The notes under the pieces: generated by a model
Told to the model about the DNA's origin: nothing
Seen by the model: the letters and a program-made list of their open reading frames with translations, nothing else
Database searches by the model: none
Program-made: the position numbers and the translations under genes
NCBI GenBank assembly: GCA_007123205.1
Contig: SKLM01000346.1
Span: 1 to 36,041 of the forward strand
Origin: Thermoflexales bacterium
GTDB taxonomy: Bacteria; Chloroflexota; Anaerolineae; B4-G1
Length of the DNA stretch: 36,041 nucleotides
Direction of reading: 5' to 3'
Shown here: positions 1 to 36,041 of the stretch, piece after piece
How the letters are laid out: every line of letters starts with the position of its first letter
How positions within the stretch are numbered: the stretch's first letter is position 1

Positions 1-2420
1 GACTGCGCTGTTGCTTCGTGAAGCCATCGCGCCAGCGCCAGGCCTTCCTCCGCCTCGGAGATGGCGTCCTCATAGTGGCCCCCCGAGTTAAGGTAGCGCA
101 CGCGATGCATGACGGCCAGCAACCGGAGAGTGTCTTTGTCGGTGGACCGGGCGAGGGCAGCGAGCGCCCCCAGGTCCGCGTCCCGGTCCTCCAGCCGTCC
201 CTGGAGGAAGCGCACGTGAGCACGGCTGATCAAGATCTCACCGCGGAGAGCCAGGTATTCGTCCCGGGAACGGTCGGGATCGAGCTGTTCCAATAGCTCA
301 AGCATGCGGCTATGGATCGCCTCGGCCTCCTCCCAGGCGAAGAGTTCGTTGGCTTGCTGCGCGGCCTGGCGGTAGTAGCGGAGCGCTTTCGCCTCCTGAC
401 TACTGAGGTCAAGGTGTCGTGCGACCTGGGCAGCGGGCTGCGGATGAACTCGTTCCAGGGCGCGCGCAGCACGGCGATGGAGCACGCGGCGACGCACGGG
501 ACCGAGTGCCTCCTCCACGGCCCGCCGGATCAGTCCGTGTTCGAATCGGTAGGCGGGTGGGTGCTCCGCGACGAGCTGGCGCGCCACTGCCTCATCGAGA
601 GCCTCAACAGTCTCGAGTTCGCCCCGGCCTGCTGTGCGCCGCACCAGATCGAAGTCGAATGACTGACCAAGGACGGCACCGGCCTCCAGCACTTGCCGGG
701 CCTGGGGACTGAGCCGCCGGAGGCGGGCCTGGACAACCTGCCGGACGCTGTCGGGTAGCGGGGCCTCGTCGAGGCCGCTGAGATCCTCGTGCAGCTCCCC
801 GGCTTCCAGGAGCGCGCGGAGCGTCTCGAGAAGGAAGAAAGGGTTGCCGCCCGTAGCAGCGTGGAGGCGCTGAGAGAGAGCGGCGTCCCCCGGGCGGGGG
901 CCGGTCAGGTGATGGATGATTTCGAGGATCGGTTGGCACTCCAGGCCGGTCAGGCGGAGCTCGGAGAGGACACCGAGACGGACCAGATTGCGGCGGAGGT
1001 TATCGACAGCTTCCTGCTCGATGGTACGATACGTGCCCAGGATCAAGATGGGGTGACGTCCTGTGGGCGCGTCGACCTCAGGGCGGTCGGTCATACGACG
1101 AGCGAGGCAAACGAGCCAGTCGAGAGTGGCGCTGTCGGCCCAGTGGAGATCGTCGAGGCAGAGGAGAAGGGGCCGGTCTGCGTTGGCAATGGCAAATGTC
1201 AGTTGACATAGAGCCTCCTGAAGGCGGGTGCGCGCCTCATCCGGTTCCACTGACAGGGGCGGGGGAAGGTCAGGCCACATCTCGCGCAGCTCGGGGAGTA
1301 GGCGCGCGGCCTCAGCCAGCCAGATGGGTTCGGTGGTCGTCGTGAGGATATCCCAGCAGGGCAGGCAGCGGAAGGCCGAGACCACGGTCCGGTAGGGGAA
1401 CGGCTGCTCCCACAACCGGGCGGTCGCGACCAGGACGAGTACCCTCTCTCTGGACTCGGTGGCGAATTCCTCCACGAGGCGGGACTTGCCGATGCCGGGC
1501 TCGCCCGAGAGCAGAACCACCCCACTGCGACCCTCCAGCGCGTGCGAGAGAGCCTTTCTAAGCTCGCTGCAAACGGCGTCGCGTCCTACCAGGGGCACGT
1601 CCAGGCCAGGCAGAGTGGACCAGGAAAGGTCGCGGTCCGCCGGTGCCGGAGTGGGCTGGCGGTTCTTCAGCGCGCTCTCATAGACCGCGCGGGTCTCCGG
1701 CAGAGGGCGGACACCGAGCTCGCGTTCCAGGACAGCGGTGCAGCGCTCAAACTGGTGAAACGCGGCGCTGCGATTCCCGGCTGCGGCGTAAAGCGCGATC
1801 AAGCGGCGATGAACACCCTCGGCCAGCTCGTCGGTGGCGAGATAGCGGTGGGCACAGGTGATGGCGACGTCGTACTCGTGCCGGGCGGCATGCTTCTCGA
1901 CCAGGGCTGACAGCAAACCGAGATAGAGACGCTCCAATTCACGCTGTTCCTGGAGGACCCATGCCTCGAACTCGGGGCTCCGGGGGAGAGAGAAACCGTT
2001 CAGGAAGGGTCCACGGTACAGAGCGGAGGCCTCACGAAGGTCTTCGATTCCGCCCTCGGGTTGGGATAGCGAGATAAAGGACGTGAGATCGCTGGTGAAG
2101 CAGTCGGGATCGAGGCCGATGCAGTCGCGCGAGGTCAGGAGCGAAGTTGGGTCGGGGAGGGCACGCCTCAAGTGAGTCAGGAGACCGGTGAGATTGCGGC
2201 GGGCCTCGGACTCGCGGAGGTCGGGCCAGAAGAGGAAGCAGATCCGTTCACGCGGGCTGAGCTCCGATTGTGCCGCGAGGTAGTAGAGCAGAGCGCGAAC
2301 CTGGCGTCGAGGCGCGGTCAGAATGGCCCGCCCAGAGACCAAGCGAGGCGGACCGAGCAGGTAGACCTCAAGGTTCTCGGGCCTGGGTGGTGCGTGTGGA
2401 GAGGCCGAACGGCTGGACAT
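1..2420 (-). CDS. Large SARP/AfsR-type transcriptional regulator (OmpR-like winged helix + BTAD, central P-loop NTPase, C-terminal helical/TPR-like repeats); 3' end runs off the window
   Basis: Missing from the ORF track because no stop lies inside the window. My translation of the minus strand from ATG 2420 (GGAGGTG 4 nt upstream) stays open to base 1. It reads MSSRSASPHAPPRPENLEVYLLGPPRLVSGRAILTAPRRQVRALLYYLAAQ..., then ...EASALYRGPFLNGFSLPRSPEFEAW... (BTAD-like), ...EGRSGVVLLSGEPGIGKSRLVE... (Walker A) and ...DRPLLLCLDDLHWADSATLDWL... (Walker B). None of the listed minus-strand ORFs in 1-2420 is in this frame. Confidence 0.85.
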   Translation of the reverse strand, partial: MSSRSASPHAPPRPENLEVYLLGPPRLVSGRAILTAPRRQVRALLYYLAAQSELSPRERICFLFWPDLRESEARRNLTGLLTHLRRALPDPTSLLTSRDCIGLDPDCFTSDLTSFISLSQPEGGIEDLREASALYRGPFLNGFSLPRSPEFEAWVLQEQRELERLYLGLLSALVEKHAARHEYDVAITCAHRYLATDELAEGVHRRLIALYAAAGNRSAAFHQFERCTAVLERELGVRPLPETRAVYESALKNRQPTPAPADRDLSWSTLPGLDVPLVGRDAVCSELRKALSHALEGRSGVVLLSGEPGIGKSRLVEEFATESRERVLVLVATARLWEQPFPYRTVVSAFRCLPCWDILTTTTEPIWLAEAARLLPELREMWPDLPPPLSVEPDEARTRLQEALCQLTFAIANADRPLLLCLDDLHWADSATLDWLVCLARRMTDRPEVDAPTGRHPILILGTYRTIEQEAVDNLRRNLVRLGVLSELRLTGLECQPILEIIHHLTGPRPGDAALSQRLHAATGGNPFFLLETLRALLEAGELHEDLSGLDEAPLPDSVRQVVQARLRRLSPQARQVLEAGAVLGQSFDFDLVRRTAGRGELETVEALDEAVARQLVAEHPPAYRFEHGLIRRAVEEALGPVRRRVLHRRAARALERVHPQPAAQVARHLDLSSQEAKALRYYRQAAQQANELFAWEEAEAIHSRMLELLEQLDPDRSRDEYLALRGEILISRAHVRFLQGRLEDRDADLGALAALARSTDKDTLRLLAVMHRVRYLNSGGHYEDAISEAEEGLALARWLHEATAQ

Positions 2421-2485
2421 AGTGCACCTCCCCGGGACTGGCAGCCTGGCCCGGCTGCAAGGAAGCCGCGTCTGACCCAGGGTAC

Positions 2486-2513
2486 ATTATATTATGATGT
2501 CCCCTGGAGTCAA
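2486..2513 (-). promoter_or_regulatory. Sigma70-type promoter for the SARP regulator gene
   Basis: The minus strand reads TTGACT (2513-2508), a 16 nt spacer, then TATAAT (2491-2486). This sits about 60 nt upstream of ATG 2420. Confidence 0.5.
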
Positions 2514-2640
2514 GGGCAGGCGATCAGAGTTCTGTCATTTTCAAGTAACGATGTTGTAGAGGCATAGTGATGACCTTAAAGGAGCAACTATCTCTGCGGT
2601 TGCTTCGTTGAAGGAGGGGAAGCCGACGCCAAACGACTCC

Positions 2641-3190
2641 TGACAGTATAATCCGGGCCATTCCGACCATCGATTCCGATGGATTCGGTCCACTCATTCC
2701 GAGCCATTCCGTCCACCTGTACCGGCGGCACACCGACCACGTTTCCAAACACATCGGAATCGGTGGACGACACGGTTCGGATTCGGTGGACGGCACCCTC
2801 GGAATCCTGAAGGAAGGCAGAGCGCACAGGGAGCGACGCTCGTCAATCTTGCGTAGTTTTGGCATCCTTTGCGTCAAAAAAACAAAGGAGGGAGAGAAGG
2901 CCCCAGAAGGGTTAACCGTGCGCAAGATCGGAGGAGTTCTCCGTCTGAAGTGGGCCTGTGGACGGTCGAACCGGGCGATTGCCCGAAGCTGCTCCATCTC
3001 CCACAGCACCGTAGGTGAATGCGTCCAGCGGGCCGAGGACTCAGTGCTCGATTGGAGGCTTACTCCGGACTTGGATGAGGATGGGTTCCTTGAGATCCTC
3101 TTCCTCAGGCCGCTCGACTCCAGCTCGAGAGTCACCCCTTGCCCTGAGTGGTCTTGAATTCACGCTGCACTGCACAAGAAGAGTGTCACC
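2641..3190 (+). mobile_element. Truncated IS21-family insertion sequence (left end plus 5' part of istA only)
   Basis: The terminus-like TGACAGTATAATCC at 2641 is followed by several copies of a short motif in both orientations, as in IS21-family multi-repeat ends: CCATTCCGACCA, GGATTCGGTCCAC, CCATTCCGTCCAC, GGAATCGGTGGAC, GGATTCGGTGGAC. An istA-like N-terminus follows. No istB, no right end and no matching inverted terminus occur in the window. Confidence 0.6.
2918..3157 (+). pseudogene. IS21-family transposase IstA, N-terminal HTH fragment (frameshifted and truncated)
   Basis: From GTG 2918 the frame reads VRKIGGVLRLKWACGRSNRAIARSCSISHSTVGECVQRAEDSVLDWRLTPDLDEDGFLEILFLRP...PEWS*. This matches the typical IstA start (xRKIREVLRLkwxxGLSxRxIARSxGISRSTVxxYLxRAEAAGLSWPLPxxLDDxxLExLLF). 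After the stop the resemblance continues in the +1 frame (IHAALHKKSVTF versus IHxELxRKGVTL) and is then lost near 3190. Confidence 0.7.
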
Positions 3191-3439
3191 TTCTACGAAC
3201 AGCTCACGGAGGGGCAGGCAACCCCCGAGGAGCTGGTGCAGGAGTCATTCCGCTCTCTGCTGGCGCGGGAACCGAAGGAATCGATCCTGCGCGGGTTCGG
3301 TCTCACCGTCATCAGCGACTACTTCCCCGCCTACGAGCGGGTGATCAAGAAGCGGCTGTGACGGCAGAGGCCGGGTTTGCGCGGCTCCCGGTGCGGCTTA
3401 CGCCTCCCCACCCCGGCTGTGCGGTGGGTGGTCCGCCGA

Positions 3440-3468
3440 TTGACAGAATAGCGTCTATGTAGTATAAT
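3440..3468 (+). promoter_or_regulatory. Consensus sigma70-type promoter upstream of the opine-DH operon
   Basis: TTGACA (3440-3445), an exactly 17 nt spacer, then TATAAT (3463-3468). No other convincing promoter lies between here and the start at 3872. Confidence 0.6.
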
Positions 3469-3871
3469 ACGGTCGTACAGCATTCGTTGTACCCCGGCCA
3501 ATCTCCAGTTGGGACGTCTGGCCCGCCCCTGCGGGAGGAGGATCCGCAACGATCTTCCTGGTTCCCGGCAGATCACTTTGGCCACGCGACAGTACCCGTA
3601 GTAAGCGCCGTTCTACTTGTTGGACGCCAAGAATCGGGTCTCCGACCCATCTCTGGGACGTTCACGACACAATCTCCGTAGACAGACTGCAGACCTGCCA
3701 GGCGTCTTCGCCCCTGGCGTATGTGGTGCAGGTCCGATTGGAGCAGTGGCTGCCTCTCAGTCACCCTATGCTGTACCAATAGTCAGGGGCAAGGTTGCCC
3801 TTTGCCCCAGCGGCAATGATTGGGGCGTCCGAGCCCGGGGTCCGCACCTCTTCTACCAGGAAAGGAGGACA

Positions 3872-5134
3872 GTGTTGGCAAGAGTTGGCCTTTACGGTGT
3901 GAGCACGCAGTCGGGTCACGCTTTCCTGGCGGACTGCCTCTTGATGGGTCTCGACGTGTACGGATACGCGCGCCCGTCCCAGCATGGCATGGAGACAGTG
4001 GAGACGCTCGTCGAGCAAGGCGGGATCTACCTGCAGAGGCCGGCCGGTCGCGGGGAGGAAACCTCGAGATTCCTTCCTCTGGGGCAGGCCGAGGTTGGAC
4101 ATGATCTCAAGAGACTGGTCGATGGGTCCGATATCATCATCCTCGCTCATCCGTCCCATTACCAGGAGGATAGCGCCGGGCGGCTGAAAGAGGCAGGCCT
4201 GCTGGAGGAGCGCCGTGTCGTGCTCGTCCTCTCGCCCTCAAGGACTCTGGCGACGCCCTACCTATGGCGGATCCTCGGAGAGCACTATCCGGTCGTATGT
4301 TTCCAGACCTGCCCTTACTCATGCAAATCCACCTCCCCCGGCTCAACCTATATCAAACGAAGGAAGAACAGCTGGATCGGGTCGGTGGAGGGAGAGGTTC
4401 CCCGGGAACCCCTGGCCGCGTTGAAGCGGATGTTCCCCCAGTTGCTCACCAGCCGGATTCCTGCCACGACTTCACTGGGCAACATCGGGGCAGTGTTCCA
4501 CCCGGCCACTTACCTGCTGAACTATGATGGCATCCTGGCGGCGGCAGCAAAGAACACCGTCTTCCCTTTCTACGTTGAGGGTATCGCCGGAAACTCCCGC
4601 GTGGCCAGGGTCTTAGGGGAGATCGACCAGATCCGACTGCAGATCGCACGTGCGCTTGGCATCTCCGTCTTTGGGCTGGCGGATGATCCCAGAGAGGAGG
4701 AGTGGGCAGCCATCCTGAAGACGGTGCCGATGTCAGCAGAAGACTCGGCGGACACTCCGGAGCTAAAGCACTTGCGGGCGAAGTGCCTCCAGCCCATACA
4801 CGACTCAGTTGTCTCGGCACAACACTGGTTGGCCTACACCTATGGGGTCGCAAGAATTCCAGGCGAATCGCTGGGCGACGCCATCGGAAGAACGTCCACG
4901 TACCGGAGGAGATCGTATCCCCAGGAACGATACATCCACGAGGACGTTCCCACGGGCCTGGTTCCTCTCGAGAGCCTCGCTGACAGGCTAAGCATCCCAC
5001 ATGAGCCCATCACGCAGATCATCGATCTGTACCGAGAGGTGACGGGAAGGGATGGACGGAGGATTGGCAGGAACCTGGAGCCGTTCGATACCGAATACCT
5101 GAAGCGGTGTCTACAGGGTAGACTGGGGGCGTAG
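3872..5134 (+). CDS. Opine (octopine/nopaline-type) dehydrogenase family oxidoreductase
   Basis: ORF 3617..5134 is trimmed to the in-frame GTG 3872 (TTG 3875 is an alternative), just after AGGAGG at 3863-3868. The product tracks Arthrobacter-type opine dehydrogenase along its length as I remember it: ...GHAF near the N-terminus, TTSLGNIGAVFHPATYLLN, FPFYVEGI, and RYIHEDVPTGLVPLESLADRLSIP. Confidence 0.85.
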   Translation: MLARVGLYGVSTQSGHAFLADCLLMGLDVYGYARPSQHGMETVETLVEQGGIYLQRPAGRGEETSRFLPLGQAEVGHDLKRLVDGSDIIILAHPSHYQEDSAGRLKEAGLLEERRVVLVLSPSRTLATPYLWRILGEHYPVVCFQTCPYSCKSTSPGSTYIKRRKNSWIGSVEGEVPREPLAALKRMFPQLLTSRIPATTSLGNIGAVFHPATYLLNYDGILAAAAKNTVFPFYVEGIAGNSRVARVLGEIDQIRLQIARALGISVFGLADDPREEEWAAILKTVPMSAEDSADTPELKHLRAKCLQPIHDSVVSAQHWLAYTYGVARIPGESLGDAIGRTSTYRRRSYPQERYIHEDVPTGLVPLESLADRLSIPHEPITQIIDLYREVTGRDGRRIGRNLEPFDTEYLKRCLQGRLGA

Positions 5135-5135
5135 C

Positions 5136-7016
5136 GTGAGCAGGCGCTGTATGCTGGCCACGTTGGGAGACGACCCCCATACCCAGGGGCTGTACAGAGC
5201 CGCGCGGCTGGCCCGAAGAGCGGGGGTCGCCGTACACATCGTTCCGCCGGGAACACCGGATCGGGAGATTCTGGAGTGGATTCACCGGGAGGATCCGAGC
5301 TATATCGGCTTGAGCTACAGGCTCAGCCCCCAGATCGGTTTTCGACTGCTGACTCGGTTCTTGAGGCTTCTCGATGAGACGGGGCTGCTCCGCGAGGCCG
5401 ATGGAGCGCCGCGGAAGATCGCCTTCGCGGGCCTGCCCGACACAATGCGCGCTGTCGAAGAGGGGGAGGGGAGTCTTCCGTGCGCGGTCGCCACCATACA
5501 GCAGGATGATGACCTGCTCCAGAGGGCCGCAAGGGTGCTGCAGTTCTTTGAAGTGCCGGATTCGCCCAGACACGCCATTCTCCGAGAGCTTGAAGGCGAG
5601 GTCTATCCTCCCACCATAGCGGAGTTGGATCAGCTGGCCCGGGCGATCACCGCTGACGATTCGTACCGGGCCGAACCTCCGCTACCCGTTCCCTCAGCGG
5701 CGGCCATGCAGTCCCTGCCGCGACGCATGCGCGAGTCGGATATACCGGTTCTGCGAACGCACTTCGGCGTCCCTGGCGAGTCGATCCAGCCGACCGTCGA
5801 GGGGATGGCAGCCCTCGCCGAATCCAGGGTGGTCGACGAAATCTCGTTGGGTTCCTCGGACCTATCCCAACGATACTTCGGCAAGCCGGAGGAGTTCGTC
5901 GGGCGGAAGAACGACGGTGGCGTGCCCTACAAGACGTTCGACGACCTGGTGGAGCTGGCCCAGGCAGCGCGACGGGGTAACTTCCCCTCGGTGAAGCCCT
6001 ACGCCCACGTCGTCGATCTGGCGAGCTTCGTCGATACATGCATCGAGGCGGGCATGTTGACCGGAGCCCATCAAGCTATCCCGCTGTACTGGTTCAACGA
6101 GTTGGACGGCCGAGGCCCTATGACGGTCGCAGAATCGATCCGCCAACACCTGGCGGCGGTGAGAAGGCTGGCCGAACGGGACATCCCCGTCGAGATGAAC
6201 GATCCAAACCAGTGGTCATCCCGGTGGGCCCACGACACCATCATCTGCGCGGACTATGGGCTGATCACGGCTGTCATGCTCAACGCCGGCGTGCGCGATC
6301 TGGTGCTCCAGATGCAGGTCAACAAGCCCCGGGAGACCGGTGACCTGGCGGACCTGGCAAAGATGACCGCAAGCCTGGAACTGGTGAAGGAGCTGCTGCC
6401 CCGCGGTCGAGACAGGCCCACTGTGTGGAGGCAGACCCGAACGGGCGTCGGGTATTTCGATCCGGAACTCGATACCGCCAGGTTCCAGCTGGCGAGATCC
6501 ACCTTGCTGCAGATGCTGTTGTCGCCGGACATCATCCACGTGGTGAGCTACTGCGAGGCCGACCACGCGGCGACGGTGGAGGACATCGTGGACAGCTCGA
6601 AGCTGGTGAGACGGTGTGTTCGAGCTTTCAAGCAGCACGAGTCGCAGCTGAGGAGACACCTGCGCGACCCCATCGTGGTGGAGCGGCGAGCATTGCTGGT
6701 CGAGGAAGCACGATTCCTGCTGCGGAGGATCGCCCGTCTGGGCCCGGAGAGGGATGTGGCTCGACATCGCCGCCGACAGGCTGTCGACGGAGGCCCTCTG
6801 CGGCGGTTGGTGCCCGATCTTGCAGATGAGGGAGCGTTGATCGAAGCGTTGCGACGAGGCTACCTCGCTGCTCCCGGCATCTTCCATCCGGCATATCGGG
6901 CCTGCCGGAAGCTGACGACAGGACCGACCCAGAACGGGTTCATCGACTGCCTCGATCCGCGGACAGGCTTACGGGTGCCGGAAGACGTGAGACTGGCTTC
7001 GTCGGGACCTGGGTGA
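5136..7016 (+). CDS. Cobalamin-binding-domain protein fused to a large C-terminal domain (possible glutamate-mutase-E-like barrel); function unknown
   Basis: GTG 5136 lies 1 nt after the upstream stop (ATG 5151 is an alternative). Residues 13-18, DPHTQG, fit the DxHxxG B12 lower-ligand motif within CMLATLGDDPHTQGL...YIGLSYRLS...KIAFAGLPD. No CxxxCxxC radical-SAM motif is present. The segments RTHFGVPG, SLGSSDLSQRYFG, AIPLYWFNELDGRG, VEMNDPNQWSSRWAHD and GYLAAPGIFHP occur in the same order as comparable GlmE/MutE segments. That comparison is from memory and is not verified. Confidence 0.7.
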   Translation: MSRRCMLATLGDDPHTQGLYRAARLARRAGVAVHIVPPGTPDREILEWIHREDPSYIGLSYRLSPQIGFRLLTRFLRLLDETGLLREADGAPRKIAFAGLPDTMRAVEEGEGSLPCAVATIQQDDDLLQRAARVLQFFEVPDSPRHAILRELEGEVYPPTIAELDQLARAITADDSYRAEPPLPVPSAAAMQSLPRRMRESDIPVLRTHFGVPGESIQPTVEGMAALAESRVVDEISLGSSDLSQRYFGKPEEFVGRKNDGGVPYKTFDDLVELAQAARRGNFPSVKPYAHVVDLASFVDTCIEAGMLTGAHQAIPLYWFNELDGRGPMTVAESIRQHLAAVRRLAERDIPVEMNDPNQWSSRWAHDTIICADYGLITAVMLNAGVRDLVLQMQVNKPRETGDLADLAKMTASLELVKELLPRGRDRPTVWRQTRTGVGYFDPELDTARFQLARSTLLQMLLSPDIIHVVSYCEADHAATVEDIVDSSKLVRRCVRAFKQHESQLRRHLRDPIVVERRALLVEEARFLLRRIARLGPERDVARHRRRQAVDGGPLRRLVPDLADEGALIEALRRGYLAAPGIFHPAYRACRKLTTGPTQNGFIDCLDPRTGLRVPEDVRLASSGPG

Positions 7017-7034
7017 CCTGAGAAGGAGTTCGAG

Positions 7035-8105
7035 GTGAAAGTCGTTCTGGTCTATGATCCACGTTGGGGATACACACCCGCCGATCACACCCCTTTCTGG
7101 GCCAGTCTGGACACTGTAGAGTACGTGGCCGGACTGCTAGAGGAGACAGACAACGGCGTGTTGCTCGTCAAGGCTGACGACGGACTCGAATTCAGACTCA
7201 GGGAAATCTTGGGGAAGCACTCGAATCCTCTGGTGTTCTGGCTCAATAGCCACTTGCCGGCTGATTCTGGCAAAGACGTGCCCACTATCGAGATTTTGGA
7301 GAGGGTCGGGATCATGCACACTGGCCCTAGCTCTGAAGCCCAGGCTGTCGGCCGCGACAAAGAGGCAACGAAAACGGTTTTCAGAAGGCTGGGGTTGCCA
7401 ACGCCTGAATCCTATGTTGTTTGCCCCGGGGACTACTCACCGATCTGCCAAAGTGGTAATTGGGATGGCTATGTGATCGTGAAGCCGTTGCTACAGGGAA
7501 ACAGCAGGGGGATGGATGAGCTTTCTGTCGTTCGTGTGGACGATTTCGAGTCAATAAGGGAAAGAGCTGAACGAGTACACCTGGAATTCGACGAGCCTGT
7601 CCTCGTAGAAAGGTACATTGGAGGGAAGGGCGCAAGAGAATTCACTGCGTCAATGCTCATCTCTCACGATGGGAGAACAGCCGACCTGCCAATAGCGGAG
7701 ATCGATCTGTCTCAGGTTCCTGCTGCGCAGGGGAAGTTTAGGTTCTTGACCCACGACATAAAAGACGAGAAGTATTATCTGAAGACACCTGCAGAGCTTC
7801 CAGCAGAGATCATCAGCAGGATATCGTCCGATGTTGGAAGAATCGTCCAGGAGATTGGTTGCCGCGATATGACCAGAGTTGATATCAGGGGCGACTCCAC
7901 CGGTATCTGCTATATCGAAGTCAACGTCAATCCGGGCAAGAACAGGTTCAGCTACCTGACAGCATCGGCATATTCCCTCGGTTTGCGCTATCGCGAGATC
8001 ATCGCCTTCATCCCCTATCAAGCTATGCTCAAGTACAGGCTGGAACCTCCGAGAAAGCTGAGGGAGTTAGTAGGATCTGTCATGGCGTTGTTCGATGCCG
8101 TCTAG
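7035..8105 (+). CDS. D-alanine--D-alanine ligase-family ATP-grasp enzyme
   Basis: GTG 7035 lies 6 nt after GAAGGAG. The 356-aa product has Ddl-type ATP-grasp features: DKEATKTVFRRLGLPTPE, VIVKPLLQGNSRGM, VLVERYIGGKGAREFT, and MTRVDIRGDSTGICYIEVNVNPG. The canonical Ddl N-terminal GGxSxEHEVS motif is absent. Confidence 0.85.
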   Translation: MKVVLVYDPRWGYTPADHTPFWASLDTVEYVAGLLEETDNGVLLVKADDGLEFRLREILGKHSNPLVFWLNSHLPADSGKDVPTIEILERVGIMHTGPSSEAQAVGRDKEATKTVFRRLGLPTPESYVVCPGDYSPICQSGNWDGYVIVKPLLQGNSRGMDELSVVRVDDFESIRERAERVHLEFDEPVLVERYIGGKGAREFTASMLISHDGRTADLPIAEIDLSQVPAAQGKFRFLTHDIKDEKYYLKTPAELPAEIISRISSDVGRIVQEIGCRDMTRVDIRGDSTGICYIEVNVNPGKNRFSYLTASAYSLGLRYREIIAFIPYQAMLKYRLEPPRKLRELVGSVMALFDAV

Positions 8106-8187
8106 ACTGTCGCCCTGGGCACAGGTCAGGCAACGGTGCGGCAGCCCTCCCTGTACTGAGCCCCACAGAGTGGATACGTCCAATCTC

Positions 8188-8205
8188 GCGGGTTCGCCAA
8201 CCCGC
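8188..8205. terminator. GC-rich hairpin between convergent genes (possible bidirectional terminator, no U-tract)
   Basis: GCGGGTT-CGCC-AACCCGC gives a perfect 7-bp stem with a 4-nt loop. It sits in the 180-nt gap between the ATP-grasp stop (8105) and the SIS gene stop (8288). Confidence 0.35.
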
Positions 8206-8260
8206 TGCCGCACGAGATGCCAGGTATCGCGCCAGGCTTCTCCGCCAGCGTCCCATCGAG

Positions 8261-8286
8261 GTCAAAGATAGCCCGTATCATCGGGC
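8261..8286 (-). terminator. Weak intrinsic terminator candidate after the SIS-domain gene
   Basis: The minus strand reads GCCCG-ATGATA-CGGGC followed by TATCTTTG, immediately after the stop at 8288-8290. The stem is only 5 bp. Confidence 0.3.
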
Positions 8287-8287
8287 C

Positions 8288-9325
8288 CTAGCGGGTCTCC
8301 GTCACCTTCGTAAGCCCCCGGGGATGGTCCGGGTCGTACCCCTTGGCCTCGGTGATGTGGAGAGCGAGCAGCTGTCCAGGGATTATGGACACCAACGGGG
8401 ACACCCATTCGGGCACAGGGGCCGGCAGCCGCAGCGGAACCCGGGCCATGGCCAGGGCCTCGTCCCGGTCCGAGATGATGCAGACCTCCGCCTGACGACC
8501 TACCAGCTCCTCCACCAGCGACAGCATGTCGCCATACACCGCCCCTTCTGGAAGGAGGGCGAAGACGGGGAACCCACCCTCGATGATGGCCACCGGCCCG
8601 TGGCGGAAGTCGGCTGAGGAGTACGGCTGGGCGACGATGTACGTTAGCTCCTTGATTTTGAGGGCCATCTCGACGGCCGTGGCGTAGTTGTACCCCCTTC
8701 CCAACACGACACACTGCGTGGCATGGGCATAGCGCTGGGCCGCAGCAGCGATCTCCTCCTCCAGCCCAAGGGTCTCCTTCACTGCAGCAGGCACGCGCCT
8801 CAAGATCTCCAGTCGTTCCTCGTCGTGCGCCAGATGAACTGCCAAGAGGGCGACCGCCCCCAGCTGAGCCGTATAGCTCTTAGTGGCGGCCACCGCCTTC
8901 TCCTCTCCGGCGCCCACCGCCAGCACGTGTTCTGCTGCGTCGCCCAGGGGTGAATCCGGCGTGTTGGTCACCGCTACCGTCAGCGCGCCCTGACGCCGTC
9001 CCTCCTCAACCACCGAGACGATGTCCGGCGACTGGCCCGACTGAGAGATACCGAGGACCAACGCGTCCCGCATGCGGGGCGGGGTCTGGTAGAGAGTGAA
9101 GAGTGACAACGGCGCTCGCGACACCGTCAGCCGATTGAGGGCACCGAAGAGGTGCTTGGCGTAGATGGCCGCGTTGTCAGAGGTGCCACGGGCGGATACA
9201 ACCACGTGGGAGACGTCGCGTTCGCGAATGATCTCGGCGATCTCCGCGGCCCGGGACACTTGTTCGTCGAACAGCCAGGTGAGGACCTGAGGTTGCTGGT
9301 GGATCTCGCGGCTGAGCTGGCTCAT
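8288..9325 (-). CDS. Stand-alone tandem-SIS-domain protein (GlmS isomerase-half / FrlB / AgaS-like sugar-phosphate isomerase or deglycase)
   Basis: ORF 8288..9427 is trimmed to ATG 9325 (GGAAGGAGATAGGA precedes it). The product starts MSQLSREIHQQPQVL... and contains VVVSARGTSDNAAIYAKHLF, VLGISQSGQSPDIV, AATKSYTAQL, LGRGYNYATAVEMALKIKELTYIVAQPYSSADFRHGP and DPDHPRGLTKVTETR. No glutaminase domain is present. Confidence 0.85.
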   Translation of the reverse strand: MSQLSREIHQQPQVLTWLFDEQVSRAAEIAEIIRERDVSHVVVSARGTSDNAAIYAKHLFGALNRLTVSRAPLSLFTLYQTPPRMRDALVLGISQSGQSPDIVSVVEEGRRQGALTVAVTNTPDSPLGDAAEHVLAVGAGEEKAVAATKSYTAQLGAVALLAVHLAHDEERLEILRRVPAAVKETLGLEEEIAAAAQRYAHATQCVVLGRGYNYATAVEMALKIKELTYIVAQPYSSADFRHGPVAIIEGGFPVFALLPEGAVYGDMLSLVEELVGRQAEVCIISDRDEALAMARVPLRLPAPVPEWVSPLVSIIPGQLLALHITEAKGYDPDHPRGLTKVTETR

Positions 9326-9409
9326 TCCTATCTCCTTCCGGCTGTAATAGGCCTCGATGGGGTGACGATACTCGTGCAGCGACACTCGCTTCTGGGCACA
9401 GGTCAACCC

Positions 9410-9418
9410 ATTATACCA
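9410..9418 (-). promoter_or_regulatory. Extended -10 promoter element for the SIS-domain gene
   Basis: The minus strand reads TGGTATAAT (TGn + perfect TATAAT) about 85 nt upstream of ATG 9325. No good -35 is present, which an extended -10 tolerates. Confidence 0.4.
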
Positions 9419-9662
9419 TCTTCTCATCTTCCAGAAAGGCAGCCTCCTTCGCTGACCGCCCTCCGTTCTGGCCCCCAGACTAGTACGACAAGCTCACATA
9501 AGCGAAGGCGGGCATTCTGAACCGCCATGGAGAATGAAGGTGTCGGTTCTCTGCCGGCACGCGCGAGATCCCTCGCCGCTCCAGCCGCTGGGCTTCCTGC
9601 GCTACCACGCAACCGGGCTCGTCGGTGCGATCTGCGGCGGTGCCGGAGACGGGCATTCCTCG

Positions 9663-9725
9663 TCGCTGGCGCGAGCCAGGCACGTGGCTTAGGGCTCGCT
9701 AGCGCGAGCCAGGCACGCGGCTTAG
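9663..9725. repeat. Tandem direct repeat, 2 x 30 nt with a 33-nt period
   Basis: TCGCTGGCGCGAGCCAGGCACGTGGCTTAG (9663-9692) and TCGCTAGCGCGAGCCAGGCACGCGGCTTAG (9696-9725) match at 28 of 30 positions. Each unit contains the inverted repeats CTGGC..GCCAG and AGCCA..TGGCT. The repeat lies in the divergent intergenic region. Confidence 0.8.
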
Positions 9726-9924
9726 CTGGACACGCTGGGCAAGTGCAAGGCAGCGGACCGCAGCGGCTTGACGCCACTCCGCTCCGCTGCGTGGCTAACT
9801 ACGAGCGGAGACTCCGTCCGGAGTTTCTTCCATTCGCGGTGCGCCACGCGCACCGTGGGTGTTCTCGGCATGACAGGAGCGGTCTTGTGGTGCCGGGTGG
9901 GTTGTTCCATAAGGCTTCCGTCGC

Positions 9925-9952
9925 TTGACATTGGCCAGACCGCGGTTAGAAT
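9925..9952 (+). promoter_or_regulatory. Sigma70-type promoter positioned for a leaderless LysM/CAP mRNA
   Basis: TTGACA (9925-9930), a 16 nt spacer, then TAGAAT (9947-9952). ATG 9960 lies 7 nt after the -10 and there is no Shine-Dalgarno sequence. Confidence 0.55.
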
Positions 9953-9959
9953 CGCGCTT

Positions 9960-11087
9960 ATGATCAAGCCTATGCGGAGCTGCTTCCCATGCTGGCGCTC
10001 GCTCGAGAAGCTGCTCGCCCAGGTCCTCCTGATCTCTGGGATCGCTGCGTGCGCCCGCCCTGCGCCCGCTACCCCAGCTGCCCTGCGCACAGTCCCTGCT
10101 GTGACAGCGATCTTGCCAGCCGCGGACACCCAAGTGCCCACTCACGACCCGCAGCCATCTCCGCCGCCTGCCGAAGCGGCGACGCCGGAAGTCGCGGCAG
10201 TCGCGGAGGCGTCGAGTCCCACCATTGTCAGCCACGAGGTCCAGGTCGGGGACACCCTCCTGGGGCTGGCCCGGAAGTACGGCGTGTCAATGGCCGCCAT
10301 CCAGCGCGAGAACCAGATCGGCAGCTCGACTGTGGTGCGGGCCGGAGACACGCTCTCCATCCCATCGGGCGACCAGTGGACCGGGAGCTCCGCCTTCTGG
10401 GTTCTCCACGAGGTAACCGCCGGCGAGACGTTGATCGCCATCGCCAGGGCCTACGACGTGGAGCCGGCGCGACTCCAGGCGGTGAACGGCCTCGAGGATG
10501 CCGATTACCTGACGCCCGGCCAGCAGCTGGTGCTGCCCCTGACCGGCCCGGCCGCATCGCGCGTAGGCAGGGTTACCGAGGCAGCAACTCCGACGCAGAC
10601 TGCTGCTCCGCAGCCTGCCGCGGCGGCTTCGGACCTGCCAGAATCGACAGCCGTGGTCCATACACCCCTGCCGCCCGGCACTCCTCCGGCCGAGCTCGCC
10701 ACCTGGGCCCACGAGATCGCGCGGCTGATCAACGAGGTCCGGACCCAGCACGGCGTTGCGCCCCTGACATACCATCCGGCGCTGGAGCAGGCCGCCCAGA
10801 TTCAGGCCGACGATTGTGCTCGGCGTGGGTGGTGCAGCCATACGGGCTCCGATGGGTCTAACATCAGGACGCGGATCCTCCGCACCGGATACGAGCCGAG
10901 CACGTGGGCCGAGTGCTGGGCCCAGGCCCCGTCGCCGCGACGGGCGGTCGACATGTGGATGGACGAGACGCCGCCGAACGACCCGCACCGCCGCACCTTG
11001 CTCAGCCCGCGATTTTCCGAGATCGGCATCGGCGTCGCCACCGCCCGGTGGGGCGCCTACGTCATCGCCAATTTCGGGCATCCCTAG
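9960..11087 (+). CDS. Secreted lipoprotein with two LysM domains and a C-terminal CAP/SCP (PR-1-like) domain
   Basis: ORF 9768..11087 is trimmed to ATG 9960. The N-terminus MIKPMRS...LLAQVLLISGIAAC carries a lipobox (IAAC). The LysM repeats are HEVQVGDTLLGLARKYGVSMAAIQRENQI...GDTLSIP and HEVTAGETLIAIARAYDVEPARLQAVNGL...GQQLVLP. The CAP-like C-terminus includes INEVRTQHGVAPLTYHPALEQAAQIQADDCARRGWCSHTGSDGS... and FSEIGIGVA. Confidence 0.85.
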   Translation: MIKPMRSCFPCWRSLEKLLAQVLLISGIAACARPAPATPAALRTVPAVTAILPAADTQVPTHDPQPSPPPAEAATPEVAAVAEASSPTIVSHEVQVGDTLLGLARKYGVSMAAIQRENQIGSSTVVRAGDTLSIPSGDQWTGSSAFWVLHEVTAGETLIAIARAYDVEPARLQAVNGLEDADYLTPGQQLVLPLTGPAASRVGRVTEAATPTQTAAPQPAAAASDLPESTAVVHTPLPPGTPPAELATWAHEIARLINEVRTQHGVAPLTYHPALEQAAQIQADDCARRGWCSHTGSDGSNIRTRILRTGYEPSTWAECWAQAPSPRRAVDMWMDETPPNDPHRRTLLSPRFSEIGIGVATARWGAYVIANFGHP

Positions 11088-11146
11088 CTGCAGCGGGATC
11101 AGCTGTGGCTACCAACTAACCAGCGGACCGCAGCGCCCTCTCGCCC

Positions 11147-11174
11147 TTGACGCCGCAATCGCCCTGCCTATAAT
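11147..11174 (+). promoter_or_regulatory. Sigma70-type promoter for the ParB-like/USP gene
   Basis: TTGACG (11147-11152), a 16 nt spacer, then TATAAT (11169-11174). Confidence 0.5.
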
Positions 11175-11263
11175 ACGCCGCGTGAAACGGAAGATGGGTT
11201 GTCCCAGTGGTGAAATCCATGCTCCTGCGCCGGCGCAGGAGCGAGAACCGGCGGTTTAAGGAG

Positions 11264-13015
11264 ATGGGATCGATGGGACAGACACTGGCCTCGGCGGTCG
11301 AGGATTTCCACCGCGCCCGCCTTCAGGCAAAGCTGGAAGATCTGGTGGGCCACCTGACCGGGCGGTCAACGGAGCTGCTATCCTACGAAGACGTACGGCA
11401 CAAGCTGCGGGCTCGAAGGAGACCGTTCCAGCGGGTCGACGACATCGCCCTGAATAGTATCGTCGGCAGCGTGGGCCGCTACAAGGACTTCACCCGCAGC
11501 TTCCTCCCCAGACATGCCAGCTCAAGGGACCGTTGGGCCAACGTCGAGGTTGCCGTGACCGGTATGGAGGGGGTACCCCCGATCGAGGTCTACAAGATCG
11601 GCGAGGCCTACTTCGTTCGAGATGGTCATCATCGAGTCTCCGTCGCCCGCCAGATGGGGGCGGATCGCATCCAGGCCTACGTGACGGAGGTGGAGACCGA
11701 GGTCCCGCTCTCCCCCGAGGTGGAGCCCGACGAGCTCATCATCAAGGCCGAGTATGCAGAGTTCTTGGCGCGTACGCGTGTGCAACGGATTCGCCCGGAT
11801 GCGGACCTGCGGGTCACGGAAGCGGGGAAATACCCCGTCCTGGAGGAGCACATCGATGTGCATCGCCATTTCAGGGGCTTGGAGCAGGAGCAACACATCC
11901 CCTACGAGGAAGCGGTGGCCCACTGGTATGACGAAGTCTACTCCCCGCTGGTGCGCCTAGTGCGCCAGCAGGGGATTCTGCGGGACTTCCCCGAGCGAAC
12001 GGAGACGGACCTCTATCTGTGGCTATCCGAGCACCGGGCTGTCCTGGAGGAGGAACTCGGCTGGCAGGTCTCGCCTGCCATGGCGGCAGACGACCTGGCT
12101 GCCCGGTTCAGCCGGAAGCCGAACCGGGTGTTGGAACGCATCGGCAGGAAAGCACTCGACGCCGTGACGCCCAGCGAGCTCGAGCCGGGCCCGGCGCCGG
12201 GGCGGTGGCGTGAGGAACGCCAGCCCCCCCGCCGCGGCGGTCAGATGTTCCCCAGCATTCTCGTCGCGGTTCGGGGGGACGAGAGCGGGTGGTCGGCCCT
12301 GGAGCAGGCCCTGGTGATAGCCCATCGCGAAGGGGCGGATCTGAAAGGTCTACACGTCCTCCCCTCCGAGGAGCAGGCGGAGCGGGCGGAGACGCAGGCG
12401 GTGCGGGAGATCTTCGATCGTCGCTGCGTCGAAGCCGGGATTAAGGGGACTCTCGTCTTCGGATTTGGCACTGTCGATCGGGTCGTGTGCGAACGAGCGC
12501 GGTGGGCGGATCTCGTCGTCCTCAGTTTGGACCATCCGCCGCGGCCGCAAGTGGCGGCGAGGCTCGGCTCCGGACTGGTGAGCGTCATCAGGCGATGCCC
12601 CACACCGCTACTCACCGTCCCCCGCAGCCCATCTCCCCTGAATCACGCCCTCCTGGCGTACGACGGTTCGGCCAAGGCCCAGGAGGCGCTGTTTGTGGCC
12701 ACCTATGTGGCGAGCCGCTGGGGTGTGCTGCTCACCGTTCTGACGGTGGATGAGGGCAGCAGTTCGGGGTCAGAGACGCTGGCGCAGGCCCGTCACTACC
12801 TCGAAATCCACGGGGTTCAGCCTCAGTGTGTGGAGATGGGCGGCGACGAGAGCGAGGGTGTGGCCCAGCCTATTCTGGCCACGGCCGGGGAGCGGGGGTG
12901 CGACTTCATCCTGATGGGCGGTTACGGGAAAAGCCCGCTGGTGGAGGTCGTCCTGGGAAGCGCCGTGGATCGCGTGCTGCGAGAGAGCCCGTGGCCGACC
13001 CTGATCTGCCGATAG
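11264..13015 (+). CDS. Fusion protein: ParB/sulfiredoxin-like N-terminal domain + helical middle region + two universal stress protein (USP) domains
   Basis: ORF 11207..13015. The start is probably ATG 11264 or ATG 11273 (AAGGAG at 11258-11263). The ParB-like core is PPIEVYKIGEAYFVRDGHHRVSVARQMG. The two USP-like halves are MFPSILVAVRGDESGWSALEQALVIAHREGADLKGLHV...LLTVP and ALLAYDGSAKAQEALFVATYVASRWGVLLTVLTV...ILMGGYGKSPLVEVVLGSAVDRVLRESPWPTLI. Confidence 0.8.
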   Translation: MGSMGQTLASAVEDFHRARLQAKLEDLVGHLTGRSTELLSYEDVRHKLRARRRPFQRVDDIALNSIVGSVGRYKDFTRSFLPRHASSRDRWANVEVAVTGMEGVPPIEVYKIGEAYFVRDGHHRVSVARQMGADRIQAYVTEVETEVPLSPEVEPDELIIKAEYAEFLARTRVQRIRPDADLRVTEAGKYPVLEEHIDVHRHFRGLEQEQHIPYEEAVAHWYDEVYSPLVRLVRQQGILRDFPERTETDLYLWLSEHRAVLEEELGWQVSPAMAADDLAARFSRKPNRVLERIGRKALDAVTPSELEPGPAPGRWREERQPPRRGGQMFPSILVAVRGDESGWSALEQALVIAHREGADLKGLHVLPSEEQAERAETQAVREIFDRRCVEAGIKGTLVFGFGTVDRVVCERARWADLVVLSLDHPPRPQVAARLGSGLVSVIRRCPTPLLTVPRSPSPLNHALLAYDGSAKAQEALFVATYVASRWGVLLTVLTVDEGSSSGSETLAQARHYLEIHGVQPQCVEMGGDESEGVAQPILATAGERGCDFILMGGYGKSPLVEVVLGSAVDRVLRESPWPTLICR

Positions 13016-13369
13016 CGGGGGCAACACCGGCGATACCCGAGTGCCGGCACCCTACGGGCCAAGGGGCGGGCCGTCCCCCCTCTCAGCCTCACGGCCCGAC
13101 GTGGCTGGGCCAGGCCTCTCTCCCCCGGACGAGATGAGTAGGTGCGGCCGGATCCTCCTACTGGTTAGACAGGCCGCGAACCCCATCGGCAGGGAGATTT
13201 CCACGCGCCCGCAACCGAGGGTGGGGAACAAGGGCTCAGGAATCGCAAGCCTGGGGCCTGGAGGGGGCTTTCGAGTGCCGAAACAACGCTGGGGCAGGCC
13301 GGCGCACCCTCGCCCAAGATGGTTCTTGGACCCTGTTCCGGGGTTTCTGCACCCTTTTCCAACCCTTAC

Positions 13370-13397
13370 TTGACATTCCGCCCCGCAGGCGTACAAT
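13370..13397 (+). promoter_or_regulatory. Sigma70-type promoter upstream of the ECF transporter operon
   Basis: TTGACA (13370-13375), a 16 nt spacer, then TACAAT (13392-13397). This leaves a ~240 nt leader before ATG 13643. Confidence 0.5.
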
Positions 13398-13642
13398 GAA
13401 GTCGCCGCGGACCCACGGTGGGCCGCGAGCAGAGGATAGATCGCCAGAACACCAAATGCAGCGTGCCTTATCACCTTCCGGTGCTGCTTGGATCGCCAGG
13501 TCGACCGAGACGGCTGAGGTAGGAACGTGGCCTCCGGCCCGCGGTGTGACGCTCCGCCGCTCGCTTTCTCCTTGCCAACTCTGTCGCTCACCTGCCATCC
13601 GGCCAGTGCGCATTGCAGGTTTAGATCAACAAGGAGAAGCTC

Positions 13643-14245
13643 ATGCTAAAGGACCGCCGTAACTCGTCCATAAGGAGACGTCTCAGCACCCACGACCTCG
13701 CCGTGGCCGGCGTCTTCGGTGCCCTCGCTATCGTGCTGTCGTTCACACCGCTGGGGCTGATTCCCCTTCCCAACCCCACCGAGGCGGCCACCAGCCTCCA
13801 CCTGCCGGCTATCATCGCCGGTATCCTGTCGGGGCCCGTCGTTGGGGCGATGGTGGGGCTAGTGCTCGCCGTATCTTCCTGGTATCGTTTCGGGGCCACG
13901 TTCATCACCTTCGCCGACGGCAATCTCCTCGTCGCCCTATCGGCCGCTTTCCTGCCACGGATTCTCATCGGAGTGGCCGCCTATTACGTCTACCGGCCTC
14001 TCCGGCGCTGGCCGGCCCTGGCTGCTGGAGCATCGGGTCTTGCGGGTACGCTGACCAATACCCTTGGCGTCTTGGGGCTGCTGATATGGCTCGGAGCCCT
14101 GCCGGCAGCCCTCCTCGTGCCGGTCTTCTCGATGAACGTGCCCATCGAGGCTCTGCTGGCCGTCGTGGTCACGATACCGACGGTGGCGGCGCTCCGCTCG
14201 GTCGCCCGGCAGGGTGTGGCGGGAGCAAGAGAGCACGAAGAGTAG
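13643..14245 (+). CDS. ECF transporter substrate-specific (S) component; pantothenate (PanT-like) plausible from coaX linkage only
   Basis: AAGGAGAAGCTC precedes ATG 13643. The 200-aa product is a multi-pass hydrophobic protein (STHDLAVAGVFGALAIVLSF..., SLHLPAIIAGILSGPVVGAMVG...). It sits immediately upstream of ecfA1-ecfA2-ecfT. Confidence 0.75.
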   Translation: MLKDRRNSSIRRRLSTHDLAVAGVFGALAIVLSFTPLGLIPLPNPTEAATSLHLPAIIAGILSGPVVGAMVGLVLAVSSWYRFGATFITFADGNLLVALSAAFLPRILIGVAAYYVYRPLRRWPALAAGASGLAGTLTNTLGVLGLLIWLGALPAALLVPVFSMNVPIEALLAVVVTIPTVAALRSVARQGVAGAREHEE

Positions 14246-14250
14246 GCCCT

Positions 14251-15111
14251 ATGGCCCCCTTCATTGAGACGCGCGGGCTCTACCACGTCTTTCGACTGGA
14301 GGACGGCAGGCAGATCGCAGCCGTGCGCGCCGTGGACCTGACCATCGGGCGAGGGGAGTTCGTCGCCCTGATCGGACCAAACGGTTCGGGGAAATCGACT
14401 CTGGCCCGCCATTTCAACGCCCTCCTCCTCCCTACCTCGGGAAGCGTCTGGGTTGACGGCCTGTCGACGGCGGATCCGGCCAATCTATGGCGGATCCGCC
14501 GACGGGTGGGGATGGTGTTCCAGAACCCCGAGAATCAGATCGTAGCCAGTACGGTGGAGGAGGACGTCGCCTTCGGACCCGAGAACCGGGCGCTTCCCCC
14601 GGCCGAGATCCGTCAGCGCGTCGACGATGCGCTGGCCCTCGTCGGCTTGCGGGACCAGCGCACAACCCCGCCGCAGATGCTGTCCGGTGGCCAGAAACAG
14701 CTTCTGGCCGTCGCCGGCGCGCTGGCCGCCCGCCCTGATTGCATCGTCTTCGACGAGCCCACGTCGATGCTCGACCCGCGCGGGCGGCACCAGGTGATGG
14801 ATACCATTCGCCGGCTCAACAGCGAGGCGGGGCTGACGGTCGTCCTGATCACGCAGGCGATGGAGGAAGCCACTGCCGCCCGACGCATCCTCGCCATGGA
14901 CCGGGGACGGATCGTGCTCCAGGGCGATCCCCGGGCGGTCTTCGCGCAAGAGGAGCGACTGGCGGATCTGGGGCTGGAACTGCCGCCTATGGCCGATATC
15001 GCGCGTCGACTGCGCCAGCACGGGGTTCCGGTCTCGCCGGGCATACTGAGCCTGACGGAGCTGACACGGGCGCTGGAGGCCGAGCTACGGGCCGGGGTGA
15101 CCCCTTGCTGA
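14251..15111 (+). CDS. ecfA1: ECF transporter ATPase component A1
   Basis: ORF 14086..15111 is trimmed to ATG 14251, 5 nt after the S-component stop. Walker A is GPNGSGKST, the signature is LSGGQKQ, Walker B is IVFDEPTSMLD. The ECF-type C-terminal tail is present. Confidence 0.9.
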   Translation: MAPFIETRGLYHVFRLEDGRQIAAVRAVDLTIGRGEFVALIGPNGSGKSTLARHFNALLLPTSGSVWVDGLSTADPANLWRIRRRVGMVFQNPENQIVASTVEEDVAFGPENRALPPAEIRQRVDDALALVGLRDQRTTPPQMLSGGQKQLLAVAGALAARPDCIVFDEPTSMLDPRGRHQVMDTIRRLNSEAGLTVVLITQAMEEATAARRILAMDRGRIVLQGDPRAVFAQEERLADLGLELPPMADIARRLRQHGVPVSPGILSLTELTRALEAELRAGVTPC

Positions 15112-15992
15112 TCGAGGTGGAGAGCTTATCTCACATCTTCGCCGCCGGCACGCCGCTGAGGCGGGAAGCCCTGCGCGATGTGAATTTCCGCGTCGAGACC
15201 GGCGAGCGGGTCGGTATTGCGGGACACACCGGCTCTGGCAAATCGACCCTGGTGCAGCTCCTGGCCGGATTGCTCAAGCCGACGGCGGGCCAGGTTCTGC
15301 TCGATGGTGTACCGGCGCACGGGCACAACACCACCGCTCGAGATCGGAGACGGCGGATGGGAATGGGGTTTCAGTACCCGGAGGATCAGATCTTCGAGGG
15401 CACGGTCTTCCGCGAGGTGGCCTTCGGCCCCCGCAACGCGGGCCTGAAGGGCAAAGAGCTGCAGGCCCGGGTAACCTGGGCCCTGGGGATGGTCGGGCTG
15501 GATGCGGACACCGTGATGGAACGGGTTCCGTACACACTGAGCGGTGGCGAGACCCGCCGAGTGGCCCTGGCCAGCACCATCGCGCTTCAGCCTGAGGTGC
15601 TGATCCTCGACGAGCCCACGGCGGGACTGGATCCCCGGGGGCGGGATGAGCTTCTGACGCAGATCGGGGACTGGCACACCAGGACGGACCTTACCTTGAT
15701 CGTGGTCTCGCACGACCTCACCGTCCTGGCTAGGACCGTCGACCGGGTGATCGTCCTCCGGGGCGGGAGAGTCAGCGCCAGCGGTCCCGTCCGACATGTG
15801 CTGAGTGGTACTGCGACCCTTCGCGAATCGGGATTGGATCCCCTTCCGTCCGTCCTGCTCCTCGAGCAGGTCCGAGCCGGAGGAGCGTCGGTGCGGATCG
15901 ACCGGTTCTTGCCGGAAGAGGCCGCTGCCGAGATCGCTCGCGCACTCGAGGCCGGAACCCGGAGCCATGTCACCCGGCGGGAGTCCGCATGA
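15105..15992 (+). CDS. ecfA2: ECF transporter ATPase component A2
   Basis: ORF 14739..15992 is trimmed to the in-frame TTG 15105, which overlaps the ecfA1 stop (GTG 15117 is an alternative). The product starts LLIEVESLSHIF..., with Walker A GHTGSGKST, signature LSGGETRR and Walker B LILDEPTAGLD. Confidence 0.9.
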   Translation: MLIEVESLSHIFAAGTPLRREALRDVNFRVETGERVGIAGHTGSGKSTLVQLLAGLLKPTAGQVLLDGVPAHGHNTTARDRRRRMGMGFQYPEDQIFEGTVFREVAFGPRNAGLKGKELQARVTWALGMVGLDADTVMERVPYTLSGGETRRVALASTIALQPEVLILDEPTAGLDPRGRDELLTQIGDWHTRTDLTLIVVSHDLTVLARTVDRVIVLRGGRVSASGPVRHVLSGTATLRESGLDPLPSVLLLEQVRAGGASVRIDRFLPEEAAAEIARALEAGTRSHVTRRESA

Positions 15993-16876
15993 GTCTGCTC
16001 CTCCCGGGCGTGCACGTGCCCGTCGACTCACCCGTGCACCGACTCGACCCCCGTCTCAAGATGGTGGTAGCGCTGGTCCTGATGGCGCTCCCCTTCGCCG
16101 CGCCCGGAGTTATGAGCAGCTTGCTGCTTGTGGCTGCAATCGTCGCTATCGCCCGATTGTCGGCGGCTCCGCTCAGGGCGCTGCTGGGCACGCTGCGAAC
16201 CGTCTTCTGGCTCGGGTTGTTCATGTTCTTCTTCTACTTCTTCACCACACCGGGTCAGCCCTTGCTCGCCTGGCGCGGCGTGGCCGTGACCTGGGAGGGC
16301 ACAGTCCGGGGGGCGGTCCAGATCTACAGGCTCTGTCTGCTGGTGATCATCTCGTCTCTTCTGACGTTTACCACTTCGCCGGGCCAGCTGGCCCAGGGGC
16401 TGGAAGCCTCCCTGAGGCCGCTGTCCCGTGTGGGCGTACCGATCCGCGAGCTGGCTCTGGTGCTTACCATCGCTCTGCGATTCGTGCCAACCCTCGTCGA
16501 CCAGGTGGACAAGATCACCAAGGCCCAGCGGGCCCGCGGCGCCGACTTCCATTCGTGGAAGCCCTGGCAGCGAGTCAAGGCCTGGGTCCCCATCTTCGTA
16601 CCCATCTTTGTCGCCGCCTTTCGCCGCGCCGATGACCTGGCAACTGCCATGGAGGCCCGCGGGTTCCGCGGAGCCAGGCGCCGCACACACCTGCGGGAGC
16701 TCAGCCTCACGCGTGAGGACCTGGTCGCCGCGATCGTCGTCGTCATAACCGTCCTGGTGGTGCTGACCGTCGACCGGTCCCCGAACCTCGGGGCTCGCCC
16801 GCATCTGGGGCCAGCGGCGCTCACCGCGGCCCAGCCGACACAGCACCGCGCACTGGAGGATGATTCATGTTACTGA
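15989..16876 (+). CDS. ecfT: ECF transporter transmembrane (T) component
   Basis: The start overlaps the ecfA2 stop as ATGA. CbiQ/EcfT features are present, including the coupling-helix region ALRFVPTLVDQVDKITKAQRARG and ATAMEARGF. Confidence 0.9.
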   Translation: MSLLLPGVHVPVDSPVHRLDPRLKMVVALVLMALPFAAPGVMSSLLLVAAIVAIARLSAAPLRALLGTLRTVFWLGLFMFFFYFFTTPGQPLLAWRGVAVTWEGTVRGAVQIYRLCLLVIISSLLTFTTSPGQLAQGLEASLRPLSRVGVPIRELALVLTIALRFVPTLVDQVDKITKAQRARGADFHSWKPWQRVKAWVPIFVPIFVAAFRRADDLATAMEARGFRGARRRTHLRELSLTREDLVAAIVVVITVLVVLTVDRSPNLGARPHLGPAALTAAQPTQHRALEDDSCY

Positions 16877-17634
16877 CCATAGACATCGGGAACACGAACA
16901 TCACCTTCGGTCTGTACGAAGGCGATGTGCTGGGCCCGCGCTGGCGTATCCGCACTATCCATGAGAAGATGCCCGACGAGTATGGGATCCTCATGGTGCA
17001 GCTCTTTGGTCACTGCGGGTACGCAGCGGGAGACGTGGGTGGCGTCGCCATTGCAAGTGTCGTGCCACCGCTGACGCAGGCTTTCGCCGAGGTGTCGCGT
17101 AAGTACCTGGAGCAGACTCCCCTCATCGTCGATGCGGGGGTGCGCACAGGCGTTCCCATCCGCTACGACGACCCGCGACAGGTCGGCGCGGACCGCGTGG
17201 TCGACGCCGCCGCAGTCCGCGCCCTCTACGGTGTACCTGCGTGCGTGGTCGACTTTGGGACGGGCACTACGTTTGACGCGGTGTCAGCCGAGGGCCATTA
17301 TCTCGGTGGGGCCATCGCCCCGGGGATCGGCATCGCGGCACAGGCTCTGTTCGAACGTACGGCCAAACTGCCCAGGGTGGAGCTGACCCGCCCGCCTTCG
17401 GCCATCGGCCGCAATACGCCTCACGCGATGCAATCGGGACTCCTGTTCGGCTACGTAGGACTGGTCGAGGGGATGGTGGCGCGCTTCAAACGGGAGCTGG
17501 GAGCCAACACCCGCGTCGTCGCCACGGGCGGTATGGCGGAGCTCATCGCCGTCGAGACGGACGCCATCGATGTCGTCGATCCTTGGCTTACCCTCCATGG
17601 ACTGCGCATCGTCTACGAGCTGAATCAGGAGTAG
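16867..17634 (+). CDS. coaX: Type III pantothenate kinase
   Basis: The product starts MLLTIDIGNTNITFGLY... and contains GADRVVDAAA, VVDFGTGTTFD and VVATGGMAELI. The start overlaps the ecfT 3' end by 10 nt. Confidence 0.9.
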   Translation: MLLTIDIGNTNITFGLYEGDVLGPRWRIRTIHEKMPDEYGILMVQLFGHCGYAAGDVGGVAIASVVPPLTQAFAEVSRKYLEQTPLIVDAGVRTGVPIRYDDPRQVGADRVVDAAAVRALYGVPACVVDFGTGTTFDAVSAEGHYLGGAIAPGIGIAAQALFERTAKLPRVELTRPPSAIGRNTPHAMQSGLLFGYVGLVEGMVARFKRELGANTRVVATGGMAELIAVETDAIDVVDPWLTLHGLRIVYELNQE

Positions 17635-17904
17635 CGACAGGGCCCTTACACCGTCATCATCGCAGCCAGCGCCCTGGTGGTTCTTGTCCCGGGGATACCC
17701 CTGTTCCCACTGATGTGGCTATCCCAGGCTTTGAACGCGATCCTTCTGCCCGTGCTTCTGATCCTGGTGCTCAGGATCGCCAACGATCCACGGATCATGA
17801 AGGAGTGGGTCAACTCGCGTTTCCAGAACGCGTTCACCTGGGCCTTGACTGGCGCCATCGGGCTGGCGACCCTGGCGCTGATGCTGTCGCCGCTCTTGCG
17901 GTAG
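17635..17904 (+). pseudogene. mntH: NRAMP (MntH-type) divalent metal transporter, C-terminal ~90 codons only
   Basis: The frame opens directly after the coaX TAG and is the same frame as coaX. It reads RQGPYTVIIAASALVVLVPGIPLFPLMWLSQALNAILLPVLLILVLRIANDPRIMKEWVNSRFQNAFTW... This matches the last two TM helices of bacterial NRAMPs (SQVLNGILLPFxLIxLLxLxNDxxLMGExVNSR). The first ~350 codons of such a gene are absent. Confidence 0.7.
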
Positions 17905-18075
17905 GCGCATTGATCCACTGCACCGCCGGCGACGGGTCGACCTTGCTGGCCCCGGCCCCCGCTCGATCATCTGTGGGCCATCGATGCCACCCCGTGAAGA
18001 AGCCGTGGTTACCGCTCGGCTGGGCTGCTGTGCTGCGTCGCCAGCGGCGGAATCGTCGCGGAGGCCGTCGTTCGC

Positions 18076-18104
18076 TTGACTAAATGGAACAAACACGTTA
18101 CACT
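18076..18104 (+). promoter_or_regulatory. Sigma70-type promoter for the CarD/CdnL-like gene
   Basis: TTGACT (18076-18081), a 17 nt spacer, then TACACT (18099-18104). Confidence 0.5.
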
Positions 18105-18153
18105 ATGGGTAGCGTGCGTGAAAACCAGAGCTTAACAACCAGAGAGGACTGTG

Positions 18154-18645
18154 ATGTCATCCATAGACGTAGGGGCAGCGATATTCCACCGAGCGCGGGG
18201 CGTGGGAAAGGTGGTCGACGTTGAGACGCGCAGATGGGAAAGGAAGGACACCCGCTACCTGGTCGTGGAGATGACCGCCCTATCCTACACGATTCGAATC
18301 CCCGAGACTTCCCCGTACATCCGACCGGTTCTCTCCGAGCCGGACATCATCTTCGCAACGCTGCAAGAGCAAGCCGAATCCCTGCCGGACAACTACAAGT
18401 CCAGACAGGCGAAGATCCGTGACGCGGTCAACAGTGGCGAGCCGATGAGGATCGCCGCTGCCGCTCGAGATCTATGGGCCTACTCCGAGAGTGAGGGAGG
18501 GAGTTGGACCGCCGGAGGTGAACGCCTCTACGCGCAAGCGATGAGAATGCTGGCAGCCGAGGTCGCGGCGTCGAAGGGTTGCGACCTGAACGAGGCCACA
18601 GACCTCGTTACAAGAGCCGTCAATGGTACCGGCGTCTCATCTTAG
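18154..18645 (+). CDS. CarD/CdnL-family RNA-polymerase-interacting regulator
   Basis: ATG 18154 is preferred (GTG 18151 is also in frame), with GAGAGGA upstream. The N-terminal Tudor-like segment is IFHRARGVGKVVDVETRRWERKDTRYLVVEMTALSYTIRIPETS, followed by ...YKSRQAKIRDAVNSGEPMRIAAAARDLW, as in CarD_CdnL_TRCF proteins. Confidence 0.8.
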   Translation: MSSIDVGAAIFHRARGVGKVVDVETRRWERKDTRYLVVEMTALSYTIRIPETSPYIRPVLSEPDIIFATLQEQAESLPDNYKSRQAKIRDAVNSGEPMRIAAAARDLWAYSESEGGSWTAGGERLYAQAMRMLAAEVAASKGCDLNEATDLVTRAVNGTGVSS

Positions 18646-18763
18646 ACACCCTGAACAACCTGATCCCTGACAACCCTTCCGCCCGTGTTCGGAGGCGGTC
18701 TCCGGATCGCGGCCGAGTGTCAGCCGGTTGAGGATCGCGACCTTGCGCAAGACGGAGGAGCGG

Positions 18764-18790
18764 GACCCGGGGATGACCGGTTCCCGGGTC
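18764..18790. terminator. Strong hairpin at the convergent carD-like / ygiQ junction
   Basis: GACCCGGG-GATGACCGGTT-CCCGGGTC gives a perfect 8-bp stem. It overlaps the ygiQ stop codon and has no clear U-tract. Confidence 0.3.
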
Positions 18791-20540
18791 ATCGGCCCTG
18801 CGACGGGGTGACGATGCGCTTATGCATCCTCTTGCCTCTGAAACTCTTCTCGACGAAGATCCTCGCGCCCGTGAAGGGGTCCATCTCGGTGTAGTACATC
18901 AGCGTCGCGTACGTCGAAGGTGTGGGGGTGAAGATCTGTACCTGCTCCGGGAGCAACCCTAACTCGCGTAGGGCAAAACCGCGGAGGCGACGCATATCCT
19001 GCTCCGTACAGCCAGGATGGGCAGCGATCACGTAGTAGGTGAGATACTGCGGCAAGTGCGCCCGTTCCGTGGCGTCGAGAAAACGTTGGCGGAACTCCAG
19101 CAGGGACGCCGGACCCGGTTTCCCCATCGCTTGGAGGACCCGCTCCTCCGTATGCTCAGGCGCCACTTTCATCTGCCCCGAGACGTGATGCGCCACCACC
19201 TCGTCCAGGTACGTGTCACCATGAGATTCGTCGTGCAGCAGCAAGTCGTACCGCAGGCCCGACGACACGAAGACCTTCTTCACGCCCGGCAACCGTCGCA
19301 ACCGCCGGAGTAGATCGAGATGGCGGCTGTGATCAACGGGTAGGCTCGGGCAGACGTCAGGGTAGAGACAGCGCCGGTCGGGGCAAGCCCCCTCCCGCGA
19401 TTTCTTAGAACACTCGAACCCGTACATGTTCGCGGTAGGCCCGCCGACATCCTGGATGTAGCCCTTGAAATCGGGGTGCTCCACGAGCTGCCGCGCCTCG
19501 CGCTCCACGGACTCGGGACTGCGCCAGCGCACCGTGCGGCCCTCGTGGACCGCGATGCTGCAGAAGGTGCACTCACCATAGCAGCCGCGATGGGTGCTGA
19601 GCGCGAAAGCTATGGTCTCCAGAGCCTTGATCTTCCCCTGGCTGCGGTAAAAGGGGTGGGCGTCCCGCTCGAAGTCGAGGGCGTACACCCCATCCAATTC
19701 CTTCTGGGTCAGGTACGGCATTGGGGCGTTATGGATCAGGTATCGGTCCCCGTACCGCTGGGTGAGCCCACGGGCCCCGGCTTGGCTGCGCACGCTTTGC
19801 GGATCGTTGTTCTGGTAGAACGTGTGGAACATCTCGATGAAGGCCCGCTTGTCCTCGCGCACCACCTCGTAGGGAGGCAGCTCCACGGAGGCTGAGCGCG
19901 CCTCGTCGTCCACGTAGCACAGCCCCCGGAGATGACGGGGGCTGGTCCCGAAGCGCATGGCATCGGCAAAGGCCACCACGCTCTTCTCCGCCATCCCGTA
20001 GATGAGGTAGTCGGCTTTGGCGTCGAGAAGCACAGAGCGGCGAATGGCGTCGTCCCAGTAGTCGTAGTGGGCCACCCGTCGAAGACTGGCCTCCAGACCT
20101 CCCAGGACAATCGGCACGGTGTCCTTGTAGTACCGTCTGATGAGATTGGTGTAGACGATGGCAGCCCGGTCGGGGCGCCGGTCATTCCGTCCGCCGGGCG
20201 TATAGTCATCCGATCGGCGCGGCTTCTTCAGGGCGGTGTAGTTGGCCACCATCGAGTCGACGCTCCCACCGGAGACGCCCCAGAAGAGGGCCGGCTCGCC
20301 AAGCCGGGTGATGTCATCGGGGCTGTGGATGTCGGGTTGAGCAATGACCCCGACGCGGTATCCCACATCGGCCAGTGTATGCCCCACGAGGGCAATCCCG
20401 ATGTGGGGGCTGTCGATGTAGGCGTCGCCCGTCACCAGGATCACGTCCAGTTGATCCCATCCCCGCTGCCGCAACTCCTGACGAGTGGCCGGTAAGAACA
20501 TAGCCGCCCAGATTGTGCCACGGAGAGGGCGTGGCGTCAA
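18789..20540 (-). CDS. ygiQ: YgiQ-family (UPF0313) radical SAM protein
   Basis: The radical SAM motif is HRGCYGECTFCSIAVHEGR. The YgiQ-type N-terminus IWAAMFLPATRQELRQRGWDQLDVILVTGDAYIDSPH resembles E. coli YgiQ as I remember it. The start is TTG 20540, overlapping the purB TGA as TTGA (ATG 20501 is an alternative). Confidence 0.85.
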   Translation of the reverse strand: MTPRPLRGTIWAAMFLPATRQELRQRGWDQLDVILVTGDAYIDSPHIGIALVGHTLADVGYRVGVIAQPDIHSPDDITRLGEPALFWGVSGGSVDSMVANYTALKKPRRSDDYTPGGRNDRRPDRAAIVYTNLIRRYYKDTVPIVLGGLEASLRRVAHYDYWDDAIRRSVLLDAKADYLIYGMAEKSVVAFADAMRFGTSPRHLRGLCYVDDEARSASVELPPYEVVREDKRAFIEMFHTFYQNNDPQSVRSQAGARGLTQRYGDRYLIHNAPMPYLTQKELDGVYALDFERDAHPFYRSQGKIKALETIAFALSTHRGCYGECTFCSIAVHEGRTVRWRSPESVEREARQLVEHPDFKGYIQDVGGPTANMYGFECSKKSREGACPDRRCLYPDVCPSLPVDHSRHLDLLRRLRRLPGVKKVFVSSGLRYDLLLHDESHGDTYLDEVVAHHVSGQMKVAPEHTEERVLQAMGKPGPASLLEFRQRFLDATERAHLPQYLTYYVIAAHPGCTEQDMRRLRGFALRELGLLPEQVQIFTPTPSTYATLMYYTEMDPFTGARIFVEKSFRGKRMHKRIVTPSQGR

Positions 20541-21943
20541 TCCAACCTGCGCACCATGTCCGCCACCTTCCTGGCTCGCAGCGGGGCGTCGCCAATGTGT
20601 TGGCCCGCGTCCAACAACTCCCTGATGGAGCCGTTGGAGAGGTAACCGAGGATCTGCGGATCGGTCGTCAGGCGATCAGCTAGAGGATTCGGGTCCCCGG
20701 CTTGAACCGCCTGCCAGGCTGCCATTGAGTGTTGGCGGATGACCTCGTGCATCGCCTGCCGGTCGGCCCCCAGCCGCACCAATTCCATCAGCAGGCGCTC
20801 CGTGGCCGCGAAGGTGCCGTAGGTGGCCATGTTGCGGGCGATGGCTTCGTCGTGGATCTGCAGACCCTGCAGAATGCGATGCGCACGCCTGAGCAGCTCG
20901 TCGGTGGCCAAGAACGTTCCGGGGAGGATCACACGCCGATTGGCCGAGTCGTCGAGGGTGCGCTCGAGCAGGGTATGGGCAGCATTGTCCCACGCCACGC
21001 GCACCATGGCCGCGACGTAGCGAGCCATGCTGCCCATATTCTCCGCGTTGATGGGGTTGCGCTTGAAGGGCATGGCGGACGAGCCTACCTGCTTCGCGCC
21101 AAAGGGCTCACTCCACTCACCGAAGGGCGGAGACTGCAACAGCCGCAGGTCGAAGGCGAAACGGTAGAGCGAGGCCGCCATCCCTGCCAGAGCAGCTAGC
21201 ACCTGGTAGTCCTGCTTCCGAGGGTAGATCTGCGTCACGACGGGAAACGGCTCCATATCGAGCTCGGCCATCACCAGATCCTCGAGCTCGGCCGCTGTCA
21301 TCCCGGTTCCTGACAGCAACTGCACGTAAGAGGCACCCGTCCCGACCGCGCCCTTGATCCCCTTACCACGGATGTCATCCCGCAACCGGTCCAGGAGATG
21401 GTAGTCCTCCAGGAGCTCCGTGGCGTAGATCGACAGGCGGTATCCGACGGTCGTCGGCTCGGCCGGCTGCAGGTGCGTGAAGCCCATGCACGGCTGTGCG
21501 GCGCGCCCATCGATGAGATCAGCCAGGTCGCCCAGTACCACCCGCAGTTTCTTCAGGAGCACGTCGAGCCCATCCCTGAGGCGGAGAGCATCAGCGTTGT
21601 CCTGGATGTCGGCGCTGGTAGCGCCCAGGTGGATGATGGGTCCGGCGAGGGGACACTGTTCGGCATAAGCATGCACCCCGGCCATGACGTCGTGATGGAT
21701 CTCGGCCTCGATCTGGGCGATTCGCGCCAGATCCAACTGATCCTGGTGGGCGACCAGATCGGCCACTTGCTCCGGCCCCACTAGCCCGGCCTGTAGCTGC
21801 GCTGTCGCCAGCGCCACCCAGACGCGGCGCCAGAGCCGATGCTTGTGCTCCTCGCTCCAAATGGCACGCATCTCGTCGGATCCGTACCGCCAACTGAAGG
21901 GGGAAAGGAACGTCTCGTGAGTCAAGGTGGTCTCACCCGCCAT
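20537..21943 (-). CDS. purB: Adenylosuccinate lyase
   Basis: ORF 20537..22018 is trimmed to ATG 21943 (GGAGG 7 nt upstream). The product starts MAGETTLTHETFLSPFSWRYGSDEMRAIWSE... and contains GATSADIQDNA and the fumarate-lyase signature GSSAMPFKRNP. Confidence 0.9.
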   Translation of the reverse strand: MAGETTLTHETFLSPFSWRYGSDEMRAIWSEEHKHRLWRRVWVALATAQLQAGLVGPEQVADLVAHQDQLDLARIAQIEAEIHHDVMAGVHAYAEQCPLAGPIIHLGATSADIQDNADALRLRDGLDVLLKKLRVVLGDLADLIDGRAAQPCMGFTHLQPAEPTTVGYRLSIYATELLEDYHLLDRLRDDIRGKGIKGAVGTGASYVQLLSGTGMTAAELEDLVMAELDMEPFPVVTQIYPRKQDYQVLAALAGMAASLYRFAFDLRLLQSPPFGEWSEPFGAKQVGSSAMPFKRNPINAENMGSMARYVAAMVRVAWDNAAHTLLERTLDDSANRRVILPGTFLATDELLRRAHRILQGLQIHDEAIARNMATYGTFAATERLLMELVRLGADRQAMHEVIRQHSMAAWQAVQAGDPNPLADRLTTDPQILGYLSNGSIRELLDAGQHIGDAPLRARKVADMVRRLD

Positions 21944-22035
21944 GCATCCGCCTCCTGTGGGTGCGCAACTTAGCGTCGTTCGAACGTGCATAGCTCGGGC
22001 CCAGGACCATTTGGTCACCCGGCCCAGCGATGGTG

Positions 22036-24830
<2,795 letters not shown>

Positions 24831-24843
24831 CTCCGGTAGACTC

Positions 24844-25521
24844 CTACTCCACGATGTAGCTCGAAACCGCCGCTGCCGGGTCTTGCTCCGCCAGGAACGC
24901 GTTGATGGCCCCGTCGTACGCTGCCGTGTGGTCAAAGCCCCTGCGGGCTAACTCGAAGCGCCGCTGCAGATTCAGTTTGCCATCGTGGGCCTGCAGGGTG
25001 GCGAGCAGCACCGGATACTCCGCCGGTTCAACCACGACCGCCACCCGCAAGTAGTTCTTGGCAGCCGCCCGCACCATGCACGGCCCGCCGATGTCGATAT
25101 TGGCGCGAGCTTCCTCCACGGTCACATCCGCCCGCGCCACCGTGGCCTGAAACGGGTAGAGGTTGACCACCACCATGTCGATCGGCAGCGCACCCGTGCG
25201 CACCAGATCGGACTGGTGGGACGAGTTGTACGTCTCGGCGAGGAGTCCCAGGTATATCTTGAAGTCCAGTGTCTTCACCAGGCCCCCCTGCATCTCCGGC
25301 TGCCCCGTGTAGTCCGCCACTGCTGTCAGGTGTCGGCCGGTCCGCTCCGGTCCCAGGATCTCCGCGATAGCCGCGAAGGTCCCTCCCGTGGAGTAGAACT
25401 GGACGTCGCGGTTGACCCCGATCAGGCCCGGGATGAGGATGTCCAGCCCAGTCTTGTCGGAGACACTGACAAGCACGCGCCGGATGGTGATCCAATCGTC
25501 AACGCGCTGAACGATATTCAT
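24844..25521 (-). CDS. purH: IMP cyclohydrolase / MGS-like domain protein (N-terminal half of canonical PurH, encoded separately)
   Basis: The product contains RRVLVSVSDKTGL, YSTGGTFAAI, GGLVKTLDFKIYLGLL, DMVVVNLYPF, IDIGGPCMVRAAAKNY and TAAYDGAINAFL. It ends with TAG at 24844-24846. Confidence 0.85.
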   Translation of the reverse strand: MNIVQRVDDWITIRRVLVSVSDKTGLDILIPGLIGVNRDVQFYSTGGTFAAIAEILGPERTGRHLTAVADYTGQPEMQGGLVKTLDFKIYLGLLAETYNSSHQSDLVRTGALPIDMVVVNLYPFQATVARADVTVEEARANIDIGGPCMVRAAAKNYLRVAVVVEPAEYPVLLATLQAHDGKLNLQRRFELARRGFDHTAAYDGAINAFLAEQDPAAAVSSYIVE

Positions 25522-25579
25522 AGGCCTCGACTCCCCCGCTCACAAGCGTCCCATGCATCGACATCGGTATGGAGAAGGA

Positions 25580-26206
25580 TCACCGCGACGAGCCAGGAGC
25601 GGGTTGCCGTTCCTCGCAGAGCAGCTGATGGAGCGCCTGCACCAAGAGGCGATGCTCCAATGTGTGAATCCGCTCCTTCAGCTCCTCAAGGCTCTCCTCT
25701 GGATGGATCCGAACGACCTCTTTGACCACCACAGGGCCGGCATCCACCGCTTCGTCTGGCACCAGGTGGACCATGACGCCCGTCCGCTCGATCTCGTCGC
25801 GCTGAAAAGCCCTGTACGCCCGTGCGATAGCGTCGGTTCCGGCGAATTCACCGGGGAGCGCGGGGTGCAAGTTGATCACCCGGGAGGGGAAACGGGTCAG
25901 GAAGGCGTCGCTCCAGACGTGCATCCAGCCGGCCATCACCACCCAGGTGACGTCGAAGCTCTCCAAGAGGCCCGCCAGATCGGCATCATACTCATCGCGC
26001 GGCCTACCCGCCCTGGTGTAGGGCGCCATGGGGAAGTAGATTACCGGGATACCGTGGCGCACGGCCCGTCTGATGCCGCAGGCTTCTCGCCGGTTGGAGA
26101 CGACCAGGGCGAGCTCGACGTCCGGAAGCCTGCCGCCCTCAACGGCGTCGATGATCGCCTGGAGATTCGAACCGAAACCGGAGACTAGCACAGCGATCCG
26201 CGTCAT
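25580..26206 (-). CDS. purN: Phosphoribosylglycinamide formyltransferase
   Basis: The product starts MTRIAVLVSGFGSNLQAIIDA... and contains VVMAGWMHV, INLHPALPGEF and GVMVHLVPDEAVDAGPVV. GGAAGGGGAG is the RBS. Confidence 0.9.
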   Translation of the reverse strand: MTRIAVLVSGFGSNLQAIIDAVEGGRLPDVELALVVSNRREACGIRRAVRHGIPVIYFPMAPYTRAGRPRDEYDADLAGLLESFDVTWVVMAGWMHVWSDAFLTRFPSRVINLHPALPGEFAGTDAIARAYRAFQRDEIERTGVMVHLVPDEAVDAGPVVVKEVVRIHPEESLEELKERIHTLEHRLLVQALHQLLCEERQPAPGSSR

Positions 26207-26227
26207 GGCCCTTCGCTCCCCTTCCGC

Positions 26228-28681
26228 TCAGAGGCGAACGCGCTTCCCGTGCCGATCCCAAGGGAAGGTTCTGCCCACGACCACGGCCTGTTGTCCCAGG
26301 GTCTGCAGGGCCGCAGCAGCCTCATCGTCCGACACGATGAGGACCATCCCAACTCCCATGTTGAAGACGCGATACATCTCCATCTCATCTACCCCACCCA
26401 ACTCCTGAATCAAGCGGAAGATCGGGGGCACGTCCCAGGCGGCTCGGTCGAGTGCGACTCCAACTCCTGGTGGTAGCACACGGGGCAGGTTCTCGATGAA
26501 CCCTCCGCCCGTGATGTGCGCCATGGCCTTGACCTCCACTCCGGCGCCTGAGAGCATCTCGAAGTCGTCCAGATACGACTTGTGAGGTGTCAGCAAGACC
26601 TCGCCCAGGGGGCTACCCAGCTCGGGCAGCACCGTATCCCACGCCATCCCGGCCATCTCGCCGAAGACATGGCGGGCCAGCGAGAAGCCGTTGGTGTGGA
26701 GGCCGGTGGAGGGCAACCCCAGACAGACGTCGTTGGGAACAACCTTCTGCCCGTCGATGATCTGATCCCGCTCCACCCAGCCAACCAGCGTGCCCACCAG
26801 ATCGAAGGTCCCCGGCCTGTATACCCCGGGCATCTCCGCCGTCTCGCCTCCGATCAGCGCACACCCGCCGGCCCGGCACGCCTCGGCGCATCCTTCCACG
26901 ATAGCCGCAACGCGCTCCGGGTGGAGCGTATCGGCAGCGATATAGTCGAGAAAGAAGAGCGGCCGGGCTCCCTGCACCAGGACGTCGTTGATGCAATGGT
27001 TGACTATGTCGTGGCCCACCGTGTCATATCGCCCCATAGCCGCAGCGATCATCGTCTTGGTGCCGACGCCATCGGTAGAGGACACCAGAACGGGCCCCCG
27101 CGCCTGCTGGAGATCGTCCAGCGCATACAGTCCCCCGAAAGCTCCAATTCCTGTCAGAACTGACGACGTGTACGTGCTCTGAACCGCCTCCTTCATCAAC
27201 TCAACGGCACGCTCTCCCGCATCGATGTCCACCCCGGCGGCAGCGTACGCACTCGGCCGTGGCTCGCGCTCCCCAGCAAGGGGGGAGGCCGCACGGTGAT
27301 CCGGGGCTGCGATATCACGGCGATACTCGGCACCCTCGAAGTGTATTCGCTCGGTAGCCTGATAGGCCCTCTCTCGCGCCAGCTCCAGGTTCGGCCCTGT
27401 CGCCGTCACGGCCAGGACACGACCGCCCGCAGTGACTAAGGCGCCGTCCTCCTCCGCCGTCCCGGCCTGAAACACTACGGTGGACGGCAGGCTGTCCGCC
27501 GCCTGGACACCGGCGATGGGCTTGCCCACCTGGTAGGAACCGGGATAACCCGCCGATGCCACAACCACAGACACAGCGCTCTCGGCGCGCCACGCCACCT
27601 CTGTATCATCGAGCCTGCCCTCCAGGCAGGCGAGGATGACGTCCACGAGATCGGTCTCAAGCAGGGGCAAGATGACCTGCGCCTCCGGATCGCCAAAGCG
27701 GCAGTTGAACTCCAGCACCTGGGGCCCGTGGTCGGTCAGCATAAGCCCGGCGTAGAGGACGCCCACATAGGGCATGCCGCGCCGCCTCAGCCCGTCTATG
27801 GTGGGCTGCATAACCCGCTCCATCACCTCATCCACCAACGCTGGGGACAGGTGGGGAGACGGGGCGTAGCAGCCCATCCCACCGGTGTTGGGACCGCGAT
27901 CCCCGTCGTAGGCCCGCTTGTAGTCCCGAGCGGGTGGCATAGGAGCTAGTGTAGTCCCATCGCTGAAGGCGAGGAGGGATGCCTCCTCGCCCATCAAGCA
28001 CTCTTCGATAATCACCACGTCACCGGCTGGTCCAAAAACTCGGTCTCCCATCGTCCTCTGGAGGGCTTGCTCGGCGACTTCCAGCGTCGGACAGACGGCG
28101 ACACCCTTTCCCGCTGCCAGGCCACTGGCCTTGATCACCACAGGCGGGCCCTGCTGTCGGAGATAGGCGGCGGCAGCGTCGAGGTCGCGGAAGATCGCTC
28201 CCACTGCAGTGGGGATCCCCTCCTCCACCATGAAGCGCTTGGCGAAGGCCTTCGATCCCTCCAGTTGAGCGGCAGCAGCCCCCGGACCAAACGCACGCAG
28301 GCCCGCCGCGTCGAACGCGTCCACCACACCGTCAACCAAGGGAGCCTCCGGCCCCACGATGGTCAAATCGATCTCCCGGTCGCGGGCGAATGAGACCAGC
28401 GCCGGGATATCGCCCGCTCCGATGGGAACGTTCTCCGCGATCCCGGCTGTACCACCGTTCCCCGGGGTCACGAAGAGTTGGCTGACCCGCGTTGGAGGGC
28501 CAAGGCTTAGCTGCGCACGCTCGGTTCCGGAACTGGTGGGACCGGCCGATGTCGCATCTGCTTCCGATGTCGCATCCGCTTCCGATGTCGCATCCGCTTC
28601 ATACGATGCCTGTTCCACTCGCATCAGTTTCCAGGCCAGAGCGTGCTCGCGTCCGCCTGACCCCACTACCATCACGCGCAT
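26228..28681 (-). CDS. purD/purM: Bifunctional GAR synthetase - AIR synthetase (PurD-PurM fusion)
   Basis: This is a single 817-aa ORF. The N-terminal PurD part includes MRVMVVGSGGREHALAWKL..., FVTPGNGGTA, VIKASGLAAGKGV, GPNTGGMGCY and FEGAEYRRDIA. After a short linker the PurM part includes AYAAAGVDIDAGERAVELMK, GIGAFGGLY, LVSSTDGVGTK, GHDIVNHCINDVLVQGARPLFFLDY, GCALIGGETAEMPG and HITGGGFIENLPR. Confidence 0.9.
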   Translation of the reverse strand: MRVMVVGSGGREHALAWKLMRVEQASYEADATSEADATSEADATSAGPTSSGTERAQLSLGPPTRVSQLFVTPGNGGTAGIAENVPIGAGDIPALVSFARDREIDLTIVGPEAPLVDGVVDAFDAAGLRAFGPGAAAAQLEGSKAFAKRFMVEEGIPTAVGAIFRDLDAAAAYLRQQGPPVVIKASGLAAGKGVAVCPTLEVAEQALQRTMGDRVFGPAGDVVIIEECLMGEEASLLAFSDGTTLAPMPPARDYKRAYDGDRGPNTGGMGCYAPSPHLSPALVDEVMERVMQPTIDGLRRRGMPYVGVLYAGLMLTDHGPQVLEFNCRFGDPEAQVILPLLETDLVDVILACLEGRLDDTEVAWRAESAVSVVVASAGYPGSYQVGKPIAGVQAADSLPSTVVFQAGTAEEDGALVTAGGRVLAVTATGPNLELARERAYQATERIHFEGAEYRRDIAAPDHRAASPLAGEREPRPSAYAAAGVDIDAGERAVELMKEAVQSTYTSSVLTGIGAFGGLYALDDLQQARGPVLVSSTDGVGTKTMIAAAMGRYDTVGHDIVNHCINDVLVQGARPLFFLDYIAADTLHPERVAAIVEGCAEACRAGGCALIGGETAEMPGVYRPGTFDLVGTLVGWVERDQIIDGQKVVPNDVCLGLPSTGLHTNGFSLARHVFGEMAGMAWDTVLPELGSPLGEVLLTPHKSYLDDFEMLSGAGVEVKAMAHITGGGFIENLPRVLPPGVGVALDRAAWDVPPIFRLIQELGGVDEMEMYRVFNMGVGMVLIVSDDEAAAALQTLGQQAVVVGRTFPWDRHGKRVRL
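28548..28601. repeat. Perfect-phase 18-nt tandem repeat x3 inside the purD coding region (encodes EADATS x3)
   Basis: The plus strand reads GATGTCGCATCTGCTTCC, GATGTCGCATCCGCTTCC, GATGTCGCATCCGCTTCA. The minus-strand translation is ...YEADATSEADATSEADATSAG... Confidence 0.9.
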
Positions 28682-28709
28682 TCGGTCTCTCCCTCTACCT
28701 CACATCCCT

Positions 28710-30149
28710 CTACCAGGACTCGAACATGTCCTTCCCAATGGCGGCCACTGCGGGGACAGGGTACTGTCCAGTGAAACAGGCAAGGCAATGCCCGCCATCG
28801 TGGGCTCCGACGGCATCGAGAAGGCCCTGCACGGAGAGGTACGCCAGGCTGTCGGCACCGATCTGAGACCCGATCTCCTCGACCTCCATCCGCGCCGCGA
28901 TCAACTCCTCGTGGGTGCTCATGTCGACCCCCATGTAACACGGATGTCGAAGCGGCGGCGAAGCCACGCGCATATGGATCTCGGCGGCACCGGCTTGACG
29001 CACGAGATCGACGATGGCCCTGCTGGTGGTACCGCGCACGATGGAGTCGTCGACCATAATGATGCGCTTGCCCCTCCCGACCAAGTCGGGCAACGGATTG
29101 AACTTGAGGGCCACCCCACGCCGCCGCAAGCGATCATCGGGCTGGATGAAGGTTCGACCTATGTAGCGGTTCTTGATCAACACTTCGCCGAAGGGGATGC
29201 CGGCCTCGTTGGCGTAGCCAATGGCATGAGCGGTCGCTGAATCGGGCACGCCGATGACCATATCCGCATCCACAGGATGCTCCTGCGCCAGGCGCTCGCC
29301 CAGACGGCGGCGCACCTGATGAACGGAGCGACCCTCCAACAGGGAGTCGGGACGGGCGAAGTAGATGTACTCGAACACACAAAGCGACCGATCAGATTTC
29401 GGCTCCACTCCCTGCCAGGCCGTCATGCCGTTATGGTCCAGTCGTATCACCTCCCCCGGCCGCACCTCGCGAAGGAAGGTGGCGCCAATGGTCGCCAGGG
29501 CGGACGACTCCGAGGCCAACACCCATCCAGACTTAGCTGCGCACGCTTGGTCGTTCAGATGTCCCACGCAGAGGGGCCGGAAGCCCCAGGGATCCCGGAC
29601 GCCGAAGACGGCCTCCCGCGTGAGGATCGCCAGGGAATAGGCTCCCTCCGCGAGTTCCATCAGAACGCCGATGCGCTCCCTCCAGGTATCGCCCTCTGCT
29701 CCCGCCAGCATCTGGCTGATCACCTCGGTATCAGACGAGGAGATCAACCCGACCCCTCCGTACAGCAGCTCACGCCGCAGCACCGCGGCGTTCGTCAGGT
29801 TGCCGTTGTGAGCGACTCCCAGGGGCCCGAGGGCCGTCTCCAGCAGGTAAGGCTGGCTGTTCCTCAGTCTGGATGCGCCCGTCGTGGAGTAACGGTTGTG
29901 CCCAATGGCCAAATGGCCCTGGAGAATCTGGAGATGATCCTCATTGAAGACGTGCGACACCAGGCCGTTTCCCCGATGGAGGAAGGCCCGCTTTCCATCG
30001 GAGGTGGCGATCCCGGCACTCTCCTGTCCGCGATGCTGGAGCGCATAGAGCCCAAAGAACGTCAGCCGTGCGACGTTCGTGTCAGGGGCATAGATCCCGA
30101 GCACCCCACAAGACTCCCGGGGGCGGGGCGCGAGCGGAGTCGCGATCAT
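28710..30149 (-). CDS. purF: Amidophosphoribosyltransferase (propeptide-bearing, Fe-S type)
   Basis: ORF 28710..30308 is trimmed to ATG 30149, one nt after the purE stop. MIATPLAPRPRES precedes the catalytic Cys in CGVLGIY. The product also contains LQHRGQESAGI, the PRPP loop IIMVDDSIVRGTTS and C-terminal cluster cysteines (PCYMGVD, CLACFTGQYP). Confidence 0.9.
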   Translation of the reverse strand: MIATPLAPRPRESCGVLGIYAPDTNVARLTFFGLYALQHRGQESAGIATSDGKRAFLHRGNGLVSHVFNEDHLQILQGHLAIGHNRYSTTGASRLRNSQPYLLETALGPLGVAHNGNLTNAAVLRRELLYGGVGLISSSDTEVISQMLAGAEGDTWRERIGVLMELAEGAYSLAILTREAVFGVRDPWGFRPLCVGHLNDQACAAKSGWVLASESSALATIGATFLREVRPGEVIRLDHNGMTAWQGVEPKSDRSLCVFEYIYFARPDSLLEGRSVHQVRRRLGERLAQEHPVDADMVIGVPDSATAHAIGYANEAGIPFGEVLIKNRYIGRTFIQPDDRLRRRGVALKFNPLPDLVGRGKRIIMVDDSIVRGTTSRAIVDLVRQAGAAEIHMRVASPPLRHPCYMGVDMSTHEELIAARMEVEEIGSQIGADSLAYLSVQGLLDAVGAHDGGHCLACFTGQYPVPAVAAIGKDMFESW

Positions 30150-30150
30150 C

Positions 30151-30624
30151 TCACCCTCGCGCTGCTGCATCGGCATCGAGCAGACGCTGCGCATGACGTT
30201 TCTGCACGCCCCGCACCGCAGAGCGCAAGTCGGCTTCAACCAGGCCCAACATCTTTGCCGCCAACAGAGCGGCGCTCTCGGGCTCCAGCACCACGGCCGG
30301 GGCCACACCAGACGGCATGCGTAGGGATGAGAACAGGTCGGCGCCAGCGAACTTGTCGGAATAGGGCGGGCACGCGATCACCGGCGCGCTCACCTGCGCA
30401 TCCACCAACCCACTCAAGGCATTGCTCCGGCCGGCCACGGTGATGTACACCTTGGGCGACGAATCGGCTTCATATTCGGCTAACAGATCGAGAACGTAGC
30501 GCGGGACCTTATGCGCTGACGCGATGCGCGTCTCCCAGGCGATACCGAACTCGTCCAGCGCGTCCGTGATACGTTTACTGAACTCCGCATCACTAGGCGA
30601 TCCCATGATGATGACAACCAGCAT
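30151..30624 (-). CDS. purE: PurE, class II-like (AIR carboxylase type)
   Basis: ORF 30151..30642. The second ATG, 30624, is preferred (GAGGGTGTCG precedes it). The product contains MLVVIIMGSPSD, SAHKVP (class I enzymes have SAHRTP), VAGRSNALSGLVDAQVSAPVIACPP and SSLRMPSGV. It closely resembles Treponema denticola PurE and the vertebrate PAICS AIRc domain as I remember them. Confidence 0.85.
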   Translation of the reverse strand: MLVVIIMGSPSDAEFSKRITDALDEFGIAWETRIASAHKVPRYVLDLLAEYEADSSPKVYITVAGRSNALSGLVDAQVSAPVIACPPYSDKFAGADLFSSLRMPSGVAPAVVLEPESAALLAAKMLGLVEADLRSAVRGVQKRHAQRLLDADAAARG

Positions 30625-30681
30625 CGACACCCTCTCTCTCATAGATCAAATCAAGCTTGTCTGAGCCAGGTTAGCCCAGCC

Positions 30682-31665
30682 TCAGGAGATAAACCCCCGC
30701 AGTACGTCCACGATGCGCTCCTCGGCCGGGTAAGCTCCCGGCTCGAACGCCTGATCGGTTAGCTTCTCGTGAAGGGCGATGTATCGCTGGCTCACCTGAA
30801 CAACCAGGTCCTCCGTCGCAGCCGGTGGCTCACCGTCTCCCCGATACCCACGCTCAGCGTACCACAGACGCAGGAGCTCCTTGTCAAAGCTCTCCGGTTC
30901 CATCCCCTCGGCCCTTCGGGCTTCGTAGCTATCTGCTATCCAGAAGCGACTGCTATCTGGGGTATGCACCTCGTCGATGACCATAAGGGTCCCGTCCGGA
31001 GCCCGACCAAACTCATACTTCGTGTCCACCAGGATCAGACCGCCCCGTTTGGCGATCTCCTGCCCTCGTCGGAATATCTCCAGAGCTGCCGCTTGAACCT
31101 GGTCCCAGGTCGCCTGGTCAAGCAGTCCCCGCTCGACCACCTCGGCGCAGGTGATGCGCTCGTCGTGCTCGCCTGCTCGCCCCTTGGTGGTGGGGGTGAT
31201 GATGGGAGACGGCAGCTTCTCGTTCTTCTCCATCCCGTCAGGGAAGTCGTAACCGTAGATCTGACGCTCCCCCAATGAGTAACGATACCAGAGGGCCGTC
31301 TTGGTCACCCCTGTTATGTAGCCCCGGATCACCACCTCAACGGGGAGAGCCTCACACTCCCGCACCAGGCTGACGTTGGGATCAGGCACCTCAAGGAGGT
31401 GATTGGGGATGATGTCGCTCGTAACGTCGAACCAGAAAGCGCTGAGCTGGTTGAGCACCTGCCCCTTAAAAGGGATCGAGGTCAAGATACGATCGAATGC
31501 CGACAACCGATCGGTGGTCACCAGCAGCCATCTATCATCGGGTAAGGAGAACATATCGCGCACCTTTCCCCGCCCGTGCTCGTGAGGCCACTCTATCTCC
31601 ACCCCTTCCAGGGCGTGTGGAATATGTTGAATCACCGTAGATCTGTCAACCACAGCCTCCTCCAT
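30682..31665 (-). CDS. purC: SAICAR synthetase (long form)
   Basis: The product contains GKVRDMF, LLVTTDRLSAFDRIL, VEVVIRGYITG, LILVDTKYEFG and IDEVHTPDSSRFW. The start is uncertain (ATG 31665, or GTG 31653 after GGAGGAGG). Confidence 0.9.
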   Translation of the reverse strand: MEEAVVDRSTVIQHIPHALEGVEIEWPHEHGRGKVRDMFSLPDDRWLLVTTDRLSAFDRILTSIPFKGQVLNQLSAFWFDVTSDIIPNHLLEVPDPNVSLVRECEALPVEVVIRGYITGVTKTALWYRYSLGERQIYGYDFPDGMEKNEKLPSPIITPTTKGRAGEHDERITCAEVVERGLLDQATWDQVQAAALEIFRRGQEIAKRGGLILVDTKYEFGRAPDGTLMVIDEVHTPDSSRFWIADSYEARRAEGMEPESFDKELLRLWYAERGYRGDGEPPAATEDLVVQVSQRYIALHEKLTDQAFEPGAYPAEERIVDVLRGFIS

Positions 31666-31712
31666 TGTGCTTCATATGCCTTGCAGATTAAGCCAGTACG
31701 ACCAGCCGGGCC

Positions 31713-32540
31713 TTAGAGCCCTCTGGCGTATTCGATCCCCTCCGAGAATATGGACAGGCCCAGTTCCTCCCTCTCGCCTCGTGTCCAGCGGGGATGCTGC
31801 CAGGGGACGATGTGATCTTCCGGGTGGGGCATCAACCCCAGCACATTCCCCTGCCCGTTGCAGATGCCAGCGACATCGGCGACGGAACCGTTCGGATTGG
31901 CAGGATAGCCTGCCGGGCCTCGACTTGGGACACCGTCCGCAACGGCACCGTCACGGTCGTAAGTGAGCACGACCTGATCGTTGGCCTGCAGACGTTCCAG
32001 CACACCACCGCCGGGGATGAACCGGCCTTCACCGTGAGCCACCGGACAGCCGATGCGCGAGACTCCGCGCCTCGCGAGACCGCGGGTAAAGACGCAAGGG
32101 CTATCCGGGTTCAGTGCCATCCATACCCAGCGACATTCGAAGCGGTTCGACGCGTTGCGCGTCAGAGTGGCCTGGATCCTGGCATCGAGTTGATGGCCTG
32201 ACGGATGGACTGGCAAGCCCGGGAGCCATCCGCTCTTGAGCAGTGCCTGGAAGCCATTACATATGCCCAGCACAGGCTTCCCGGCATCGACAAACCGGGC
32301 CATCTCCTCTTCGAAAAGCCAGCGCAGGTCGGAGGCCAACAGACGCCCTGCTCCCAACGCATCGCCGTAGGAGAAACCGCCGGGCAGGACGAGCATCTGG
32401 AAGCCGTGCAAGCTGGCCGGACGCTCGTGGAGCTCACTGATGTGCAGGATAACGGGCTCACCGCCGGCCTTCTCAACGGCCCAGGCCGCCTCCCGGTCAC
32501 GATTTGTGCCGGCAGCATGCAAAATCAACGCTCTAGTCAT
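31713..32540 (-). CDS. purQ: FGAM synthase, glutamine amidotransferase subunit
   Basis: ORF 31713..32561 is trimmed to ATG 32540 (GGAGGAG upstream). The product starts MTRALILHAAGTNRDRE... and contains LVLPGGFSYGD, the nucleophile elbow GICNGFQAL and MPHPE. Confidence 0.9.
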   Translation of the reverse strand: MTRALILHAAGTNRDREAAWAVEKAGGEPVILHISELHERPASLHGFQMLVLPGGFSYGDALGAGRLLASDLRWLFEEEMARFVDAGKPVLGICNGFQALLKSGWLPGLPVHPSGHQLDARIQATLTRNASNRFECRWVWMALNPDSPCVFTRGLARRGVSRIGCPVAHGEGRFIPGGGVLERLQANDQVVLTYDRDGAVADGVPSRGPAGYPANPNGSVADVAGICNGQGNVLGLMPHPEDHIVPWQHPRWTRGEREELGLSIFSEGIEYARGL

Positions 32541-32615
32541 CGCCAACAGCTCCTCCGCCAACCGACTGCGCCGGCATGCCGGACCATGGCCAGCCGTGAG
32601 CCAGCCTCACAGGCC

Positions 32616-35570
32616 TCATGGTTCTTGCCCCGTTCCGAGAAACCGCCACGCCAACTCGTCAAGTTGACATTCTACCACGACTCCCCCGCCGATGCCACGA
32701 AAGCGGAGCACGCCGTCGTCAGTGACAGCGCCCAACCGGGCGACAGGCCACCCAACAAGGGCTTTCTCGAAGGCGGCCGCAGCCTCGGGCGCTACCTCCG
32801 CCAGGAATCGGGAGTTGCTCTCGGAGAACAGGGCCATCACATCTGTTTCCACTCCCGGGGTCCGCGGCAGGTCCGTCAGGTCAAGGGCCAGCCCGAATCG
32901 GCCGCCGATGGCCGTCTCAGCCGCCGCCAGCGCCAAACCACCCTCCGACAGATCGTGACAGGCCCGCACCAGTCCAGACAACATGGCTCTGTGGAGGCTG
33001 CGCATCATCTCGATGGCGTGGGGCACGGGCATTGGAACACTCCCCCCAGCTACACCGTGCAGCCGGTGCAAGAGCCCCCCACCCAGCTCGGCCCCTGTCT
33101 GGCCCACCACGTAGACCCAGTCTCCGGGGCGCTTCAGATCCATGGTGACTGCCTTCCGCACGTCGGGGACAACGCCCAGCGACGAGATGAGCAGCGAAGG
33201 CGGGATTGCCCGTTTCTCGCCGTGACGATCCACATATTCGTTGTTCAGGCTGTCCTTGCCGGAGATGAACGGCGTGCCGTATGCCAGGGCCGCATCGTGA
33301 CACCCCTGGGCTGCGCGGACGAGAGACCCCAGGCGGTCGGGAAGCGAGGGATTCCCCCAGCAGAAGTTGTCGAGAAGCGCGATGCGGTCGGGATCACCCC
33401 CCACTGCGACCACGTTCCGCACAGCTTCGTCCACTACCGCCCACGCCATCGCATAGGGATCTATCTGTCCGTAATAGGGGTTGATCCCGCAACCAATGGC
33501 CAGCCCCCGCCATCCCTCTATCTCCCACGGGCACAGAACCGCCGCATCAGACGGCCCATCAGCCTGCGCACCCACCAACGGCTTGACAAAGGTGGCTCCC
33601 TGAACCTCGTGATCGTAACGTCGAATCACCGATTCCTTGCTGGCCACGTCAGGGTCACCCAGGAGATGCAGCAAGACGGTGCTCAGATCCCCGGGCACCA
33701 GGACGTCCCCATCGGGAAGCAGCGGCGCTTTCCAATCGGCCCGCATCTTGGGCCGTGGCCAGCCGTCATGCACGAATTCCATATCCATATCGGCGACGGT
33801 CCTGCCCTGGTAACGGACGCGCAGTCGACCATCACCGGTGAAGCGCCCAATAACGGATACCTCGACCTCAAACCGGTCACAGATCTCCTCTAAGCGGGAC
33901 AAATTCTCGCCGGGAACGGCCAGCACCATACGCTCCTGGGCCTCTGATAGCCAGATCTCCCAGGGGCGCAGGCCCGGGTACTTCAGGGGCACCGTGCTCA
34001 GCTCCACCTCCACTCCGATGTCCCGTCCCATCTCCCCGGCTGCCGAGGAGAAACCGCCAGCCCCACAGTCGGTGATGGCGTGATAGAGGCCAGCGTCACG
34101 CGCCACGACAATGGCTTCCATCACTTTCTTCTCGGTGATGGGATCACCGATCTGCACCACGCTACCCACGGTCTGACCGGTCTCGTGGGTCAACTCGGCC
34201 GAGGAGAACGTCGCCCCGTGCAGCCCATCCCGTCCAGTGCGCCCGCCAATCGCGACACATAGATCGCCCGGTCGGGGGTGTCGCGGGTGCTGCCCTTGGC
34301 GAGCCAGTCCGACACAGCCGCAGTAGACCAGCGGGTTGGCAGTGTAGCCTCGGTCGTAGATGATGGCGCCGGAGACGGTGGGGATGCCCATCTTGTTCCC
34401 GTAATCCTCGATGCCCGCCACGACGCCGCGGGCGATGCGCCGGGGGTGAAGCACTCCCTCAGGAAGATCCTGCCGGTCGATGTCAAGCTCGCCAAAGCAG
34501 AGGACATCGGTGTTGGCAATGGGCCGCGCGGAGACCCCCAAGATGTCCCGGATCACGCCACCGACACCGGTATTCGCTCCCCCGAACGGTTCCAGCGCGG
34601 TGGGGTGATTGTGGGTCTCGACCTTGAACGACACCTCGAAGGTCCCATCAAAATCGACGATGCCGGCGTTGTCCACAAACGCCGACCGGACCCACTCCCG
34701 ATCGAGTCTCTCCGTGGCGGCCCGAATGGTCGTGCGCAGTAGACCGTCTATCCTCCCCTCGTCCGCTGCGGCCGGGTCGTAATCGGCGGGCAGGATACGC
34801 GACACCCCGCCTTCACACGAGAAGTCGATTTCGGCCTTGAAGGTCTTGTGCTGGCAATGCTCCGACCAAGTCTGAGCCAGGGTCTCTAGCTCCACGTCCG
34901 TAGGATCGCGCCCGATGCGACGGAACTCCTCCTGGATCACCTTCATCTCCTCCAGGGAGAGATAAAGGACCCTGTCGACGCTCATCCGGGCCAACCCCTC
35001 GTCATCGACCTCCCGGATCGCGACGATCTGGACCTGGTCCGACGGATCGGCCCGAGGTACGAAGGCCGGCTCCATCGGGCCCAGCGAGTAGGTCTGGATC
35101 ACGTCATTGCAGAGGACTCGCTGCGCGATCTCGTGGAGATCGTCGCTGGACAGATCACGCTGGCGACCGGTGAAGACGTAACGGGTGCCCGTGGCAACGG
35201 CCTCGATGGAGTTGATGTCCAAGTTCCGCGCACGGCGGAGCACATGGGTGGCCACGGGATCAGTGACACCGGCTCGATAGCCGACCTCGACGCATCGATC
35301 TGATCCTTGCTCGGTCAGTCTCTGGGCCTGTACCGCCGACGGGCCCGGGCCCGACCACCAACGAGAGCTTTCAACGATGGGATCGACCAACAGGGCATCC
35401 GCCAGCCGCTCGACCTGCGCACGAGAGAGATCGCCCCGGATGAACGTAAGATTGCTCACCTCAACAGAGTCCACTCTTACGGTCCCCGATTGCTTTATCT
35501 GCGTGGTTACGTCCAACGCCCGTCCATCCGGCTCCGGGGCGCGCCAGAAGACCTCAATGCAGTGAAGCAT
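32616..35570 (-). CDS. purL: FGAM synthase II with two N-terminal PurS-like modules (PurS-PurS-PurL fusion)
   Basis: ORF 32616..35579. ATG 35570 is preferred (AAGGA 8 nt upstream). Two PurS-like repeats occupy the first ~190 aa: IEVFWRAPEPDGRALDV...LLVDPIVE and VEVGYRAGVTDPVATHVLRRARNLD...VLCNDVIQTY. The small-PurL body follows: TLAQTWSEHCQHKTF, VETHNHPTALEPFGGANTGVGGVIRD, GGRTGRDGLHGATFSS and ISGKDSLNNEY. Confidence 0.9.
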   Translation of the reverse strand: MLHCIEVFWRAPEPDGRALDVTTQIKQSGTVRVDSVEVSNLTFIRGDLSRAQVERLADALLVDPIVESSRWWSGPGPSAVQAQRLTEQGSDRCVEVGYRAGVTDPVATHVLRRARNLDINSIEAVATGTRYVFTGRQRDLSSDDLHEIAQRVLCNDVIQTYSLGPMEPAFVPRADPSDQVQIVAIREVDDEGLARMSVDRVLYLSLEEMKVIQEEFRRIGRDPTDVELETLAQTWSEHCQHKTFKAEIDFSCEGGVSRILPADYDPAAADEGRIDGLLRTTIRAATERLDREWVRSAFVDNAGIVDFDGTFEVSFKVETHNHPTALEPFGGANTGVGGVIRDILGVSARPIANTDVLCFGELDIDRQDLPEGVLHPRRIARGVVAGIEDYGNKMGIPTVSGAIIYDRGYTANPLVYCGCVGLARQGQHPRHPRPGDLCVAIGGRTGRDGLHGATFSSAELTHETGQTVGSVVQIGDPITEKKVMEAIVVARDAGLYHAITDCGAGGFSSAAGEMGRDIGVEVELSTVPLKYPGLRPWEIWLSEAQERMVLAVPGENLSRLEEICDRFEVEVSVIGRFTGDGRLRVRYQGRTVADMDMEFVHDGWPRPKMRADWKAPLLPDGDVLVPGDLSTVLLHLLGDPDVASKESVIRRYDHEVQGATFVKPLVGAQADGPSDAAVLCPWEIEGWRGLAIGCGINPYYGQIDPYAMAWAVVDEAVRNVVAVGGDPDRIALLDNFCWGNPSLPDRLGSLVRAAQGCHDAALAYGTPFISGKDSLNNEYVDRHGEKRAIPPSLLISSLGVVPDVRKAVTMDLKRPGDWVYVVGQTGAELGGGLLHRLHGVAGGSVPMPVPHAIEMMRSLHRAMLSGLVRACHDLSEGGLALAAAETAIGGRFGLALDLTDLPRTPGVETDVMALFSESNSRFLAEVAPEAAAAFEKALVGWPVARLGAVTDDGVLRFRGIGGGVVVECQLDELAWRFLGTGQEP

Positions 35571-35612
35571 GGTTCCCATCCTTGATCAAGTGGTCAGATA
35601 CTAGCTGAGTTC

Positions 35613-35628
35613 GGTACACTATTGTACC
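35613..35628. promoter_or_regulatory. Perfect palindrome in the pur leader (operator or hairpin candidate)
   Basis: GGTACA-CTAT-TGTACC lies about 45 nt upstream of the purSL start codon. Confidence 0.3.
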
Positions 35629-35647
35629 CGATTGTCGCAACCTCCCG

Positions 35648-35675
35648 ATTTTACTATATCCTGCGTGAGCCACAA
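35648..35675 (-). promoter_or_regulatory. Candidate promoter for the pur array
   Basis: The minus strand reads TTGTGG (35675-35670), a 16 nt spacer, then TAAAAT (35653-35648). A second, weaker candidate, TTGCCT-N17-TACGCT, lies near 35905-35933. Confidence 0.3.
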
Positions 35676-35987
35676 GCCGGCAAGACCGGCAAAGACACGT
35701 TGACCGACGCCACTCCGCGGATCCCGCTTCCCCGCACCGCTTGAGTTTCCACGGGGCTATGGTATAGTGGCCTGGGCCGCGCGAAAAGCCCTGTGCAGGA
35801 GCCCTCATAACAACCGACGACATTCGATGCCGACTTACCGGACGGGCTCTATACCATCTACCGGTGCGGATTCCGAGGGGAGCGACCAGCAATCGTGGAT
35901 ATAGCGTAAGCCTTGTGCAGGGATAAGGCAAGGACTCGATGATCTAGAAGATCCAGGTCTTCGTCGAGTTCGTCTGCCCAGAAAGCT

Positions 35988-36041
35988 CTACTCCTCCAGC
36001 AGACCAAGCTGGCCGCTGAATCCTTTGGGTGTGCGCGGGAA
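35988..36041 (-). CDS. 3' end of an unidentified minus-strand ORF entering from the right edge
   Basis: The minus-strand frame reads FPRTPKGFSGQLGLLEE followed by TAG (35990-35988). Only 17 codons are visible, so neither coding status nor identity can be supported further. Confidence 0.25.
   Translation of the reverse strand, partial: FPRTPKGFSGQLGLLEE

Follow-up and report, generated by a model that had tools for sequence, protein, structure and literature searches.

An operon joining an opine-type dehydrogenase, a putative B12-dependent mutase and an ATP-grasp ligase in a Thermoflexales bacterium

Described systems closest to the operon

Glutamate mutase of Clostridium cochlearium and C. 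tetanomorphum (GlmS/GlmE), which is encoded with the accessory protein GlmL/MutL, combines a base-off/His-on B12-binding domain with a TIM-barrel catalytic domain. Opine dehydrogenases are reversible enzymes and include CENDH (1bg6), octopine dehydrogenase and the staphylopine, pseudopaline and yersinopine dehydrogenases of the CntM type, which share a fold, an Octopine_DH helical domain and a His plus Arg/Asp motif. D-alanine-D-alanine (Ddl) and Van ligases have an ATP-grasp C-terminal domain. Three comparable kinds of chemistry occur in the PylB/PylC/PylD pyrrolysine operon, in which a radical enzyme rearranges an amino-acid carbon skeleton, a Ddl-like ATP-grasp enzyme forms an amide and an NAD(P)-dependent dehydrogenase works on an amine or imine. 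Finally, Providencia glycans carry opine-type acids amide-linked to an amino sugar or uronic acid, such as alanopine on Qui4N in P. alcalifaciens O35 and N-epsilon-(1-carboxyethyl)lysine on GalA in P. rustigianii O14 (PMC10609480).

The locus described here lies in a 36,041-nt stretch of Thermoflexales DNA, analysed as a whole and hereafter called the window. Three tightly packed genes on its plus strand (3872-5134, 5136-7016 and 7035-8105, as confirmed by ORF analysis) are predicted to form one operon and encode an opine-dehydrogenase-family enzyme of 420 aa (gene 1), a fused B12-binding and TIM-barrel protein of 626 aa (gene 2) and a Ddl-type ATP-grasp ligase of 356 aa (gene 3). The resemblance to the pyrrolysine operon is by analogy alone: PylB is a radical-SAM enzyme and PylD lies outside the Octopine_DH family, whereas the window mutase is of the B12 type and its dehydrogenase belongs to Octopine_DH, so that the likeness is one of chemistry and no sequence kinship is claimed. 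Literature searches found neither a pairing of such a dehydrogenase with a B12 mutase nor a pathway uniting all three chemistries, in line with an earlier note on this DNA that knew of no such pathway. As a general reading, the note's proposal of a gene cassette concerned with a modified opine or a dipeptide-like molecule is still the best.

The compact arrangement that the note had described, with gaps of 1 and 18 nt behind a consensus promoter and a leader of ~400 nt, was confirmed. The sigma-70 promoter TTGACA-17-TATAAT (3440-3468, plus strand, 12/12 match) is the sole site with at most one mismatch in the window, and none of 100 shuffles contained such a site; in the related locus L075 an 11/12 promoter occurs ~550 nt 5' of the dehydrogenase gene. 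Long leaders are also present in relatives. In the window, the leader (3469-3871, plus strand) matched no family in an Rfam search and its fold is only modestly better than that of shuffles (z = -1.95). Its only part alignable with L001, L075 and L076 is a 27-nt box, CCAAGAATCGGGTCTCCGACCCATCTC (3627-3653, plus strand), the pattern of which was found once more in a scan of a metagenome collection, in L107, 5' of a dehydrogenase and mutase pair. The box begins 240-245 nt 5' of the dehydrogenase start codon in every instance. Past gene 3, nested hairpins occupy 8136-8213, the outer formed by a perfect inverted repeat of 10 bp (8136-8145/8204-8213) and the inner one 7 bp long (8188-8194/8199-8205); a hairpin thus does follow the operon as had been proposed, but no T-run is found there.

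Folds and motifs of the three products

Sequence, fold and the catalytic residues His, Arg and Asp all identify gene 1 as an opine dehydrogenase. Its product matches Octopine_DH (Pfam, 75.7 bits) and the family profile matches CENDH 1bg6 (E 2e-27), with H210 and R353/D358 aligning with the His and Arg/Asp motifs of that enzyme. The AF2 model (pLDDT 92) has 1bg6 as its best Foldseek match (TM 0.83), followed by octopine, yersinopine, pseudopaline and staphylopine dehydrogenases. Unlike these enzymes, to which it is ~21% identical, gene 1 has a B12 mutase as partner instead of a nicotianamine-synthase-like enzyme and lies outside Ti plasmid and metal-uptake operons; the nucleotide-binding Rossmann loop of its clade (clade 1) reads G-V-S-T-Q-S-G and not GxGxxG. 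This missing motif makes cofactor use by clade-1 dehydrogenases uncertain and counts against the biosynthetic role proposed below. Arg34, at the end of strand beta-2, is invariant in the dehydrogenase alignment and takes the place of an Asp in NADH-dependent CENDH. By analogy with Rossmann folds in general, the enzyme is probably NADPH-dependent, which would suggest reductive use. Homolog length (419-425 aa) favours a start at 3872 (or 3875) and disfavours an upstream TTG at 3617.

The start of gene 2, a GTG at 5136 (1 nt past the gene 1 stop), was placed by the N-terminal conservation M-[ST]-R-x-C-[VL]-L. Of the Pfam domains anticipated in the earlier note, Octopine_DH and Dala_Dala_lig_C were recovered in genes 1 and 3, while the B12-binding match of gene 2 (aa 4-67, 23.9 bits) is below its gathering cut-off of 32.1. 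In the family alignment the DxHxxG motif (D13-x-H15-x-x-G18) is invariant or nearly so, and the C-terminal part has more than 100 invariant columns. The AF2 model (pLDDT 89) best matches glutamate mutase E (1cb7_B, E 2e-11, TM 0.62 on target), then lysine and ornithine aminomutases and methylmalonyl-CoA mutase, all top matches being adenosylcobalamin isomerases (E 1e-8 to 1e-11). Distant homologs are fused to MutL (P0268, P0270 and P0276, 189-277 bits) or to an ATP-grasp domain, and another, P0253, reaches the gathering score of Met_asp_mut_E, for which the L086 match is weak. Gene 2 is considered a putative adenosylcobalamin-dependent mutase on the basis of the GlmE-first fold ranking, DxHxxG, the lack of an N-terminal cap, the MutL fusions and the score of P0253.

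A B12 domain serving methyl transfer or regulation (MetH/MtaC-like or CarH-like), and not radical isomerisation, would agree with the weak Pfam match and with the pterin-binding TIM barrel of dihydropteroate synthase 3tye among the low-ranked fold matches. It is nevertheless highly improbable: B12 binding begins at residue 4, leaving no room for an N-terminal helical cap, the pterin barrel scores only 1e-3 against the isomerase values given above, MutL fusions occur in the family, and domain searches found neither methyl-donor enzymes nor DNA-binding domains with gene 2. These data support a B12 protein of the mutase type and not of the methyltransferase type.

Kinship to glutamate mutase, with which gene 2 shares a base-off/His-on B12-binding domain and a TIM barrel, rests on fold and distant relatives. 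At the sequence level gene 2 shows no similarity to GlmE (hhalign probability below 1%), and the Met_asp_mut_E model, proposed earlier as a check, gave no match to the window protein and a weak one in only 1 of 22 family members (E 0.12); mapping of the GlmE arginine claw onto gene 2 is unreliable. Gene 2 further differs in having S and then E fused; in clade 1, to which it belongs, ~90 aa of additional helical sequence are inserted. Nearby there is neither MutL nor methylaspartase. No MutL-like reactivase, adenosyltransferase or B12 riboswitch was found in the window, and this, together with the lack of GlmE sequence similarity, counts against the proposed role. A plain fused glutamate mutase yielding (2S,3S)-3-methylaspartate, with ordinary tailoring by the dehydrogenase and ligase and no new B12 chemistry, is rather unlikely. 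It would account for the GlmE-first ranking, the MutL-fused relatives, the score of P0253 and the glutamate dehydrogenase and aspartate aminotransferase genes near some clade-2 loci, and 3-methylaspartate is already known as a natural-product building block. Beside the poor sequence matches, however, within-family identity of 50-78% across phyla points to a distinct, strongly constrained specificity, and the known systems lack the almost constant pairing with an opine dehydrogenase. The substrate is probably different.

Gene 3 starts at a GTG (7035, 18 nt past the gene 2 stop) preceded by an AAGGAG Shine-Dalgarno sequence and is, by its sequence, a remote Ddl-type ATP-grasp ligase. Dala_Dala_lig_C scores 61 bits in Pfam and no Ddl N-terminal domain was detected by domain search; the protein falls far under every NCBIfam Ddl/Van cut-off (Ddl subfamily model, 90 bits vs 243). 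Its identity to Ddl/VanA enzymes of solved structure is ~25%, and the ATP/Mg motifs VKP, EVN and PG are all present. In contrast to Ddl and Van ligases, its partners are the mutase and dehydrogenase genes and not murein synthesis genes. GC content is 53%, vs 60-64% for genes 1 and 2. Orthologs (60-80% identity) occur only in Chloroflexota, often beside a clade-2 mutase and dehydrogenase pair; in Pelolinea (L087) the ortholog is preceded by a true Ddl-like gene and by one resembling alanine racemase.

Conservation of the dehydrogenase and mutase pair

In a neighbourhood survey of ~100 related loci, the conserved unit is the dehydrogenase and mutase pair, not the trio. The pair recurs across a dozen phyla, and both genes are held by 68 loci, in 43 of which they are less than 150 nt apart (at most 6.8 kb in the others). 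Identity to the window dehydrogenase covaries with identity to the window mutase (r = 0.97, n = 50 loci), and only L025 and L058 lack the dehydrogenase despite sufficient flank. Where both flanks reach 4 kb or more (39 loci), 19 loci have an ATP-grasp gene of one type or another no farther than 5 kb away, usually as an immediate neighbour in the same orientation; that about half have none nearby counts against the biosynthetic role proposed below. Outside Chloroflexota the partner is of the LAL or ATPgrasp_ST type, is a RimK/GshB-type domain fused to the mutase (as in L104, directly after an Octopine_DH gene) or is missing. Ddl-type ligases accompany pairs from two paralogous clades, and the gene order takes three forms: dehydrogenase-mutase-ligase in the window, mutase-dehydrogenase-ligase in L069 and L073, and ligase-mutase-dehydrogenase with a clade-2 pair in L086, L091, L092, L095 and L096, the contig of L093 being cut after a clade-2 mutase in ligase-mutase order. 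These neighbourhoods support the functional link between the three genes, and the cassette envisaged earlier holds for the pair but, as to the window's own ligase, only within Chloroflexota.

Nearly all carriers are uncultured, the cultured ones being Amphibacillus, Halolactibacillus and Natronobacillus. The assemblies that contain the twin of the window and the window's closest relatives carry a sample label pointing to soda lakes (L076, 'SL_1KL_011_SED').

Genomic contexts and proposed function

The commonest recurrent neighbours of the pair are cell-envelope glycan genes, encoding a WecE-type transaminase (dTDP-4-amino-4,6-dideoxyhexose), RmlA, glycosyltransferases, a flippase and a sugar transferase; this is not the setting of a classical natural-product cluster. 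Such contexts dominate in Bacteroidota, Bacillota and some Chloroflexota, and many loci combine the transaminase, RmlA and ATP-grasp ligases in a way reminiscent of the Providencia systems. Providencia itself was not among the carriers, no glycan gene lies beside the window operon, and no B12 enzyme is known to take part in making the Providencia opine glycans.

With slightly better than even confidence, the operon (3872-8105) is read as a small biosynthetic module with a B12 mutase and opine-type dehydrogenase core, the product of which is amide-linked by the ATP-grasp enzyme. The core probably makes an uncharacterised amino-acid-like building block via an undescribed B12 reaction. Domains, folds, catalytic motifs of the dehydrogenase and ligase and the linkage of the genes are observed; that the mutase uses adenosylcobalamin, what the enzymes act on, in which order they do so and what the acceptor is are inferred, as follows. 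Mutase and dehydrogenase would act on one common amino-acid-derived metabolite, the former by radical 1,2-rearrangement of a glutamate-like acidic skeleton and the latter, probably with NADPH, by reductively joining an amine to a 2-oxo acid. The ligase would then spend ATP on amide-linking the branched N-carboxyalkyl (opine-like) or methyl-branched amino acid to an acceptor, which in many lineages probably belongs to the precursors of cell-envelope glycans (a 4-amino-4,6-dideoxyhexose, for example) and in Chloroflexota may be of the D-amino-acid type or a peptide. Amide-linked opine residues on glycans (PMC10609480) are a precedent for this ligation. The biosynthetic direction is suggested by the ATP-consuming ligase, the glycan-biosynthesis neighbours and Arg34.

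Other contexts also fit uptake and catabolism (L080, L082, Gemmataceae, Myxococcota) and count against biosynthesis. An RpiR/MurR-type regulator is found directly 5' of the pair in L080 and L082, with an oligopeptide/opine-type SBP_bac_5 ABC transporter downstream in L080 (such a transporter belongs to the L082 context as well); oligopeptide ABC ATPases precede MutL-fused relatives in L105 and L106, and MFS transporters adjoin the pair in several phyla, e.g. in Gemmataceae and Myxococcota. Given the reversibility of opine dehydrogenases, an imported opine- or peptide-like compound might be split oxidatively to an amino acid and a 2-oxo acid, the mutase feeding a glutamate-like product into central metabolism. 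Such a route would leave the ATP-grasp ligase without a task, although its gene lies beside the pair or is even fused to the mutase gene; moreover, glycan biosynthesis is the commonest context, methylaspartase and mesaconase are not among the annotated recurrent neighbour families, and Arg34 would rather suggest NADPH and reductive use. The earlier note had left synthesis or breakdown open; breakdown now seems distinctly unlikely, and synthesis is moderately favoured.

Alternatively, the product may be a small molecule that stays unattached instead of decorating a glycan, serving as a compatible solute or, once exported, as an opine-type chelator or signal; in this genome the ligase would then only extend it to a dipeptide-like compound. 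Unlikely as this is, it has somewhat more in its favour than catabolism. In two unrelated lineages a c-di-AMP riboswitch lies directly 5' of the pair, 168 nt before the dehydrogenase gene in L082 (88.8 bits) and 103 nt before the mutase gene in L009 (111 bits). In the literature, c-di-AMP is described as governing potassium homeostasis and cell-wall maintenance (PMC9960051) and as tied to osmotic stress responses (PMC10117811). In many carriers the pair stands by itself or is joined by an MFS transporter, the soda-lake labels and the three cultured genera would also agree, and the opine metallophores (staphylopine and relatives) are made by dehydrogenases of the same fold. However, the riboswitch occurs in only 2 of 83 searched sources, no nicotianamine-synthase-like gene is present in the window or among annotated neighbours, and glycan contexts prevail in the groups named above. 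This possibility overlaps with the favoured biosynthetic module, since one building block might serve in either form, free or attached.

The remaining genes around the operon are local accidents. A 79-aa helix-turn-helix transposase fragment is all that remains of the scar attributed earlier to IS21, and it matches IS66 TnpA (E 1e-5) ahead of IS21 (E 1e-4). The stand-alone SIS gene (8288-9427), indeed convergent to the operon, encodes a protein with two SIS domains, similar to the C-terminal part of GlmS or to NagB-II; neither accompanies the pair in any other surveyed locus. It is also true, if uninformative, that the operon strand has no other gene. The divergent AfsR/SARP-like regulator noted earlier was recovered on the minus strand (1-2420, cut by the window edge; Pfam BTAD 70.7 bits, AAA_16 94.3 bits), but among the surveyed loci it stands beside the pair only in the window and the twin contig L103, so that the idea of a SARP-controlled specialised-metabolite cluster has one genome as its basis. 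In L103 this regulator measures 1182 aa and contains TPR repeats, and in the window it has its own 11/12 promoter at 2513-2486.

Layout of the operon and its surroundings

The three genes of the operon are found on the forward strand at positions 3872-5134, 5136-7016 and 7035-8105, separated by 1 and 18 nt, an arrangement read earlier from the sequence alone and borne out by ORF listing and translation. The start of gene 1, encoding a member of the opine-dehydrogenase family, was placed at 3872/3875 given the length of its homologs (419-425 aa); a 505-aa version from a TTG at 3617 was ruled out by this length and because the upstream stretch is not conserved as protein. The start of gene 2, encoding the 626-aa B12 mutase-like protein, is the GTG at 5136, as set by the family's N-terminal consensus M-[ST]-R-x-C-[VL]-L. 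The consensus promoter TTGACA-17-TATAAT proposed at 3440-3468 matches at 12 of 12 positions and is the sole such site in the window; no site with one mismatch or fewer occurred in shuffled sequence. Nested hairpins without a T-run are located 3' of the last gene, where a hairpin had been proposed to end the operon.

In the leader, no riboswitch was matched in Rfam at gathering or permissive thresholds, a scan of the window with a home-made c-di-AMP riboswitch model gave no match, and a structured RNA was rejected with a fold z-score of only -1.95. The sole leader segment that the window shares with loci L001, L075, L076 and L107 is a 27-nt box (3627-3653) that begins 240-245 nt 5' of the dehydrogenase start codon in every case. 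A metagenome-wide scan for this box returned one further, closely related copy (L107) and no others. Its hairpin is shifted by one register between lineages and was therefore not counted as covariation.

To the left, the predicted SARP/AfsR-type regulator was recovered as a BTAD + AAA_16 protein, which in the twin contig of the window (L103; MAG assembly GCA_007125045.1) is 1182 aa long with TPR repeats. A near-consensus promoter, TTGACT-16-TATAAT (2486-2513, reverse strand), points toward it. What the earlier note had called an IS21 scar does contain a transposase remnant, yet this amounts to a 79-aa helix-turn-helix fragment (IS66 TnpA or IS21-like; 2918-3157, forward strand) with weak matches to both IS66 and IS21; next to it is the 3' end of a gene without any family match (3161-3361, forward strand). 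Together, these three features look like insertion debris between the regulator and the operon. A SARP-controlled specialised-metabolite cluster is not demonstrable here: the regulator adjoins the dehydrogenase and mutase genes (hereafter the pair) solely in the window and L103 and in no other locus examined.

The SIS gene that converges from the right was confirmed as encoding a double-SIS protein that resembles the GlmS C-terminus. Neither this gene nor the transposase fragment recurs near the pair in related loci, and the SIS gene was rejected as a cassette member as it had no tblastn match in any of them. The remaining window genes are chromosomal housekeeping genes (purine operon, guaB, purB, CarD, CoaX, ECF transporter). 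The purine operon includes, on the reverse strand, an 817-aa GARS + AIRS (purD-purM) fusion (26228-28681) and a 987-aa fusion of PurS with the FGAM-synthase linker/AIRS domains (32616-35579).

Predicted activities of the three products

As expected from the first reading, the gene 1 product matched Octopine_DH (PF02317) above the gathering score (75.7 versus 30 bits), and its family profile matched N-(1-D-carboxyethyl)-L-norvaline dehydrogenase (1bg6) at E 2e-27. Using the AF2 model (pLDDT 92), Foldseek returned 1bg6 at TM 0.83, the next eleven matches all being opine dehydrogenases. H210 in the segment NIGAVFHP aligns with NVNAVMHP of 1bg6, and R353-Y-x-x-E-D358 corresponds to RYFFED in 1bg6 and to RYLTED in octopine dehydrogenase; H210, R353 and D358 are invariant across 21 sequences and are the counterparts of opine-dehydrogenase catalytic residues. 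By sequence and predicted fold, gene 1 encodes an enzyme of the opine-dehydrogenase family. The canonical GxGxxG dinucleotide-binding loop is absent from dehydrogenases of the window's own type (clade 1), in which the loop (aa 6-18; window 3872-3930) reads G-V-S-T-Q-S-G with S11 and G15 invariant; the partner dehydrogenase of a paralogous pair (clade 2) has a canonical IGAGNGG loop and matches NAD-binding Pfam models. An invariant Arg34 after strand beta-2 suggests the use of NADPH by gene 1.

In line with the predicted B12 domain, the B12-binding model (PF02310) matched the gene 2 product at residues 4-67, but at 23.9 bits this is under the gathering score of 32.1; the model matches 19 of the 22 members of the family. 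The base-off/His-on cobalamin motif DxHxxG (D13-P-H15-T-x-G18) is invariant or nearly so in the family, H15 and G18 being invariant, and the downstream SxL and GG motifs read S60-Y-R-L63 and A98-G99. In the AF2 model (pLDDT 89), a helical linker connects a Rossmann-like B12 domain with a TIM barrel. Foldseek ranked glutamate mutase subunit E (GlmE; 1cb7_B) first (E 2e-11, target-normalised TM 0.62), followed by lysine 5,6-aminomutase, methylmalonyl-CoA mutase, ornithine 4,5-aminomutase, IcmF and 2-hydroxyisobutyryl-CoA mutase; the N-terminal domain matched small B12 subunits at TM 0.75-0.79. All matches with E <=1e-5 are adenosylcobalamin isomerases without exception, and we regard a methyl-transfer or regulatory role of the B12 domain as highly improbable.

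By sequence, gene 2 falls outside the Met_asp_mut_E family (PF06368): this model, which the earlier note had put forward, found no match in the window protein and matched only one of 22 relatives, at E 0.12. Alignment of either mutase clade to 1cb7_B by hhalign, with a GlmE sequence that agreed with that structure, was not significant (probability <1%), and a PDB sequence search with the mutase profile returned only a weak B12-domain match (4jgi). In a comparison with the substrate-binding arginine claw (R66, R100, R149) and E171 of GlmE, only a local resemblance was seen, between GN[FY]P..[KR].. in the gene 2 family and VNLPLQARHG in GlmE. More than 100 invariant columns occur in the remaining 450 residues of the family, and the catalytic domain of its main clade is without a Pfam model.

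The family counts at least 782 matches, and a profile search of 1.84 billion representatives, with E up to 1e-3, put it at 488 clusters (50% identity). Its main clade is 50-78% identical across distant phyla, and the sources name members of this clade just "hypothetical" or "B12-binding domain protein". Remote homologs from this search link gene 2 to glutamate mutase. Three are fused to MutL (PF13941), an accessory protein encoded with glutamate mutase, and another (P0253) combines a B12-binding domain, Met_asp_mut_E at gathering score (27.5 bits against 26.6) and a C-terminal RimK/GshB-type ATP-grasp; in L086 the Met_asp_mut_E score is 20.5 bits. Clade 2 is also closer to canonical enzymes, with B12-binding above gathering score and a weak Met_asp_mut_E match. 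The gene 2 product is predicted to be a glutamate-mutase-like isomerase with its S and E parts fused, probably dependent on adenosylcobalamin, from a subfamily that is uncharacterised. Neither a MutL/GlmL-type protein nor a methylaspartase was found in the window or among annotated recurrent neighbour families. A plain fused glutamate mutase, a reading that overlaps with the one preferred below, appears improbable; the main risk to novelty is that the chemistry proves to be ordinary 3-methylaspartate formation.

Two of the loci compared, L105 (3908-7588) and L106 (4255-7935; P0268), encode 1226-aa fusions of a B12-mutase homolog with MutL. Their genes follow those for oligopeptide-type ABC ATPases and AAT (PF03417), and no opine dehydrogenase is close by. 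These MutL fusions are a separate, likewise uncharacterised branch of the superfamily.

The gene 3 product matched Dala_Dala_lig_C (PF07478) at 61 bits, in line with the ligase type first assigned, and gave no match to Dala_Dala_lig_N. Curated cut-offs place it outside Ddl/Van, the best NCBIfam score being 89.9 bits against a cut-off of 243. When aligned to 4egj, it retains VKP, E-V-N and PG as well as the acidic residue that precedes the loop; it is a remote Ddl-type ATP-grasp with its ATP/Mg motifs intact. The composition of gene 3 (GC 53%, GC3 62%) differs from that of the other two operon genes (60-64%, GC3 73-77%) and of neighbouring genes (GC3 ca. 80%), which suggests that it joined the pair separately. 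Its orthologs (60-80% identity) occur in Chloroflexota only. In Pelolinea (L087 5813-9128), an ortholog is preceded by a true Ddl-like gene (109 bits) and by one resembling alanine racemase; no mutase is encoded in the 8 kb upstream or ca. 700 nt downstream of it. This context hints that the ligase family acts on D-amino-acid-type substrates.

Conservation and genomic context of the pair

Scanning species-representative genomes with the mutase alignment yielded 74 loci, and metagenome look-ups added more. In 68 loci the dehydrogenase adjoins the mutase or is at most 6.8 kb away (tblastn), with less than 150 nt between them in 43 of the 68; L025 and L058 are the only loci with enough flank that have no dehydrogenase. 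The two proteins vary in parallel in their identity to the window's pair (r = 0.97, n = 50). This linkage, like the domain identities and motifs of the products, is directly observed. Carriers belong to Chloroflexota, Planctomycetota, Myxococcota, Bacteroidota, Bacillota, Thermotogota, Synergistota, Hydrogenedentota, Cloacimonadota, Desulfobacterota and other phyla. The clade-2 pair (31-35% and 25-29% identity) is found in Anaerolineae, Chloroflexia and one Asgard archaeon MAG (Promethearchaeota), where it lies on a 604-kb contig (L060 9959-12711). Molybdopterin genes beside clade-2 pairs in Anaerolineaceae look like lineage synteny and were dismissed as a functional hint.

Of the proposed three-gene cassette, the pair is conserved as a unit; the window's ligase lacks general conservation, but an ATP-grasp of one kind or another is conserved. 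Where both flanks extend for at least 4 kb (39 loci), 19 loci have an ATP-grasp within 5 kb, mostly directly adjoining. By clustering and HMM, these ligases are of four kinds: the LAL type (ATP-grasp_4 + LAL_C2), the "sugar-transfer associated" ATPgrasp_ST, the Ddl type and a further cluster, c42. The window has the order dehydrogenase-mutase-ligase with a clade-1 pair. Gene 3 orthologs are found immediately upstream of a clade-2 mutase and dehydrogenase in L086, L091, L092, L095 and L096 (L093 ends after the mutase), and the order is mutase-dehydrogenase-ligase in L069 and L073. In L104 (35-4463), an Octopine_DH gene comes first, next the gene for an 863-aa fusion of B12-binding, Met_asp_mut_E and RimK/GshB ATP-grasp domains, and last a Peptidase_C26/GATase gene; this third gene is gamma-glutamyl-hydrolase-like and hints at glutamyl-amide intermediates. 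Chance adjacency is very unlikely when the genes occur in three orders, with two paralogous pairs and, once, as a physical fusion.

Surface-glycan loci are the setting of the pair in Bacteroidales, in several Bacillota and in some Chloroflexota, with neighbouring genes for a glycosyltransferase, a Bac_transf sugar transferase, a DegT/WecE transaminase, an aldo-keto reductase, PGA_cap, a flippase and RmlA; gut Bacteroidales with this context include Alistipes, Muribaculaceae and Rikenellaceae. One Chloroflexota-type group (L077 3428-6637; L078; L079) has, directly 5' of the pair in a dTDP-4-amino-4,6-dideoxyhexose glycan locus, genes for an ApgM-like enzyme (proposed as a homoserine kinase or PhpG-like), a PLP enzyme like cysteate/threonine synthase and a genuine PAPS reductase (CysH); involvement of a sulfonated amino acid is possible there.

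Elsewhere (Gemmataceae, Myxococcota and others) the pair occurs alone or with an MFS transporter. An RpiR regulator is found 5' of the pair in two Anaerolineae-type contigs and an SBP_bac_5 ABC transporter 3' of it in one; a catabolic route, which such contexts would also fit, we consider rather unlikely. An SBP_bac_5 protein of L080 has a weak score of 100, against a cut-off of 800, for CntA of the Cnt metal-opine importer. No nicotianamine-synthase-like aminobutyryl transferase of the CntL type was found among the scanned window ORFs or annotated recurrent neighbour families, and the operon is not a member of the Cnt-type metallophore systems.

Finally, a c-di-AMP (ydaO, RF00379) riboswitch is located directly 5' of the pair in two lineages that are unrelated, in an Anaerolineae-type contig (L082 3870-4000, forward strand, 88.8 bits) and in a Tissierellia MAG (L009 9770-9897, forward strand, 111 bits), the latter with a second copy cut by the contig end (13467-13521, forward strand); the other 81 sources searched, the window among them, had none. 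This link is suggestive of a function in envelope or osmotic homeostasis. That the product is a free osmolyte or is exported overlaps with the explanation preferred below and seems unlikely in itself.

Proposed chemistry and comparison with known systems

The operon resembles known chemistry as a glutamate mutase-type isomerase combined with an opine synthase and an amide ligase. Both enzymes of the pair would work on one metabolite, the mutase performing an adenosylcobalamin radical rearrangement of a glutamate-like acidic carbon skeleton and the dehydrogenase joining an amine and a 2-oxo acid reductively. Glutamate may be converted to a 3-methylaspartate-like acid that is then N-carboxyalkylated, or an opine may be formed from 2-oxoglutarate before its N-substituted glutamyl part is rearranged; the ATP-grasp would then form an amide bond between the product and an acceptor. 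Cofactor use, substrate, step order and acceptor are what we infer from the observations above, and on balance we favour this general scheme. More tentatively, the 626-aa family may be an unrecognised adenosylcobalamin mutase acting on an opine (N-carboxyalkyl amino acid) or its direct precursor; with its obligate dehydrogenase partner it would give rise to methyl-branched opines as a new kind of building block. In gut Bacteroidales, anaerobic-digester bacteria, Chloroflexota and others, ATP-grasps would couple these to glycans of the cell envelope or to peptides, and c-di-AMP would control the module in some lineages; we consider this fuller version possible, if doubtful.

In pyrrolysine-type PylB/PylC/PylD, the nearest pathway analogy, PylB is a mutase, PylC a Ddl-like ligase and PylD a dehydrogenase. 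The earlier note knew of no characterised pathway uniting the three chemistries, and a literature search on opine/octopine dehydrogenase with B12, glutamate mutase, ATP-grasp and c-di-AMP/ydaO likewise gave nothing relevant. To our knowledge, the adenosylcobalamin-dependent isomerases described so far catalyse only about a dozen reactions, and additions to them are rare; the gene 2 family is of interest as a possible new B12 reaction. We rate it as a widespread, uncharacterised B12-mutase subfamily with an unprecedented, obligate opine-dehydrogenase partner, and this invariable pairing narrows the search for the mutase substrate. Opine residues amide-linked to Qui4N or GalA are described in Providencia O-antigens (PMC10609480), in agreement with the transaminase and ligase contexts of the pair. 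Its frequent placement in glycan loci of gut Bacteroidales would tie B12 availability to cell-surface chemistry. Three cultured Bacillaceae, namely Amphibacillus marinus CGMCC 1.10434, Halolactibacillus alkaliphilus CGMCC 1.6843 and Natronobacillus azotifigens 24KS-1, also carry the pair, which makes direct testing possible.

Follow-up and report, generated by a model that had tools for sequence, protein, structure and literature searches.

The locus and its genes

The window (the whole 36,041-nucleotide stretch of Thermoflexales contig SKLM01000346.1 analysed here) carries a unit of three genes, encoding an opine-dehydrogenase-family protein, a putative B12-dependent mutase and an ATP-grasp ligase (Table 1). 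The 626 amino acid open reading frame of the mutase, its DPHTQG motif and the other segments quoted in an earlier sequence-only reading are all present. The mutase start is supported by the N-termini of homologues, which align there with MSRRCMLATLG opposite MRKSCVLATLG. The start of the dehydrogenase gene, hereafter the partner, is set by the RBS AAAGGAGGA (3861–3869), by homologue N-termini and by a 419 amino acid database protein at 100% identity.

Table 1. Positions of genes, predicted domains and motifs in the window.
Feature	Nucleotides	Strand	Size or residues	Remarks
Promoter-like site	3440–3468	+		TTGACA-17-TATAAT, 12/12 consensus positions, upstream of operon; consensus match only
Opine-dehydrogenase-family gene	3875–5134	+	419 aa	Stop TAG 5132–5134, 1 nt before mutase start
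Mutase gene	5136–7016	+	626 aa	GTG start
Predicted cap-less Rossmann-type cobalamin-binding domain	5136–5549	+	1–138	GlmS-like; DPHTQG, SYRL and AGLP motifs
DPHTQG motif	5172–5189	+	13–18	
SYRL motif			60–63	
AGLP motif			98–101	
Predicted helical linker	5550–5735	+	139–200	Aligns with N-terminal helices of GlmE
Predicted (βα)8 barrel	5736–6635	+	201–500 (start ~200)	GlmE-like
Conserved segment RTHFGVPG			207–214	
Conserved segment SLGSSDLSQRYFG			237–249	
Conserved segment AIPLYWFNELDGRG			314–327	
Conserved segment VEMNDPNQWSSRWAHD			352–367	
Conserved segment GYLAAPGIFHPAY			575–587	
Predicted C-terminal helical subdomain	6636–7016	+	501–626 plus stop	Equivalent to GlmE ~352–441
Ddl-like ATP-grasp ligase gene	7035–8105	+	356 aa	Third gene of unit; Pfam Dala_Dala_lig_C, E 1.3e-16

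The pair of mutase and partner is transcribed in a soda-lake metatranscriptome, where one RNA contig crosses the junction of both genes. Metatranscriptome contigs start at 3634, within the leader, and DNA contigs from two runs part from the window sequence at 3437. A regulatory RNA in the ~400 nt leader was considered and rejected, since the leader matches nothing in Rfam, whatever the threshold, folds with a z-score of −1.95 and is not conserved in the closest relative. A tRNA scan found nothing.

The mutase belongs to a family found in at least 12 phyla. Clustering at 90% identity gives at least 782 clusters, and with the sister subfamilies there are at least 497 representatives at 50% identity. 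Genome annotations call its members ‘hypothetical’ or ‘cobalamin B12-binding domain-containing protein’, and the barrel has no Pfam model. In a full-text literature search of incomplete coverage, neither the family nor the pairing of a B12 mutase with an opine dehydrogenase was found described.

The predicted cobalamin-binding domain

The N-terminal domain is supported by sequence as a cobalamin-binding domain of the mutase type, as the earlier reading had proposed. Taken alone, the window protein scores below threshold with Pfam PF02310 (23.9 bits vs a cut-off of 32.1), and Pfam and NCBIfam scans otherwise give only chance matches (MerD, fvmX6). The family profile matches solved B12 domains (4jgi, E 1.3e-07; 2yxb, E 5e-06), and PF02310 is matched by 36 of 42 relatives, with a best E of 1.1e-10. 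None of these 42 has the B12-binding_2 cap by Pfam. The DxHxxG motif reads D13-P-H15-T-Q-G18, with H15 and G18 invariant in the family. S60 within SYRL and G99 within AGLP are each at least 90% conserved; in place of the Leu of SxL stands an invariant Arg62, and the first Gly of GG is Ala.

Relation of the barrel to GlmE

The C-terminal part had been proposed to be a non-radical-SAM domain resembling the glutamate mutase E subunit. A CxxxCxxC motif is indeed absent from the mutase, whose Cys residues lie at positions 5, 116, 302, 371, 473, 494, 590 and 605; it is not of the radical-SAM kind. Profile and structure searches place the domain with GlmE and the AdoCbl isomerase barrels. The AF2 model of the mutase (pLDDT 89.6, pTM 0.91) has GlmE 1cb7_B as its best Foldseek match in the PDB (E 4.6e-10, target-normalised TM 0.64). 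The KamD and OraE barrels follow at E 1e-08 to 1e-07, and the best 39 matches are all AdoCbl isomerase barrels (GlmE, KamD, OraE, IcmF, MCM, HCM). Comparison by hhalign of the superfamily profile with a diverse GlmE profile gives 96.5% probability and E 8.4e-10 over 375 columns, spanning family positions 193–617 and GlmE 50–441, i.e. the entire barrel. In this alignment the quoted segments are co-linear with GlmE, in the order the sequence-only reading had proposed, and they rank among the most conserved blocks of the family (at least 782 homologues, 60% mean column identity). Identity between mutase and GlmE is ~13–14% in structural and profile alignments. Together, the predicted fold and the profiles support a GlmE-like (βα)8 barrel.

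The relationship is distant. The core-family profile alone reaches GlmE at an E of only 0.0066, and homology at the sequence level therefore depends on bridging via distant subfamilies. Met_asp_mut_E (PF06368) gives no match to the window mutase even at E ≤1. It is the sole barrel family matched among the relatives (8 of 42), of which one, P0134, exceeds the gathering score (27.5 vs 26.6 bits); aminomutase Pfam families are matched by none of the 42. Sequence searches of the PDB with the mutase, the core-family profile and a wider profile matched the N-terminal domain only, and a search with P0134 alone missed GlmE. Weak hhalign scores were also obtained against a single GlmE sequence (E 0.005) and a shallow Clostridium-only GlmE profile (E 0.0015); an HMM from that shallow set yielded nothing useful, and hhalign of the separate subfamilies with the same set gave no significant match. 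These weak scores were resolved by the diverse profile, built from divergent GlmEs gathered from plasmids. MutL is a glutamate-mutase accessory protein, and superfamily relatives carry fusions to MutL/GlmL (E 1e-55 to 1e-82) or to a GshB/RimK-type ATP-grasp.

The linker is delimited by AF2 secondary structure, and hhalign at low mact extends the match to family position 135 opposite GlmE 11. In the C-terminal subdomain, GYLAAPGIF lies opposite GVMDIPFGP of GlmE. The last ~120 residues had been described as unusually Arg-rich. The richness is real (19% Arg in residues 481–600; 11.3% Arg and 1.8% Lys in the whole protein), but by comparison of homologue sequences it is mostly compositional. Homologues from low-GC genomes have Lys at the same positions, and the family mean is 15% Arg plus Lys. 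A lineage-specific insertion of low pLDDT, ERDVARHRRRQAVDGG, contributes part of the Arg excess; both it and the Arg-rich stretch lie within the C-terminal subdomain.

Predicted active-site residues

Residues of the mutase and GlmE were mapped through the profile alignment, with the register uncertain by ±1 or so. In this map GlmE R66, R100, R149, H150, E171, Y177 and Y181 correspond to mutase H209, Q245, Y289, A290, Q313, F320 and D324. The GlmE residues, including the arginine claw of R66, R100 and R149, are those that bind glutamate. Of 19 genuine GlmEs, with identities as low as 24%, 18 retain them, a fused Roseibium protein included. The positions of R66, R100, R149, H150, E171 and Y181 hold other invariant residues in the mutase family. 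Invariant barrel residues are R207, H209, Q245, Y289, D324, R326, E353, R363, D367, R435, H468 and E474.

Because the GlmE substrate residues are replaced, the mutase is set apart from glutamate mutase and, judged by these residues, is not one. The expectation of strongly diverged substrate residues behind an S-then-E domain order is thus borne out. In the same profile-based register, GlmE E330 corresponds to E474 (conserved in 41 of 42 sequences), and K326, which we take to be the second adenosine-ribose ligand beside E330, corresponds to V470 (40 of 42). The adenosine-ribose Glu appears to be the sole one retained of the GlmE ligand residues compared.

The opine-dehydrogenase partner

The earlier reading did not mention the partner, which is the strongest clue to function. 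Sequence and predicted structure indicate that it is a true opine-dehydrogenase homologue. It matches Pfam Octopine_DH (PF02317) at E 8.5e-21, and its family profile matches CENDH 1bg6 at E 2.7e-27. The best 12 Foldseek matches of its AF2 model (pLDDT 93, built with database proteins) are all opine dehydrogenases, with E 4.2e-19 and TM 0.83 against 1bg6. The family keeps the blocks NxGAVFHP and RYxxEDxPTGLVPL, and partner residues H209, R352, E356 and D357 are invariant. The dinucleotide loop of core-family partners, GxYGxSSQSGxAF, is one residue longer than the classical GxGxxG/A; subfamily Y partners have the classical loop GGNGGHA. The βαβ unit is intact in the predicted structure. Use of NAD(P)H is probable rather than certain, since the loop is atypical.

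A translationally coupled partner accompanies the mutase at 55 of the 64 loci and in at least 12 phyla; eight of the nine loci without it are truncated contigs. Mutase and partner are always co-directional. The partner is also found beside every distant subfamily: X, Y, and the relatives with MutL or ATP-grasp fusions. Genes for a MutL-like reactivase or an adenosyltransferase, and cobalamin genes, are absent from the ±10 kb around each of the 64 core-family loci. A role for the dehydrogenase as a replacement for MutL was rejected, as the MutL-fused relatives also carry the dehydrogenase upstream.

The ligase and other neighbours

The ligase matches Ddl/VanA in the PDB at E 1e-14 and falls far below the NCBIfam Ddl/Van cut-offs (best 89.9 bits vs 243); its sequence thus assigns it to the Ddl type of ATP-grasp only. 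It is homologous to the ligase adjoining the mutase of a distant subfamily (26% identity, E 8e-09). Of the 64 loci, 30 have an ATP-grasp of one type or another, and 27 have DegT, GT4, Bac_transf or PGA_cap. Glycan clusters often house the module, with loci of capsule or O-antigen type in gut Bacteroidales; Flavobacterium and Alistipes are examples of carriers with a glycan locus. In Gemmataceae and Myxococcota, genes for MFS transporters lie on the flanks of the pair, and stand-alone two-gene loci among unrelated genes are seen in Bacillaceae, Thermotogota and Tissierellia. Three cultured haloalkaliphilic Bacillaceae have the bare two-gene module. Carriers of the pair include Amphibacillus marinus, Halolactibacillus alkaliphilus and Natronobacillus azotifigens. 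True glm loci hold glmS, glmL and methylaspartate ammonia-lyase; none of these is found within ±10 kb of the 64 core loci.

Proposed function and alternatives

The protein is best read, with a probability of about 0.68, as a single-chain AdoCbl-dependent isomerase of the glutamate-mutase (GlmS plus GlmE) lineage that acts on a different substrate, perhaps an opine-type polycarboxylate. Since the glutamate-binding residues are lost and an opine-dehydrogenase gene adjoins, the enzyme probably catalyses an undescribed B12-dependent rearrangement. What follows on the form of the cofactor, the type of reaction, the class of substrate and the sequence and direction of the steps is inferred for the module.

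The general mechanism of such mutases has been described (PMC8473912). The N-terminal domain would bind cobalamin base-off/His-on via His15 of DPHTQG, and the barrel would hold the substrate and the 5′-deoxyadenosyl group, with Glu474 at the ribose like Glu330 of GlmE. Co–C homolysis would give an adenosyl radical that abstracts a substrate hydrogen, and a 1,2 carbon-skeleton shift and return of the hydrogen would follow. The mutase may act in an obligate pair with the upstream dehydrogenase, which would join an amine and a 2-oxo acid with NAD(P)H and so make, or consume, a secondary-amine polycarboxylate (an opine or iminodiacid). The idea of an opine substrate comes from the gene pairing and from the basic, polar active-site set. 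Given this pairing, an N-substituted glutamate-like opine may be the preferred substrate of the mutase; its N-alkyl-glycyl fragment would migrate by analogy with the glycyl fragment in glutamate. The ligase could then amide-link the branched acid to an amine, perhaps an amino sugar in glycan loci and elsewhere an amino acid or nothing.

Alternatives differ in substrate, in direction or in whether there is isomerase activity at all. The mutase could still convert L-glutamate to 3-methylaspartate with different binding residues, the dehydrogenase and ligase then processing 3-methylaspartate. GlmE is the closest fold and profile match, and neighbours such as PGA_cap, a GshB/RimK-type ligase and peptidase-C26 are suggestive of glutamate chemistry. 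This is nevertheless improbable, as all six of R66, R100, R149, H150, E171 and Y181 are replaced by other invariant residues and the methylaspartate ammonia-lyase gene of true glm operons is missing from the vicinity. A PLP/AdoCbl aminomutase like lysine 5,6-aminomutase or ornithine 4,5-aminomutase would explain the KamD and OraE barrels being next in Foldseek, and aminomutase with dehydrogenase is a known pairing, in which the dehydrogenase oxidises the shifted amine as in lysine/ornithine fermentation. However, relatives match Met_asp_mut_E and no aminomutase family, and the partner is an opine dehydrogenase rather than one of diamino-acid type. Moreover, no Lys is invariant in the family alignment across the B12-binding domain and linker, the site of the Kam/Ora PLP lysine (the first conserved Lys is K258). 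Together these points make an aminomutase very unlikely.

The same chemistry might run in the catabolic direction, the mutase linearising a branched opine-like compound from the environment and the dehydrogenase splitting it oxidatively to an amino acid and a 2-oxo acid. Opine dehydrogenases are reversible, and both the stand-alone two-gene loci in Bacillaceae, Thermotogota and Tissierellia and the flanking MFS transporters in Gemmataceae and Myxococcota would suit such a role. It is rather unlikely, since nearly half of the loci are clearly biosynthetic (ATP-grasp, DegT, glycosyltransferases or priming transferase) and the window's own unit ends with a ligase. A B12-binding protein that lacks isomerase activity, for instance a relic, a sensor of light or of B12, or a corrinoid protein of methyl transfer, would fit the sub-threshold PF02310 score of the window protein and the loss of K326. 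But MetH and corrinoid-protein Foldseek matches span the N-terminal domain only, and no cap, DNA-binding or methyltransferase domain is present. Very strong conservation of the barrel from phylum to phylum (60% column identity) and the fusion of relatives to MutL make a protein without isomerase activity highly improbable.

The reading as an isomerase of an opine-type polycarboxylate leads to a broader proposal, put forward tentatively. An AdoCbl mutase that rearranges the carbon skeleton of an opine (an N-alkylated iminodiacid resembling glutamate) may form, with its opine dehydrogenase, an ancient module of two enzymes for branched polycarboxylate amines. These might serve as amide-linked capsule or O-antigen decorations in gut Bacteroidales, Flavobacteriia and Hydrogenedentota, or as MFS-exported chelator- or solute-like molecules in Gemmataceae, Myxococcota and haloalkaliphiles. 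About a dozen AdoCbl-dependent isomerase reactions are known. To our knowledge, the only carbon-skeleton mutases acting on free acids, and not CoA esters, are glutamate mutase and 2-methyleneglutarate mutase, and we know of no opine pathway that includes a B12 enzyme; literature searches of incomplete coverage likewise turned up none. If the proposal is true, one more reaction would join the short list of B12 isomerases, and some surface-glycan structures would depend on vitamin B12. The presence of the module in capsule or O-antigen-type clusters of gut Bacteroidales could tie B12 availability to surface-glycan chemistry. Its redesigned active site and fixed enzymatic partner make this large, conserved and unnamed family a strong candidate to catalyse a new B12-dependent reaction, and the three cultured Bacillaceae make the hypothesis directly testable.

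Comparison with known systems

The nearest known system is the glutamate mutase of Clostridium cochlearium, GlmS (sigma) and GlmE (epsilon) (PDB 1cb7, 1ccw, 1i9c), which shares with the mutase the cap-less DxHxxG domain, the (βα)8 barrel and the C-terminal helical subdomain. The order of genes in glm operons, S then E, is the domain order of the mutase, and the accessory protein GlmL/MutL is found fused to relatives of the mutase. Unlike GlmS and GlmE, the mutase is one polypeptide in which, by the profile-based map, the glutamate-binding residues are replaced, K326 corresponds to Val and the Glu330 equivalent is conserved. Its loci have an opine dehydrogenase and no methylaspartase neighbour.

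The S–E fusion that had been proposed for the window mutase stands, but it has a precedent in the genuine fused GlmE of Roseibium aggregatum. This methylaspartate mutase (WP_229006650.1, 664 amino acids, locus L075) is likewise a single chain with its domains in S-then-E order, and starts with a GDSHSVG cobalamin motif. Unlike the window mutase, it keeps every GlmE substrate residue. An aromatic amino-acid lyase and a racemase belong to the NRPS-type cluster that surrounds it, and it is therefore presumably a genuine supplier of 3-methylaspartate.

KamDE and OraSE, the second-best fold matches, also combine an AdoCbl barrel with a Rossmann B12 domain and act on amino acids. They are PLP-dependent, with the PLP lysine in the B12-binding subunit, for which the mutase has no counterpart. 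The PylB–PylC–PylD system of pyrrolysine biosynthesis is analogous in function alone, in that it unites a radical mutase rearranging the carbon skeleton of an amino acid with a Ddl-like ATP-grasp ligase and a dehydrogenase that depends on NAD and works on a C–N bond. PylB is a radical-SAM and not a B12 enzyme, PylD lies outside the opine-dehydrogenase family, and no sequence relationship was found between the module and PylB–PylC–PylD.

The partner shares its fold and the conserved His and RYxxED blocks with CENDH (1bg6), octopine dehydrogenase (3c7a) and the staphylopine, pseudopaline and yersinopine dehydrogenases. It differs from known opine dehydrogenases in its atypical dinucleotide loop and in an insertion of ~45 residues. 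In some phyla the pair has MFS transporters beside it, an arrangement reminiscent of the cnt metallophore operons.

The probable mutase and its family

The GTG start of the mutase gene lies one base after the upstream gene's stop codon and agrees with the N-termini of homologues. The sequence-only reading had proposed this 626-aa frame, and its details hold up: a scripted check located DPHTQG at residues 13-18 (nt 5172-5189) and the five quoted segments at residues 207-214, 237-249, 314-327, 352-367 and 575-587, and CxxxCxxC is absent. The Arg-rich C-terminal part, described there as unusual, is real (19% R in residues 481-600) but is regarded as reflecting overall composition in a helical subdomain that is basic anyway. 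Arg makes up 11.3% of the entire protein against 1.8% for Lys, and in low-GC relatives Lys takes the corresponding places (mean R+K of this region across the family, 15%). The surplus also stems in part from a short insertion that is specific to the lineage and modelled with low confidence.

At the database level, Pfam gives only a sub-threshold B12-binding match at residues 4-67. The remaining ~490 residues have no Pfam match, and searches of NCBIfam and PDB sequences returned nothing further. The family is nonetheless large and highly conserved: it has at least 782 homologue clusters of ~610-635 aa, with a mean column identity of 60% in a 41-sequence sample. An exhaustive profile search yields at least 497 representatives at 50% identity, which include two more distant full-length subfamilies (24-34% identical) and several fusion proteins. 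Annotations of nearly all homologues read 'hypothetical' or 'cobalamin B12-binding domain-containing protein'; the barrel is not covered by any curated model, and a function is named in no source. No paper on the family, or on the pairing of a B12 mutase with an opine dehydrogenase, was found in full-text literature, whose coverage is incomplete and leaves absence unproven.

Domain structure

The N-terminal part is a B12-binding domain, as had been suspected. PF02310 is matched by 36 of 42 relatives, and a profile that includes the distant subfamilies finds the cobalamin-binding domains of 4jgi (E 1.3e-07) and 2yxb (E 5e-06), the latter labelled 'coenzyme B12-dependent mutase'. H15 and G18 are invariant, and the SxL and GG positions are held by S60 and G99. 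As in GlmS, the domain starts at residue 1. None of the 42 relatives has a Pfam match to B12-binding_2, the helical cap that is typical of corrinoid proteins for methyl transfer.

In the confident AlphaFold model (pLDDT 89.6, pTM 0.91), a Rossmann domain leads through a helical linker into an eight-fold β/α pattern, after which come helices. A likeness to GlmE had been proposed, and the model's best PDB fold match is indeed GlmE (1cb7_B; E 4.6e-10, TM 0.64 relative to target, 505 columns). Next are lysine 5,6-aminomutase, IcmF, ornithine 4,5-aminomutase, methylmalonyl-CoA mutase and 2-hydroxyisobutyryl-CoA mutase, and the first 39 matches are without exception AdoCbl isomerase barrels.

A shallow GlmE profile matches the family only at E 0.0015. 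A deeper profile contains divergent genuine GlmE genes from plasmid records (24-64% identity, annotated methylaspartate mutase E), several of which adjoin glmS, glmL and methylaspartase. The superfamily alignment, window protein included, matches this profile with 96.5% probability and E 8.4e-10 over 375 columns (family residues 193-617 with GlmE 50-441). The core family alone reaches only E 0.0066, and the link thus depends on bridging via the distant subfamilies. Independent support for the homology comes from the quoted segments, which line up with GlmE in the order claimed, from matches to Met_asp_mut_E (8 of 42 relatives, one above the gathering score) and from three relatives fused to a MutL domain (E 1e-55 to 1e-82). 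MutL is an accessory protein of glutamate mutase operons. No other Pfam barrel family is matched among the 42 relatives.

Substrate site

The GlmE sequence agrees with 1cb7_B at 483/483 positions. Its glutamate-binding residues are those known from published structures.

GlmE residues and their family counterparts among 42 relatives (profile alignment, register uncertain by ~1 position)
GlmE residue	Family residue	Relatives
R66	H209	41/42
R100	Q245	40/42
R149	Y289	42/42
H150	A290	A, S or C
E171	Q313	variable
Y181	D324	42/42
K326	V470	40/42
E330 (adenosyl-ribose binder)	E474	41/42

Diverged substrate residues had been predicted, and all glutamate-holding positions of GlmE differ in the family. 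Of 19 genuine GlmE sequences, 18 keep these residues strictly; the 19 include Streptomyces proteins 24-30% identical and a fused S-E protein from Roseibium. Thus, as judged from the alignment, the family is not a glutamate mutase. The proposed S-E fusion is present, but is not new as such, since the Roseibium fusion retains the glutamate site. A different group of polar residues is invariant in the superfamily (R207, H209, Q245, Y289, D324, R326, E353, R363, D367, R435, H468 and E474), and its richness in basic residues suggests a polyanionic substrate.

The Roseibium aggregatum protein (664 aa, plasmid locus L075, 3164-5158) has all glutamate-binding residues intact. It is probably a supplier of 3-methylaspartate for a non-ribosomal peptide, given its neighbours, an adenylation-domain protein, an aromatic amino-acid lyase and a racemase. 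A GlmE paralogue of Fusobacterium vincentii (L067, 401-1858) shares 43% identity with GlmE of C. cochlearium. At GlmE positions 66, 100, 149, 150, 171, 177 and 181 its substrate residues are altered to Y, R, K, H, D, H and F, possibly another specificity shift within GlmE proper.

The operon and its neighbours in the window

Features of the window
Feature	Position	Strand	Remarks
Promoter-like site	3440-3468	+	sigma-70 consensus match 12/12
Untranslated leader, ~400 nt	3469-3874	+	between promoter-like site and dehydrogenase start
Opine-dehydrogenase gene, 419 aa	3875..5134	+	start set by RBS, homologue N-termini and identical database protein
Mutase gene, 626 aa	5136..7016	+	GTG start
Ddl-type ATP-grasp ligase gene	7035..8105	+	far from real Ddl enzymes
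ECF-type transporter module	13643-17634	+	S component, two ABC ATPases, CbiQ-type T component; then type III pantothenate kinase
YgiQ-type radical-SAM protein	18789-20540	-	Radical_SAM_N, Radical_SAM, DUF3362; unrelated to mutase finding
Long purine-biosynthesis operon	20537-35579	-	purB, IMP dehydrogenase, purH, purN, fused purD-purM (817 aa), purF, purC, purQ, fused purS-purL (987 aa)
purH, seemingly split	23544-25521	-	two overlapping ORFs
purH ORF	24844-25521	-	MGS domain, AICARFT profile positions 1-61
purH ORF	23544-24935	-	AICARFT profile positions 77-311

The sequence-only reading had not seen the dehydrogenase and ligase context. By sequence and AlphaFold model, the partner is a true opine-dehydrogenase homologue. 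It matches PF02317 (E 8.5e-21), and its family profile matches 1bg6, N-(1-D-carboxyethyl)-L-norvaline dehydrogenase (E 2.7e-27). The model (pLDDT 93) has TM 0.83 to 1bg6, and its 12 best fold matches are all opine dehydrogenases, including the staphylopine, pseudopaline and yersinopine enzymes. Across the partner family, neither the His block nor the RYxxED block varies. The dinucleotide loop departs from the usual form (GxYGxSSQSG), and there is a ~45-residue insertion.

The leader matches no Rfam family, folds with a z-score of -1.95 and shows no conservation in the closest relative's locus. DNA contigs from two metagenome runs part from the window exactly at 3437, and the upstream edge of the operon may therefore be a strain-variable junction. 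The organism is present in soda-lake, salt-lake and alkaline-sediment metagenomes. In a metatranscriptome of one such sample, contigs cover the leader (starting at 3634), the dehydrogenase gene, the dehydrogenase-mutase junction (5003-5495) and part of the barrel. This indicates that both genes are expressed and co-transcribed, although the contigs are assemblies and may include carried-over DNA.

The split in purH reflects a frameshift or else an error of assembly.

Gene neighbourhoods in other genomes

All flanking open reading frames were clustered at 58 loci from species-representative genomes and five from metagenome contigs, with counts out of 64. The pairing is obligate: an opine-dehydrogenase gene lies within 7 kb of the mutase gene, always on the same strand, at 55/64 loci. 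In eight of the nine others a contig end is found at most ~300 bp from the mutase gene on one side, leaving L030 as the sole fully flanked locus lacking it. One of three types of ATP-grasp ligase is nearby at 30/64 loci, and glycan-synthesis genes (DegT aminotransferase, GT4, Bac_transf priming transferase, PGA_cap, aldo-keto reductase) at 27/64, chiefly in Bacteroidales, Flavobacteriia, Hydrogenedentota and some Clostridia. The pair is followed by an MFS transporter in Gemmataceae and Myxococcota, and it stands alone amid unrelated genes in Bacillaceae, Thermotogota, Tissierellia and Brevefilum.

The bare two-gene module has three cultured carriers (L041, L042 and L045), Amphibacillus marinus, Halolactibacillus alkaliphilus and Natronobacillus azotifigens, every one a haloalkaliphilic member of the Bacillaceae. 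Together with the habitats of the window's organism, this may tie the stand-alone module to haloalkaline settings.

An Octopine_DH gene also lies directly upstream in the distant subfamilies and in MutL-fused and ATP-grasp-fused relatives, usually with an adjoining ATP-grasp gene. The partners are homologous across subfamilies (dehydrogenases E 2e-24, ligases E 8e-09), so the module is older than the subfamily split. MutL was considered as an alternative to the dehydrogenase and rejected, as MutL-fused relatives also have the upstream gene; it is an optional addition to the module.

In two loci of subfamily X (L076, 8640-9407; L082, 3762-4463) a class-I glutamine amidotransferase/peptidase-C26 gene follows the dehydrogenase-mutase-ligase unit, which hints at gamma-glutamyl amide chemistry. 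At L081 (1450-3578, minus strand) a Mur-ligase and a FemAB-family gene, of families that act on peptidoglycan peptides, adjoin a MutL-fused relative and its dehydrogenase on the opposite strand.

Proposed function

The mutase is probably (roughly 0.7) an AdoCbl isomerase that acts on a non-glutamate substrate and works with the dehydrogenase. AdoCbl would be bound base-off/His-on via H15, and the reaction would be the radical 1,2 rearrangement that is canonical for B12 carbon-skeleton mutases (mechanism summarised in PMC8473912). The partner would make or split secondary-amine dicarboxylates. An opine-type, N-substituted glutamate-like substrate is proposed from the partner's chemistry, the lost amino-group binder and arginine claw, and the many conserved basic residues. 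Its N-alkyl-glycyl fragment would migrate as does the glycyl fragment in glutamate; confidence in this choice of substrate is low. One or more ATP-grasp ligases would next join the product to an amine, which in the glycan loci would be an amino sugar made by the DegT enzyme.

Four rival explanations are each considered unlikely. A genuine glutamate mutase would agree with the GlmE homology, and the replaced glutamate site argues against it. A PLP aminomutase would find its counterparts among the aminomutase fold matches, which rank below GlmE. A B12 protein with no catalytic role would agree with the sub-threshold B12-binding match and the lost K326; the missing cap and the MutL fusions of relatives argue against it. 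The module might also run in the catabolic direction, with the partner splitting its dicarboxylate.

For an AdoCbl isomerase with a non-glutamate substrate, the cultured carriers make the hypothesis testable, and the family is of solid interest for B12 enzymology and possibly for glycan biology. Neither the kind of enzyme nor the fold is new; the novelty lies in a separate and widespread family whose active site is redesigned and whose partner is fixed.
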